This document shows positions 1 to 32,000 of a stretch of 32,000 nucleotides of DNA, piece by piece. Under the pieces are notes generated by a model. It was not told the origin of the DNA, searched no databases, and worked only from the letters and a program-made list of their open reading frames with translations. Numbering within the stretch: the first letter of the stretch is position 1; the number at the start of each line of letters is the position of its first letter. The DNA comes from Candidatus Brocadia sp. (GTDB taxonomy: Bacteria; Planctomycetota; Brocadiia; Brocadiales; Brocadiaceae). Both the position numbers and the translations under genes were made by a program. Where the stretch lies: assembly GCA_021650915.1 (NCBI GenBank), contig CP091279.1, forward strand, positions 2,580,001 through 2,612,000, read 5' to 3'.

Positions 1-357
1 CGGTGGACCTTTGCATTTGTGGTGGGTCTTGGGGCGGGGGTAAGCATTCCACGAGTCATCTCAGCATTCATCCTCGAACAGATCAAACCTTCCTTACAGC
101 CCGTCTTTTCATCAGGCGAAACGGTATTCTCCAGCATCAACACGCTCCTGATCATGCTGGGGGTTATCTCGGTGCTTATCTATTTTATCTTCTCCGTCGA
201 ACACAAAGGCGCGATTGGAAAGATATCAAAGATTGGCATCTGGTTCCTCATGATCTCCTTCGGCGCATCCTTCGGCTATACGGTCATGGGCAGGTTATCG
301 TTACTCATCGGCAGAATTCAGTTTTTGCTCAGGGATTGGCTGGGGATTTTGCAATAA
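1..357 (+). CDS. hypothetical integral membrane protein, C-terminal part (open at window start)
   Basis: The frame is open from nt 1 (RWTFAFVVGLGAG...) to TAA at 355-357. It has long hydrophobic runs (NTLLIMLGVISVLIYFIF, IGIWFLMISFGASFGYTVMG). No family recognised by eye. Confidence 0.45.
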   Translation, partial: RWTFAFVVGLGAGVSIPRVISAFILEQIKPSLQPVFSSGETVFSSINTLLIMLGVISVLIYFIFSVEHKGAIGKISKIGIWFLMISFGASFGYTVMGRLSLLIGRIQFLLRDWLGILQ

Positions 358-374
358 CGATAAAATTCGTACGG

Positions 375-447
375 GTAGGGGCGAAGCATTTGCCACACCA
401 TTTAATTTGCGTTCCGGCTCTTGACACGGCAAATGCTTCGCCCCTAC
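375..447. repeat. long REP-like hairpin: perfect 20-bp arms GTAGGGGCGAAGCATTTGCC / GGCAAATGCTTCGCCCCTAC around a 33-nt loop
   Basis: The arms at 375-394 and 428-447 are exact reverse complements. They share the GTAGGGGC...GCCCCTAC termini of the shorter REPs elsewhere in the window. The element lies 18 nt after the upstream stop codon. Confidence 0.85.
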
Positions 448-478
448 AACAATTTTGTTGTCGGAAAGGGAAGAATAA

Positions 479-541
479 ATGCCACGTATCTTCGATAACA
501 TAGGGCAACAACTCCTCCCTGCGCGGCTGGAAGCAACTTGA
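479..541 (+). pseudogene. orphaned 5' end of the PLD-SNF2 helicase gene, out of frame with the main ORF
   Basis: ATG at 479 follows GGAAAGGGAAG and encodes MPRIFDNIGQQLLPA before hitting TGA at 539-541. The main helicase frame is open from 504 and reads ..SLRGWKQLDKYIEQWNGGEGNSCRLLVGM(600). From memory, intact family members start MPxIFDNI..LLPAL, then about 20 aa, then DFCVGYFNLRGW. A short deletion near 519-524 therefore seems to have removed codons and shifted the frame. Confidence 0.55.
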
Positions 542-599
542 CAAATACATCGAACAATGGAATGGCGGCGAAGGAAATTCCTGCAGGCTCCTTGTTGGC

Positions 600-3500
600 A
601 TGCAGAAGCCTCCCCATGAACAATTAAGGCAGTTCTACAGCCTCCTTCCCCAGGATGATGCCATAAGCAATCAGGTTATTCTTCGCCTCAAGAAAAAACT
701 GGCTGAGGATTTTCGAAATCAGCTTACTCTTGGCGCGCCAACGGATGAAGACGAAGCAGGCCTTCGCCGCCTTGCCTCTCAACTGAAAGCAGGAAAGGTC
801 GTTGTTAAACTCTTTCTTAAACATCCGCTCCACGCCAAACTTTATCTCTGTTTCAGGCAGGATACGATCAATCCTATCATCGGCTATCTCGGTTCAAGCA
901 ATCTCACCCTTGCAGGGCTATCTCAGCAAGGTGAACTGAATGTGGACGTCCTTGACCACGACGCTGCGCAAAAACTTGCAAAATGGTTTGAAGACCGCTG
1001 GAATGACCGCTGTTGCGTGGATATAACGAATGAACTGATTAGGGCCATAGAAGAGAGCTGGGCAAGAGAAGAGGCATTGTGCCCTTACTGGATTTACATC
1101 AAAATGGCGTATCACCTTGCTGAGGAGGCAAGGGCAGGATTGTCTGAATTTGAGATTCCCCGCGATATGCGCAATATACTCCTTGAGTTCCAATCTGCCG
1201 CCGTTCGTATCGCTGCGCGCCATCTTGAAAAACGGGGCGGGGTTATCCTTGGCGATGTCGTTGGATTAGGAAAGACCCTTATGGCAACAACGCTTGCCAG
1301 AGTCTTTCAGGAGCCGCCTCATCTGCTTGAGACACTGATTCTCTGCCCTAAAAATCTTGTCTCCATGTGGGAGGGTTATGTGCATCGCTACCGGCTGATT
1401 GCAAAAGTTGTGTCAATCACCCAGGCACAAAATATCCTCCCAGAACTCCGCCGCTACCGGCTGGTAATCATTGATGAAAGCCATAATCTCCGCAACCGCG
1501 AAGGCAGACGGTGGGCAGTAATCAGAGACTATATTGAAAGAAATACGAGCAAATCTATCCTCTTATCCGCAACACCCTATAATAAGGTTTATCTTGACCT
1601 TGCCAACCAGTTGAGGCTGTTTCTTCATGCGGATGATACCATCGGCTTTCGTCCGGAGGAATACCTTCGCCGTGAGTGCGGTGGCAGGGTGGATGAATTT
1701 ACAAGGCGGCATCAGTGCCCTGTCAACTGCCTGTCTGCCTTTGAAAAGAGCGGATATTCAAATGACTGGCGGGAACTCATGCGCCTGTTTATGGTGCGCA
1801 GAACACGAAGTTTTGTGGAAAGAAATTATGCATATACTGAATGTCAGGCTTGCAACGCTATTCTTACGCCAACTCAGAATAATTGTCCTTCATGCGGACG
1901 AATTAAGTCCAAAGACGACAAAAGGTTTTTAATTCTTGAAGGCGATGTCCGTTTTTATTTTCCCAAGAGGTCTCCCAGGACGCTTTCCTTCGACTGTAGT
2001 GATAAAGACACTCATGACCAGTTTGCCCGTCTTTACTCAGACAGGGTCGTGAATATTATGAGAGACCTTCATCTGCCTCGTTACGGACTCGGGAACTATC
2101 TAAAACCAATGCCGGACAGCCCGCCGACACCAGAAGAAGACAGAGAGATGAGAAATCTTTCACGGGCGGGGAAAAGACTCATCGGGTTCTGCAGAACAAA
2201 TCTTTTCAAAAGACTTGAAAGCAGTGGAAATTCCTTTCTCCTCTCTGTCCGGCGGCACATACTGCGCAATCATATTTATCTTCACGCCATTAAAAACGGA
2301 CTGCCTTTGCCTGTCGGGACACAGGATTCGGCGTTATTTGACACCAGAAATGATGACGGGGATAGCGAGGATTTGCCCTGCGGAACAGAGCAAAGGGGCG
2401 CAAACAGACCTAACGAGCTGACGGCAAATTCACTTCATGAGTTTGCTCAGGTAGCCGCATCTGATTACGCATTGCTTACGACACGATATGCAAATAATTT
2501 TACCTGGTTAAGGGCAAATTTATTTATCGATGACCTTGCCAAACATTTAAAAGAAGATGCAAGCCGGCTCTTTGAGATTTTAAGCATTGCCGCCCAGTGG
2601 CAGCCGGAGAAAGACAATAAACTCAAGGCGCTTTATAATCTTCTTACACAAAGGCATCCTGATGAAAAGGCGCTGGTATTCTCACAGTTTTCGGATACTG
2701 TGGAATATTTGAATGAAAAGCTTCAAGACCTGGGTATAAAAAAGATTGCCGCTGTTACCGGAGATACAGAGAATCCGGCATCCTATGTTAAAAAATTCAG
2801 TCCTGTAAGCAACGACGCAAGGGATGAAATTCCCCCATCAGAAGAATTGAGGGTGCTTATTTCCACCGATGTATTGAGCGAAGGGCAAAATCTTCAGGAT
2901 GCTCACATTATCGTGAACTATGACTTGCCCTGGGCAATAATCCGTCTTGTTCAACGGGCAGGCCGTGTGGATAGAATCGGCCAGAAGTCAAAAGAAGTTC
3001 TCTGCCATACCTTTTTGCCTGCAGAAGGTGTTGAGCATCTTATCAGGCTGCGTTCAAGGATTCGCCATCGGTTACAGGAAAATGCCGAGGTAATCGGAAC
3101 CGATGAGGCATTCTTTGAAGACGAACAACATGACAATGTTATACGCGATCTCTTTACCGAAAGGGCAGACATGCTGAATGACCCTGAAGACGAGGAGGTT
3201 GACCTCGCCTCGCTTGCATACCAGATATGGAAGAATGCCGGTGACGTTAATCCTGAACTCAAAAAGATAATTCCTGATTTGCCCAATGTTGTGTTTTCCA
3301 CCAAACCAGTATCAGACGAAAAAACAACGGGTGTTATGGTGTATGTCCGCACTGCTGATGGAAATGACGCCCTTGCATGGCTCGATGAAGATGGCACGGT
3401 GGTAACTGAGGCGCAGCACGAAATCCTTACTGCCGCTGCCTGTGAGCCTGACACCCCTGCGCTGCAAAGGCTTGAAAATCATCACAAACTTGTCCGGAAG

Positions 3501-3851
3501 GCGGTAGAGGGCATTCAGAAAGAGCACCCCTTAACGGGCGGACAGCTTGGCAGACCCTCAAGCGCCCGCCGCCGCGCCTATGAAAGGCTGAAGGATTATG
3601 CTGAAAGGATAAGCGGCTCTCTGTTTGATAGAAAATCACTGCATTCAGCCATAGGCGCAATTTATGAACAGTCCCTCACGGAATATGCAAGGGACATTAT
3701 TAATAGAGAACTCCGCACGGGCATCTCAGATGAAAAATTTGCAGAGATCATAATCTCTCTTTATGAGGAGGGGCGACTCTGCGCGCCAAAGGAAGAGACC
3801 GGCAGCAATGAACCTCAGATTATCTGTTCACTGGGCATCAGGAGGGGATAG
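600..3851 (+). CDS. PLD(HKD)-nuclease-domain / SNF2-family helicase (5'-truncated relative to family)
   Basis: HKD motif HPLHAKLYL...GYLGSSNLTLAGL. Helicase motifs GDVVGLGKTLMA (I), LVIIDESHNLRN (II, DExH), LLSATPYNK (III) and QNLQDAHIIVNYDLPWAIIRLVQRAGRVDRIGQ (V-VI). A CxxC...CxxC insert (ECQACN..NCPSCG) lies at about 1842-1898. The stop TAG at 3849-3851 is 2 nt before the methyltransferase GTG. Confidence 0.9.
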   Translation: MQKPPHEQLRQFYSLLPQDDAISNQVILRLKKKLAEDFRNQLTLGAPTDEDEAGLRRLASQLKAGKVVVKLFLKHPLHAKLYLCFRQDTINPIIGYLGSSNLTLAGLSQQGELNVDVLDHDAAQKLAKWFEDRWNDRCCVDITNELIRAIEESWAREEALCPYWIYIKMAYHLAEEARAGLSEFEIPRDMRNILLEFQSAAVRIAARHLEKRGGVILGDVVGLGKTLMATTLARVFQEPPHLLETLILCPKNLVSMWEGYVHRYRLIAKVVSITQAQNILPELRRYRLVIIDESHNLRNREGRRWAVIRDYIERNTSKSILLSATPYNKVYLDLANQLRLFLHADDTIGFRPEEYLRRECGGRVDEFTRRHQCPVNCLSAFEKSGYSNDWRELMRLFMVRRTRSFVERNYAYTECQACNAILTPTQNNCPSCGRIKSKDDKRFLILEGDVRFYFPKRSPRTLSFDCSDKDTHDQFARLYSDRVVNIMRDLHLPRYGLGNYLKPMPDSPPTPEEDREMRNLSRAGKRLIGFCRTNLFKRLESSGNSFLLSVRRHILRNHIYLHAIKNGLPLPVGTQDSALFDTRNDDGDSEDLPCGTEQRGANRPNELTANSLHEFAQVAASDYALLTTRYANNFTWLRANLFIDDLAKHLKEDASRLFEILSIAAQWQPEKDNKLKALYNLLTQRHPDEKALVFSQFSDTVEYLNEKLQDLGIKKIAAVTGDTENPASYVKKFSPVSNDARDEIPPSEELRVLISTDVLSEGQNLQDAHIIVNYDLPWAIIRLVQRAGRVDRIGQKSKEVLCHTFLPAEGVEHLIRLRSRIRHRLQENAEVIGTDEAFFEDEQHDNVIRDLFTERADMLNDPEDEEVDLASLAYQIWKNAGDVNPELKKIIPDLPNVVFSTKPVSDEKTTGVMVYVRTADGNDALAWLDEDGTVVTEAQHEILTAAACEPDTPALQRLENHHKLVRKAVEGIQKEHPLTGGQLGRPSSARRRAYERLKDYAERISGSLFDRKSLHSAIGAIYEQSLTEYARDIINRELRTGISDEKFAEIIISLYEEGRLCAPKEETGSNEPQIICSLGIRRG

Positions 3852-3853
3852 CC

Positions 3854-5005
3854 GTGCCTTTTGAGATTGCCCGCGCAAGACCGCTCCTTCAAAAGGCAGA
3901 GTTGGCAAAGTTGTTTTGTGAAGAACTCGGCTGGGAGTCATGCCGTAACAGCATTGAAATCCGTATTAATGAGTCTGATTATACCCTCAATGCCCTTGCT
4001 GAAAAGAAGGGCTTTGTTGCCTGGATTTATACAAGCCCTGACAACACCCTGCCAGACCACAACACCCGCCTGAAACTCGACCGCAAACTCTCTGAAACAA
4101 GCTTTGAGCACCTCATTGTCTTTAGAACCAATGACCAAGCAAGGCAGTCATGGATGTGGGTAAGAAGGGAGGCAGGACGCCCCCTTCGTGCCCGCACGTA
4201 TGAATATCAACGAGGGCAAGCGGGTGATGCATTGCTCCAGAAGATTCAGCGCCTTTATATCTCACTTGAGGAGGAAGAATCGGGCATCTCCATTACTCAA
4301 GTCTCAGGCCGCGCAAGAGCAGCCTTTGATGTTGAACGAATAACAAGGCGGTTTTATGAAAGGTTTCAAAGAGAGCATGCTGCATTCCTTAATTTTATCA
4401 AGGGCATTCCAGTTGAAGAAGACAGGGCATGGTATGCCTCAGTGATGCTCAACAGGCTCATGTTCCTGTATTTCGTACAGAAAAAGGGCTTCCTTGATGG
4501 AGACCCAAACTACCTCCGCAACCGCCTGAAGGCCATGCAGGAAAGGCACGGCAGAGACAAATTCTATTCCTTTTATCGCTATTTCCTCCTCCGTCTATTT
4601 CACGAAGGGCTTGGCAAAATAAAACACCCACATGAACTTGAGTCTCTGATCGGCAAGGTTCCTTACATAAACGGCGGAATCTTTGATGTGCATGCTATTG
4701 AAGAAAATTACGGGAAGGATATTCAAATCCCTGATAATGCCTTTGAAGCCATATTTGACTACTTTGATGAATACGATTGGGCGCTCGACCCTGAGCGGTC
4801 TCAAAGAAACTCCACAGACAGAGAAGAGATCAACCCTGATGTCCTCGGCTACATCTTTGAAAAGTATATCAACCAAAAGCAGATGGGCGCATACTACACC
4901 AAAGAGGACATCACAGAATATATTAGCAAAAATACCATTATCCCGTTTCTCTTCAACGCGGCACGGCAAAAGTGCCGGATTGCATTCGAGGGAGGCGTGC
5001 CTTGA
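3854..5005 (+). CDS. N6-adenine DNA methyltransferase (Eco57I/type IIG-like), N-terminal part = exon 1 (true exon end about 4996)
   Basis: Family-typical motifs are present: VERITRRFYERFQREHAAFLNFIKGI, DRAWYASVMLNRLMFLYFVQKKGFLDGDPNYLRNRL, MGAYYTKEDITEYISKNTIIPFLF. The ORF's terminal VP* codons are intron sequence. Confidence 0.8.
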   Translation: MPFEIARARPLLQKAELAKLFCEELGWESCRNSIEIRINESDYTLNALAEKKGFVAWIYTSPDNTLPDHNTRLKLDRKLSETSFEHLIVFRTNDQARQSWMWVRREAGRPLRARTYEYQRGQAGDALLQKIQRLYISLEEEESGISITQVSGRARAAFDVERITRRFYERFQREHAAFLNFIKGIPVEEDRAWYASVMLNRLMFLYFVQKKGFLDGDPNYLRNRLKAMQERHGRDKFYSFYRYFLLRLFHEGLGKIKHPHELESLIGKVPYINGGIFDVHAIEENYGKDIQIPDNAFEAIFDYFDEYDWALDPERSQRNSTDREEINPDVLGYIFEKYINQKQMGAYYTKEDITEYISKNTIIPFLFNAARQKCRIAFEGGVP

Positions 5006-7001
5006 AGTATGGGATACCTAAGTGGTTGAAAATATCACCTCTGCGAGCCTAAATCCTCGTAGAGAAGTTTGTACCTATGCGTATACAAAGGAGCAATCCG
5101 TATGCGTAGAAGGATAGCGTATTCCCGTGAGGGGTATGACGGAGTACGAGGTACAGACGACCTTTTGGGGTGTATGAGTATGGCGTGTTAGTTCGTGCCA
5201 ACTGCCCTTTCTCAGTGAAGCACTGACAATGTCCTTGTTGGAGATGTCAAAAGAGACCTGGTGAAAACATCTCTGGATAATGCGTTTGAACATACATCAC
5301 GAAGGGAAAAGGGGTAATCCATATGACCGGGGGAGGACTTACGTCTTGGGAAGAAATTCCCTAACAGCGAGGTATAAGGGAAATCCGAAATCCAAGCTGT
5401 ATGAGATGGTGACGGACGACTGGCTCTCACAGGTCTGTCTTTGAAGTCGTCAGCAGTGCTCATAATAGTTTCTGGTGTAAGCCAGGAATGAAGGGGCATA
5501 ACCGTAGTGGAGTTGATGAAACGTGGTAGATTGAATACGTTCCATGAGAAAAGAGACTCTTTGCATGGGCAAGTAGTAGCAAGAGACTCTCTTGTTTTGC
5601 CTCTGTCAGGAGGAATCTCGACTCAGGAAACACGATTGACAAGTCTATTATCCGGAATCAATCAAAAGGAACATATCGGGAGATGCTTAAGTATCATTCT
5701 TTAAGAGACAAGGTATTCAGTCTGAGAAACCTTTATGCGGCTTTTGGGCACGTAAAGAAGAATAAAGGCAAGGCTGGTCTCGACAGGGTAAGTATTAAGC
5801 AGTTTGAAAGTGACCTTAAGAATAATCTACAAGCTATTCACAAGGAACTGAAAACCGCCATATACAACCCTGCACCCGTCTTAAGGGTCTACATTCCCAA
5901 AGGCAGGCATGACAAGAGACCTCTTGGCATTCCCATTGTTAAGGACAGGGTAGTACAGCAAGCGTTCAGACAAATCATAGAGCCAATATTCGAGAAAGAA
6001 TTCTCAGATAACAGCTTTGGATTTCGTCCAAACAGATGCTGTCATGATGCTATCAAACGGATTGAACAGTATAAGCAGCAAGGGTATCGGAACATTTTGG
6101 ACGCCGATATAAAGGCGTTCTATGACACCATACCTCACAAGCTTATCATGAACTCCTTGCGTGAGAAAATCGCTGACGGATGGGTTTTGAACAGTATCGA
6201 GAACATGCTCAAGGCAGGGGTCATGGAGAACGGCATCGTGCACGAGACAAATCAAGGCACTCCGCAAGGAGGCGTCATATCCCCCTTGCTTGCAAACCTT
6301 ATCGGTGACATCATCGACAAGGAGCTTGAAAAGGCAGGATATAAATTTGTCCGCTATGCCGATGACTTCATTGTCATGACTAAAACAAAAGAAGAACTCC
6401 CTACCGCCCTTCAGTACGTCAAAGAAATCATCGAAGGGAAACTTGAAATGAAGCTGAGCGAGGATAAAACCAGGCTCACCAACTTCAAACGAGGCTTCCG
6501 GTTTCTCGGATATAATTTCATGGGCAAGAACAAGGGTGTAAGCATGAAATCCCTGGACAAACTCAAGGACGCCGTTAGAGACATCACCAAACGCACACAA
6601 GGCGTCAACCTGCAAGCCGTCATTGATACATTAAATCCTGTCATAAGGGGACATGTCAACTATTTTCGGCTGGGCAATGTACAAACGGTATATCGCTCGT
6701 TAGACTGCTGGGTACGCATGAGACTGAGAAGTTTCAAGTTTTCGAGAAAATGGAAAACTGACAACAAACGTTTCCCGGTACACCGATTCTTTAAGATGGG
6801 GTTACTCTCATTTGAAAGAGAATTTCTTAAGGCACGTGCGAAGGCATGATAGTTTACTTTTCTCTGCTCCAGAGCAACACTATGGGGTCGCTAACTACGG
6901 GAAAGCCGTATGGTTTAAAAGGATACTTTGTCACGTTGTCCAAAGTATCTGGCGACGATTGGGGGTTGGAGGCGGTTCGCCTCCTTCCTACCAGCTAACA
7001 C
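4997..7001 (+). mobile_element. group II intron inserted in the methyltransferase ORF, sense orientation (boundaries +/- a few nt)
   Basis: Exon-1 frame ends ..CRIAFEGG. The exon-2 frame opens at 6999 with (H)SIWRLLQMSPDRYIY, and joining 4996 to 7002 gives one continuous ORF. The element starts GTGCC (GUGYG-like), ends AC, and has an RT/maturase ORF in the domain IV position. AGCCGTAT at 6904-6911 matches the 5' half of domain V. The terminal hairpin at 6961-6992 (GGGGGTTGGAGGCG-GTT-CGCCTCCTTCCT[A]CC) has a bulged A at 6990 like a domain VI branch point. I could not fold a canonical domain V by eye. Confidence 0.75.
5683..6849 (+). CDS. group II intron reverse transcriptase/maturase (no En domain)
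   Basis: RT motifs RPLGIPIVKDRVVQQA, ILDADIKAFYDTIPH, GTPQGGVISPLLANL and VRYADDFIVM (YADD). Maturase/X region LNPVIRGHVNYFRLGN. The 388-aa protein has no HNH tail. GGGAG lies just upstream of the ATG. Confidence 0.92.
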   Translation: MLKYHSLRDKVFSLRNLYAAFGHVKKNKGKAGLDRVSIKQFESDLKNNLQAIHKELKTAIYNPAPVLRVYIPKGRHDKRPLGIPIVKDRVVQQAFRQIIEPIFEKEFSDNSFGFRPNRCCHDAIKRIEQYKQQGYRNILDADIKAFYDTIPHKLIMNSLREKIADGWVLNSIENMLKAGVMENGIVHETNQGTPQGGVISPLLANLIGDIIDKELEKAGYKFVRYADDFIVMTKTKEELPTALQYVKEIIEGKLEMKLSEDKTRLTNFKRGFRFLGYNFMGKNKGVSMKSLDKLKDAVRDITKRTQGVNLQAVIDTLNPVIRGHVNYFRLGNVQTVYRSLDCWVRMRLRSFKFSRKWKTDNKRFPVHRFFKMGLLSFEREFLKARAKA

Positions 7002-7097
7002 TCCATCTGGCGTCTCTTGCAAATGTCCCCCGATCGTTATATATATCCGGCGGTGAAACATGGCATTGTGCAAAACGATATTGTCAAACCCGTCGTT

Positions 7098-7126
7098 GTA
7101 GGGGCGGGTTTGAAACCCGCCCCTAC
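7098..7126. repeat. REP element GTAGGGGCGGGTTTGAAACCCGCCCCTAC inside the methyltransferase CDS
   Basis: This is a perfect 29-nt palindrome. In the CDS frame it is read as VGAGLKPAPT. Confidence 0.9.
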
Positions 7127-7550
7127 CAGACATTTGCCGCCGGAAATTGCCGCTGGTTTGCACGATGTCTCCAAACGCACTGAATGGAATAAACCGGCGC
7201 CACCAGAATATGCCCTACCCACAGAAATCTGGCGCGAGGTAGTGGCTAGGCGCAAACGTTATGAAGAAGTCCGCAGGAAACTTGAATCCGGAGAGGTTCG
7301 TGATATTAACGACCTTATCACCTTTAATCTTGACATAAGGCAGTTTGCACAGGATGTAATCTCAAATTGTGAAGGGCCTGACCTCTTAAGGGCATTTTGG
7401 AATGTCATAAAAGACATTTCCATCCTTGACCCAACCTGCGGCTCCGGGGCATTTTTGTTCGCAGCCCTTAACATACTTGAACCGCTCTATGAAGCCTGCC
7501 TTGACCGTATGGAAGAGATGCTTGAAGACGAATCGGCAAAACATAATATC

Positions 7551-7578
7551 GTAGGGGCAATTCATGAATCGCCCTTAC
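7551..7578. repeat. REP-like variant GTAGGGGCAATTCATGAATCGCCCTTAC inside the methyltransferase CDS
   Basis: It is an imperfect palindrome with the same GTAGGGGC head and a CCCTTAC tail, read in frame as VGAIHESPLR. It falls in a stretch that looks like an insertion relative to my memory of the family. Confidence 0.6.
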
Positions 7579-7781
7579 GGCATACCCCTCACGGCTATCC
7601 TTTATTGCCGCATAGAAAATTGGAAGATTTCTCACATACCCTTGAGCAGGTAGCACACCACCCAAATAAGCAATACTTCATTTACAAAGGCATAATCCTC
7701 AACAATCTTTACGGCGTGGACGTCATGGAAGAGGCAGTGGAAATCTGCAAACTGAGGCTCTTCCTCAAACTCGCTGCCTAG

Positions 7782-9290
7782 GTTGATCCTGATACTTCTA
7801 AACCCAATTTCGGCATTGAGCCATTGCCTGACATTGATTTCAATATTCGCGCTGGGAATACGCTGGTGGGGTTTACCGCCCTGGAGCAAATAAAAAAGGC
7901 TATTACGACTGAAAAACACGGTCAAGCGCCCCAAAAAAGATTGTTGCAACAGGAAGATTTAGACACGATGAAACGGATTGAAGAAAAGGCGCAGGACATC
8001 GACAGTTTGTTTGCCCTGTTTCGCCAGCAGCAGACAGAGTTGGGAGGTGAAGTGACGACCGCCGACAAGCAGGAATTAAGGAAACGGTTGAAGGCGCTGG
8101 AGGACGAACTCAACCGATACCTTGCCTCAGAGTATGGGATAAGCCAGAACCATTTCAAGAGCAAACCGCCGTATGAAAAAAAGTTTTCAGAATGGCTTGC
8201 CTCACATAAACCGTTCCATTGGTTTATCGAATTTCACGCTATTATGAAGAATGGCGGGTTTGATGTGATTATCGGGAATCCGCCGTATGTGAAGTATAGT
8301 AAAGTTAAAGATGATTATACTATCAAAGGTTATAAGACAGAAAATTGTGGAAATCTCTATGCATTTGTTATGGAGAGATCGCTATCTCTTATTAGAAAAC
8401 AAGGACGATGTGGTTTGATAATTCCTATTGCTTCAGTATCTACAAATGGCATGAGTGAGTTGCAGCAATTATATGATGATTATATACAATGGCATAGCCA
8501 CTATGCTACCAGACCAGGAAAACTGTTTATGGGCGTTGATATGAATCTTACTATTAGTTTGTTAACGCATTTTGATAAGCATAAACACTGCACATCCTAT
8601 AGTACATTTTATTATCGTTGGTCAAATGGAACTATTACGGATAGAGATTCTTTATTCCAAAGACTTCAATATATAGAATTACCAAGTAATGTTAAACTTG
8701 CTAACAAGTATCCAAAGTTAGGCTCATCTGTTGAATTAAAAATAATACGCCAAATGTTAAGCAAGGGACAAAAAATTGAAAACTATTACGATAGAAATGG
8801 TAAAATTTTATATTATCACTCAGGTGGAAGATATTGGCGAAAGGCTCTTCCTCAAAAGCTATCATCACATTATAAACCTGTTACCATTTCAGAGAAAACC
8901 TTTGAAGCATGTTTTTGCTTGCTTAATAGCCAGCTTTTCTATTGGTATTGGATAATAAATTCCAATTGCATGGATGTCGTTGAAAGGGAGGTTTTTAAAT
9001 TGCCAGTTTTCAATTTAACGGATGTTAATTCAGAAGACTTTTATAAGTTGATGAATGGTCTTTTGTCTCAATATTCTACAAGCACAACAATACGGCCACG
9101 TCGTGGTGAAATAATTAATACTGATGAGATAAATTTTGATGTTCAAAAGTCAAAACCAATCATTGACGAAATCGACCGTGTCCTTGCCAGGCATTACGGT
9201 TTCACGGATGATGAACTGGATTATATCATCAATTATGACATCAAATACCGTATGGGACGCGTTGCCCTGGAAAATGACGAATCATCGTGA
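7782..9290 (+). CDS. methyltransferase exon 2, second segment (catalytic NPPY motif + target-recognition region + conserved tail); no credible own start
   Basis: It continues in frame after the TAG. Motifs: DFNIRAGNTLVGF, FDVIIGNPPYVKY (NPPY at 8277-8288), and the C-terminal family tail GFTDDELDYIINYDIKYRMGR. The ORF-track start at 7824 is only an internal TTG. Confidence 0.8.
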   Translation, partial: VDPDTSKPNFGIEPLPDIDFNIRAGNTLVGFTALEQIKKAITTEKHGQAPQKRLLQQEDLDTMKRIEEKAQDIDSLFALFRQQQTELGGEVTTADKQELRKRLKALEDELNRYLASEYGISQNHFKSKPPYEKKFSEWLASHKPFHWFIEFHAIMKNGGFDVIIGNPPYVKYSKVKDDYTIKGYKTENCGNLYAFVMERSLSLIRKQGRCGLIIPIASVSTNGMSELQQLYDDYIQWHSHYATRPGKLFMGVDMNLTISLLTHFDKHKHCTSYSTFYYRWSNGTITDRDSLFQRLQYIELPSNVKLANKYPKLGSSVELKIIRQMLSKGQKIENYYDRNGKILYYHSGGRYWRKALPQKLSSHYKPVTISEKTFEACFCLLNSQLFYWYWIINSNCMDVVEREVFKLPVFNLTDVNSEDFYKLMNGLLSQYSTSTTIRPRRGEIINTDEINFDVQKSKPIIDEIDRVLARHYGFTDDELDYIINYDIKYRMGRVALENDESS

Positions 9291-9320
9291 TACGGCAATT
9301 GTGGATTAGATTGTTGATTT

Positions 9321-9349
9321 GTAGGGGCAGGTTTGAAACCTGCCCCTAC
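9321..9349. repeat. REP element GTAGGGGCAGGTTTGAAACCTGCCCCTAC upstream of the RAYT gene
   Basis: This perfect palindrome differs from the 7098 copy by a compensated G/C to A/T pair. It lies 17 nt upstream of the RAYT ATG. Confidence 0.9.
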
Positions 9350-9366
9350 CTGACATATGGAATACC

Positions 9367-10020
9367 ATGAATTACGACCCTGAAAAACACCGTCGCCGTT
9401 CGATCCGTTTGAAAGGATATGATTATACACGGCCGGGGGCATACTTTGTGACCATTTGTACAGAAGGGCGGGTATGCCTCTTTGGAAATATTTCTGGCGA
9501 AACGATGCAGTTGAATGCATTCGGAAGGATTGTTCAAACGCATTGGAATGATTTGCCACATCATTATCCACAGGTGAAATTAGACGCATTTGTAATCATG
9601 CCCAACCATGTGCATGGAATCATTATTTTAACTGAAATAGACATGGTAGGGGCGGGTTTGAAACCCGCCCCTACCATCAAACAACATGGATTGCCAGAAA
9701 TCGTGCGTGCATTAAAAACATTTTCCGCGCGTCGAGTTAATGAATTACGCAACACCCCTGGTGTCTCGCTCTGGCAACGTAATTACTACGACCACATCAT
9801 ACGAAACGAAAGGGCATTAAACATAATTCGCCGTTATATTCTGTACAATCCGTTGATGTGGGCGTACGACATGGATAATCCAGACAGACATCCCTTATCC
9901 ACAGAAAAAATGAAATCTGGGATGAAACAAAAATGTGGTTTTACGGACGAGGAACTGGACTTCATCATCGATTATGATATTAAATATCGCATGGGGCGTG
10001 AGACGGATGACGAGATGTAG
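9367..10020 (+). CDS. REP-associated tyrosine transposase (RAYT, IS200/IS605-like Y1 HUH) with a chimeric C-terminus
   Basis: N-terminus RRSIRLKGYDYTRPGAYFVTICT, HUH motif MPNHVHGII, catalytic Tyr region WQRNYYDHIIRNE, and NPLMW near the usual family end. The last ~25 codons (GFTDEELDFIIDYDIKYRMGR...) instead match the methyltransferase tail. REPs flank the gene on both sides. Confidence 0.85.
   Translation: MNYDPEKHRRRSIRLKGYDYTRPGAYFVTICTEGRVCLFGNISGETMQLNAFGRIVQTHWNDLPHHYPQVKLDAFVIMPNHVHGIIILTEIDMVGAGLKPAPTIKQHGLPEIVRALKTFSARRVNELRNTPGVSLWQRNYYDHIIRNERALNIIRRYILYNPLMWAYDMDNPDRHPLSTEKMKSGMKQKCGFTDEELDFIIDYDIKYRMGRETDDEM
9646..9674. repeat. REP element GTAGGGGCGGGTTTGAAACCCGCCCCTAC inside the RAYT CDS
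   Basis: It is identical to the 7098 copy. It is read in frame as VGAGLKPAPT, just after the HUH motif. Confidence 0.9.
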
Positions 10021-10045
10021 GGGCGGGTTTCAAACCCGCCCCTAC
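10017..10045. repeat. REP element GTAGGGGCGGGTTTCAAACCCGCCCCTAC overlapping the RAYT stop codon
   Basis: It has a 13-bp stem and the central loop differs by one base (TTC vs TTG). The TAG stop at 10018-10020 lies within the GTAG head. Confidence 0.9.
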
Positions 10046-10062
10046 CATTACAATAAAATATT

Positions 10063-10680
10063 ATGAACATAATAAAATTGCATAAAGGCGACCCTTCTTA
10101 TCCAACCGCCCTGCAAACCCATCTTGGCGATAATGCACCAGAATTTATCACTGCTTTGGGCAATCTCGGCATCCTTCAGAATAAACCATTAGCCTTGTTC
10201 TGTTCCATCAAATGTCCCGGCAGTATTATCCTGCAGGCCTATGACCTTGCGCAGCATTTGAGACAGGCGGGAGCGACAGTCATCAGTGGCTTTCATACAC
10301 CGATGGAACGTGAATGCCTGAACATTCTGCTGCGCGGCTCACAGCCAATTATCATTTGCCCAGCCAGAAGCATTGAAGGTATGCGGATTCTTGGCACATG
10401 GCGCCGTCCAATTGACGAAGGGCGCCTTTTAATCCTTTCACCATTCGACCAGAAATATCGTAGGATTACAGCGGCGCTTGGGGAAAAGAGAAATGAGTTT
10501 GTAGCGGCGATTGCCGACCGGATATTTGTCGCTCATGCAACACCCGGCGGAAAGACTGAACAATTCTGCCGAAAGATAATTTCATGGGACAAACCCCTTT
10601 TGACGTTCAGTTGCAATGAAAACATGAGCTTAGTGAGTATAGGAGCAAGGTATGTCGAAATAGAGGATATACTAAGATAG
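10063..10680 (+). CDS. DprA/Smf-like Rossmann (SLOG-type) domain protein
   Basis: The pattern resembles the DprA core: YPTAL..LGDNAP.FITALGNLGIL..KPLALFCSIKCPG, LAQHLRQAGATVISGFHTPMERECLNILL, then LLILSPF....RITAALGEKRNEFVAAIADRIFVAHATPGGKTEQF. At 205 aa it is only the core domain. No obvious RBS. Confidence 0.65.
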   Translation: MNIIKLHKGDPSYPTALQTHLGDNAPEFITALGNLGILQNKPLALFCSIKCPGSIILQAYDLAQHLRQAGATVISGFHTPMERECLNILLRGSQPIIICPARSIEGMRILGTWRRPIDEGRLLILSPFDQKYRRITAALGEKRNEFVAAIADRIFVAHATPGGKTEQFCRKIISWDKPLLTFSCNENMSLVSIGARYVEIEDILR

Positions 10681-10707
10681 TTATTTTAATTAGTACGGGA
10701 AAGAATC

Positions 10708-11052
10708 TCAAACCATGATGTCTAAAAGACTCTTTTGCATTTCTTCAGATATTTTCAATGCGGCGACATTGGCAGACAGGAGGTGTTTTGCGCCTACCTG
10801 GATGGGAATTTCCTCAGAAATCTCCACGTTTGACGCCTCACTGATATTTCCATTTGCATGCTGATACCCTGGTCCTGGTTCAGAGCTTTCCCTGATGTTT
10901 ACCATAACGCCACCATGGTTACCTTCGCTCAGGCTAACACGCTGTTTCTTATATCCGTCAGTATTTATATTCGCAGTATTATGCGCTGATACGCTCATTA
11001 TATGGAATGCTGCTTGTATCCCGAAAACCGAAGAGCTAAAGGATAATGACAT
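10708..11052 (-). CDS. small flagellar basal-body rod family protein (FlgB/C/G-like termini)
   Basis: A strong RBS (GGGAGG, 6-nt spacer) precedes the ATG at 11052. The N-terminus VSAHNTANINTDGYKKQRV resembles the rod signature (..N.AN.NT.GYK). The C-terminus SNVEISEEIPIQVGAKHLLSANVAALKISEEMQKSLLDI resembles the rod C-terminal segment (SNVD..EM....A...Y.AN.K.I...DEM...LL.I). Confidence 0.55.
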   Translation of the reverse strand: MSLSFSSSVFGIQAAFHIMSVSAHNTANINTDGYKKQRVSLSEGNHGGVMVNIRESSEPGPGYQHANGNISEASNVEISEEIPIQVGAKHLLSANVAALKISEEMQKSLLDIMV

Positions 11053-11358
11053 AACCTACCTCCCTAGATATTTTTTTCGTTGTAAGCACTAAAATACCAC
11101 TGTATTATCGGCATGATCAAAAATATTTCAAAATACACGAGACGGGTGGTTTATGCGGTATCTTCACAAAGTTGCTAAAAATGCCACAATGCTCTTTTAC
11201 GACACACCTGTCAGTTAAAATGTATTGCATACCGGAGGTAGATAGAGGTATAGTTATAGTTATACTCCACAGTCTCATAATTTGTGATTTATAGTAGTTC
11301 TACACGGACAAACAGAGTTTGTCCATACCACCTATTATCAATTTAAAATTCACATTTT

Positions 11359-11660
11359 ATGAGCATCTTGAGTATAGTATTAAGAAAGGACGCAGACACA
11401 AAAGAGCAAATAAGCTGGACAGGGATGCAGGCCACAGGGACAATCCTCTGTCAGATATTCAAAAATACCGGTTTCCATATTTTTGCCAGCCTAGATTATA
11501 TGTCCAGGATACGCGGCGGTAATAATTTCTTTCAGCTCAGGGTTTCCGACAGGCCACGGCATACCCTTCGGTAAAAATCGGATATTACGGTAGCCTTAGA
11601 TAAGGCAAGCGTGGTCCTTCACCAGTCAGGCATTGCGGATGGCGGCATTTTGATTCCGGG
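11359..11660 (+). pseudogene. fragment of a 2-oxoacid:ferredoxin oxidoreductase alpha subunit (N-terminal ~100 codons, in-frame TAA)
   Basis: GFHIFASLDYMSRIRGGNNFFQLRVSDRP matches the KorA/PorA-type N-terminal signature (..Y.SRIRGG.N.FQ.R.S..P). An in-frame TAA lies at 11572-11574. The same frame continues DITVALDKASVVLHQSGIADGGILIPG, after which similarity is lost. No RBS. Confidence 0.55.
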
Positions 11661-12255
11661 CAAAAAATTTTTCTTAAGACTATTCAAACCTGATATAGAA
11701 AATGATCAAATGGACGGATTCCCAATAAATTTTATCGAGTGTGATTGTCTGCAAACATCAGAGTAAAATTAACGTTAATCCAGTCGTATAAAATATTCAG
11801 GCTCCGGTTACAAACCTGCACCCGCTGTGGTATCGTTCTATACGATTCGAGTTTACGGAGGAGCGTATTTAACTATGAACTTAACACAACTTATTGAAAA
11901 AAAATTATTTGCGATGTTAAGAAAATTCCCTGCCCAGGCGATAAAAAAAAAGTGTGGATGTGTGGACAGCAATAACCCTGCAAAATCTCATCAAAAGACA
12001 GTTGCGACTGGGCATATGTAAGTATAATAGAGAAGCTGATAAATAAATACGTATTGAAGTTAAAAGAAAATACCTTACGAACTCTCTGGAAAGAAACAGA
12101 GGTAGGGATGCAATGTCCGGATGACGAGGGGTTTCCTGCCGACTCCCTTCGACATGATCTGGAAATGGAATTACTGGACTTGATTACCCATAGAGCATGG
12201 GAAGAAGGTCAGCCATGAGATAAGCATTCTGTAAACAAGGAACGTTATATAAACA

Positions 12256-12372
12256 TTGGTGTTTTCCGCAAAAGGGCGCGTTTTGATTTTGATTCATACC
12301 GAACGACAAGGTAAAATACGTGTTATCAATTGTAGGAAAGCTACAACGCATAAAAGGAGATTTTTGAAGAAG
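12256..12372 (+). pseudogene. C-terminal fragment of a BrnT-like (DUF497) toxin
   Basis: GRVLILIHTERQGKIRVINCRKATTHKRRF resembles the BrnT C-terminus (..vv.t.R....iRIISARKAT..E...). The frame is closed by TAA at 12248-12250 just upstream, so no intact N-terminus exists. Confidence 0.4.
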
Positions 12373-12417
12373 GCAATTTCTAAAGAAATGCCTGAGAAAG
12401 AAGATATGAAGGCGGGG

Positions 12418-12509
12418 AGATTGCTTCGGAAAAGGCCCTCGCAATGACAGCGACCATGCACTTTGATGGCACACTGCACGTTGTCATTGCAAGTGAAGCG
12501 AAGCAATCT
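12418..12509. repeat. imperfect 92-bp palindromic element (AGATTGCTTCG..CTCGCAATGACA / TGTCATTGCAAG..CGAAGCAATCT)
   Basis: Outer arms AGATTGCTTCG (12418-12428) and CGAAGCAATCT (12499-12509) are exact reverse complements. Inner arms GCAATGACA (12441-12449) and TGTCATTGC (12482-12490) are also exact reverse complements. Confidence 0.6.
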
Positions 12510-12652
12510 TTCACTCATAAAAAACGGTACCTCCTGAAAGGGGTTTGTGAAAAAACTTACAAAAAAAAGAAGTTTTTACACAGTAATACTATAAGGCAGA
12601 TAAGGCAGACGGCACAACTTCAGCCCAGTATTTTAAGCTTGAAGATGGAGCA

Positions 12653-12761
12653 GTTATGTTAGAGCCGGACATTCGAAAGTATTTTTTCAAACTCGGAAGC
12701 TGTCAATAAAGCGCTCTGCTCATTGATTGCGATTATTCCATCATCTGCTCACGCCAAATAA
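12653..12761 (+). pseudogene. frameshifted C-terminal fragment of an antitoxin-like protein
   Basis: One frame reads VMLEPDIRKYF. After the T-run at 12680-12688, the next frame reads SNSEAVNKALCSLIAIIPS...*. Together these resemble the common antitoxin tail ..LEPDV...F..SE.VN.ALR.LI. Weak, motif-level only. Confidence 0.3.
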
Positions 12762-12791
12762 TATTTGCGCTAACGGAATGATGTATTCCTC

Positions 12792-13820
12792 ATGAAGGCC
12801 ATTGTTAAAAGAAAACGGGCAAAGGGCATGGAGTTCTCCGAAGTACCCACCCCGAAGCTCGGGCTACGGGATGTGCTCATTAAGGTCAGGATCGCCTCGA
12901 TCTGCGGCACGGACGTGCATATCTATGACTGGACGCGCTGGGCTCAGCACCGTTTCACACCGCCACGTATTATCGGTCACGAATTTGTGGGGGATGTTAC
13001 CAGGGTTGGCGAGGAAGTAACACAGATAAAGGTCGGCGACCGGGTGTCTGCCGAAAGCCACCTTACCTGTGGGCACTGTTACCAGTGTAGTAACGGCAAT
13101 TCAGAAGTCTGCAGGAATTTCAAATTGCTGGGGGTTGACCATGACGGCGCCTTTGCTGAATACCTTGTATTACCCGAACACGTCCTGTGGAAAAACGACT
13201 CAAATATCCCGGATGAGTGGGCAACGATTCAGGAGCCCTTCGGCAATGCCGTTGATACGGTACTTGCTGAAGACGTTGCAGCAAAAACGGTCTTAATCCT
13301 TGGCGCAGGCCCGATTGGGCTCTTCGCCACCGGCATTGCCAGGGCCTGCGGCGCATCACTGGTTATGGTCTCCGATCCTAACAATTACCGGCTGGCTATC
13401 AGCAAACAGATGGGGGCGCACATAGCCGTTAATCCCAGGAGGCAGGATGTTGTCCAACTTGCCTTTGATGCAACACAAAATAATGGCGTGGACGTTGTCC
13501 TGGAATTTTCCGGTAATAATCAGGCCCTGAATCAGGGACTAAAGGTTATTACCCCCGGTGGCAGGATTTCCATTCTGGGTATTTATGAAAGGCGTGTAAA
13601 TATCGACCTGAATAAAGATGTCATCTTCAAAAAAATCCGTATATATGGAATAACGGGACGAAAGGTATTTTCCACCTGGTACAAGACCTCGCGTTTCCTG
13701 TCTTCGGGGCTTGTCGACCCAGGCCCTGTTATTACCCACCATTTTCCCTTAAAGGACTATGAAAAGGGTATGAAACTCATGAAGGACGGGAAGTGCGGGA
13801 AGGTTATTTTAAATGTTTAG
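12792..13820 (+). CDS. tdh: L-threonine 3-dehydrogenase (zinc-dependent MDR family)
   Basis: The protein is collinear with E. coli Tdh from memory: ICGTDVHIY.W..W, GHEFVG.V...G.EV, GDRVS.E.H..CGHC..C, GVD.DG.FAEYLV.P, EPFGNAVDT. Length is 342 aa. Confidence 0.93.
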   Translation: MKAIVKRKRAKGMEFSEVPTPKLGLRDVLIKVRIASICGTDVHIYDWTRWAQHRFTPPRIIGHEFVGDVTRVGEEVTQIKVGDRVSAESHLTCGHCYQCSNGNSEVCRNFKLLGVDHDGAFAEYLVLPEHVLWKNDSNIPDEWATIQEPFGNAVDTVLAEDVAAKTVLILGAGPIGLFATGIARACGASLVMVSDPNNYRLAISKQMGAHIAVNPRRQDVVQLAFDATQNNGVDVVLEFSGNNQALNQGLKVITPGGRISILGIYERRVNIDLNKDVIFKKIRIYGITGRKVFSTWYKTSRFLSSGLVDPGPVITHHFPLKDYEKGMKLMKDGKCGKVILNV

Positions 13821-14050
13821 AGATGTTATTTAGCCACATATTATTACGAATAGATACGAATACTTATTAATCGTCTCATAATAGAACACACATTAAGCTG
13901 TCCGTTTAGCGCTTCAATATTGGAGAAGGAAAGCATACGACGAATCAATACAATTATGAGACCCTTAATAAAATATTCCGAAGAAGTGGAAATTGCTTGG
14001 TAAAAAATATCGTCACATTATAATTCCTTAACAAAAGTTTGCAAGAGGTA

Positions 14051-14080
14051 ATGACAAGAATGGTATTTGTTTTGTATAAT
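14051..14080 (+). promoter_or_regulatory. candidate sigma70-type promoter (ATGACA-N18-TGTATAAT) for the 14115 cassette
   Basis: The -35-like ATGACA is at 14051-14056 and the extended -10 TGTATAAT at 14073-14080, 35 nt before the ATG at 14115. This argues against the ORF-track start at 14067. Confidence 0.4.
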
Positions 14081-14114
14081 ACCAACAAAAACAGGAAATG
14101 GGGGTAAAAAACAT

Positions 14115-14420
14115 ATGCCAAAAATTTCACCAAAGCTTGGGGAATTTTTAGTAAAGACCACAAAGGCAAAGGATATTGACGATGCTTTCCAAAGGGTTTT
14201 CACTGACTATCTGGAACTAAAATTGAAAAATCTCCAGGAAACTATTGAACAGTTTCAATCAAGATGGAAAATGACTTTTGAAGAATTTAAGATAATGCCT
14301 AAAGGCCCTTCTTTTGAAAAAGATGCGTATTCCTACGATGTCGAGCAGGATTTTTGGCAATGGGAAGAAGCTGAAACTTTAAAAAAACATTATGAATCCC
14401 TAAAAAAGGAATGGATGTAA
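14115..14420 (+). CDS. hypothetical small protein, first gene of a two-gene cassette (possible antitoxin partner)
   Basis: ATG at 14115 follows GGGGG. The helical, acidic 101-aa product (..WKMTFEEFK...DFWQWEEAETLKKHYESLKKEWM) has no family I recognise. Its end overlaps the next gene's start (ATGGATGTAA). Confidence 0.5.
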   Translation: MPKISPKLGEFLVKTTKAKDIDDAFQRVFTDYLELKLKNLQETIEQFQSRWKMTFEEFKIMPKGPSFEKDAYSYDVEQDFWQWEEAETLKKHYESLKKEWM

Positions 14421-14466
14421 ATACCTTTTTGCTTTCCCTGCTGCACGAACTTTCCCGTCTTGAATT
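14411..14466 (+). pseudogene. 5' part of the IS-interrupted TumE/DUF6516-like gene
   Basis: ATG at 14411 overlaps the upstream stop and reads MDVNTFLLSLLHELSRLE up to the IS66 left end. Confidence 0.6.
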
Positions 14467-16185
14467 GTAACTATTCAGCGAAAATATTTTAGAATTTAGT
14501 TGACAGTCAACATGAGAAAAGGGGGCCGTAGAATTGGTTGGTAGAATAAATGGCTGTGGAGGATGCCACTGTAGCCCATCGGAGGTTTTTGCAAAGAGAG
14601 GTGTGGGGTATGTTCGGCCAGAGAATTACAGAGTTTTGTAGGGCGGTAGAGGGTGAAAAAAATGGGTGAAAAAGCCTGTGGTATAATAGCCGCAGGAGAT
14701 GATTTCAGGCTATTAATACCGGTGCCATCCATTGACGATAGAGAATATAGATATAGATGCAACGCTGCGGAAAGTAGAAAAGCTGCTTTCAGAGGAAAAA
14801 GGTCTGTCACCTGCCATAAGGTCAATGATAGAGTTGTTGGTGTTAGTGATAACGCTGCTGGTAGGACGTCTGAACCGGAACAGTCGCAACAGTAGTAAGC
14901 CGCCCGCAAGCGATCCGAATCGCACGAGAAAGAGCAGGGCGAAAGGAGAGAGGAAGGCAGGTGGGCAAGAGGGTCATGATGGAGTAACGCTGAAAAAGGT
15001 AGCCAATCCTGATAAGGTGGAAGTAATAAAAGTAGACCGGAGGAAGTATCCGAGCGGCAAATACAGGTTGATCGGTTATGAGTCGCGTCAGGTGTTTGAT
15101 ATGAAGATTTCAAGGGTGGTAACGGAGTATCGGGCAGAGATAGTTGAGGATGCGGAGGGAAGTAGGTTTGTAGCGTCATTTCCGGAAGGGGTGACAAAGG
15201 CAGTGCAGTATGGGCCGGATTTGAAAGCGCACGCAGTATATATGTCACAGTATCAATTGATACCCAATAAGAGGATCCAGGAGTATTTTGAGGAGCAGAT
15301 GGGGATACCGCTGAGCGAAGGCTCTCTTTACAACTTTAACAAGGATGCCTACGAATCTCTGGAAGCCTTCGAGAGGAAAACCAAGGAAGAACTTGTCAAA
15401 TCAGAGGTATTGCAGGCAGATGAAACGAGCATCAACAAGAACGGAGACAGGTATTGGCTGCATAGTGCATCCAATAGTTTGTGGACACACTTTTTCCCTC
15501 ACGAAAGACGTGGGACGGAAGCGATGGATAGTATCGGGATACTGCCCCAGTTTCGGGGGATTCTTTGTCACGACCATTTGAAGGCGTATTACACCTACAC
15601 CCGCTGTACACATGCGCTCTGTAATGCACACCACCTGAGGGAATTGGAAGGGGTGTGGGAAGAGGATAAGAAGCAACCGTGGGCGAAAGAGATGAAAGCC
15701 CTGCTCGAAGAGATAAACCGTGCGGTAAAGGATGCGGGGGGTTTGTTGGAAAACGGCGAGTCTGAGAAATACCGGCAAAGGTACCGGGGGATATTACAAA
15801 ACGCAGAAGCTGAAAGCCCGCCCCCTGATGAAACGAACCGTAAGGGGGAAAGAGGGCGGGTAAAAAGGACAAAAGCACGGAATCTCCTGGAACGATTACG
15901 GGAGTATGAGGGTGATGTGCTCAGATTTATGGACAATAAAAACGTCCCCTTCACGAATAACCTGGCCGAAAACGATATCAGGATGACGAAGGTTCAGCAG
16001 AAGATATCGGGCTGTTTTCGTTCTCTGGACGGAGCGAAGATCTTCTGCCTCATCCGTAGTTATCTCTCGACTTGTCGAAAACAAGGGGTAAATTTAAGTC
16101 AGGCATTACGGATGGTATTTCGCGGCAAATTGCCTGATTTTGCCAGCTCGTAACGATAGGGGGCGATATTACGCTGAATAGTTAC
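14467..16185 (+). mobile_element. IS66-family insertion sequence, single-ORF (ISBst12-like) type, 1719 bp
   Basis: Perfect 14-bp terminal inverted repeats: GTAACTATTCAGCG (14467-14480) and CGCTGAATAGTTAC (16172-16185). The 8-bp direct target duplication CTTGAATT lies at 14459-14466 and 16186-16193. Both the 8-bp TSD and the GTAA-start IR are IS66-family hallmarks. Confidence 0.9.
14732..16153 (+). CDS. IS66-family (ISBst12-like) transposase
   Basis: LQADETSINKNG..YWLH, ILCHDHLKAYYTY and HALCNAHHLRELEGV are typical of DDE_Tnp_IS66 proteins. The start is TTG. The extended -10 TGGTATAAT at 14679-14687 lies upstream inside the IS. Confidence 0.9.
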   Translation: MTIENIDIDATLRKVEKLLSEEKGLSPAIRSMIELLVLVITLLVGRLNRNSRNSSKPPASDPNRTRKSRAKGERKAGGQEGHDGVTLKKVANPDKVEVIKVDRRKYPSGKYRLIGYESRQVFDMKISRVVTEYRAEIVEDAEGSRFVASFPEGVTKAVQYGPDLKAHAVYMSQYQLIPNKRIQEYFEEQMGIPLSEGSLYNFNKDAYESLEAFERKTKEELVKSEVLQADETSINKNGDRYWLHSASNSLWTHFFPHERRGTEAMDSIGILPQFRGILCHDHLKAYYTYTRCTHALCNAHHLRELEGVWEEDKKQPWAKEMKALLEEINRAVKDAGGLLENGESEKYRQRYRGILQNAEAESPPPDETNRKGERGRVKRTKARNLLERLREYEGDVLRFMDNKNVPFTNNLAENDIRMTKVQQKISGCFRSLDGAKIFCLIRSYLSTCRKQGVNLSQALRMVFRGKLPDFASS

Positions 16186-16473
16186 CTTGAATTTGTTGAA
16201 AAAGTCGATCTTCATACAGAGGTATTTATCCTTAAGGGACGTGCGATTCTAAAGAAGAACAGATTTTTACAAATATATTTTAATGAGCATACTGAAACTA
16301 CAGCCTTTGCGTTAATTGAAAATAGCAAGAGAATCTGGGGTATAGATTACGACAATATACGCGGATGGCATATTCACCCCGCCGAAAATCCAAAATCTCA
16401 CATTAATGTTGAATTCGTAACCGTTGAGGAAATTACACACTATTTAAAAGAAGTATGGTCTTGTCTGCCATAA
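16186..16473 (+). pseudogene. 3' part of the IS-interrupted TumE/DUF6516-like toxin gene (not in the ORF track because it lacks a start)
   Basis: The frame is open from the TSD to TAA at 16471-16473: LEFVEKVDLHTEVFILKGRAILKKNRFLQIYFNEHTETTAFALIENSKRIWGIDYDNIRGWHIHPAENPKSHINVEFVTVEEITHYLKEVWSCLP. Removing the IS plus one TSD copy joins it in frame to 14411-14466. YDN.RGWH.HP....H resembles the DUF6516/TumE core as I remember it. Confidence 0.55.
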
Positions 16474-16506
16474 TAGTATAACGTTTCACAAAAACATTGA
16501 CAAATA

Positions 16507-17532
16507 CTATGTTAGTAGATCGAATTTTTTCCAGCGATGAATAACGGGGGCTTCATTAATTTCAGATATTCCTTTTAATATTCTATTTCGCAATTCGACA
16601 ACAGAATCAACCCTAATGTGCTTTAAGAAGGTTCGGGCCATTTTACCAAATAGTGTTTCCACCAGATTAAGCCAGGAGCCGTGCTTTGGAGTATGAACAT
16701 AAACGAATCTATTTGGCCGGCTTGATAGATATCGCAAGGTCTCTTTTGAAATATGCGCAGAATGATTGTCTAAAACAATTCGTATCGTATATGCTGATGG
16801 ATAAAAGGCATCCAGTTCTTTTAAAAGCTCGATAAATTCTTTGCTTCTGTGACGTTCATGAACCTGGGCTATTACATGCCCTGTATGCAAATCTAAAGCG
16901 GCTAATATGCTCACGGTTCCCAAGCGTTTATATTCATAATCTCGGAGAACCTGAGGACATTTACCTGCTATAGGTTTTAAGTCTGGTGCAATATTTTTTA
17001 TTGCCTGAACACCGGGCTTTTCATCTACGGAAACGGTAATCGTTCGATTGCCAGAAATTTTTTCTGAAGCATCTTGTTTGTTTTGCAGGTTAACCTCTTG
17101 GTAAACCATAAGGACGTCTTCCATTTTACGCTTAAATTCTGGATCCCGTTTCTCTAAATAATAGCGTATCTTATGTGGTTGTACGGGATGTTCTTTTAAT
17201 ATTCTATGAATCGTGGCTTTTGAGGCCTTTGAAAGACACGCATATCCCTCCTGGGGGGCATATTTTCTTGTGTGTTTTGCTAAAAGGCTTTGCGTCCACA
17301 GTTCTGCTGCATATCCATGGTCTTTGGGTTTTGTGCATGCAATATTTACAACCCACATCTTTGCATTCTCGGTAATTGTGGGCTCTTTGGGCCGATGATA
17401 TTTATCTCTTAGCGCTTCTTCCGGGCCTAACGCCAATGCCTTTTCAATGTATTTATAAATGGTTTCCCTGCTTAGCCCTATCGATTTTTGAATTGCTGTT
17501 ATAGATTCTTCTTGATACTTCTTAAGAAGCAC
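16507..17532 (-). CDS. IS630-family (Tc1/mariner-like DDE) transposase, main part; separated from its N-terminal HTH segment by an in-frame TAA
   Basis: VSVDEKPGVQA, ILAALDLHTGHV and VLDNHSAHISKETLRYL...HTPKHGSWLNLVETLFGKM are typical of IS630 DDE transposases. The ORF-track start is a GTG immediately after the TAA at 17533-17535. Confidence 0.85.
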   Translation of the reverse strand: MLLKKYQEESITAIQKSIGLSRETIYKYIEKALALGPEEALRDKYHRPKEPTITENAKMWVVNIACTKPKDHGYAAELWTQSLLAKHTRKYAPQEGYACLSKASKATIHRILKEHPVQPHKIRYYLEKRDPEFKRKMEDVLMVYQEVNLQNKQDASEKISGNRTITVSVDEKPGVQAIKNIAPDLKPIAGKCPQVLRDYEYKRLGTVSILAALDLHTGHVIAQVHERHRSKEFIELLKELDAFYPSAYTIRIVLDNHSAHISKETLRYLSSRPNRFVYVHTPKHGSWLNLVETLFGKMARTFLKHIRVDSVVELRNRILKGISEINEAPVIHRWKKFDLLT

Positions 17533-17535
17533 TTA

Positions 17536-17646
17536 TGCTCTCTTTACTTCCCGAAGAGGAGCAGTGCGAGATCGAGCAGTGTTTTCTAATTTGCATAACT
17601 GTTCCGGACTAAGAGATAATTTTGGCTTTTTACTAATTCCCGACAC
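17536..17646 (-). pseudogene. N-terminal segment of the IS630 transposase (upstream of in-frame TAA)
   Basis: GTG at 17646 follows AAGGAGG and reads MSGISKKPKLSLSPEQLCKLENTARSRTAPLREVKRA then TAA. The same frame continues VLLKKYQEE.... IS630 proteins typically read ..ARSRTAP.REV.RARI.LL.. at this point. Confidence 0.7.
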
Positions 17647-17755
17647 CTTGGCCTCCTTTTTTAAGGCCAATATAAATGCCGGATACTTATTTGTCAAGGT
17701 TTTTACGAAACGTTATAATAGCATGGTTTAAACCTTATGATGAGTTCAAATGTCT

Positions 17756-17780
17756 TGGTTCAATCTGCAAGATTGAACCA
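17756..17780. repeat. perfect hairpin TGGTTCAATCT-GCA-AGATTGAACCA
   Basis: An 11-bp stem with a 3-nt loop, in the noncoding gap between the IS630 end and the STAND gene stop. Confidence 0.7.
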
Positions 17781-17791
17781 GCCGTGGGGTT

Positions 17792-17818
17792 GTAGAGCGA
17801 CGAGGCTCGTCGCTCTAC
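17792..17818. repeat. REP-like palindrome GTAGAGCGACGAGGCTCGTCGCTCTAC
   Basis: A near-perfect 27-nt palindrome with a GTAG...CTAC frame like the other REPs but a different core. Confidence 0.75.
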
Positions 17819-18035
17819 ATTGAGAAGGTCGCCATACTGCCTCAGATGGGGAGGGTGAATTAATCCTGTCCTGAGTTTGCGAAGAGCGAAGCGCATCCAC
17901 CTTGCATTCAAATAATGGCGGTGGATTCGGCGCAAAAGACATTGCCTTAATCGTTCGACTGAGCGCTCACGACGAAGTCCACCCTACCCAAGCTGAGTTG
18001 TTAAAGAATCATCATTCCTTCACTTGGCTACAGAA

Positions 18036-21000
18036 TTACTCCTTCTTCGAAACCTGTGTCTTTGCCCATTCAAGGATCTGGTCGAATTTGCTCTGGCCGG
18101 GCGGAGGCGGGTTGAGTAAGGGGCGGAACTTTTTGTCGTAAACGAAATAATCTCCACCATCGCGGCAGGAAAGAGAAAGGGTTTTTCTGAATTCTAACCC
18201 ATCCCGCTGCACCTGCCAGAAAAAGGTTGCCCCCTGAAAAAATGTGTTAAGGAGTGGGTTCGGTTTGCCTTTATCCAGGAACAACGTGTACAAACTGATA
18301 TCCCACAGACGCACACGATTGTTTTGTGAGCCGGTGGCCAGATACCTCCCGTCCGGACTAAATGTTACGCTGGTGAAAAGAGCAGGCTCGTCTATGTCTA
18401 TAGACACCGTAAGGAATGGCTCAGGAACCCCGGTCGAGATATCCCATACATTCAAATTAAATAGTGAACTGCATGCAAGATATTTGCTGTCAGGACTGAA
18501 TGAAAGACTGGTTCCCGGCCCACATAAACCAGTTGCAGTAATCTTCTGCACGATCTTACCAGAGAAAAAATCCCACAACCGCAGGTCGCCATCAATAGTA
18601 ACAGAGGCGAGGTATTTCTCGTCAAGGCTAAATGCTATGTTTGCAATACGATCGGACAATGCCTCCATTGACGTGTCTCCGGAACGCGAATAACCCTCCA
18701 ACTCCCTTACCTTATTTCTCGTTTCGACCTCCCATATGAAAATCTTATGCGTATCAGTTGAGGCAAGATACTTCCCACTGGGGTGAAAAAAAAGACCTAT
18801 TACGCTATCGGTATGACCAGTCAACTTACGCAGAATCTCTCGGGTGGAGACATTCCATAATAGTATCGTGTCGTCTTTTGCGCCTGATGCAAGATATTTT
18901 CCATTAGGACTGAACGCAACACTCATAACAGTATTTGTATGACCCGTTAATGCACGAGAACCCTCTCCGGACTTCCCCTCCTTGTCCTTATCTTCCCGCG
19001 CGTTATTCCCCAAAAAACGCATGCGGTCATCCCATTCGTTATTATTGTCAGAAGAGCCGTTGACAATGTCTGGCTCCCCACCGGCATTCCCATCGTGGAG
19101 ACCACCGTCATCAGAAAACCCTCCCTGATCCTCACTAGAAGTGTCTCCCTTCAGTTCACACACAAGCTCGCCGGTATCAGCGTCCCACAAACGCACGCTG
19201 TTTTTGTATGCACCCGATGCAAGATATTTCCCATCCGGACTGAACGCTATGCTAATAACAGGATACGTATGTCCTTTTAATTCCTTTACCACCTTCGTAA
19301 AGAGGTTATATAAACGCAAAGTGCCATCAACAGTGCCATAGGCAAGACACTCACCTTTGGGGTGATATGCAACACTATAAACCTGAAAATCTGCTCCATC
19401 GAAATCTTTTACTTCCTTTCCCGCAGGTACATCCCACAAACGTATTGTGTTGTTGTACGAACCTGAGGCGAGAAACTTTCCATCAGGGCTGAATGCGACA
19501 CTCCAGACTTCATCTTCATGTCCTTCCAAATTCTTTATTACCTCTCCTGTGTGGAAATCCCATAACCGCACACTATTATCAGCTGAGCCGGCCGCAAGGT
19601 GCTTCTCATCGGGACTAAACGCTACGCTCGTAACCCTATCGGTATGTCCCGGGAGTTCCCGCACCAGCACACCGGTGGCCGCATCCCACAGCCGCACACC
19701 ATTGTTCCACGAGCCGGAGGCCAGGTATCTCCCATCGAGACTAAACGCCACACTCGTAACCCCATATGTATGTCCCGGGAGTTCCCGCACCAGCACACCG
19801 GTGGCCGCATCCCACAATTGCACACCCGTATCGTATGATCCAGAGGCAAGGTACTTGCCATCAGGGCTAAATGCCACACTTCTTACGTCGCTGGTATGCC
19901 CTGCGAACTTTAGTAATTTTTTTCCTTTTGCAACATCCCACAACCGAACACTCTCATCATCCGAACCCGATGCAAGATATTTCCCATCAGGGCTAAATGC
20001 CACGCTTACAACAGCATCAGTATGTCCTTCCATTTCATAAACCAACTTCTTTTTTGAGAGATCCCACAACCGCACGATTTTATCGTTTCCACCGAAAGCA
20101 AGGTATTTCCCGTCAAGGCTGAATGCCACACTCTCGACGGATACTCCATGCCCGCTCCATAGCACCTCTTCTTCACCGTCAGAGATGTTCCGTACACATA
20201 CGATACCCTGTTTTGAGCCGGTGGCAAGGCTCTTGCCATCGGGACTATAAGCTAAGGAAAGAATGGCATCCTCCTGCCCTTTTGGTTCATGCACCTCTTT
20301 TACGTTAAATCTCTCAATAGGAACGTCCCATAAACTCACACTGCAATCAGCCGATCCTGTAGCAAGGTACTTCCCATCAGGGCTGAATGCGACGCTCCTA
20401 ACCTTATCGGTATGCCATCCTGACAGTATGGCAACCTCTTTTTTGATAGAAACATCCCATATCCTTGCGCTTTTATCATATGACCCGGATGCAAGGTATC
20501 CGCCATCGGGACTAAATGCGACGCTACTAACATAATCGGTATGTCCTTCCCACTTATGCTCTTCTTTTCCGGTGGCAACCTTCCACAACCGCACACTCTT
20601 GTCTTGGGAACCGGATGCAAGGTATTTGCCATCAGGACTGAATGCAACACTCCAGACGGCATATTCATGCCCTGACAGTTTCTTTGTCTCCCCTGTCTTG
20701 ACATTCCACAACCGCACACTATCATCGGATAAACCGAGGGCAAGCGTCCCCCCGTTAGGACTGAACGCTATACACTGGACGCTCCCATCGAGCTCATTTA
20801 GGCTATTCTTTTTATTTCCCGTCCTGACATTCCACAACTGTACACTGCTATCGTATGATCCAGAGGCAAGGTACTTGCCATCAGGACTAAATGCTACACT
20901 TATAACAGTATCCGTATGACCTTTGATGACCCTCTTTACTTTTCCCGTGGCAATCTCCCATAATCGAACGCTCTTGTCAACTGAGCCTGAGGCAAGATAC

Positions 21001-23876
21001 TTCCCATCAGGACTAAATGCCACGCTTTCAACAGCATCAGTATGTCCTTCCAGAATAAGCACCTCCTCCCCCGTGGCAACCTCCCACAATCGCACACTCT
21101 TGTCATCTGCAGATGATGCAAGGTATTGCCCATCCCAGCTAAATGCGACACAATTGACAACATCTTCATGCCCTGTCTTATACAAAGATTTTCCTGTGGA
21201 GACATCCCAGAGACCCACGCTGTAATGGTACGAACCCGTGGCAAGCATCTTGCCGTCCGGATGAAACGCTATGCTCATAACGTTATCTGTATGCTGCAAT
21301 ACCTTCACCGTTTTGCCGGTAGATATATCCCACAAACGTACAATCTCATCACCTGAACCTGAGGCAAGATACTTCCCATCGGGACTAAATGCCACGCTTG
21401 TAACAGCATCAGTATGACCTTCCAGTTTTCTGTTTTTTCTTGTTTCAATATCCCACAATAGCACACTCTTGTCCACTGAACCTGAAGCAAGATACTTTCC
21501 GTCCGGGCTGAATGCGACACTCCAGACTTTATCTTCATGTACTTCAAATGTATCTTTTTTCATTCCTGTAGCGAAATCCCATAAAATTACACTCTTGTCA
21601 AATGAAGCTGAAGCAAGGTACTTCCCATCCGGATCAAACGCGAGGCCTGGAACAAGATTTTCATGTCCCTTCATCGTACGTACCTGTTTCAAGGAAGGGA
21701 CCTCCAGCACTTCAATATTAAAACCCGAGGGAAAGGCAAGATATTTGCCATCCGGGCTAATGGCTATTCTCCCGATCATGGGCACTTTTGGGGATACACC
21801 TTTTCTGTGCAGTAGCTTTCCGGTAGAGGGATCCATTATCAGCAAGGTTCCATCCTCTGAACAGGAAACAAGATGTTTTCCATCGGGAGTAAACGCTATA
21901 TCCCAAACAGTGCGTTTGTGTTCCTTCCATACATATATCGGGTCTCCGGTAGACACATCCCACAAGCGGATGACGCCATCATGTGAACCGGAAGCCAACC
22001 ACTTTTTATTTCTGCTAAACGCCACACAGCATACAGGAGAATCCATGTTCATTGTCGGTGAATGCCAGCGTTGAGTAAACGCCGATCTCATGACCTTTGG
22101 ATCAAACAGTTCTCCTAAAGTTTTCTTTCCTATGGCAATTGGCCATGGCTCAAGAGTTTCCTGTAACGCGGTATTTGCGAAGAGAAAGGCGTTCTTATAC
22201 CCTTCATAGTTATTTTTATTTTTCGCTGTTTCCAACGCTCCAATTGCTTTTTCTTCCAGCGTTTTAACAATTACTTTAGTTGCCTCATATCGTGCTTTTT
22301 TTTCTTCATCTTCAAGCCGTTTTATCTTAAAGGAAATAATAATAGCGATAACAAGAAGAATCCCTATCACTCCCAGTAAAATACGCATAATTTTTAGGTG
22401 CTTCTTTTGCTGTTTGGCTTTTTCTCTCTGCAAGCGTTCCCGTTCTTCCCGTTGTCTTTCTTTCTCCTGGAGTTCTTGTTTAAATGCCTCATGACTCTTG
22501 TTGAGGAAATCAATGGCATCCGGAAAACCCCTGGTGTCTCTTATACCCCATAGTCTCGTTGAATATTTTTGCCCTTGCCAGTCCAGGGCAATCTGTAAAT
22601 CGGTTTCGCGATAGAGCTCCGCCTTACCCCGTGTATTCAATTTAGCAGTTTCTGCAAGCCGCTTATAGATCCTGGCGGATTCTGCCTCTTCGTCAACCCA
22701 TCTGGATAAGGTCTCCCATTGCCGGATAAGGCTTTCATGGGAAATATCAATAATGGGATCGGTATCAGATGAAACTACGAGGAAGTTGCGGTCGTTTTCC
22801 CGGAATTTTTCTATTGTCATCATGACCCTTTCAGGGGCCGCGCCGCATATTTCAGCAATCTCGTTCAAATTCGTTGGCCGGCGTACACGACGATTTCCGG
22901 CATCGGTCTCCGTAATCGTTTTAAACAGATATTCGGCTATTACCCTGTCTTCATCATTTAATTCACGCAACGCCTCTTCCGCATGACGGGAGAGGGCGTG
23001 TTCCATCGTGTGGATTTCTTCGTAGTGCCGGATGTCGATGGGGCCATTGCCATTTTTTCCCCAGGCCGACCAGGTACGCATGAGGACATGCTGCAAAACC
23101 GGTAATTCATCATGGCTATCGCTGCTCTCATTCAGCAGGCGGTCAGACAGGCGCGGTGTAATGTATGCACCATAGAGGTGAATGGGGCCTTCAATGGCTT
23201 CGCGGCGCTGCTGGCGGGTCAGGCGCGGCACCAGGTACTGGCCTTTATTCATAGCTTCCGGCAGGCCGTGGAAGGAATCACAGTCGCCGAGAAAATCTGA
23301 ACGCATGGTCATGGTTACGTACACCGGTATCTCTCTCTGCTCAGCGAGACCAAGCATAATGGATACAAAATCTGCTACGTTATCGCTCATTTCAGCCTTG
23401 CCATGGTGCAGACCAAAACGAAATATCTCTTCGAATTGATCCACCAGTAATAAGACATTGGTATCATCTTTTTTTAAAGAGGATGCAAGTCTGTCGATGA
23501 CAGCCTGCACGCCCTGCTCACGAATCATCCTGGTAAACTCTGTAATCTGTTCGCTAATTTCTTTTTTACCTTTGGCATCGAGCAATGATGCTGCCAGGTT
23601 ATGGATCGGGTTATCTCCGGGCTTCGTCCTGACAATGAGCCAATCGTCACGGTCTGCCACAAGAAACCCCACCTGTAATCGGGGAATTAAACCGGCGCGG
23701 ACAAGGGAAGATTTACCACAGCCGGAACTGCCAACAACCGCCAGGAAACGGTTCTTACGGAGCTGCTGTAAAAGCTCAAGGATTTGTTCATGCCGGCCAA
23801 AGAAGAGCAGGCTTTCATGCGCCTCAAAAGGTCTCAGCCCGACAAACGGATTTGCTGGCAAGGCATTCCGGCTCAT
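18036..23876 (-). CDS. STAND P-loop NTPase (NACHT/nSTAND-like) - single TM helix - 28x WD40 repeat protein
   Basis: N-terminus PFVGLRPFEAHESLLFFGRHEQ..FLAVVGSSGCGKSSLVRAGLIPRL (Walker A at about 23703-23729). Walker B is LLLVDQFEEIF. A helical region follows (HESLIRQWETLSRWV). A charged coiled-coil flanks the hydrophobic MRILLGVIGILLVIAIIISF (22326-22388). I counted 28 units of the type GH...V.SVAFSPDGKYLASGS.D.SVRLWD across about 18240-22080. Confidence 0.9.
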   Translation of the reverse strand: MSRNALPANPFVGLRPFEAHESLLFFGRHEQILELLQQLRKNRFLAVVGSSGCGKSSLVRAGLIPRLQVGFLVADRDDWLIVRTKPGDNPIHNLAASLLDAKGKKEISEQITEFTRMIREQGVQAVIDRLASSLKKDDTNVLLLVDQFEEIFRFGLHHGKAEMSDNVADFVSIMLGLAEQREIPVYVTMTMRSDFLGDCDSFHGLPEAMNKGQYLVPRLTRQQRREAIEGPIHLYGAYITPRLSDRLLNESSDSHDELPVLQHVLMRTWSAWGKNGNGPIDIRHYEEIHTMEHALSRHAEEALRELNDEDRVIAEYLFKTITETDAGNRRVRRPTNLNEIAEICGAAPERVMMTIEKFRENDRNFLVVSSDTDPIIDISHESLIRQWETLSRWVDEEAESARIYKRLAETAKLNTRGKAELYRETDLQIALDWQGQKYSTRLWGIRDTRGFPDAIDFLNKSHEAFKQELQEKERQREERERLQREKAKQQKKHLKIMRILLGVIGILLVIAIIISFKIKRLEDEEKKARYEATKVIVKTLEEKAIGALETAKNKNNYEGYKNAFLFANTALQETLEPWPIAIGKKTLGELFDPKVMRSAFTQRWHSPTMNMDSPVCCVAFSRNKKWLASGSHDGVIRLWDVSTGDPIYVWKEHKRTVWDIAFTPDGKHLVSCSEDGTLLIMDPSTGKLLHRKGVSPKVPMIGRIAISPDGKYLAFPSGFNIEVLEVPSLKQVRTMKGHENLVPGLAFDPDGKYLASASFDKSVILWDFATGMKKDTFEVHEDKVWSVAFSPDGKYLASGSVDKSVLLWDIETRKNRKLEGHTDAVTSVAFSPDGKYLASGSGDEIVRLWDISTGKTVKVLQHTDNVMSIAFHPDGKMLATGSYHYSVGLWDVSTGKSLYKTGHEDVVNCVAFSWDGQYLASSADDKSVRLWEVATGEEVLILEGHTDAVESVAFSPDGKYLASGSVDKSVRLWEIATGKVKRVIKGHTDTVISVAFSPDGKYLASGSYDSSVQLWNVRTGNKKNSLNELDGSVQCIAFSPNGGTLALGLSDDSVRLWNVKTGETKKLSGHEYAVWSVAFSPDGKYLASGSQDKSVRLWKVATGKEEHKWEGHTDYVSSVAFSPDGGYLASGSYDKSARIWDVSIKKEVAILSGWHTDKVRSVAFSPDGKYLATGSADCSVSLWDVPIERFNVKEVHEPKGQEDAILSLAYSPDGKSLATGSKQGIVCVRNISDGEEEVLWSGHGVSVESVAFSLDGKYLAFGGNDKIVRLWDLSKKKLVYEMEGHTDAVVSVAFSPDGKYLASGSDDESVRLWDVAKGKKLLKFAGHTSDVRSVAFSPDGKYLASGSYDTGVQLWDAATGVLVRELPGHTYGVTSVAFSLDGRYLASGSWNNGVRLWDAATGVLVRELPGHTDRVTSVAFSPDEKHLAAGSADNSVRLWDFHTGEVIKNLEGHEDEVWSVAFSPDGKFLASGSYNNTIRLWDVPAGKEVKDFDGADFQVYSVAYHPKGECLAYGTVDGTLRLYNLFTKVVKELKGHTYPVISIAFSPDGKYLASGAYKNSVRLWDADTGELVCELKGDTSSEDQGGFSDDGGLHDGNAGGEPDIVNGSSDNNNEWDDRMRFLGNNAREDKDKEGKSGEGSRALTGHTNTVMSVAFSPNGKYLASGAKDDTILLWNVSTREILRKLTGHTDSVIGLFFHPSGKYLASTDTHKIFIWEVETRNKVRELEGYSRSGDTSMEALSDRIANIAFSLDEKYLASVTIDGDLRLWDFFSGKIVQKITATGLCGPGTSLSFSPDSKYLACSSLFNLNVWDISTGVPEPFLTVSIDIDEPALFTSVTFSPDGRYLATGSQNNRVRLWDISLYTLFLDKGKPNPLLNTFFQGATFFWQVQRDGLEFRKTLSLSCRDGGDYFVYDKKFRPLLNPPPPGQSKFDQILEWAKTQVSKKE

Positions 23877-25381
23877 GCGGCACCGCCTTTCTGCATCAGG
23901 TGCAATACCGGGGCAAGCGCTCCGGATTCAATCGAGGCGCTTTTACTGTTGTCAATGAGATGTACCCGTATGGCTTGGCCAAGGTTGAAATTAAGGTCTC
24001 TTTTCTCAGGTGGAATGGCAAAGACGCAGAAATATTTTATCGGGAATTTTTTTGTAAAGCTGAGTTGCAGAGCGGCGCTAAGCCGCTGACGCACCCAATT
24101 TTCATTCACGCTGCCAAACAGTATCATGAGCATAGACACCTCTTTGAGCCTGGCTTCAAGGGCATCCATATTCTTGCCTGGATCGTCTTCCTGGGGGTTT
24201 ATGTAAGGCTGGATGTTATTCTCCAAAAGAAATTTGCTTAAATCCAGGGCATATCTCTGGTCTTTTACATGGGTATCCAGAAGCACGGCGTGAGGCGCGC
24301 CATTCGCTTTGGCTGCTGTTTGCAACCGCTCTATCTTTTCGATAATTTGCGGCACCAAATCAGCAGGTATCCCGCGTATGAAATCATAAGCGGCACGAGT
24401 CCGGTCGTCACTTTCGAGTTTGGTTAGAAACTCCTTCTGGCATTCATCTTCAATCGTTTCCAGATCGAGATCCTTTGACGCCCAGATGAGTTGTGCGGCA
24501 GTGGCGTTCAATGCGAGTTCCACTTGTTTTCGTGGATAAGAAATGTCAGGCTCACCTTCAATTTCTCTTCCGGAGTAGCCGTCTAACAGATGAACACTGA
24601 GAACCGATTCCTTGAGTACGACGCTGACCCTTTCTTCATGTGCCCGGGCTTCATACGGAGGGGGTATATTGCTCACTATTTTTATCCCCTTGCGCTGCAA
24701 ATCATTGACTACGCGGGATCGCACGGAACGCAGGGAATCGCTGACATCAGAAACAAAGACACACGGGATGTCTTTTAACGATACGGTTTCTTTTCCTGGT
24801 TTCCGGGTTGCCGTACCCTCTGCCTTTGTTTTAAAGGCCTGAAGCATCGTATGGAGGGAATCAACCAGTTTTCTGAGTTGATCGTGAAACCTTTTGTCGG
24901 CCGGATCGGTTGGCATTCCGACAGCGTCGGTTTTCTCTGCGTCATGGAAGGGATATCCACTCATACCGCTGAATTCCTTTGGCCATTTGTCATAGGGAAT
25001 GTTGCTCAATAATACGTTGTATATCCGCGAGCGATCACCCATCTGTAATCCATATTTTTCTGCCTGTGCTTTTGTGTGAAACAACTGTAACTCCTTTGGA
25101 CAATAACTATCAGGGTGAAAGTAGCCATGGGAAGTAAGCGCCAGGAACAGTGCAGATTTATCAATAGCGGACTGAATTGTGTTGTCCAACAATTGATTGC
25201 CTTCAAGCCTCATATCTCGCCAGATTTTTACCAGTCCCATCCGGCCGATGCATTTTGCGAGGGCAATTTCCAGTTCTTCATGAAACTGATTGACCCAGCA
25301 TGACTTGCCTTGTATAGCGCAATTGTCGACATGTGCGTAGCTGATAAAGATGTCGTGTTCAAAACCGGGGATGTAGGCCAT
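23873..25381 (-). CDS. TIR-domain protein with ~340-aa C-terminal extension
   Basis: The preferred start is ATG at 25381 (GGAG 8 nt upstream); the ORF-track start at 25444 has no RBS. TIR-like motifs: DIFISYAHVDN, IWRDMRLEGNQLLDNTIQSAIDKSALFLALTSHGYF, YCPKELQLF. Its TGA overlaps the ATG of the STAND gene (ATGA at 23873-23876). Confidence 0.8.
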   Translation of the reverse strand: MAYIPGFEHDIFISYAHVDNCAIQGKSCWVNQFHEELEIALAKCIGRMGLVKIWRDMRLEGNQLLDNTIQSAIDKSALFLALTSHGYFHPDSYCPKELQLFHTKAQAEKYGLQMGDRSRIYNVLLSNIPYDKWPKEFSGMSGYPFHDAEKTDAVGMPTDPADKRFHDQLRKLVDSLHTMLQAFKTKAEGTATRKPGKETVSLKDIPCVFVSDVSDSLRSVRSRVVNDLQRKGIKIVSNIPPPYEARAHEERVSVVLKESVLSVHLLDGYSGREIEGEPDISYPRKQVELALNATAAQLIWASKDLDLETIEDECQKEFLTKLESDDRTRAAYDFIRGIPADLVPQIIEKIERLQTAAKANGAPHAVLLDTHVKDQRYALDLSKFLLENNIQPYINPQEDDPGKNMDALEARLKEVSMLMILFGSVNENWVRQRLSAALQLSFTKKFPIKYFCVFAIPPEKRDLNFNLGQAIRVHLIDNSKSASIESGALAPVLHLMQKGGAA

Positions 25382-25504
25382 AACAAAACTCCATGTTTTG
25401 ATGAGAGACAGGCGAAAAAACGCAAGTAATATATCAAAAGACATTCAGAATAGCCAGTATTTCTTTCCTTGACGCCAAGACATTTCAATCTTGTAGATGC
25501 AATT

Positions 25505-27559
25505 TATAGAGCTGGCGCATAAGCGAAAAGATTCGTTGTAAATCAGGGAGAAGAGGCGATAGGACGGGGCAATAATTTTGTAAAGTCTACAAAAAGATAT
25601 CAAGAACGGCAGCATGAAAAGGCTTGTTTTTCAGGGGAGATGAAAAAATATTTGAAGAAAAGAGGGGAAAAATTACAAAATAGTCGTGCCCATCTTGTAT
25701 AATAAATCAGGCAAACTATTCGAAATACCATACAAGGGAGGGCACAGTGAAATGATACCATTATTGAGGAACACAAGCCAGCAAAAACCATTATTCCATA
25801 TCATTCATGAAGACGACAGATATTTGCTGAATACCGATGATGCGGAGTGGTTTCAGGTATTGTACCATTTTCGATACGAAAGATATGTGGGGTTTGGAGT
25901 AGACTATTATAATGCGCTGCATGAATTTAACCAGAAGCAGGCCAGGGAGCGAGAAGAGCGAGGAGTTGAGGGGGAGAAAGATGCGAGGGAGACCAAGGAG
26001 GAAGCGCGGCAGAGATTGCTCTTTTCACGGGTAACCATGCAGGCAGAGGGTGAGAGAGGAGAAGGGGTTTTATTCGAGGTAAAAAGAGAAGATTTGTCGC
26101 TATCGGGGGTATCTCCGGAGAGTATAGCGCCTGGCAAGGTGCCATTTCGATTTGGGGGGAAAAAGCCGAAGTGTTTTTTTGCTTTGCTGAAGAGTTTTAT
26201 CGGTGCAACGATAATGGGGTTTCCCGCCGAGCCGGAAAAGGTGTACCGGTTATTGAAGAGCAATCCCAGTTTTGCGCGGGTATGTGGATTTATTCCCAGA
26301 CACGTCAGGGACGAGTATTGCAGTGAGCACATACCAAGCCTTCGGAAGCTGGAGCAGTTTGACCAGATCATGAGAGAAAGCGGGATATGGGCGAGGATAA
26401 AAGTGGAAGAGGTGAAAGCGAACATAACGAGTGGGATCATAAGAAAGGAAAATGAGTTGGTGGGAGACACGACCCATTATTACGCGTATTCGGGCTTTGA
26501 GACCGTAGTATATAAAGATGCGAGTGGCAAAGAGCAGAAGAAATCGCAGTCAAAGGTAACCAAGAGGTGTGGTTGCGAAGATAAGCAGGGGTGCAGTCAT
26601 TCGTGGGGATTGAGTGATGATGGGGCGGGGACAATCGTAAAATCCGGGGGAAAGATGTATTGGGGTCACAAGGCAAGTGTGCTTGGGTATCCCCGTCAAG
26701 GGATACCCTTAGATGCGCGTGCGATAAAGGATGCGGCGACCTTTGATGGAATGACCTTATACCCGCACGTGAAGGAAGTCTTTGAGATGTATCCGGAGAT
26801 TCAACCGTCGGTAGAAAGGGTATTGTATGATAGCGCAGGCGACAGTGATGAAATCAAGAAGAAATTCAGGGAGGATCTGGGTATAGAGGTAAAGGTGTCT
26901 TTCAATCCAAGAAGGAAAAAGGAGATCACGGAAGATTTGCCACGAGGAATAGACAAGATTACACCGTATGGTATTCCGGTGTGTAAGGCGGGATACGAGA
27001 TGGAATATCAGGGGATGAGATACGAACATGAGAAGTTTATCTATCAAGCGCCAAAGGATTCAGACAATGCGCCGGTATGTCGCGCTTGTTATCATCGAGA
27101 GGATTGTTGCCCAAATGCTACCGGTGGCAGGATAATCAATATCTCGTTTGGTCTCTTGCCACACATAGACCCCAAAGACCCTCCGATGGCGAAGAGGTAC
27201 AAGGCCATCATGTCCCGTCGTCCTGCGGTGGAAAGGATGATAAAACGGTTGAAGTGTGACTTTGGGGATGATCGGCTCACGAAGCGGGGAAACGATTCGT
27301 TCCAGGCATACCTGGATAAAACCATGATTGCGTTTCATGTCTTGTTAAGAAACTAAATCTGGTTTTCAGCGTAAAAGAGTCGTCGTGTGGAGGGATGGTA
27401 CGTCTGGAATTCGGCTTATTTGGTCTGGTGTCCTCTGACGAATCGTTTTTCTCTCTCTTTGACCTCGCTTTTGAGTGAAATCCGTTTCTCTGTCAATGCA
27501 CACATGATGCAGTTCCGCCTTTTCATGGCTTGTTTTTTAGTTTATGCGCAGGCTCTATA
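25505..27559 (+). mobile_element. IS4/IS5-superfamily-like insertion sequence (about 2.06 kb)
   Basis: The terminal inverted repeats are TATAGAGCTGGCGCATAAGC (25505-25524) and the reverse complement of 27540-27559, TATAGAGCCTGCGCATAAAC. These match at 17 of 20 positions. The element has a single DDE transposase ORF. No clear target duplication found. Confidence 0.7.
25752..27356 (+). CDS. DDE transposase (IS4-like; DDE_Tnp_1-type C-terminus)
   Basis: Candidate catalytic residues are in VGDTTHYYAYSG and VLYDSAGDSDE. The C-terminal RRPAVERMIKRLK carries the R-x3-E-x6-K signature, followed by LTKRGNDSFQAYLDKTMIAFHVLL. ATG at 25752 is preferred because GGGAGGG and the extended -10 TGTATAAT (25696-25703) lie upstream; the ORF track starts at 25686. 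Confidence 0.8.
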   Translation: MIPLLRNTSQQKPLFHIIHEDDRYLLNTDDAEWFQVLYHFRYERYVGFGVDYYNALHEFNQKQAREREERGVEGEKDARETKEEARQRLLFSRVTMQAEGERGEGVLFEVKREDLSLSGVSPESIAPGKVPFRFGGKKPKCFFALLKSFIGATIMGFPAEPEKVYRLLKSNPSFARVCGFIPRHVRDEYCSEHIPSLRKLEQFDQIMRESGIWARIKVEEVKANITSGIIRKENELVGDTTHYYAYSGFETVVYKDASGKEQKKSQSKVTKRCGCEDKQGCSHSWGLSDDGAGTIVKSGGKMYWGHKASVLGYPRQGIPLDARAIKDAATFDGMTLYPHVKEVFEMYPEIQPSVERVLYDSAGDSDEIKKKFREDLGIEVKVSFNPRRKKEITEDLPRGIDKITPYGIPVCKAGYEMEYQGMRYEHEKFIYQAPKDSDNAPVCRACYHREDCCPNATGGRIINISFGLLPHIDPKDPPMAKRYKAIMSRRPAVERMIKRLKCDFGDDRLTKRGNDSFQAYLDKTMIAFHVLLRN

Positions 27560-27813
27560 GTATTACCGTATAAAATCTTTCTTTTTTACAAGTTTTTCGA
27601 CAACCCCCTTTACCCCCTTTGCTAAGGGGGAATTGGTTTTGGTTGCGGCTGTGCTGCGTTATGAATTGCATCAATACTCCACCCTGAGCGCCCGTGTCGC
27701 CACTGGCCTGCTCAATAATCTTGTTGATGACGCGGCTATTAACCATTACTATTAAAGGTGAGGTATCTATTTTTTAATCATGCACTACGCCTTTGAAAAA
27801 GGGGTTAATCACA

Positions 27814-28335
27814 ATGAAGAAAATTGGCAAAGGCTTCGCCCGTTCTTATGGCATACCGGTTCTTGTATTCTTATTCATGGCGGGTTGCGCGCCGGTAATA
27901 TCGAAACAGGTCAGGGAACAAGTGAGACCAGAAGTTACTTTTGCCGAAGTGTTCAATGATCCCGGACGGTACAAAGGTCAAATGATCGTCTTAAGTGGGA
28001 TCGTTCTCAAGACCGAGAATACTAAAGAAGGAACCCTACTGCAAATATTACAGCGTCCTGCTGGATTTCGAGGAAAGCCTAAGGATGTGGATGAAACCGG
28101 CGGAAGGTTTCTGGCGCTCGACAGCCGTTACTTAGATGTGAATGTATTTACTGAAGGACGGGCGGTTACCATTGCAGGGGAGGTTCAGGGGAAGAGGACT
28201 CTCCCTCTGGATAAGATAGAGTATACGTATCCATTAATTTCCGTGAAGGAATTATATCTTTGGCCCGCCACAAGAAACTACCATGCCCCTCATTCTTCCG
28301 TGCATATCGGTCTTGGCGTTGGACATTCCTACTGA
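27814..28335 (+). CDS. Slp-family outer-membrane lipoprotein, paralogue 1
   Basis: Signal peptide with lipobox LFMAGC. The body resembles Slp (PG.Y.G......G.V.......gTLL.I...P........P.......GRFLA....YLD...F..GR.VT..G.V.G). ATG at 27814 is preferred over the upstream TTG. Confidence 0.7.
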   Translation: MKKIGKGFARSYGIPVLVFLFMAGCAPVISKQVREQVRPEVTFAEVFNDPGRYKGQMIVLSGIVLKTENTKEGTLLQILQRPAGFRGKPKDVDETGGRFLALDSRYLDVNVFTEGRAVTIAGEVQGKRTLPLDKIEYTYPLISVKELYLWPATRNYHAPHSSVHIGLGVGHSY

Positions 28336-28513
28336 TAAAGCTTGAAATAGCTGTGATTCGTACAAAAAACGATAGGTATTTCTGCAAAGGCGGATTATAT
28401 CCTCTCTTTACTCAATAATCTTGTTGATGACATGGTTATAAAGCATTATCATTAATAATAAGCATGTTTATTTTTAATCATACATACTGTTTTTGAAATT
28501 TCAGGGGAAGATT

Positions 28514-29107
28514 ATGGTGAAGGAAACCGGCAAGGCGTTTGTTTCTTCTTATGGCATGCCGATTATTCTATTCTTATTCATGGCCAGTTGCGCGCCGGTG
28601 ATATCAAAGCAGGTCAGGGATCAGGTCAGACCTGAGATGACTTTCAGTGCGGTATTCAGGGATCCCGAAGGCTATAAGGGACAAATGATTGTTTTAAGCG
28701 GGGTCATTGTGAGCGCTGAAAATACGAAAGAGGGAACGTTATTACAGATAGTGCAGCGTCCCGCGGGTTTTCGGGGACAGCCGAAGGATGTGGACACAAC
28801 GGAAGGCAGATTTTTGGCGCTTGACAGCCGGTACCTGGATACCTATGTCTATGCAAAGGACAGAGAAGTTACGGTTGCCGGAGAAGTTCAGGGAAAGAGA
28901 ACCTTGCCTCTGGATAAGACCGAGTATACGTACCCGATGATTCAGGTGAAGGAATTGTACCTTTGGCCGGTGATTGAGCATCGTGATTATTCCCCTTATC
29001 CGTATTACTATCGTCATCCCTTTTTTTATTATGATGACTACTGGTGGTGGCAACCCTATCCAGCAGATAAAAGAAAATGTGAGAAGTCCGGCAAATCTAA
29101 AAAATAA
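28514..29107 (+). CDS. Slp-family outer-membrane lipoprotein, paralogue 2, with aromatic-rich C-terminal tail
   Basis: Lipobox LFMASC. It is collinear with paralogue 1 over about 150 aa, then adds YSPYPYYYRHPFFYYDDYWWWQPYPADKRKCEKSGKSKK. Confidence 0.7.
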   Translation: MVKETGKAFVSSYGMPIILFLFMASCAPVISKQVRDQVRPEMTFSAVFRDPEGYKGQMIVLSGVIVSAENTKEGTLLQIVQRPAGFRGQPKDVDTTEGRFLALDSRYLDTYVYAKDREVTVAGEVQGKRTLPLDKTEYTYPMIQVKELYLWPVIEHRDYSPYPYYYRHPFFYYDDYWWWQPYPADKRKCEKSGKSKK

Positions 29108-30601
29108 TCAGCGTCCCGGACGTCTTTTGCAAAGCCTTGCCAGGTATCCGCCGTCCCCAACAGTCATGCCCGGTAAGTGGTACTCCTCTGCATCGAGATA
29201 GAATGAGAACTCATTGTCTGCGCTATGACGGTGGAAAGTCTTCGTTTTTTCGCACGTCTTTTTATTCCCGTCTTCGCCGCCCCTGATAGGGAGAATTTGG
29301 CCGAGGTCTTGCTGTGTTATGAATTTCTTTATTATCGCCTGATTTTCCTCCGGTTCGATGCTGCAGGTGCTGTAAACCAGATAGCCGTCGGGTTTCATCA
29401 AGGCGGCGCCGGCCGTAAGGATCGAATATTGGAGTGAGGCGAGAGATTCGATATCCCCTTCTTTTAACCTCCACCGCGCCTCTGCCCGGCGCGCAAGCAC
29501 CCCGGTATTGGAACATGGCGCATCGATGAGTACCCGGTCGAACTGCATCTGAAAAGGCGCCCCGTCCTCAGACGCATCTCCGCACACCAGGGAGACGTTG
29601 TGAATTCCCATCCGCCGGCAATTTTCTTTCACGAGCTGCAAACGACTGGGGGAAATATCCATCGCATAGATCCAGCCCGTCCCTTCCAGCAGTTCTGCAA
29701 TATGGGTTGTCTTTCCTCCGGGAGCGGCGCACAGGTCTAACACGGTATGTGATTTGTCCACCTTGAGGAATTCTGCCGCCTTCATGGCAGAAATGTCCTG
29801 TACAAAGAAGAGTCCTTCCGCAAATCCTGGTATTTCCGAAACGGCAGTGTCGCCAACAACAACGGCATTTCCGACCGTGTGTGAGGGGATACCCTTTTGA
29901 TCCAGCAATGCAGTAAATTCCCTGATTGATATTTTCCGCTGGTTGATGCGGAGGAACAGCTCGGGTGCACGATTGTTGGACCGGCAGATTTCCATGGTCT
30001 TCTCCTTTCCATACCTGCTGAGCCATCGTTGTATTAACCATTCAGGATGGCTATAATTCATTGCCAGATAGGAAGAGAGCGCTTCGTCAGGACTGGGGAA
30101 TAGGGGGACGTGGAAGGTACACCAGGTGTTCTCCCGCCGGTACAGGGCCTTCCGCGGGTCGGTAATTTCTGATGCCGGTGCGGATTTCTTCTGAATGCTG
30201 CGTTCAATGGATCGCAGAACTGCGTTGGTGAATCTGGTGGCATCGGTACGGCGGGTCAATTTTTTTACCAGTTCGACCGATGTGTTTACCGCTGCCGAAG
30301 AGGGGATTCTGTCCAAAAAGATGATCTGATAGAGACCGAGCCGCAGGGCATAGATGATCCAGGGCTCTATTCTGGCAAGCGGAATTTTTGAGAAAGAGGA
30401 AATGATGGTGTCAAGGGTTAAACGGTGGCGGATAACGCCATTTGTCAATTCGGTAAGGAGTCCTTTGTCCCGTTCAGACAGATCGCCGCGTGAACATCTC
30501 TCGGAGAGTAATTCCCGGGCAAAAACCTCCTGTTCATCAATTGCCCTCAGGATACGAATAGCTTCATGGCGGACGTTTGTCTCAGGTGAGGAATTTTTCA
30601 A
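29108..30601 (-). CDS. rsmB: 16S rRNA (cytosine-C5)-methyltransferase RsmB/Sun
   Basis: A NusB-like N-terminus is followed by the RsmB/NOP2 catalytic core: VLDLCAAPGGKTTHIAELL, IYAMDISPSRL, VLIDAPCSNTGVLARR, LVYSTCSIEPEENQ. Confidence 0.9.
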   Translation of the reverse strand: MKNSSPETNVRHEAIRILRAIDEQEVFARELLSERCSRGDLSERDKGLLTELTNGVIRHRLTLDTIISSFSKIPLARIEPWIIYALRLGLYQIIFLDRIPSSAAVNTSVELVKKLTRRTDATRFTNAVLRSIERSIQKKSAPASEITDPRKALYRRENTWCTFHVPLFPSPDEALSSYLAMNYSHPEWLIQRWLSRYGKEKTMEICRSNNRAPELFLRINQRKISIREFTALLDQKGIPSHTVGNAVVVGDTAVSEIPGFAEGLFFVQDISAMKAAEFLKVDKSHTVLDLCAAPGGKTTHIAELLEGTGWIYAMDISPSRLQLVKENCRRMGIHNVSLVCGDASEDGAPFQMQFDRVLIDAPCSNTGVLARRAEARWRLKEGDIESLASLQYSILTAGAALMKPDGYLVYSTCSIEPEENQAIIKKFITQQDLGQILPIRGGEDGNKKTCEKTKTFHRHSADNEFSFYLDAEEYHLPGMTVGDGGYLARLCKRRPGR

Positions 30602-31025
30602 TCGCCTCTTTTACCTCGTCCAGATATACGTCTGTATCCTTGCAATATCCGTGAGGCCTGAGATTGGGTACCGCAAATATTGCCTTCGACATGGCTGCCA
30701 TCAGACCCGTCCTGAGTTCCTTTTCGCAGGCAATCGCAATTACCCCGTGGATATCTTCATCCATCACCCTCTGAAGGGCGGCGCGTCCCCCGCTGGCAAG
30801 GGTAATATGAACCCCGTACTTTTCAGAAAATTCTATCAGGTCTTTGACTTTGCATTTCCCGCAGCGCTTGCATTCATTCAAATCGTTTTTCACATTCTGC
30901 TTGCACTGAGAACTCTGAATGCAATGGGGGAATAAAATCAGCAAATTTTTCGGAGAACATTTTTTCTTCCGAAACTTCATCATGAGGTTATTGATAGAAA
31001 CGACTTTTTTATCAATAAATTCCAT
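30582..31025 (-). CDS. DUF116 family protein (Cys-rich)
   Basis: LLILFPHCIQSSQC....C..CGKCKV....., ASGGRAAL, GVIAIACEKEL and ..HGYCKDTDV match my memory of DUF116, which commonly sits between fmt and rsmB. It overlaps rsmB by 20 nt. Confidence 0.75.
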   Translation of the reverse strand: MEFIDKKVVSINNLMMKFRKKKCSPKNLLILFPHCIQSSQCKQNVKNDLNECKRCGKCKVKDLIEFSEKYGVHITLASGGRAALQRVMDEDIHGVIAIACEKELRTGLMAAMSKAIFAVPNLRPHGYCKDTDVYLDEVKEAIEKFLT

Positions 31026-31085
31026 AGTACCTGCCTTTGTGTAAATGGTAAAAGATTATTTTTTTGCCGCAGAAAAGATCCGGAC

Positions 31086-32000
31086 TTACGGCACAAACAT
31101 ATCCCCACCGCGTATCTTATGACCCCGTATATATTCCTGGGCATCCATTACGCGTTTACCCTCCGGTTGCAATTGGGTAATACAAATAACGCCGTCCTTT
31201 GTTGCAACATGGATCCCACAGGGGGCAATTTCCTGTATCATGCCGGGATTGAGCGGTGGTTTCGTTTTTGATACATCGTGAATCTGCGTCTTTTGTATAA
31301 GGATTCTTGCTTTTTCCTGAGAATCGTTTTTGAGAAAATAAGCATGCGCCCCGGGGGCGGGTGTCATTCCCCGTATCTGGTTATGAATTTTTTGCGTCTC
31401 GTGGGACCACAAAATGAATCCGTCCTCTTTTTTTAATTTCGGAGCAAAGGATACGCCCTGTTCGTCCTGGGGTGTATACGTGGCCTTTCCCGTTTCGATG
31501 AGACGCAGGGCGTCAAGCAAAAGCTCCGCCCCCATTACCGACAGTCTTTTTTCAAGTGCTCCTGCGTTTTCGTCCGACGATAGCGGCGTTGTTTTTTGAG
31601 CAATCATATCGCCGGCATCCATCCTGGCAGTCATAACTACGGCGGTAACTCCGGTGATAGTTTCCCCTTGTATGATTGCCCAATTAATCGGGGCGGCCCC
31701 GCGGTATTTTGGCAATAAGGATGCGTGAATATTCAGGCACCGGTATCGCGGAAGCTGAAGGATTGCATTGGACAAAAACTGGCCAAAGGCAACAACGACG
31801 ATACATTCGGGTGCAATGTCCCTGAGGTGTTTCACTACCGGTTCATCATTGACGTTAACAGGCTGCAGGATTGCGAGCCCCCGCTCCAGCGCCTTTTCCT
31901 TTACGGACGATGGACTCGGGGTCTTGCTTCTGCCCCTGGGCCTGTCCGGCTGCGTAACGACCGCGCGGATTTTATGTGATGACGTTGCCAAGGAGCATAA
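31086..32000 (-). CDS. fmt: methionyl-tRNA formyltransferase, N-terminus beyond window end
   Basis: VVTQPDRPRGR...PSSVK..A...GL...QP, NIHASLLPKYRGAAPINWAIIQGE..TGVT.. and MDAGDMI are collinear with E. coli Fmt. The frame stays open to nt 32000 (..LCSLATSSHKIRAV). Confidence 0.92.
   Translation of the reverse strand, partial: LCSLATSSHKIRAVVTQPDRPRGRSKTPSPSSVKEKALERGLAILQPVNVNDEPVVKHLRDIAPECIVVVAFGQFLSNAILQLPRYRCLNIHASLLPKYRGAAPINWAIIQGETITGVTAVVMTARMDAGDMIAQKTTPLSSDENAGALEKRLSVMGAELLLDALRLIETGKATYTPQDEQGVSFAPKLKKEDGFILWSHETQKIHNQIRGMTPAPGAHAYFLKNDSQEKARILIQKTQIHDVSKTKPPLNPGMIQEIAPCGIHVATKDGVICITQLQPEGKRVMDAQEYIRGHKIRGGDMFVP

Follow-up and report, generated by a model that had tools for sequence, protein, structure and literature searches.

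Does the gene cluster near the beginning of this stretch of DNA represent an RM-like defence locus in decay, and if so, how far has that decay proceeded? The window (the whole stretch of DNA that was analysed, 32,000 nucleotides in length) carries a helicase, a methyltransferase (methylase), a RAYT and a DprA-like gene, in that order and all on the + strand. This locus is the Candidatus Brocadia (anammox) copy of a widespread RM-like three-gene operon. It is quite probable that genes 1 and 2 of this copy have been knocked out recently, while the majority of the remaining supposed lesions are older, tolerated features. The features concerned are the following, with positions in the window.

375..447, no strand: large REP hairpin just 5' of the helicase, with 20-nt arms GTAGGGGCGAAGCATTTGCC and a 33-nt loop
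479..519, + strand: original start of the helicase (ATG 479, MPRIFDNIGQQLLP...), now separated from the rest by a frameshift
519..522, + strand: junction of a 62-nt deletion, with TGC microhomology and a +1 frame shift
522..3851, + strand: remainder of the helicase (PLD/HKD-nuclease and SNF2), an open frame
3854..4996, + strand: methyltransferase exon 1, N-terminal alpha/beta domain and helical region, 381 codons
4997..6998, + strand: group II intron inserted in sense, 2002 nt long, with an uncertainty of 2 nt in its boundary
6999..9290, + strand: methyltransferase exon 2, with motif I DPTCGSG, the premature TAG, NPPY, the target-recognition domain (TRD) and a C-terminal motif
7098..7126, + strand: REP1 hairpin in a variable loop of the methylase, read in frame as VGAGLKPAPT
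7550..7579, + strand: REP2-type imperfect palindrome, in frame (IVGAIHESPLR), common to L087 and L114
7779..7781, + strand: nonsense codon TAG (CAG>TAG), between motif I and NPPY
8378..9150, + strand: replaced TRD, GC about 0.37
9321..9349, no strand: REP hairpin after the methylase stop
9367..10020, + strand: RAYT gene, intact, with HUH motif HVH and WQRNYY
9646..9674: REP inside the RAYT open reading frame, in frame
10017..10045, no strand: REP hairpin overlapping the RAYT stop codon
10063..10680, + strand: single-domain DprA-fold gene, intact, 205 aa, the conserved last gene of the operon

The methylase adjoins the helicase, on its 3' side, in all 64 of 64 loci across many phyla, and in 33 of 50 loci a DprA-like gene follows downstream on that strand. 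Starting from DprA-like homologues, helicase and methylase are found upstream in 2 of 3 sampled loci. In other genomes, the slot between methylase and DprA-like gene usually holds variable cargo of typical defence or toxin–antitoxin families. In the window, the open frame of the helicase encodes PLDc_2, SNF2-rel_dom and Helicase_C domains and retains intact motifs (HAK...GSSN, GLGKT, DESH, QRAGRVDR). The methylase starts at GTG 3854, leaving a 2-nt gap after the helicase, and matches PADLOC PDLC03628 ('REase_MTase_IIG') along its full length, over profile positions 12–1096 in three pieces. The best full-length structural matches of its model are BREX PglX/BrxX, and no conserved D...ExK motif was found in its N-terminal domain. 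Gene 2 encodes an N6-adenine methyltransferase of BREX-PglX-like type, which bears a TRD of its own at the C-terminal end. The model of the DprA-like protein has a pLDDT of 93.6 and TM-scores of 0.79 to DprA (3UQZ) and 0.79 to ShosA (8ZVA), and the invariant motifs of its family are SxKCPG, GFHSPxE and CPAR.

From domains and analogy, we infer a role for each of the three proteins. The methylase would mark host DNA at sites read by its own TRD, and the helicase-nuclease would translocate on unmarked DNA and then cut, as Type III or Type ISP systems do. The DprA-like protein would bind ssDNA or RecA, thus limiting damage to self-DNA, by analogy with ShosA, which binds ssDNA and RecA (PMC12961424, PMC11961720), and with RqlI, which is described as restraining a helicase (PMC4670107).

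We found no description in the literature of the trio of PLD-SNF2 helicase, methylase and DprA-fold gene, and the locus resembles known systems only in part. Class 1 DISARM comprises the SNF2 helicase DrmD, the PLD nuclease DrmC and the Eco57I-type adenine methylase DrmMI, together with the core proteins DrmA and DrmB (DUF1998). The helicase partially matches the PADLOC and NCBIfam DrmD models, and the methylase the PADLOC DrmMI model, but the scores fall far short of what these families require (127 bits, with a cut-off of 610). Furthermore, DrmA and DrmB are absent here, and PLD and SNF2 domains are joined in a single protein. Type IIG/IIL enzymes (MmeI, Cj0031 type) likewise have methylase and TRD on one polypeptide; however, the methylase is structurally closest to PglX rather than MmeI and, as stated, has no conserved D...ExK. 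Type III and Type ISP systems also combine a helicase-nuclease with a site-reading methylase. Unlike in these Type IIG/IIL, Type III and Type ISP systems, the nuclease here is PLD-type and is located on a separate SNF2 protein. ShosA (of ShosTA) and PsyrA/RqlI (of PsyrTA/RqlHI) share the single DprA Rossmann-like domain and a potentially genotoxic nucleic-acid enzyme as partner. In the present locus, however, a PLD-SNF2 helicase together with a methylase takes the place of the PRTase or RecQ-like helicase as partner, and the DprA-like protein is shorter (205 aa), with invariant motifs of its own.

Type-2 BREX-related (BR) systems, for which an RM-like logic has been proposed and whose loci have embedded auxiliary effectors, are similar in having an HKD nuclease N-terminal to a Swi2/Snf2 helicase, plus an N6-adenine methylase (PMC12839542). 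The defining gene of BR systems encodes a DUF499 AAA+ ATPase, joined in Type-2 by a DUF3780 gene (Rakesh & Krishnan, NAR 2026, PMC12839542); neither gene occurs here, nor in those orthologous loci that were examined. The present operon also ends in a DprA-fold gene, whereas Type-2 BR is described without one, the terms 'DprA' and 'SLOG' each occurring 0 times in that paper. Milman et al. (NAR 2023, PMC9881135) list a 'Type II RM enzyme homologous to Cj0031' beside a PLD and SNF helicase CDS, as the context for programmed TRD inversions. By domain description alone, this is the same two-gene arrangement; it is listed only as genomic context, without a third gene, name or function.

All features of the original prediction were recovered at their positions, and its RM-like locus of helicase, methylase and DprA-like gene is borne out, with both large genes apparently dead in the studied genome. 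The five or more independent events that it counts are not borne out: comparison with intact sister Brocadia loci reduces the true knock-outs to two, and half of the six items that it lists belong to the normal make-up of the family. Judged from the sequence, only the 62-nt helicase deletion and the methylase CAG>TAG appear both inactivating and lineage-specific. The helicase 5' deletion is real, as 62 nt are missing between 519 and 520 relative to L087, L114 and 17 orthologue N-termini. The codons lost (about 16–36, LQE...DFCVGYFNL) encode the strands with which the PLD domain begins. Within the remainder, the earliest possible start is ATG 600 (1083 aa), from which a truncated product could still provide the SNF2 motor. 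The predicted in-frame TAG is equally real. It takes the place of a Gln that is invariant in 63 orthologues (CAG in L087 and L114), and leaves the SAM-binding motif I on one side and the catalytic NPPY motif with the TRD on the other. The sequence leaves room for read-through of this codon, or for re-initiation at TTG 7824 to give a C-terminal fragment.

The other supposed lesions exist, but are of a different nature. The 2002-nt group II intron is a mobile-element insert specific to the studied lineage, being missing from L087 and L114, and its RT/maturase ORF (5683–6849) is intact (TIGR04416, 400 bits). Excision restores the methylase frame (FEGG|HSIW versus FEGEHS[V/I]W), and the family is multicopy, with 16 other insertion sites, a target consensus of GAG-N4-GC and copies 95–100% identical. 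Given its sense orientation, the restored frame and its multicopy family, the intron is probably excised by splicing and neutral. Splicing competence is deduced here from the mobility of the family, since the intron has no match to the Rfam group II domain V/VI model and its 5' end is GUGCC, not GUGYG.

Similarly, the two REP insertions in the methylase, both far above chance, keep the reading frame and recur in relatives whose genes are uninterrupted. The L087 methylase (1151 aa) is uninterrupted and carries both, REP1 is also present in P0002 and P0011, and other orthologues have RAYT or AlbA_2 domains in the REP2 loop. The RAYT is indeed flanked by REP hairpins, with a third within its ORF. 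However, this RAYT/REP unit is also found in L087, L114 and L116, and its RAYT is under purifying selection (dN/dS 0.09). The methylase REP hairpins and the RAYT/REP unit are thus older, in-frame, tolerated passengers.

Relaxed selection, which had been proposed from the density of hits, finds no sign in the substitution patterns. Against intact orthologues, the helicase has a dN/dS of 0.11 and methylase exon 1 one of 0.15; the value for the DprA-like gene is 0.21. Synonymous/non-synonymous counts in the helicase are 28/11 on the window branch and 28/10 on the intact L114 branch, with no non-synonymous excess on the former, and there are no additional stops or frameshifts in 1109 + 1143 codons. 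These patterns point to recent knock-outs, and to decay that would be incipient rather than advanced. The nuclease would have been lost first or simultaneously with the methylase, because loss of the methylase under active restriction would be lethal. The same module has been lost or broken independently in sister Brocadia lineages. B. pituitae is without window segment 450–9372, so that helicase and methylase are deleted, and retains the DprA-like gene and a RAYT with a methylase C-terminal remnant; the left and right edges of the missing segment are the REP hairpins at 375..447 and 9321..9349. In one UTAMX2 assembly, the methylase is split at a REP (477 + 718 aa).

The loss could also have been adaptive. 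L114 and L087 have a common TRD, to which that of the window is unrelated (its closest relative is the P0008 TRD, 63% aa identity); since L087 is the outgroup, the TRD (GC 0.37) was swapped on the window branch. Such a replacement could have exposed unmethylated host sites, leading selection to remove the nuclease-helicase, after which the methylase would be dispensable. The knock-outs are indeed recent and lie on the same branch, but the replacement may have preceded or followed them, and TRD swaps are normally tolerated where one TRD serves both modification and restriction. In B. pituitae, moreover, the module disappeared by REP-bounded deletion, for which such a trigger is not needed. We consider this scenario unlikely.

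It is also conceivable that the DprA-like gene lies outside the system, either as one more cargo gene or as an unconnected neighbour, such as an antitoxin orphaned from a PsyrTA/ShosTA-like pair. Its product matches PADLOC PsyrA at 5.5e-19, and a Halomonas PsyrTA sits within a BREX operon (PMC11232893). The gene was not found within the available flank in 17 of 50 loci, so that about one third of loci lack it over some 6 kb, and it persists alone in B. pituitae and L119; it may therefore act independently of helicase and methylase. Nevertheless, where present, it is always downstream on the same strand, in 33 of 50 loci from many phyla with different intervening genes each time, and it directly adjoins the methylase in L023, L026 and L058. 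No RecQ-like (PsyrT) or PRTase (ShosT) partner adjoins it. That it is foreign to the operon is thus quite unlikely.

That the system still works is very improbable. The intron would be spliced, the TAG bypassed or read through, and the helicase made from ATG 600 or by frameshifting, so that the 'lesions' would be regulatory or harmless. The intron does belong to an active family and restores the frame, every catalytic motif 3' of the lesions is intact in both genes, and the remaining ORFs are clean with signatures of purifying selection, but recent inactivation explains clean ORFs equally well. Beyond shifting the frame, the deletion costs the PLD core about 21 conserved codons (DFCVGYFNL), the TAG strikes an invariant Gln, and sister lineages have lost the module outright.

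Sequencing or assembly errors can practically be discounted: although REP hairpins and a multicopy intron are repeats that break short-read assemblies, the shortened helicase ORF was recovered from no fewer than 23 independent SRA assemblies (whose contigs end 21 nt inside the intron), the TAG from four assemblies (NCBI assembly LAQJ01000230, which also covers the intron/exon 2 junction, and three further samples), and both intron junctions were recovered in independent assemblies.

Two features had not been part of the original prediction. One is the TRD replacement; the other is a duplication of the methylase 3' end, as the final about 30 codons of the RAYT (about 9922–10011) repeat the C-terminal motif of the methylase in a diverged second copy.

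The locus, from Candidatus Brocadia, lies on one strand and comprises a helicase gene, a methyltransferase gene and a DprA-like gene, an arrangement correctly described in the original prediction and borne out by domain and profile matches. Its features are as follows.

Features of the locus (window positions)
3-503, +, 3' end of a membrane-protein gene
522-3851, +, open frame of the PLD + SNF2 + Helicase_C gene, first start ATG at 600
3854-5005, 7017-7781 and 7824-9290, +, methyltransferase in three pieces, starting 2 nt after the helicase gene
5683-6849, +, group II RT/maturase ORF, between methyltransferase pieces 1 and 2
9367-10020, +, RAYT gene (REP-associated Y1 transposase)
10063-10680, +, DprA-like gene

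The three methyltransferase pieces are colinear on the PADLOC model PDLC03628, at model positions 12-372, 400-598 and 614-1096. Window positions 6838-12479 match NCBI contig LAQJ01000230 (GCA_000987375.1) at 99.97% identity. Syntenic Brocadia loci for comparison were obtained via exact-protein look-ups.

Syntenic comparator loci in Brocadia
L087, GCA_030409075.1, ~90% nucleotide identity: intact helicase (1144 aa), intact methylase (1151 aa), RAYT and DprA-like gene
L114, JGI metagenome, ~96% nucleotide identity: intact helicase (1144 aa) and intact methylase (1183 aa)
L115, GCA_002050315.1, Brocadia sp. UTAMX2: the L114 locus again, but with the methylase split into 477 + 718 aa
L116, B. pituitae AP021856: flanking genes as in the window; of the operon region, only RAYT and the DprA-like gene kept

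Two lesions inactivate the operon in the window. Helicase orthologues start with MPRIFDNIEQQLLPALQETL..RADFCVGYFNLRGWKQLD, while the window gene reads MPRIFDNIGQQLLPA and then runs out of frame, with RGWKQLD resuming in the +1 frame. Alignment to L087 and L114 reveals that 62 nt are missing between positions 519 and 520, with TGC microhomology at the flanks; besides shifting the frame, this deletion strips the PLD core of some 21 conserved codons. The helicase motifs past this point (HAK...GSSN, GLGKT, DESH and QRAGRVDR) are intact. The second lesion is a TAG at 7779-7781. The codon at this place is CAG in both L087 and L114, and the Gln it encodes (LKLAAQV) does not vary across an alignment of 63 sequences. 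With motif I (DPTCGSG) before the stop and NPPY after it, any product would lack the catalytic motif and the target-recognition domain (TRD). Neither lesion is an artefact. The truncated helicase ORF recurs in at least 23 SRA-run assemblies, in all of which the contig stops 21 nt into the intron, and the TAG is present in four assemblies. In this window neither the nuclease-motor nor the methylase is still functional, and by standard restriction-modification logic the nuclease would have been lost first or together with the methylase.

These two lesions had been foreseen, but as part of a count of at least five independent events, which also took in two REP insertions, a RAYT/REP unit and a group II intron. 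All of these additional elements are present; counting them as lesions is not supported. REP1 (7098-7126, encoding VGAGLKPAPT) and REP2 (7550-7579, encoding IVGAIHESPLR) are both in frame, and L087 has the two of them in a methylase that is uninterrupted. The orthologous methylase P0002 shares REP1, and another, P0011, has it in a diverged form; in L114, REP2 has diverged and the REP1 site holds a different, larger REP, again in frame. Both sit in loops whose length varies across the methylase family. The RAYT/REP unit is present in all four Brocadia loci, and its transposase gene has a dN/dS of 0.09, encodes the HVH and WQRNYY motifs and is flanked on either side by REP hairpins. Neither the two REPs nor the RAYT/REP unit counts as a lesion. 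More generally, comparison with an intact orthologue is needed before hairpins, a transposase gene or an intron are scored as lesions. Here REP sequences have been turned into coding sequence in working methylases.

The RAYT protein scores 65.6 bits against NF047646 (cut-off 80), a shortfall probably due to an internal REP. A REP hairpin at 9646-9674 lies in frame within the gene, once more encoding VGAGLKPAPT, and is common to L087. In the UTAMX2 assembly, the large in-frame methylase REP is 46 nt shorter than in L114 (L115:5534-5800 against L114:5488-5800), which produces the split methylase; this is either a genuine deletion in the REP loop or an assembly collapse of the hairpin.

The intron is a sense-oriented insert of 2002 nt relative to L087 and L114, at 4997-6998 or 4995-6996, its 3' end being ambiguous by 2 nt. 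This boundary derives from L087 and L114 only, as the 3' ends of other copies are absent from the fetched contigs. Excision joins ...FEGG to HSIW..., where orthologues read FEGEHS[V/I]W. The encoded RT/maturase (RVT_1 + GIIM) scores 400 bits against TIGR04416, for which the cut-off is 300; an exact look-up of the protein returned no record. A DNA pattern scan recovered 16 more copies with identical 5' ends and unrelated flanks, 95–100% identical and with the consensus GAG-N4-GC directly upstream. Such near-identical copies at unrelated sites mark the intron as an active multicopy retroelement. Its ribozyme could not be classed, as no Rfam domain V/VI model was matched: Intron_gpII gave no match at gathering thresholds across the whole window, or at E<=5 on 4950-7100, and only a weak D1-D4 match was obtained. 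The 5' end reads GUGCC, against GUGYG for group II ends, and no convincing domain V emerged when the final 160 nt were folded (z = -1.9). Splicing is predicted, with the unmatched model and the GUGCC end as caveats; since excision restores the frame, the intron is probably neutral and would not by itself inactivate the gene.

An event missed in the original prediction is the replacement of the TRD. The window TRD (8378-9150, GC ~0.37) is unrelated to the one common to L114 and L087, which are 86% identical in nucleotide sequence across this domain. It shares 63% amino acid identity with the TRD of the orthologous methylase P0008. Because L114 and L087 share the other version, the TRD was replaced on the window branch. 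This implies that methylation specificity would have changed shortly before or after inactivation.

The density of hits had also been taken as a sign of relaxed selection, and neither dN/dS nor branch-specific counts give any such sign. Between the window and L087, dN/dS is 0.11 for the helicase, 0.15 for methylase exon 1 and 0.21 for the DprA-like gene. The counts, with L087 as outgroup, are given below.

Branch-specific synonymous/non-synonymous substitutions
Helicase: window branch 28/11, L114 branch 28/10
Methylase exon 1: window branch 17/9, L114 branch 17/15
Methylase exon 2 up to the TRD: window branch 37/8, L114 branch 27/10

Beyond the two lesions, the window helicase and methylase carry no further stop or frameshift. 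Together with the lack of any relaxed-selection signal, this indicates that the knock-outs are recent. The picture of an RM-like locus in decay stands, but as two recent knock-outs plus a probably neutral intron, and not as multi-hit erosion.

Loss also extends beyond this genome. The segment corresponding to window 450-9372 is absent from B. pituitae, and the edges of the gap coincide with the left REP and the RAYT start. The RAYT ORF of B. pituitae ends in a degraded methylase motif (KYGFTNEELDFIIDYETKYRVGR), from which it can be deduced that its ancestor possessed the methylase. These cases support the view that the genus has lost the helicase-methylase module more than once. Pseudogenes of restriction systems are in themselves ordinary. 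The genus offers a clean, datable case of operon death, with two point-like knock-outs and no later erosion, and in a sister species a REP-bounded removal of the whole module that spared the last gene. In a further locus fetched for comparison (L119:9823-10645), a DprA-like homologue has no helicase or methylase within 10 kb and adjoins an HATPase_c_4 fragment, IS110 transposases and DUF4238; this is possibly another eroded operon with only its last gene.

The claim that the helicase and methylase form a recurrent pair is borne out. A genome scan yielded 80 helicase orthologues at 46–69% amino acid identity from many phyla, and in 64 of the 64 loci with enough sequence the helicase is followed by a same-strand methylase homologue, mostly with little or no gap. 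Among 50 loci offering 3 kb or more of flank, a profile search placed a DprA-like gene on the same strand, 0–5.3 kb downstream of the methylase, in 33. In the reverse direction, the helicase and methylase lie upstream of the DprA-like homologue in two of three sampled loci. Homologues number at least 8000 for the methylase and 1578 for the DprA-like protein. The genes between methylase and DprA-like gene vary by locus and include RhuM, AlbA_2/HATPase_c_4, AAA_15/21, PIN, HTH, AbiEi/Eii, HNH, OLD-TOPRIM + UvrD and HicA, which are families of typical defence or toxin–antitoxin types. DUF1016/YhcG at times lies between helicase and methylase. Apart from the trio itself, no conserved neighbour cluster was found in the orthologous loci.

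The window DprA-like protein is full length, a single Rossmann-like domain of 205 aa that keeps 20 of 20 family-invariant residues. Its model (pLDDT 93.6) superposes on DprA (3UQZ) and ShosA (8ZVA) with a TM-score of 0.79 each. For the methylase model, the top full-length structural matches are BREX PglX/BrxX. The methylase N-terminal domain (model residues 1-105, pLDDT ~90) has an alpha/beta fold with invariant E85, H86, W100, W102 and R105 and no conserved D...ExK, for which reason the system's nuclease is taken to be the PLD domain of the helicase. Searched by sequence against solved structures, the methylase and the DprA-like protein had no match, and the helicase had generic SNF2/DEAD matches only.

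Among known systems, the PLD-SNF2 and methylase pair listed as context by Milman et al. corresponds by domain description (PMC9881135). The window locus is a broken member of this known, poorly characterised pair. Like Type IIG restriction-modification enzymes, the methylase carries motif I (DPTCGSG), NPPY and a variable TRD on one polypeptide, and it matches PDLC03628 over its full length. With Type-2 BREX-related (BR) systems, the window helicase shares an HKD nuclease N-terminal to a Swi2/Snf2 helicase: PLDc_2 and RE_NgoFVII precede SNF2-rel_dom and Helicase_C, and the PADLOC 'HKD+Snf2' model matches at 4e-47. Type-2 BR systems are defined by DUF499 and DUF3780 (PMC12839542), and assignment to these or to Hma is rejected as both are lacking. 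The DUF499 AAA+ ATPase is absent from the gene tables of L087, L114, L116 and two further loci (L117 and L118), and from the listed families of 29 large ORFs nearby. Stand-alone DUF3780 is absent from the Pfam tables of the Brocadia loci, L117 and L118, and is not in the top 25 of the 35 families found in 59 genes of the stretch that separates methylase and DprA-like gene. As regards PsyrTA/ShosTA, no RecQ-like (PsyrT) or PRTase (ShosT) toxin adjoins in the window or the orthologous loci. Class 1 DISARM is dismissed because neither DrmA (YprA-type helicase) nor DrmB (DUF1998) occurs in the window or orthologous loci, and the helicase reaches only 127 bits against DrmD NF038317 (cut-off 610), through its C-terminal lobe. 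The third gene is not a canonical DprA, given 24.7 bits against TIGR00732 (cut-off 191) and no extra SAM/winged-helix domains.

In the literature searched, no description was found of the DprA-like third gene, the cargo slot or the trio, and when intact the pair seems to represent a three-gene variant not yet described. Comparison adds to a pair so far only listed as context a conserved third gene, which has a DprA fold, and a cargo slot, making it a candidate new system. The system may be an ATP-dependent, Type III/ISP-like restriction-modification system, in which the PglX-like methylase would read its site via the TRD and methylate host DNA, while the PLD-SNF2 protein would translocate on unmodified DNA and then cut. 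By analogy, the DprA-like protein might limit self-inflicted DNA damage in the manner of ShosA or RqlI. ShosA binds ssDNA and RecA and counters DNA damage from its own toxin (PMC12961424, PMC11961720); RqlI is reported to restrain a RecQ-like helicase (PMC4670107).

A further reading, a little short of an even chance, is that the trio constitutes an unnamed and very widespread defence system (dozens of phyla), whose DprA-fold, RecA/ssDNA-binding protein is a built-in safeguard or sensor of the PLD-SNF2 restriction motor, with the stretch before it a standard docking slot for defence genes and one methylase loop tolerating an in-frame REP, RAYT or AlbA_2. If so, Brocadia would provide a natural series whose stages are an intact operon, a freshly broken one and a deletion that leaves the DprA-like gene in place. 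Should the DprA-like protein act as a RecA-linked safeguard in the manner of ShosTA, it would represent a new self-damage control for an RM-like system.

Several further observations concern inserts and repeats. At the REP2 loop, orthologous methylases carry in-frame extra domains: a RAYT-like Y1_Tnp in L049:4205-8257 and P0055, and SLFN_AlbA_2 in L030:7515-11492 and L042:13200-17048. Two helicases (L075:9818-13939 and L076:7765-11943) have an in-frame Y1_Tnp near the C-terminus, and the methylase and helicase ORFs remain open across all of these inserts. The RAYT ORF ends in 30 codons that repeat the methylase C-terminal motif (GFTDEELDFIIDYDIKYRMGR) as a second, diverged copy. The origin of this copy is explained by L114 and L115, where a 291-nt unit made up of the methylase 3' end and a REP is repeated five times in tandem (L114:7692-9132, 5.0 copies). 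The window (9150-9349 and 9937-10045) and L087 retain two diverged copies of this unit, flanking RAYT. A 420-aa 'gene' past the L114 methylase was rejected as a fourth component, being an out-of-frame ORF through the five repeats.

All 11 GTAGGGGC REP half-sites in the 32-kb window fall within 375-10045, where 0.6 would be expected by chance, and the remaining 22 kb (10046-32000) has none. In a Logan assembly (L003:1-896, DRR774208), an identical DprA-like gene is joined at the REP (window 10015) to a different upstream sequence coding for a Peptidase_S24 protein; the cause is either rearrangement or a faulty join made there in assembly. Downstream in the window are IS66-family and DDE_3 transposase genes (14732-16153 and 16507-17532). 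Beyond them, on the minus strand, a gene for a 1946-aa nSTAND1 NTPase with about 21 WD40 repeats (18036-23876) adjoins one for a 523-aa TIR-domain protein (23873-25444), and these two genes are a second conflict-type module of the window.

Follow-up and report, generated by a model that had tools for sequence, protein, structure and literature searches.

A candidate two-gene conflict module in Candidatus Brocadia pairing a three-domain TIR protein with a predicted membrane-anchored STAND NTPase

The gene pair and its surroundings

The stretch of Candidatus Brocadia sp. DNA analysed here (the window, 32,000 nucleotides of contig CP091279.1) carries two adjacent genes on its minus strand, the upstream one (gene 1, 23873..25381) encoding a TIR protein and the downstream one (gene 2, 18036..23876), defined from its ORF and Pfam matches, a 1946-aa STAND NTPase with a putative membrane anchor and a WD40 array. 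Both ORFs lie on the minus strand where the first-pass annotation had placed them (23873..25444 and 18036..23876). The longest ORF for gene 1 (23873..25444, minus strand) corresponds to the 523-aa protein proposed at that stage; this length was corrected to 502 aa because the homologues, 27/27 of which begin at the equivalent M-A-Y-I-P-G-F when aligned, place the start at the ATG at 25381, in agreement with NCBI's own call of 502 aa (UJS19540.1/KKO17952.1). The same ATG had been described as supported by a ribosome-binding site, and a GGAG can be read 7 nt upstream of it (25389..25392, minus strand). Gene 2 corresponds to UJS19539.1 (1946 aa), annotated by NCBI as 'hypothetical protein'. The stop codon of gene 1 and the start codon of gene 2 share an ATGA (23873..23876, minus strand), as previously reported, the junction reading ...GGT GCC GCA TGA with ATG AGC CGG in the +1 register, and this 4-nt overlap is predicted to couple the translation of the two genes.

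The pair is bordered upstream by an IS element on the plus strand (25505..27559) with 25-nt imperfect terminal inverted repeats located exactly at both proposed ends (25505-25529 and 27535-27559) and a DDE_Tnp_1_6/IS1182-like transposase (25686..27356), inserted 124 nt upstream of gene 1. A promoter scan identified no sigma-70-like promoter in the 123 nt between the end of the IS element and the gene 1 start codon, and the promoter and terminator scans gave no excess over shuffled expectation. Downstream of gene 2 lies an IS630-family transposase on the minus strand, apparently in two frames (16507..~17645; NF033545, 203 bits). The adjoining region 17735-18035, initially considered a REP cluster but not confirmed as one, contains two perfect hairpins (17756..17819) in the gap that separates gene 2 from the IS630 element, with 11-bp and 14-bp stems; those at 17756-17780 and 17791-17819 differ in sequence and the larger is single-copy in the window. 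The window represents a mobile-element and restriction-gene island around the pair, and the island-like context claimed earlier, with its IS and restriction-type genes, holds for this window but does not appear to be general across the family: among 132 neighbour ORFs from 20 homologous loci few matched defence models, with no dominant defence family by raw count, and the neighbours were mostly housekeeping or ordinary chromosomal genes. Toxin-antitoxin genes or a second TIR gene were seen beside the pair at some homologous loci.

Domain architecture of the two proteins

According to its AlphaFold2 model (mean pLDDT 91) and to alignments, the gene 1 protein is composed of three tandem α/β domains (D1, D2 and D3), whose relative arrangement is uncertain because the pTM of the full model is only 0.51. 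The description of gene 1 as a TIR protein is therefore accurate for its N-terminus, where D1 (aa 1-193; 24803..25381, minus strand) is a canonical TIR domain, but overlooked two further conserved α/β domains. D1 matched TIR_2 (PF13676) with 34.3-34.5 bits against a Pfam cutoff of 28, as did 28/28 gene 1 family members, and adopts a flavodoxin-like TIR fold with Foldseek matches to the RUN1, RPS4, SARM1 and SPARTA TIRs (TMt up to 0.6; RUN1, RPS4 and SARM1 with probability 1.0 and TMt 0.53-0.60). The catalytic glutamate E97, within an S-x-x-Y-C-x-x-E-L motif, is invariant (118/118 family members) and was aligned with the catalytic glutamate of the Cat1 TIR in a PDB profile match as well as with that of the plant TIR motif. 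The TIR motif strings listed previously are all present in the translation, at positions 95-100% conserved in the family. Profile, fold and catalytic residue jointly bear out the TIR assignment, and D1 is a putative NADase.

D2 (aa 205-361; 24299..24769, minus strand) is weakly similar to DUF4062, a TIR-like NADase family. Its match to PF13271 (16.5 bits) falls under the 24.7 cutoff, and such a match was detected in 9/28 members (best E 1e-5). Y282 (118/118), Q286 (115/118) and E288 (98/118) are conserved in this domain, with E288, kept in 83% of the members, at the catalytic-equivalent position. D3 (aa 364-500; 23882..24292, minus strand; model pLDDT 92), which has invariant columns, did not match any Pfam family; it is the most conserved block of gene 1 (LLDTHxKDQ...IQPYINPQEDDPxKN) and has an invariant arginine (R433) where a TIR domain would have a glutamate. 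The D2-D3 model matched the SARM1 and RPS4 TIRs and DNPH1 with probability 1.0, in an output that does not state the matching domain. D2 and D3 are as well conserved as the TIR domain and may constitute a novel type of module for docking or regulation. They were rejected as recognizable TIR duplicates, since hhalign comparisons among the D1, D2 and D3 slices gave E >= 0.098 and no profile similarity of D3 to either D1 or D2; any common origin of the three domains is visible only at the fold level and in the sub-threshold DUF4062 signal.

Gene 2 begins directly with an nSTAND1 NTPase module (aa 10-412; 22641..23849, minus strand), confirming the STAND-type P-loop NTPase originally read from its P-loop and Walker B motifs. 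The PF20703 match scores 313 bits (cutoff 27.1) and covers profile positions 1-369 of 379, that is the full module, with an intact Walker A lysine (G49-S-S-G-C-G-K55-S-S; 23706..23732, minus strand) and intact Walker B acidic residues (L143-L-V-D146-Q-F-E-E150; 23427..23450, minus strand), both located in the translation and in the partner alignment. The two Walker motifs and a TMRSDF block are >= 95% conserved in 49 STAND partners. The search for a solved relative of this NTPase returned only generic P-loop matches. A helical, highly charged juxtamembrane segment (aa 413-495; 22392..22640, minus strand), rich in Lys and Arg beside the membrane, leads to a single hydrophobic helix (aa 496-516, IMRILLGVIGILLVIAIIISF; 22329..22391, minus strand) identified by hydropathy as membrane-spanning.

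This helix is found at the same place in nearly all complete STAND partners, and a transmembrane helix was present in 110/113 database relatives of gene 2, suggesting that membrane anchoring is a constant of the STAND family. Topology was assigned from hydropathy and charge rules only. The bias of gene 2 itself is weak (7 Lys and Arg in the 15 aa before the helix vs 6 after), but the family averages 6.9 before the helix, on the NTPase side, and 3.2 beyond it, and the N-terminal count is the higher one in 45/48, so that the positive-inside rule predicts a single-pass N-in/C-out protein. Relatives with WD40, LRR, peptidase M15, GH19 or lectin C-termini, predicted to lie outside, have one helix, and those with CHAT or pentapeptide C-termini, predicted to lie inside, have two or four. 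The one transmembrane helix listed in the earlier annotation was thus retained, whereas its consequence, a predicted extracytoplasmic WD40 array, had been missed.

Beyond the helix, a linker (aa 517-607; 22056..22328, minus strand), also predicted to be extracytoplasmic, precedes 28 WD40-type repeats (aa 608-1861; 18294..22055, minus strand) that probably face outside the cytoplasm and may form an extracytoplasmic sensor. Classical GH-WD type repeats are usually cytoplasmic, which counts against this placement. A repeat HMM derived from the protein itself recovered exactly the 28 units counted before, 20 at >= 48 bits and 8 degenerate, and Pfam WD40 (PF00400) matched 25 stretches with 914 bits; 28 units would correspond to roughly four propellers. 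Repeats 23 and 24 are separated by a 68-aa acidic, Gly/Asn-rich insert (aa 1568-1635; 18972..19175, minus strand), and the series is followed by an 85-aa C-terminal tail without assignment and the stop codon (18036..18293, minus strand). A repeat-shuffling signature is known from some fungal NLRs. The corresponding high internal repeat conservation was rejected for gene 2, since its WD40 repeats are not highly similar in DNA, the search having found a single 126-bp array of 2.6 copies (78%), and the shuffling signature is accordingly absent.

Conservation of the pair and exchange of its C-terminal part

The gene 1 family comprises more than 611 full-length matches with 42-59% identity. D2-D3 proteins fall into 727 clusters when grouped at 50% identity, and relatives of the NTPase subfamily number more than 4,500. 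Hosts belong to Planctomycetota, Bacteroidota, Acidobacteriota and Pseudomonadota, with further members in bins from metagenomes that carry the label Desulfobacterales or Anaerolineales, and the distribution of the pair over unrelated phyla is patchy. Native hosts of the pair include Variovorax rhizosphaerae, Aequorivita antarctica and Arenibacter amylolyticus. The question of synteny raised by the first-pass annotation received a clear answer: the TIR and STAND genes occur together and in the same order in 59/59 testable loci from several phyla, and the 4-nt overlap is kept in 43/58 homologous loci, in keeping with the proposed separate but coupled effector and switch polypeptides. Metagenomic variants with pentapeptide, CHAT or GH19 sensors also carry the pair. 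A third conserved gene was not found, the next commonest neighbour family being present in only 9 loci. Rare in-frame fusions place TIR-D2-D3-nSTAND1-WD40/TPR on a single chain (P0340, P0301 and P0315). That the two genes are merely adjacent, or that the TIR domain is a non-catalytic scaffold, with no coupled effector-switch mechanism, could draw on the pTM of only 0.51 for the full TIR-protein model; it is nevertheless very improbable given the co-conservation in 59/59 loci, the conserved overlap, the single-chain fusions and the invariance of E97 (118/118), and mere adjacency is already effectively refuted.

NTPase identity and TIR-protein identity covary (r = 0.85), and 361/499 pairs with NTPase modules >= 60% identical have unrelated C-termini, drawn from WD40, LRR, Lcl_C, Peptidase_M15_4, B_lectin, GH19, TPR, CHAT and pentapeptide types. 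The TIR protein and the NTPase are thus inherited as a constant unit, whereas the putative C-terminal sensor is freely swapped. No adaptor common to both proteins was detected, the comparison of D1-D3 with the N-terminal 610 aa of the STAND giving E >= 0.16 in hhalign and E >= 0.94 in BLASTP. An adaptor or amyloid-type motif of the BASS or EAD style, linking the C-terminus of gene 1 to the N-terminus of gene 2, was likewise sought and not found. Because neither an adaptor nor a docking motif was detected, contact between the TIR protein and the STAND is deduced from genetics only.

The pair could alternatively serve as a non-immune transmembrane signalling or programmed-death module that senses the state of the envelope, fragments of peptidoglycan or, within aggregates or biofilms, the cells nearby, with the TIR protein altering NAD+ metabolism or triggering developmental cell death rather than defending against phages or mobile elements. 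Mostly ordinary chromosomal neighbourhoods, predicted extracytoplasmic sensors that include cell-wall-related Peptidase_M15_4 and GH19 domains and lectins, and aggregate-forming or filamentous hosts such as Brocadia and Desulfobacterales are compatible with such a role, and Kaur et al. tie related STAND systems to a multicellular habit (PMC8195603). We consider it rather unlikely: the pair is a self-contained two-gene unit, and a conflict system fits better than housekeeping signalling because of the patchy distribution over unrelated phyla, the rapid sensor swapping between close relatives, the IS-rich, restriction-gene island in this window and the toxin-antitoxin or second TIR neighbours at some loci.

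Relation to known systems and proposed mechanism

Known defence systems (Avs, bNACHT, Thoeris, FxsC) were ruled out as identities for the pair, since PADLOC and NCBIfam gave no matching family. PADLOC had no model for either protein except for a weak ThsB-like TIR match, and no NTPase match; the score against FxsC, the TIR-like protein of the FxSxx-COOH system (NF040588), was 38.9 bits, well below the cutoff of 130. In the literature searched we found neither an experimental study of the module nor a name for it.

With Avs proteins the pair shares a three-part logic (an effector, a STAND switch and a sensor made of repeats), and some Avs also have an NAD+-targeting effector; Avs5 (SIR2-nSTAND3-TPR) is a validated defence protein with the sister clade nSTAND3. 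The sensors of Avs proteins work in the cytoplasm, where they recognise phage terminase or portal. The Brocadia pair differs in matching none of the Avs1-5 models of PADLOC and in encoding the effector on a separate chain, as do 59/59 loci. Effectors encoded apart from the STAND have been validated for Avs, the gene for the MBL or Pepco effector directly preceding that for the STAND in Avs2 and Avs4 (10.1101/2025.11.14.688446). Activation of these split effectors depends on a protease domain carried by the Avs STAND, whereas the Brocadia STAND has none. bNACHT proteins are NLR-like STANDs with N-terminal effectors that include TIR and, in some, C-terminal transmembrane segments (10.1101/2022.07.19.500537); the Brocadia NTPase, by contrast, has nSTAND1 and not the NACHT clade as its best match, with no PADLOC bNACHT match, and the two-gene operon is strictly conserved in modules of the Brocadia type.

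The earlier view of this layout as unique was too strong in the light of the upstream Avs effectors, of the transmembrane segments of bNACHT proteins and of Kaur et al. 2021 (PMC8195603), who describe a predicted split pair, bDLD3-STAND-FGS and bDLD3-TIR. The nSTAND1 counter-invader systems of that study resemble the Brocadia pair in belonging to the same PF20703 clade, in a TIR effector possibly on a separate polypeptide and in a variable C-terminal sensor. They differ in sharing a homotypic adaptor (bDLD3/EAD) or fusing an N-terminal effector, whereas the Brocadia pair has no shared domain, its STAND starts with the NTPase and is predicted to be membrane-anchored, and its TIR protein has two extra conserved α/β domains. 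The same adaptor on both chains, the mark of adaptor-coupled STANDs (EAD/Death-like; Kaur et al. 2020, 2021), is missing here, and the consulted sections of PMC8195603 contain no description of a pair of TIR-D2-D3 and transmembrane nSTAND1 proteins. Split effector/STAND layouts and transmembrane STANDs are already known in kind, and the module is a variant rather than a new category.

DUF4062 relatives are proven NADases next to STAND and WD40 in TEP1 and NWD1 (10.64898/2026.05.01.722283). Bacterial Swarozyc and human TEP1/NWD1 thus resemble the Brocadia pair in having a TIR-like NADase beside STAND and WD40, for which activation by STAND oligomerisation was proposed (10.64898/2026.05.01.722283), and D2 is itself weakly DUF4062-like. 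The Brocadia pair differs from them in that the D2 match is below cutoff and a canonical TIR precedes D2, the putative NADase part and the STAND are on separate chains, the NTPase is nSTAND1 and not NACHT, and a membrane helix separates the WD40 array from the NTPase.

Thoeris likewise encodes its TIR apart from the partner in a two-gene operon, but in Brocadia the TIR protein is paired with a STAND NTPase whose putative sensor varies and in which no known Thoeris effector or signal-binding domain is present. A reversed, Thoeris-like logic may nonetheless be formulated, in which the TIR protein would be the infection sensor and produce a nucleotide signal, for instance an isomer of cADPR, and the membrane STAND would be the effector, disturbing the membrane or cell wall, for example through its C-terminal domain. 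The matches that point this way are weak (ThsB1, 20.9 bits in PADLOC; ThsB_TIR in 6/28 members), Peptidase_M15_4, GH19 and CHAT are possible effector-enzyme C-termini, and a systematic Thoeris survey (10.64898/2025.12.03.692087) reports the TIR as a separate protein and many effectors with transmembrane helices. The consulted parts of that survey mention no STAND NTPase partner, and the Brocadia STAND has no recognised signal-binding domain (SLOG, Macro). We regard the reversed logic as improbable: a conserved NTPase whose repeat or lectin C-terminus is freely exchanged looks like a receptor and not like an effector, the C-termini are for the most part repeats without enzymatic function (WD40, LRR, TPR, pentapeptide), the TIR protein is the constant part, and in the fusions the effector comes before the NTPase, as it does in canonical TIR-NLRs.

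On balance we lean towards viewing the pair as an NLR-like conflict module, self-contained in its two genes, that most likely serves as an immune switch for abortive infection or cell suicide. The NLR-like split immune module first suggested for this locus is supported by the comparisons above, with none of the refuting tests that were run going against it; its immune role, the nature of the ligand and activation by oligomerisation are what we infer. On this reading gene 2 would be the receptor, with a cytoplasmic nSTAND1 switch and the WD40 array as ligand sensor across the membrane, and gene 1 the executioner, supplied in fixed proportion through translational coupling and possibly docked onto the NTPase module by D2 and D3. 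Binding of an outside ligand (a surface structure of phage or other foreign origin, or a product of envelope damage) would be signalled through the helix and release the NTPase, which would swap its nucleotide and oligomerise in the plane of the membrane. The bound TIR proteins would be clustered until TIR-TIR contacts complete the NADase active site, and destruction of NAD+ or production of a nucleotide signal would lead to growth arrest or cell death. A further-reaching and tentative proposal, which we hold to be possible rather than probable, is an 'outside-in' NLR whose swappable ectodomain (WD40, LRR, lectin or peptidoglycan-hydrolase-like) senses phage, foreign cells or envelope damage and whose NTPase assembles a separate TIR NADase.

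In animal Toll-like receptors a repeat ectodomain and a single membrane helix are joined to a cytoplasmic TIR output. The 'outside-in' proposal resembles them as a functional analogy, with a putative repeat ectodomain (LRR in variant L061), a single helix and a cytoplasmic TIR. The receptor chains are non-homologous, however, and in Brocadia the predicted orientation is the opposite one (N-in), an NTPase switch stands between sensor and output, and the TIR, on a second polypeptide, is expected to act as an enzyme and not as a scaffold. If the proposal is correct, the module would be a functional prokaryotic counterpart of Toll-like receptor signalling, STAND/NLR switches could act as transmembrane receptors, and abortive defence could be triggered before or without the entry of foreign DNA. 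To our knowledge, almost every bacterial defence system of the STAND/NLR type or based on a TIR that has been characterised senses its trigger in the cytoplasm. The constant parts of this widespread module are a predicted cytoplasmic NTPase, a membrane anchor and a TIR partner, and its variable part is usually predicted to lie outside; should this topology be true, it becomes directly testable whether a STAND switch can signal across a membrane and what envelope cue triggers NAD+-based suicide. The pair also offers a natural system for the recruitment of an effector by a STAND without a shared adaptor or a protease, and since several cultured hosts carry it, such experiments are feasible.

Architecture of the gene pair

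The two minus-strand ORFs proposed in a first-pass annotation of this DNA were both recovered, at 23873..25444 (gene 1; 523 aa in its longest form) and at 18036..23876 (gene 2; 1946 aa), and their 4-nt ATGA overlap was read at 23873-23876 as GCA TGA / ATG AGC. The ATG at 25381 likewise stands as the start codon of gene 1, with a GGAG 7 nt upstream, an equivalent MAYIPGF opening in all aligned homologues and a length of 502 aa in the database record. Gene 1 corresponds to UJS19540.1/KKO17952.1 (502 aa), annotated as a 'TIR domain-containing protein', and gene 2 to UJS19539.1 (1946 aa), annotated as a 'hypothetical protein'. The motif strings quoted from the sequence are present in the translation and fall on positions that are 95-100% conserved among relatives. 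The overall reading of the pair as a coupled TIR and STAND/WD40 module holds, and we consider the finding real.

Gene 1 belongs to a large family of ~500-aa proteins with 42-59% identity across the full length. Its AlphaFold2 model (118 sequences; pLDDT 91) comprised three α/β domains, D1 to D3, with a disordered linker at residues 194-202. D1 (aa 1-193) is the canonical TIR domain claimed for the N-terminus, scoring 34.3 bits with Pfam TIR_2 against a cutoff of 28. Foldseek matched it to the TIR domains of RUN1, RPS4, SARM1 and SPARTA, its family profile matched plant TIRs and the TIR of CRISPR-associated Cat1 in alignments that pair the catalytic Glu residues, and E97 is kept in 118/118 family members. 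D2 (aa 205-361) gave a sub-threshold DUF4062 signal of 16.5 bits in the window protein (cutoff 24.7), with matches in nine of 28 members (best E value 1e-5), and E288, at the equivalent Glu position, is kept in 98 of 118 members. A 2026 study showed DUF4062 domains to be TIR-like NADases, at work in the Swarozyc system of bacteria and in human TEP1, where the domain adjoins a NACHT NTPase and WD40 repeats (10.64898/2026.05.01.722283). D3 (aa 364-500), a domain without family assignment, holds the most conserved block of the entire protein and carries an invariant Arg (R433) at the TIR-Glu position. When modelled without D1, D2-D3 (pLDDT 92, pTM 0.69) matched the SARM1 and RPS4 TIRs and the NDT-fold enzyme DNPH1 with probability 1.0, the matches not specifying D2 or D3, so at least one of the two has a TIR/NDT-like fold. 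Profile-profile comparison of D1, D2 and D3 with one another revealed no significant similarity.

The N-terminal 412 residues of gene 2 form an nSTAND1 NTPase (Pfam, 313 bits, aa 10-412), in agreement with the STAND assignment made from the sequence. Walker A, Walker B and the TMRSDF block each show conservation of at least 95% across 49 partners (gene 2 homologues). The profile begins at residue 10, and the N-terminus contains neither an effector nor an adaptor; a search for solved structures related to this NTPase at the sequence level found none. The predicted transmembrane (TM) helix was located as a single hydrophobic helix at aa 496-516, and a self-built repeat HMM counted exactly the 28 WD40 units previously claimed, at aa 608-1861. 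Between units 23 and 24 lies a 68-residue acidic insert (18972-19175; aa 1568-1635), Gly/Asn/Asp-rich and of low complexity, which might serve as a hinge between propellers or form a loop that has a function of its own. The sole DNA-level tandem repeat of the WD40 region (19557-19880; 126-bp unit, 2.6 copies, 78% matches) encodes the near-duplicate repeats 'TGVLVRELPGHT...' (aa 1359-1442), indicating one comparatively recent repeat duplication.

Conservation of the pair in other genomes

In a scan limited to one genome per species, 63 loci were recovered, distributed among Bacteroidota (Chitinophagales, Flavobacteriales and Bacteroidales), Acidobacteriota (Blastocatellia), Variovorax and one gammaproteobacterium. 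Short partners of ~700 aa occur in Variovorax rhizosphaerae KACC 18900 and Arenibacter amylolyticus AK53, and cultured carriers of the pair include Aequorivita antarctica SW49, Ulvibacter antarcticus DSM 23424 and Ilyomonas limi. Co-conservation elsewhere had been put forward as a check on the pair, and the gene after the TIR gene proved to be an nSTAND1 homologue in all 59 loci with downstream sequence, with E values from 4e-45 (partners cut by a contig end) to 1e-169 (full-length partners). A 4-nt overlap between the TIR stop and the partner start recurs in 43 of 58 loci, the remainder having small gaps or overlaps, and no third conserved gene was found across the loci. The same ~500-aa TIR gene lies immediately upstream in the metagenomic pentapeptide, CHAT and GH19 variants, and an exhaustive search with D2-D3 only yielded 727 clusters at 50% identity, mostly of the same architecture. 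Mere adjacency of two genes is excluded as an explanation. Identities of the NTPase modules and of the TIR proteins covary across loci (r = 0.85), and the C-termini were unrelated in 361 of the 499 pairs whose NTPase modules were at least 60% identical, so TIR protein, NTPase and helix make up a constant unit in which the sensor is exchanged.

None of the best 120 NTPase relatives carried a fused TIR. Fusions are rare and place the effector before the NTPase, as in classical TIR-NLRs. Two database relatives, P0340 (TIR-D2-D3-nSTAND1-TM-WD40, 1773 aa) and P0301, are joined in frame at the gene boundary, and a third, P0315, has an internal deletion that removes Walker A; these fusions could be genuine or could result from misassembly across the overlap. 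The domain order of the fusions argues against a Thoeris-like reversal of roles, in which the TIR protein would sense and the STAND protein would execute, as do the receptor-like variability of the STAND C-terminus and the lack of a signal-binding domain in the STAND protein; weak ThsB matches and the enzymatic nature of some C-termini would fit such a reversal, which we regard as very unlikely.

Some relatives and loci depart from the common layout or carry additional genes. P0262 has a ParA-like AAA_31 domain before the TIR, P0347 a 560-aa N-terminus without assignment, and several proteins of ~300-340 aa consist of D2-D3 without a TIR and may be fragments. In some Bacteroidota loci (likely L010:933-2354; L011:8465-9886; L016:7055-8473 and 8492-9934; L061:7045-8469), the TIR gene is directly preceded on its own strand by genes for proteins of ~475 aa; these are probably the MAP3K_TRAF_bd (PF13281) and TPR-S (PF20308) matches among the neighbouring ORFs, and could represent a conflict system of their own or an accessory part. 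In a Desulfobacterales pentapeptide variant (L064:7899-11325), three genes lie convergently downstream of the pair, namely a further TIR_2 gene that differs from the first (393 aa), an unassigned gene of 499 aa and a tail-tube-like Phage_T4_gp19 gene. The TIR-family gene of a CHAT variant (L066:3517-5004) was called in two pieces of 335 aa (with TIR_2) and then 125 aa, pointing to a frameshift, pseudogene or sequencing error, and a DUF4258/MqsA toxin-antitoxin pair is found just downstream. A second, partial nSTAND1-type ORF (E value 1e-13) occurs ~10 kb downstream of the pair at the ends of two flavobacterial loci (L037, 21180-21485; L040, 21132-21485), a hint that such regions may hold more than one STAND system. 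A patatin-like neighbour is common to nine loci, which are flavobacterial to judge from one example (L040).

Membrane topology and proposed mechanism

A hydrophobic helix following a Lys/Arg-rich helical stretch is present in nearly all complete genome partners and in 110 of 113 database relatives. Within 15 residues, 48 partners averaged 6.9 Lys+Arg on the NTPase side versus 3.2 on the far side, with the N-terminal side exceeding the C-terminal one in 45 of the 48, which predicts an N-in, C-out topology; the bias of gene 2 itself is weak (7 vs 6), so this call rests on the family. A single helix is found ahead of WD40, LRR, Lcl_C, Peptidase_M15_4, B_lectin, GH19 and TPR C-termini, two are found ahead of the CHAT C-terminus, and four ahead of pentapeptide repeats (884-aa variants, common in Desulfobacterales). 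The number of helices, predicted for relatives that include P0136 and P0142 and for loci L064 and L066, thus tracks the type of C-terminal domain, and would place cell-wall-acting and lectin domains outside and the caspase-like protease inside, a consistent pattern that supports genuine membrane spans. Applied to the Brocadia protein, this reasoning predicts an extracytoplasmic position for its array of 28 WD40 repeats.

The pair has the anatomy of a membrane-anchored NLR-type switch whose parts are divided between two polypeptides. Past the point that the two genes form a unit, we infer every step of its mechanism. The sensor would lie outside and the NTP-dependent oligomerisation module inside, with the TIR executioner supplied in a fixed ratio through translational coupling. 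Binding of a ligand to the ectodomain would release the NTPase, and its oligomerisation would cluster the bound TIR proteins and so activate NAD+ hydrolysis, in the way known for other TIR NADases and proposed, through oligomerisation, for the TEP1 NADase (10.64898/2026.05.01.722283). No shared adaptor was found between the gene 1 and gene 2 proteins, and D2 and D3, being as conserved as the TIR and covarying with the NTPase, are the best candidates for a docking or regulatory interface. A non-immune role of the pair in envelope or kin sensing would agree with ectodomains of cell-wall type and with the ordinary neighbourhoods seen beyond the window, and is in our judgement unlikely.

The components and general logic of such an NLR-type switch are already known, and the layout is less unprecedented than had been claimed, since split effector/STAND systems have been described. 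The EAD/bDLD3-linked split systems presented by Kaur et al. (PMC8195603) are adaptor-linked, whereas this pair has no shared adaptor, and it also differs from Avs2/Avs4, whose upstream effectors are protease-activated (10.1101/2025.11.14.688446). The name nSTAND1 was given in 2021 (PMC8195603) to a STAND clade whose members carry effectors or adaptors fused at the N-terminus; this clade has been noted among the targets of diversity-generating retroelements, and its sister clade nSTAND3 is the Avs5 NTPase. Some bNACHT proteins carry TM segments (10.1101/2022.07.19.500537), and 'transmembrane STAND ATPases' have been mentioned as protease-linked sensors (10.1101/2025.11.14.688446). The main text and available supplements of the 2025 systematic Thoeris survey (10.64898/2025.12.03.692087) make no mention of a STAND NTPase partner, and no description of a conserved TIR-D2-D3 + TM-nSTAND1 operon was found in the literature searched, most subscription journals lying outside it. 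New here are the strictly kept division into two genes with no adaptor, a TIR partner of three domains and the predicted membrane-spanning receptor with mostly external sensors; the transmembrane receptor design and the family-wide conservation make the pair more interesting than the first-pass annotation had stated.

Surroundings of the pair in the window

The pair sits in a ~27-kb region rich in mobile elements and restriction-type genes, and this region is followed on one side by the housekeeping genes rsmB and fmt. A PLD-SNF2-helicase protein (600..3851), a 383-aa ORF without assignment (3854..5005), a group II intron reverse transcriptase/maturase (5683..6849), ORFs at 6812-7183 and 7017-7781 and an Eco57I-type methylase (7824..9290) occupy positions 600-9290, a stretch reminiscent of a restriction or DISARM-like defence locus that the intron may have interrupted. 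Four different transposase families occur within 18 kb (9367-17645 and 25505-27559), namely an IS200-like Y1 (9367..10020), an IS66 (14732..16153), an IS630 (16507..~17645, apparently in two frames) and an IS1182-like element (25505-27559), and a lone Zn-dependent threonine/alcohol dehydrogenase gene (12792..13820) lies among the transposases. The boundaries claimed for the IS1182-like element, 25505 and 27559, are marked by 25-nt terminal inverted repeats. The 'REP cluster' described alongside it dissolved into two different hairpins adjoining IS630, the larger of which is not repeated within the window.

The IS1182-like element ends 124 nt upstream of the gene 1 start codon, and no sigma-70-like promoter was seen in the intervening 123 nt. 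The nearest candidate, which is also the sole such match upstream, lies inside the element on the minus strand (25603-25575; 9/12), and the gene 1/gene 2 operon may be transcribed from within the IS or use a non-canonical promoter. The element is immediately followed, at 27793-29107, by a tandem pair of genes for paralogous outer-membrane lipoproteins of the Slp family, 180 and 204 aa long, the second with a Tyr/Trp-rich tail.

Follow-up and report, generated by a model that had tools for sequence, protein, structure and literature searches.

The nSTAND1 clade of STAND NTPases (PF20703) was defined in predicted conflict systems, in which its members occur with EADs, effectors, and FGS domains; the text of that description mentions no membrane helix (Kaur, Iyer, Burroughs, and Aravind 2021, PMC8195603). 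The “Candidatus Brocadia” locus described here is like these systems in its match to the family model, its C-terminal repeats, and an effector-type TIR domain that is adjacent or, in some relatives, fused. It differs in that a predicted transmembrane (TM) helix following the NTPase is nearly universal in the clade as sampled and in that no EAD is present.

Apaf-1, CED-4, and the bacterial Avs and bNACHT proteins share with this locus an effector-NTPase-repeat-sensor logic, a WD40 propeller sensor, and an output driven by oligomerization, which is predicted here, and the AF2-modeled fold of the NTPase resembles those of CED-4 and Apaf-1. These proteins are cytosolic and bind cytosolic ligands, whereas here the sensor is set apart from the NTPase by a predicted TM helix and the effector is supplied by a second, cotranslated protein. 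To our knowledge, all characterized STAND/NLR sensors, whether from animals, plants, fungi, or bacteria, detect ligands inside the cell.

Membrane receptors of other kinds provide partial parallels. Toll-like receptors (TLRs) serve as a working analogy only: they have an extracellular repeat sensor, one TM helix, and cytoplasmic TIR output, and an LRR variant of the present protein exists (P0223). TLRs are, however, type I proteins with the TIR domain in the same chain and no NTPase, whereas the orientation predicted here is type II, the NTPase switch stands between the TM helix and TIR, and TIR is on a separate protein; homology is limited to the TIR and LRR folds. The type II layout predicted here, in which a cytoplasmic module at the N terminus is followed by one TM helix and then by an exported domain, is also that of TonB and of bacterial receptor Ser/Thr kinases with an extracytoplasmic β-propeller, such as PknD of Mycobacterium tuberculosis, and one relative of the present protein (P0184) copies the linker and C-terminal domain of TonB. 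The cytoplasmic module is a kinase in PknD and a short N terminus in TonB but a STAND NTPase here.

Conflict-system NTPases have also been placed at the membrane in the iSTAND ternary systems (Kaur 2020, PMC7159879) and the KAP NTPases (Aravind 2004). In iSTAND systems, TM segments precede the peptidoglycan-associating domains PEGA, OmpA, and PASTA (PMC7159879), and both are carried by the vWA component; in KAP NTPases the TM segments lie inside the P-loop domain, in contrast to their position between a STAND NTPase and a sensor here. The TM STAND architecture has not gone wholly unnoticed, as a 2025 preprint mentions in passing “transmembrane STAND ATPases” as sensors of Pepco-protease modules (bioRxiv 10.1101/2025.11.14.688446). 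That work likewise encountered TM-bearing STAND ATPases in surveys of defense genes, but in a single phrase and a figure item, with no topology analysis or characterization; its effector, a protease with Pepco, is not TIR, and its STANDs may or may not be nSTAND1.

The STAND protein and its TIR partner

Coordinates refer to the window, i.e., the whole 32,000-nucleotide stretch of DNA that was analyzed, and all features of both genes are on the minus strand. The STAND gene (18036..23876; nSTAND1-TM-WD40) was delimited from the ORF list and translation and encodes 1,946 aa. Residues 10 to 412 (22641..23849) match Pfam PF20703 with 313 bits against a cutoff of 27.1 (E = 5.5e-93), over model positions 1 to 369 of 379. 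The NTPase motifs are intact, namely, Walker A (GSSGCGKSS; aa 49 to 57; 23706..23732), Walker B (VLLLVDQFEE; aa 141 to 150; 23427..23456), and TMRSDF (aa 190 to 195; 23292..23309), and 45 homologues show no variation at D146, Q147, E149, E150, or R192. An AF2 model of the NTPase (pLDDT, 82) matches Cdc6/Orc1, CED-4, Apaf-1, ZAR1, and NRC3 (E values of 5.6e-8 to 5e-5). As modeled, the protein is a STAND NTPase of the nSTAND1 clade with a STAND/Cdc6-like fold (NTPase, helical, and winged-helix domains), and it has the layout of that clade, with C-terminal, superstructure-forming WD40 repeats and an adjacent effector-type TIR partner.

The C-terminal ∼1,430 residues, which follow the TM segment, hold 25 Pfam WD40 stretches and also match many β-propeller families. 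They begin with a helical linker or stalk (aa 517 to 612; 22041..22328; AF2 helices to aa 599) and continue with an array of ∼28 WD40 blades by motif count (aa 613 to 1855; 18312..22040), a predicted sensor; both are predicted to be periplasmic. An acidic low-complexity insert (aa 1578 to 1650; 18927..19145) interrupts the blades, and a ∼90-aa tail (aa 1856 to 1946; 18039..18311), conserved in comparison with homologues, completes the protein. Homologues of the WD40 type range from ∼720 to >2,000 aa, with the post-TM linker module unchanged and the same tail at the end regardless of repeat number.

The TIR partner gene (23873..25444) is a 523-codon ORF with a probable start at M22 (25381), the start seen in partner alignments, which gives a protein of 502 aa. 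Its TIR domain (∼25067..25351) scores 34.3 bits with Pfam TIR_2 (cutoff, 28), and an AF2 model compared by Foldseek has a TIR-like fold that matches the TIR domains of RPP1, RUN1, and SARM1. YC..E is invariant in 41 TIR partner sequences (Y93, C94, and E97), and alignment identifies a conserved candidate catalytic Glu (25091..25093). Two more α/β domains follow TIR, and their equivalents in relatives score as DUF4062. Oligomerization is the activating event in TIR and DUF4062 NADases (PMC13174449); the partner is a candidate TIR-domain NADase effector, which would cleave NAD+.

The TIR gene lies upstream, and its stop codon and the start ATG of the STAND gene share a 4-nt overlap (ATGA), an arrangement in which the two genes are predicted to be translationally coupled. 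The same ∼500-aa TIR gene precedes WD40, M15, pentapeptide, CHAT, and TPR variants alike and is present at 56 of 72 genome loci (16 are without it). It is fused N-terminally to nSTAND1 in two relatives (P0130 and P0171), and at planctomycete loci the partner itself carries a fused Ser/Thr kinase. On sequence grounds, the TIR protein is a true partner of the STAND protein.

The hydrophobic segment, its flanks, and its conservation

A previous sequence-only reading of this DNA noted a hydrophobic segment between an NTPase/helical half and a WD40 half, and the segment does lie there, at aa 496 to 516, between nSTAND1 and the ∼28 blades. That reading assigned it to positions 22326 to 22388, of which the upper bound is correct and the lower runs one codon too far: MRILLGVIGILLVIAIIISF corresponds to aa 497 to 516 (22329..22388). 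Addition of I496 gives an uncharged stretch of 21 aa (22329..22391), IMRILLGVIGILLVIAIIISF, which hydropathy and conservation predict to be a TM helix (signal anchor). Its mean Kyte-Doolittle hydropathy (KD; 19-residue window) is 3.05, compared with a maximum of 1.17 in the rest of the protein, and none of 2,000 shuffles of the protein attained this value. The insertion energy is approximately −3.5 kcal/mol, compared with +9.0 for the next-best segment, on an additive Hessa-type scale and is indicative only; both calculations are simple ones. This is the only hydrophobic stretch in the protein long enough to span a bilayer (∼20 residues), and there is no N-terminal hydrophobic signal. In the AF2 model, aa 451 to 554 form a single unbroken helix through the segment (pLDDT of ∼57 to 79, moderate), isolated and, as judged by secondary structure, outside any globular element. 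All 21 residues are apolar on each helical face, unlike those of coiled-coil or core helices.

The upstream flank, KQELQ...KKHLK (aa 466 to 495; 22392..22481), is an E/R/K/Q-rich juxtamembrane helix by composition, predicted to be cytoplasmic, that ends in the basic cluster KKHLK. It had been read as a predicted coiled coil, which did not hold up: 25 of its 30 residues are E, R, K, or Q, and its 3 Leu residues are irregularly spaced and form no heptad core of apolar a/d positions such as a canonical coiled coil has. The flank looks like an ER/K-type single helix. The downstream flank, KRLEDEEKKARYEATK (aa 519 to 534; 22275..22322), is amphipathic.

Among 243 homologues with protein matches long enough to judge, 234 have a segment with a KD of at least 1.8 directly behind the NTPase. 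Of the remaining 9, 7 carry a weaker segment at the same position; in relatives, the segment is located 15 to 45 aa past the NTPase end. It is also present at 75 of 78 genome loci (35 to 47% identity), so the orthologues in which its absence had been envisaged have kept it. The TM-bearing loci span the Bacteroidota, Acidobacteriota, Planctomycetota, Verrucomicrobiota, Cyanobacteria, and Proteobacteria, and at least 96% of the ∼320 relatives examined have the TM helix. The hydrophobic segment is neither a chance occurrence nor a local oddity. The NTPase matches ∼47,000 clusters at 50% identity, and, as far as sequence comparison can tell, the NTPase-TM-sensor layout is common to a very large, uncharacterized protein family. 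An exception is found in the Thermoanaerobaculia (L073), where nSTAND1 and WD40 are joined without the hydrophobic segment; the pairing of NTPase and WD40 can therefore also work membrane-free.

Orientation of the WD40 half

That two large domains are joined by a lone helix of 21 residues, hydrophobic throughout, implies that these domains are on opposite sides of the membrane. An inside NTPase and outside propellers are favored by flank charges, by the periplasmic type of several post-TM domains, by CHAT after two TM helices, and by a stand-alone version of the module in “Ca. Electrothrix.” For the family, 10-residue flanks have a K+R of 4.78 on the N side and 2.36 on the C side, and the N side exceeds the C side in 220 of 250 single-TM relatives, sequences whose relatedness inflates p-values. 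The 1,946-aa protein alone barely discriminates: its K+R count is 7 on the N side of the segment and 6 on the C side (net charge, +6 and +1), and KIKR comes immediately after the helix; the basic N flank is conserved in the family.

The post-TM slot of single-TM relatives contains WD40, TPR, LRR, and Tectonin, as well as typical periplasmic modules. WD40, TPR, and LRR carry no compartment information themselves. The periplasmic-type modules found after one TM helix are TonB_C behind a P/S/G-rich linker (P0184), PEGA with FGE (P0198), Peptidase_M15_4 (a 15-member cluster), GH19 (P0109), and two PG_binding_1 domains with GH19 (L008). CHAT follows two TM helices (P0029), and pentapeptide repeats in most cases follow four. 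A relative with TPR and an FHA domain behind a single TM helix (P0147) is a counterexample, FHA domains being usually cytoplasmic. The “Ca. Electrothrix” gene, from a cable bacterium and of 279 aa, consists of MQKQKREKQLFK, a TM helix, the same linker, WD40, and the same tail, with no NTPase upstream, and its sequence identifies it as a stand-alone, signal-anchored form of the TM-linker-WD40-tail module.

Two Slp outer-membrane lipoprotein genes adjoin the cassette and indicate that the host is diderm. Most likely, the ∼1,400 WD40 residues are outside the cell membrane and the NTPase and TIR enzyme are inside. The suggestion in the sequence-only reading that the helix puts the NTPase (with its TIR partner) and the propellers on opposite sides thus gains support from conservation, family charges, and post-TM domains.

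Proposed receptor and alternative explanations

We consider it probable that the two genes form a cassette for a type II receptor, a transmembrane STAND of the NLR-like kind, and its TIR effector, with periplasmic sensing and cytoplasmic NTPase/TIR output. The component parts of this reading, namely, membrane insertion, a periplasmic WD40 array, outside-to-inside signaling, NADase output, and a role in conflict or immunity, are ones that we infer. The 1,946-aa protein would be a type II single-pass inner-membrane protein, with the nSTAND1 NTPase (aa 1 to ∼450) and the ER/K-rich helix in the cytoplasm, aa 496 to 516 as an uncleaved signal anchor, and the stalk, the ∼28 WD40 blades, and the conserved tail exported to the diderm periplasm. 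The propellers would bind an extracytoplasmic ligand or respond to envelope perturbation, and binding would relieve autoinhibition or bring receptors together within the membrane plane. Nucleotide exchange and oligomerization of the cytoplasmic NTPase modules could follow, as in other STANDs, and the oligomer would gather the cotranslated ∼500-aa partner, whose TIR domain, activated by proximity, may consume NAD+ or make a signal, leading to growth arrest or death.

If this is true, the NLR switch also serves bacteria in surveillance of the cell surface or periplasm, with a TLR-like outside-in logic on an NLR chassis. Such receptors might detect the machinery with which phages adsorb or inject, damage to the wall, injected toxins, predators, or neighboring cells. 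The question then raised is how a ligand on one side of a single helix controls NTPase oligomerization on the other. More tentatively, such proteins may form a very large, unrecognized class of bacterial transmembrane NLR-like receptors that watch the envelope or periplasm via swappable exported sensors (WD40, TPR, LRR, Tectonin, FGE, TonB_C, and PG binding), each connected by one helix to a STAND switch and a TIR/DUF4062-type NADase. The constant chassis with swappable exported domains represents a set of natural experiments and, possibly, of engineerable receptors.

The helix might instead span the membrane as a tether. The NTPase and TIR partner would then do the sensing, in the cytoplasm, signaling would be inside-out or would not cross the membrane, and the exported C-terminal module would act as output or anchor: the M15, GH19, and hydrolase variants would hydrolyze the wall, and the WD40, TPR, and TonB_C variants would attach to the envelope or serve as scaffolds. 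Peptidase_M15_4, GH19, and α/β hydrolase domains are enzymes that could be effectors acting on the wall, TonB_C and PG_binding_1 are attachment modules, and the pentapeptide variants with four TM helices lack a large exported domain, all of which speaks for a tether. We nevertheless regard it as unlikely, because it is established for STANDs (Apaf-1, NLR, and Avs) that the C-terminal repeats sense the ligand and that the effector is the domain at the N terminus or on a partner, because the effector slot is already taken by the TIR partner, including by N-terminal fusion, and because the modules seen most often after the TM helix are binding repeats (of 223 classified C termini, 106 have WD40, and TPR and LRR add to these). 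A receptor with the same topology but a nonimmune function, in envelope stress, cell-cell recognition, or developmental signaling, would be in keeping with the lack of a system match to the PADLOC 2023 models (Avs, bNACHT, Thoeris, and others; weak matches were to ThsB TIR-like, at 20.9 bits, and to P-loop models), with the fact that lineages harboring relatives include cable bacteria and others of multicellular or filamentous habit (PMC7159879), and with the kinase fused to the partner in planctomycete loci. The NCBIfam model FxsC_Nterm reached 38.9 bits, far below its cutoff of 130. The catalytic-type Glu conserved in the TIR partner, the transposases that flank the cassette, the TIR, patatin, and antitoxin or toxin-antitoxin genes near its relatives, and the highly varied sensors on a constant NTPase-TM chassis, which are typical of conflict systems, make a nonimmune function rather improbable.

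A wholly cytoplasmic protein, in which the segment is buried in the core of a soluble oligomer or domain, would be in keeping with the TM-less relative from the Thermoanaerobaculia and with the occurrence of basic residues both before and after the segment in the 1,946-aa protein. It is very unlikely given 21 residues that are apolar on every helical face and a long helix that AF2 models as isolated, and it leaves unexplained the positive-inside bias, the parity of TM number with domain type, the periplasmic-type domains, and the signal-anchored copy. Arrays of WD40 repeats are easily misassembled, and homologues of ∼720 to >2,000 aa share the same linker and tail, so that the long ORF could in principle be a two-gene chimera or an assembly error joining NTPase and WD40 genes. 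We give this almost no credence, as the ORF is uninterrupted and the same NTPase-TM-linker junction recurs in hundreds of independent contigs and genomes.

Hydrophobic helix of the STAND protein and its conservation

Translation of the 1946-aa STAND ORF (18036..23876, minus strand) places the hydrophobic 20-mer MRILLGVIGILLVIAIIISF at aa 497 to 516 (22329..22388, minus strand); the segment described in the sequence-only reading is therefore real, but its lower coordinate was one codon off. With I496 included, the uncharged stretch extends to 21 residues (22329..22391). In a Kyte-Doolittle (KD) scan, aa 496 to 516 are the sole strongly hydrophobic stretch in the protein, with a 19-residue mean of 3.05 compared to 1.17 for the runner-up, and none of 2000 composition-preserving shuffles of the protein attained this value. 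The additive insertion energy, an indicative estimate with approximate Hessa-scale values, is ∼−3.5 kcal/mol for the segment versus +9 for the next best. Charged flanks lie on both sides at the positions first reported. The upstream flank, however, is not the canonical coiled coil it had been taken for: 25 of 30 residues are E, R, K, or Q, and by composition it looks like an ER/K single helix. In an AlphaFold2 model based on 45 aligned homologues, aa 451 to 554 form, with moderate confidence, a single unbroken helix running through the hydrophobic segment.

Searches with aa 1 to 613 retrieved 7093 proteins at an E value of ≤1e-10, and an NTPase-only query against 1.84 billion representatives gave 47,087 matches (9,229 at ≤1e-30). 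The ∼320 relatives inspected are the closest among many thousands of family members. The sequence-only reading had made its proposal depend on retention of the segment in orthologues, and it is retained: 234 of 243 evaluable protein homologues (those with at least 90 residues beyond the NTPase) have a segment with a KD of ≥1.8, at a median of 19 residues past the NTPase end, and in seven of the other nine a weaker one follows an Arg cluster at that position. The same holds for 75 of the 78 evaluable genes in 80 genome loci of Bacteroidota, Acidobacteriota, Planctomycetota, Verrucomicrobiota, Cyanobacteria, and Proteobacteria (35 to 47% identity); of the three exceptions, a Thermoanaerobaculia gene (L073) truly lacks the segment, a Bradyrhizobium gene shows a weak form rich in Ala, and one is apparently frameshifted. 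This conservation is not a product of query content, since matches aligned over the NTPase only (∼75% query coverage) also contain the segment.

Additional segments were seen in some relatives. Some Bacteroidota homologues, e.g., those at loci L007 (aa ∼784 to 804) and L081 (aa ∼1029 to 1047), carry another hydrophobic segment right at the C terminus, which could be a C-terminal anchor or sorting signal. The homologue P0121 (1138 aa) has two nSTAND1 matches with four hydrophobic segments between them and another near the C terminus, and represents either two family members fused in tandem or two gene calls merged into one.

Domain layout and predicted membrane topology

The NTPase is a Pfam nSTAND1 domain (PF20703, aa 10 to 412, 313 bits) whose Walker A (GSSGCGKSS), Walker B (VLLLVDQFEE), and other motif residues do not vary among homologues, and the model of aa 1 to 640 resembles Cdc6/Orc1, CED-4, Apaf-1, and plant NLRs. 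The hydrophobic helix is followed directly by a conserved helical linker (aa 517 to 612), a WD40 array of ∼28 blades, and a conserved C-terminal tail of ∼90 aa, array and tail together occupying the 18036..22040 region of the minus strand. An acidic, low-complexity insert of ∼70 aa rich in Gly, Asp, Asn, and Ser (aa 1578 to 1650; 18927..19145, minus strand) splits the array between propeller units. Very recent homogenization of the repeats is not evident, since the only DNA tandem repeat in the WD40 region (19557..19880; period of 126 bp, i.e., one blade) has 2.6 copies at 78% identity. Close homologues, among them P0006, have from ∼2 blades (P0001, 769 aa; P0376, 279 aa) to the ∼28 seen here, with the linker and tail common to all. 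This spread reflects either genuine gain and loss of repeats or repeat collapse in short-read assemblies; many metagenomic homologues are fragments or have possibly collapsed arrays. An internal start at M497, which would yield a separate signal-anchored WD40 protein, was rejected, as this Met is not conserved in homologues, and a chimeric ORF was rejected in view of the conserved junction.

If inserted, a uniformly apolar 21-residue helix places the NTPase and WD40 halves on opposite sides of the membrane; with large domains at both ends, it is compatible neither with a re-entrant loop nor with an in-plane position. The NTPase half must then be cytoplasmic, since it depends on NTP and bears no signal sequence. 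Four independent comparative lines (flank charge, post-transmembrane [post-TM] domains, TM parity, and a stand-alone copy) agree with an NTPase inside and a WD40 half outside, and the WD40 half is likely to be exported. In 250 single-TM relatives, whose shared ancestry inflates the p-values, the mean number of K and R within 10 residues is 4.78 before the helix versus 2.36 after it, with an N-terminal excess in 220; the helix of the STAND protein itself has 7 before and 6 after, with net charges of +6 versus +1. WD40 is the module following a single TM in 106 of 223 classified relatives, and TPR, LRR, and Tectonin also occur there. Periplasm- or wall-type modules are likewise found after one TM: Peptidase_M15_4 (15 members), PEGA with FGE, GH19, two PG_binding_1 domains plus GH19 (locus L008), and TonB_C behind a TonB-like, P/S/G-rich linker (homologue P0184). 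CHAT, a cytoplasmic-type caspase-like protease, is preceded by two TMs in homologue P0029, and pentapeptide-repeat variants mostly have four. Three points count against this topology: the WD40 fold carries no compartment information, homologue P0147 has TPR plus FHA after its single TM, and the relative L073 has no TM.

The stand-alone copy is a 279-aa gene of “Ca. Electrothrix” that starts with MQKQKREKQLFK and a hydrophobic helix, followed by the same linker, WD40 repeats, and tail. As it stands alone behind an unrelated Fe-S protein gene, the TM-linker-WD40-tail module exists as a signal-anchored protein. It was the one informative match among 14, mostly gene fragments, in a search with linker and tail for other architectures. 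Two Slp-family genes for outer-membrane lipoproteins, paralogues in tandem (27793..28335 and 28493..29107, plus strand), adjoin the cassette and indicate a diderm host.

TIR partner

The STAND gene overlaps (ATGA) an upstream TIR gene (23873..25444, minus strand). Its real start is probably M22 at 25381 (MAYIPGFEHDIFISY...), giving a product of 502 aa; the first 21 codons of the ORF (MSFDILLAFFRLSLIKTWSFV; 25382..25444, minus strand) have no counterpart in any homologue. The N-terminal domain matches Pfam TIR_2 and the fold of the RPP1, RUN1, and SARM1 TIRs, and its YC..E motif is invariant, with the Glu being E97 of the 502-aa product and E118 of the ORF. Two more alpha/beta domains follow, whose equivalents in relatives score as DUF4062. 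A PDB sequence search with the partner gave no match.

A ∼500-aa TIR gene, typically with a 4-nt overlap, precedes the nSTAND1 gene in WD40, M15, pentapeptide, CHAT, and TPR variants, and an iterated HMM detected the partner directly upstream in 56 of 72 genome loci. In homologues P0130 and P0171, the entire partner is fused to the nSTAND1 N terminus, which recreates the canonical effector-NTPase-sensor order and locates the TIR together with the NTPase on one side of the membrane. Planctomycete relatives (L067:3569-5974 and L025:3430-5925) have a Ser/Thr protein kinase joined to the N terminus of the TIR-like/DUF4062 scaffold, so the shared portion of the partner may serve as an adaptor for differing effectors. 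Several Bacteroidota loci without the TIR partner (L012:2644-5805, L027:2604-5765, and L040:2660-5821) have, directly upstream of the nSTAND1-TM gene, a conserved ∼1053-aa multi-TM protein that combines HEAT repeats with a hydrophobic N-terminal region and, at the C terminus, a domain for binding cyclic nucleotides (cNMP). In three metagenomic relatives the partner is split into two consecutive ORFs (L002, 285 plus 234 aa; L005, 335 plus 125 aa; L006, 250 plus 225 aa), reflecting either real separation of the TIR and C-terminal domains or frameshift errors.

Proposed signaling, alternatives, and relation to known systems

We infer that the STAND protein is a type II transmembrane STAND receptor. 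An extracytoplasmic cue would be bound by the periplasmic propellers, and the signal would be relayed via the stalk, TM helix, and ER/K helix or by receptor clustering in the membrane. The cytoplasmic nSTAND1 modules would then oligomerize, and the TIR partner would be assembled and activated by proximity. Activation by oligomerization is established for TIR and DUF4062 NADases (PMC13174449).

Several rival readings bear on this scheme. A helix that is not inserted in the membrane would accord with the relative lacking a TM (L073); hydropathy, insertion energy, and retention across relatives point instead to aa 496 to 516 being, very probably, a true TM segment. An assembly artefact is very unlikely: homologues with the shared linker and tail do differ in length, but the NTPase-TM-linker junction is conserved. 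The helix could also serve as a tether, sensing then being cytoplasmic or the exported part an effector, in place of an outside-in receptor. A non-immune receptor would suit the kinase-bearing partners, while relatives lie close to TIR, patatin, and antitoxin genes. On balance, outside-in signaling to the TIR partner is marginally favored.

As a kind, a STAND-plus-TIR conflict system is known, and the transmembrane architecture has already been glimpsed. The protein belongs to nSTAND1, a clade defined in conflict systems by Kaur et al. 2021 (PMC8195603), whose text is silent on any membrane helix. In the iSTAND, DO-GTPase, and EACC1 conflict systems described by Kaur et al. 2020 (PMC7159879), it is other components that bear TM segments and wall-binding domains. 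In Doré et al. 2024, TM segments are annotated in figure legends and cytoplasmic or periplasmic locations are predicted for some STAND-associated DGR targets. A 2025 preprint (bioRxiv 10.1101/2025.11.14.688446) names “transmembrane STAND ATPases” as one kind of sensor fused to Pepco-associated proteases but does not analyze them. In a 2026 defense-STAND survey (Nature), sensing is treated as recognition inside cells, and “TM” appears as a label solely in the legend for the domain layouts of Avs7/Dsr1-sensor homologues. No PADLOC 2023 model covers this system, and NCBIfam gave no system-level match for the cassette. The literature searched contained no dedicated description of a transmembrane or membrane-anchored STAND/NLR, nSTAND1 included, or of a STAND linked to WD40, TIR, and the periplasm; nor were the near-universal TM in the clade sampled, the exported-domain repertoire with TM-number parity, or the conserved TIR partner found described there.

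In a promoter and terminator scan, counts were close to the shuffled expectation. The two-gene cassette is surrounded by three transposase genes, of the IS66 family (14732-16153, plus strand), DDE_3/IS630-like (16507-17532, minus strand), and with a weak DDE_Tnp_1_6 match (25686-27356, plus strand), which suggests a mobile or island context.
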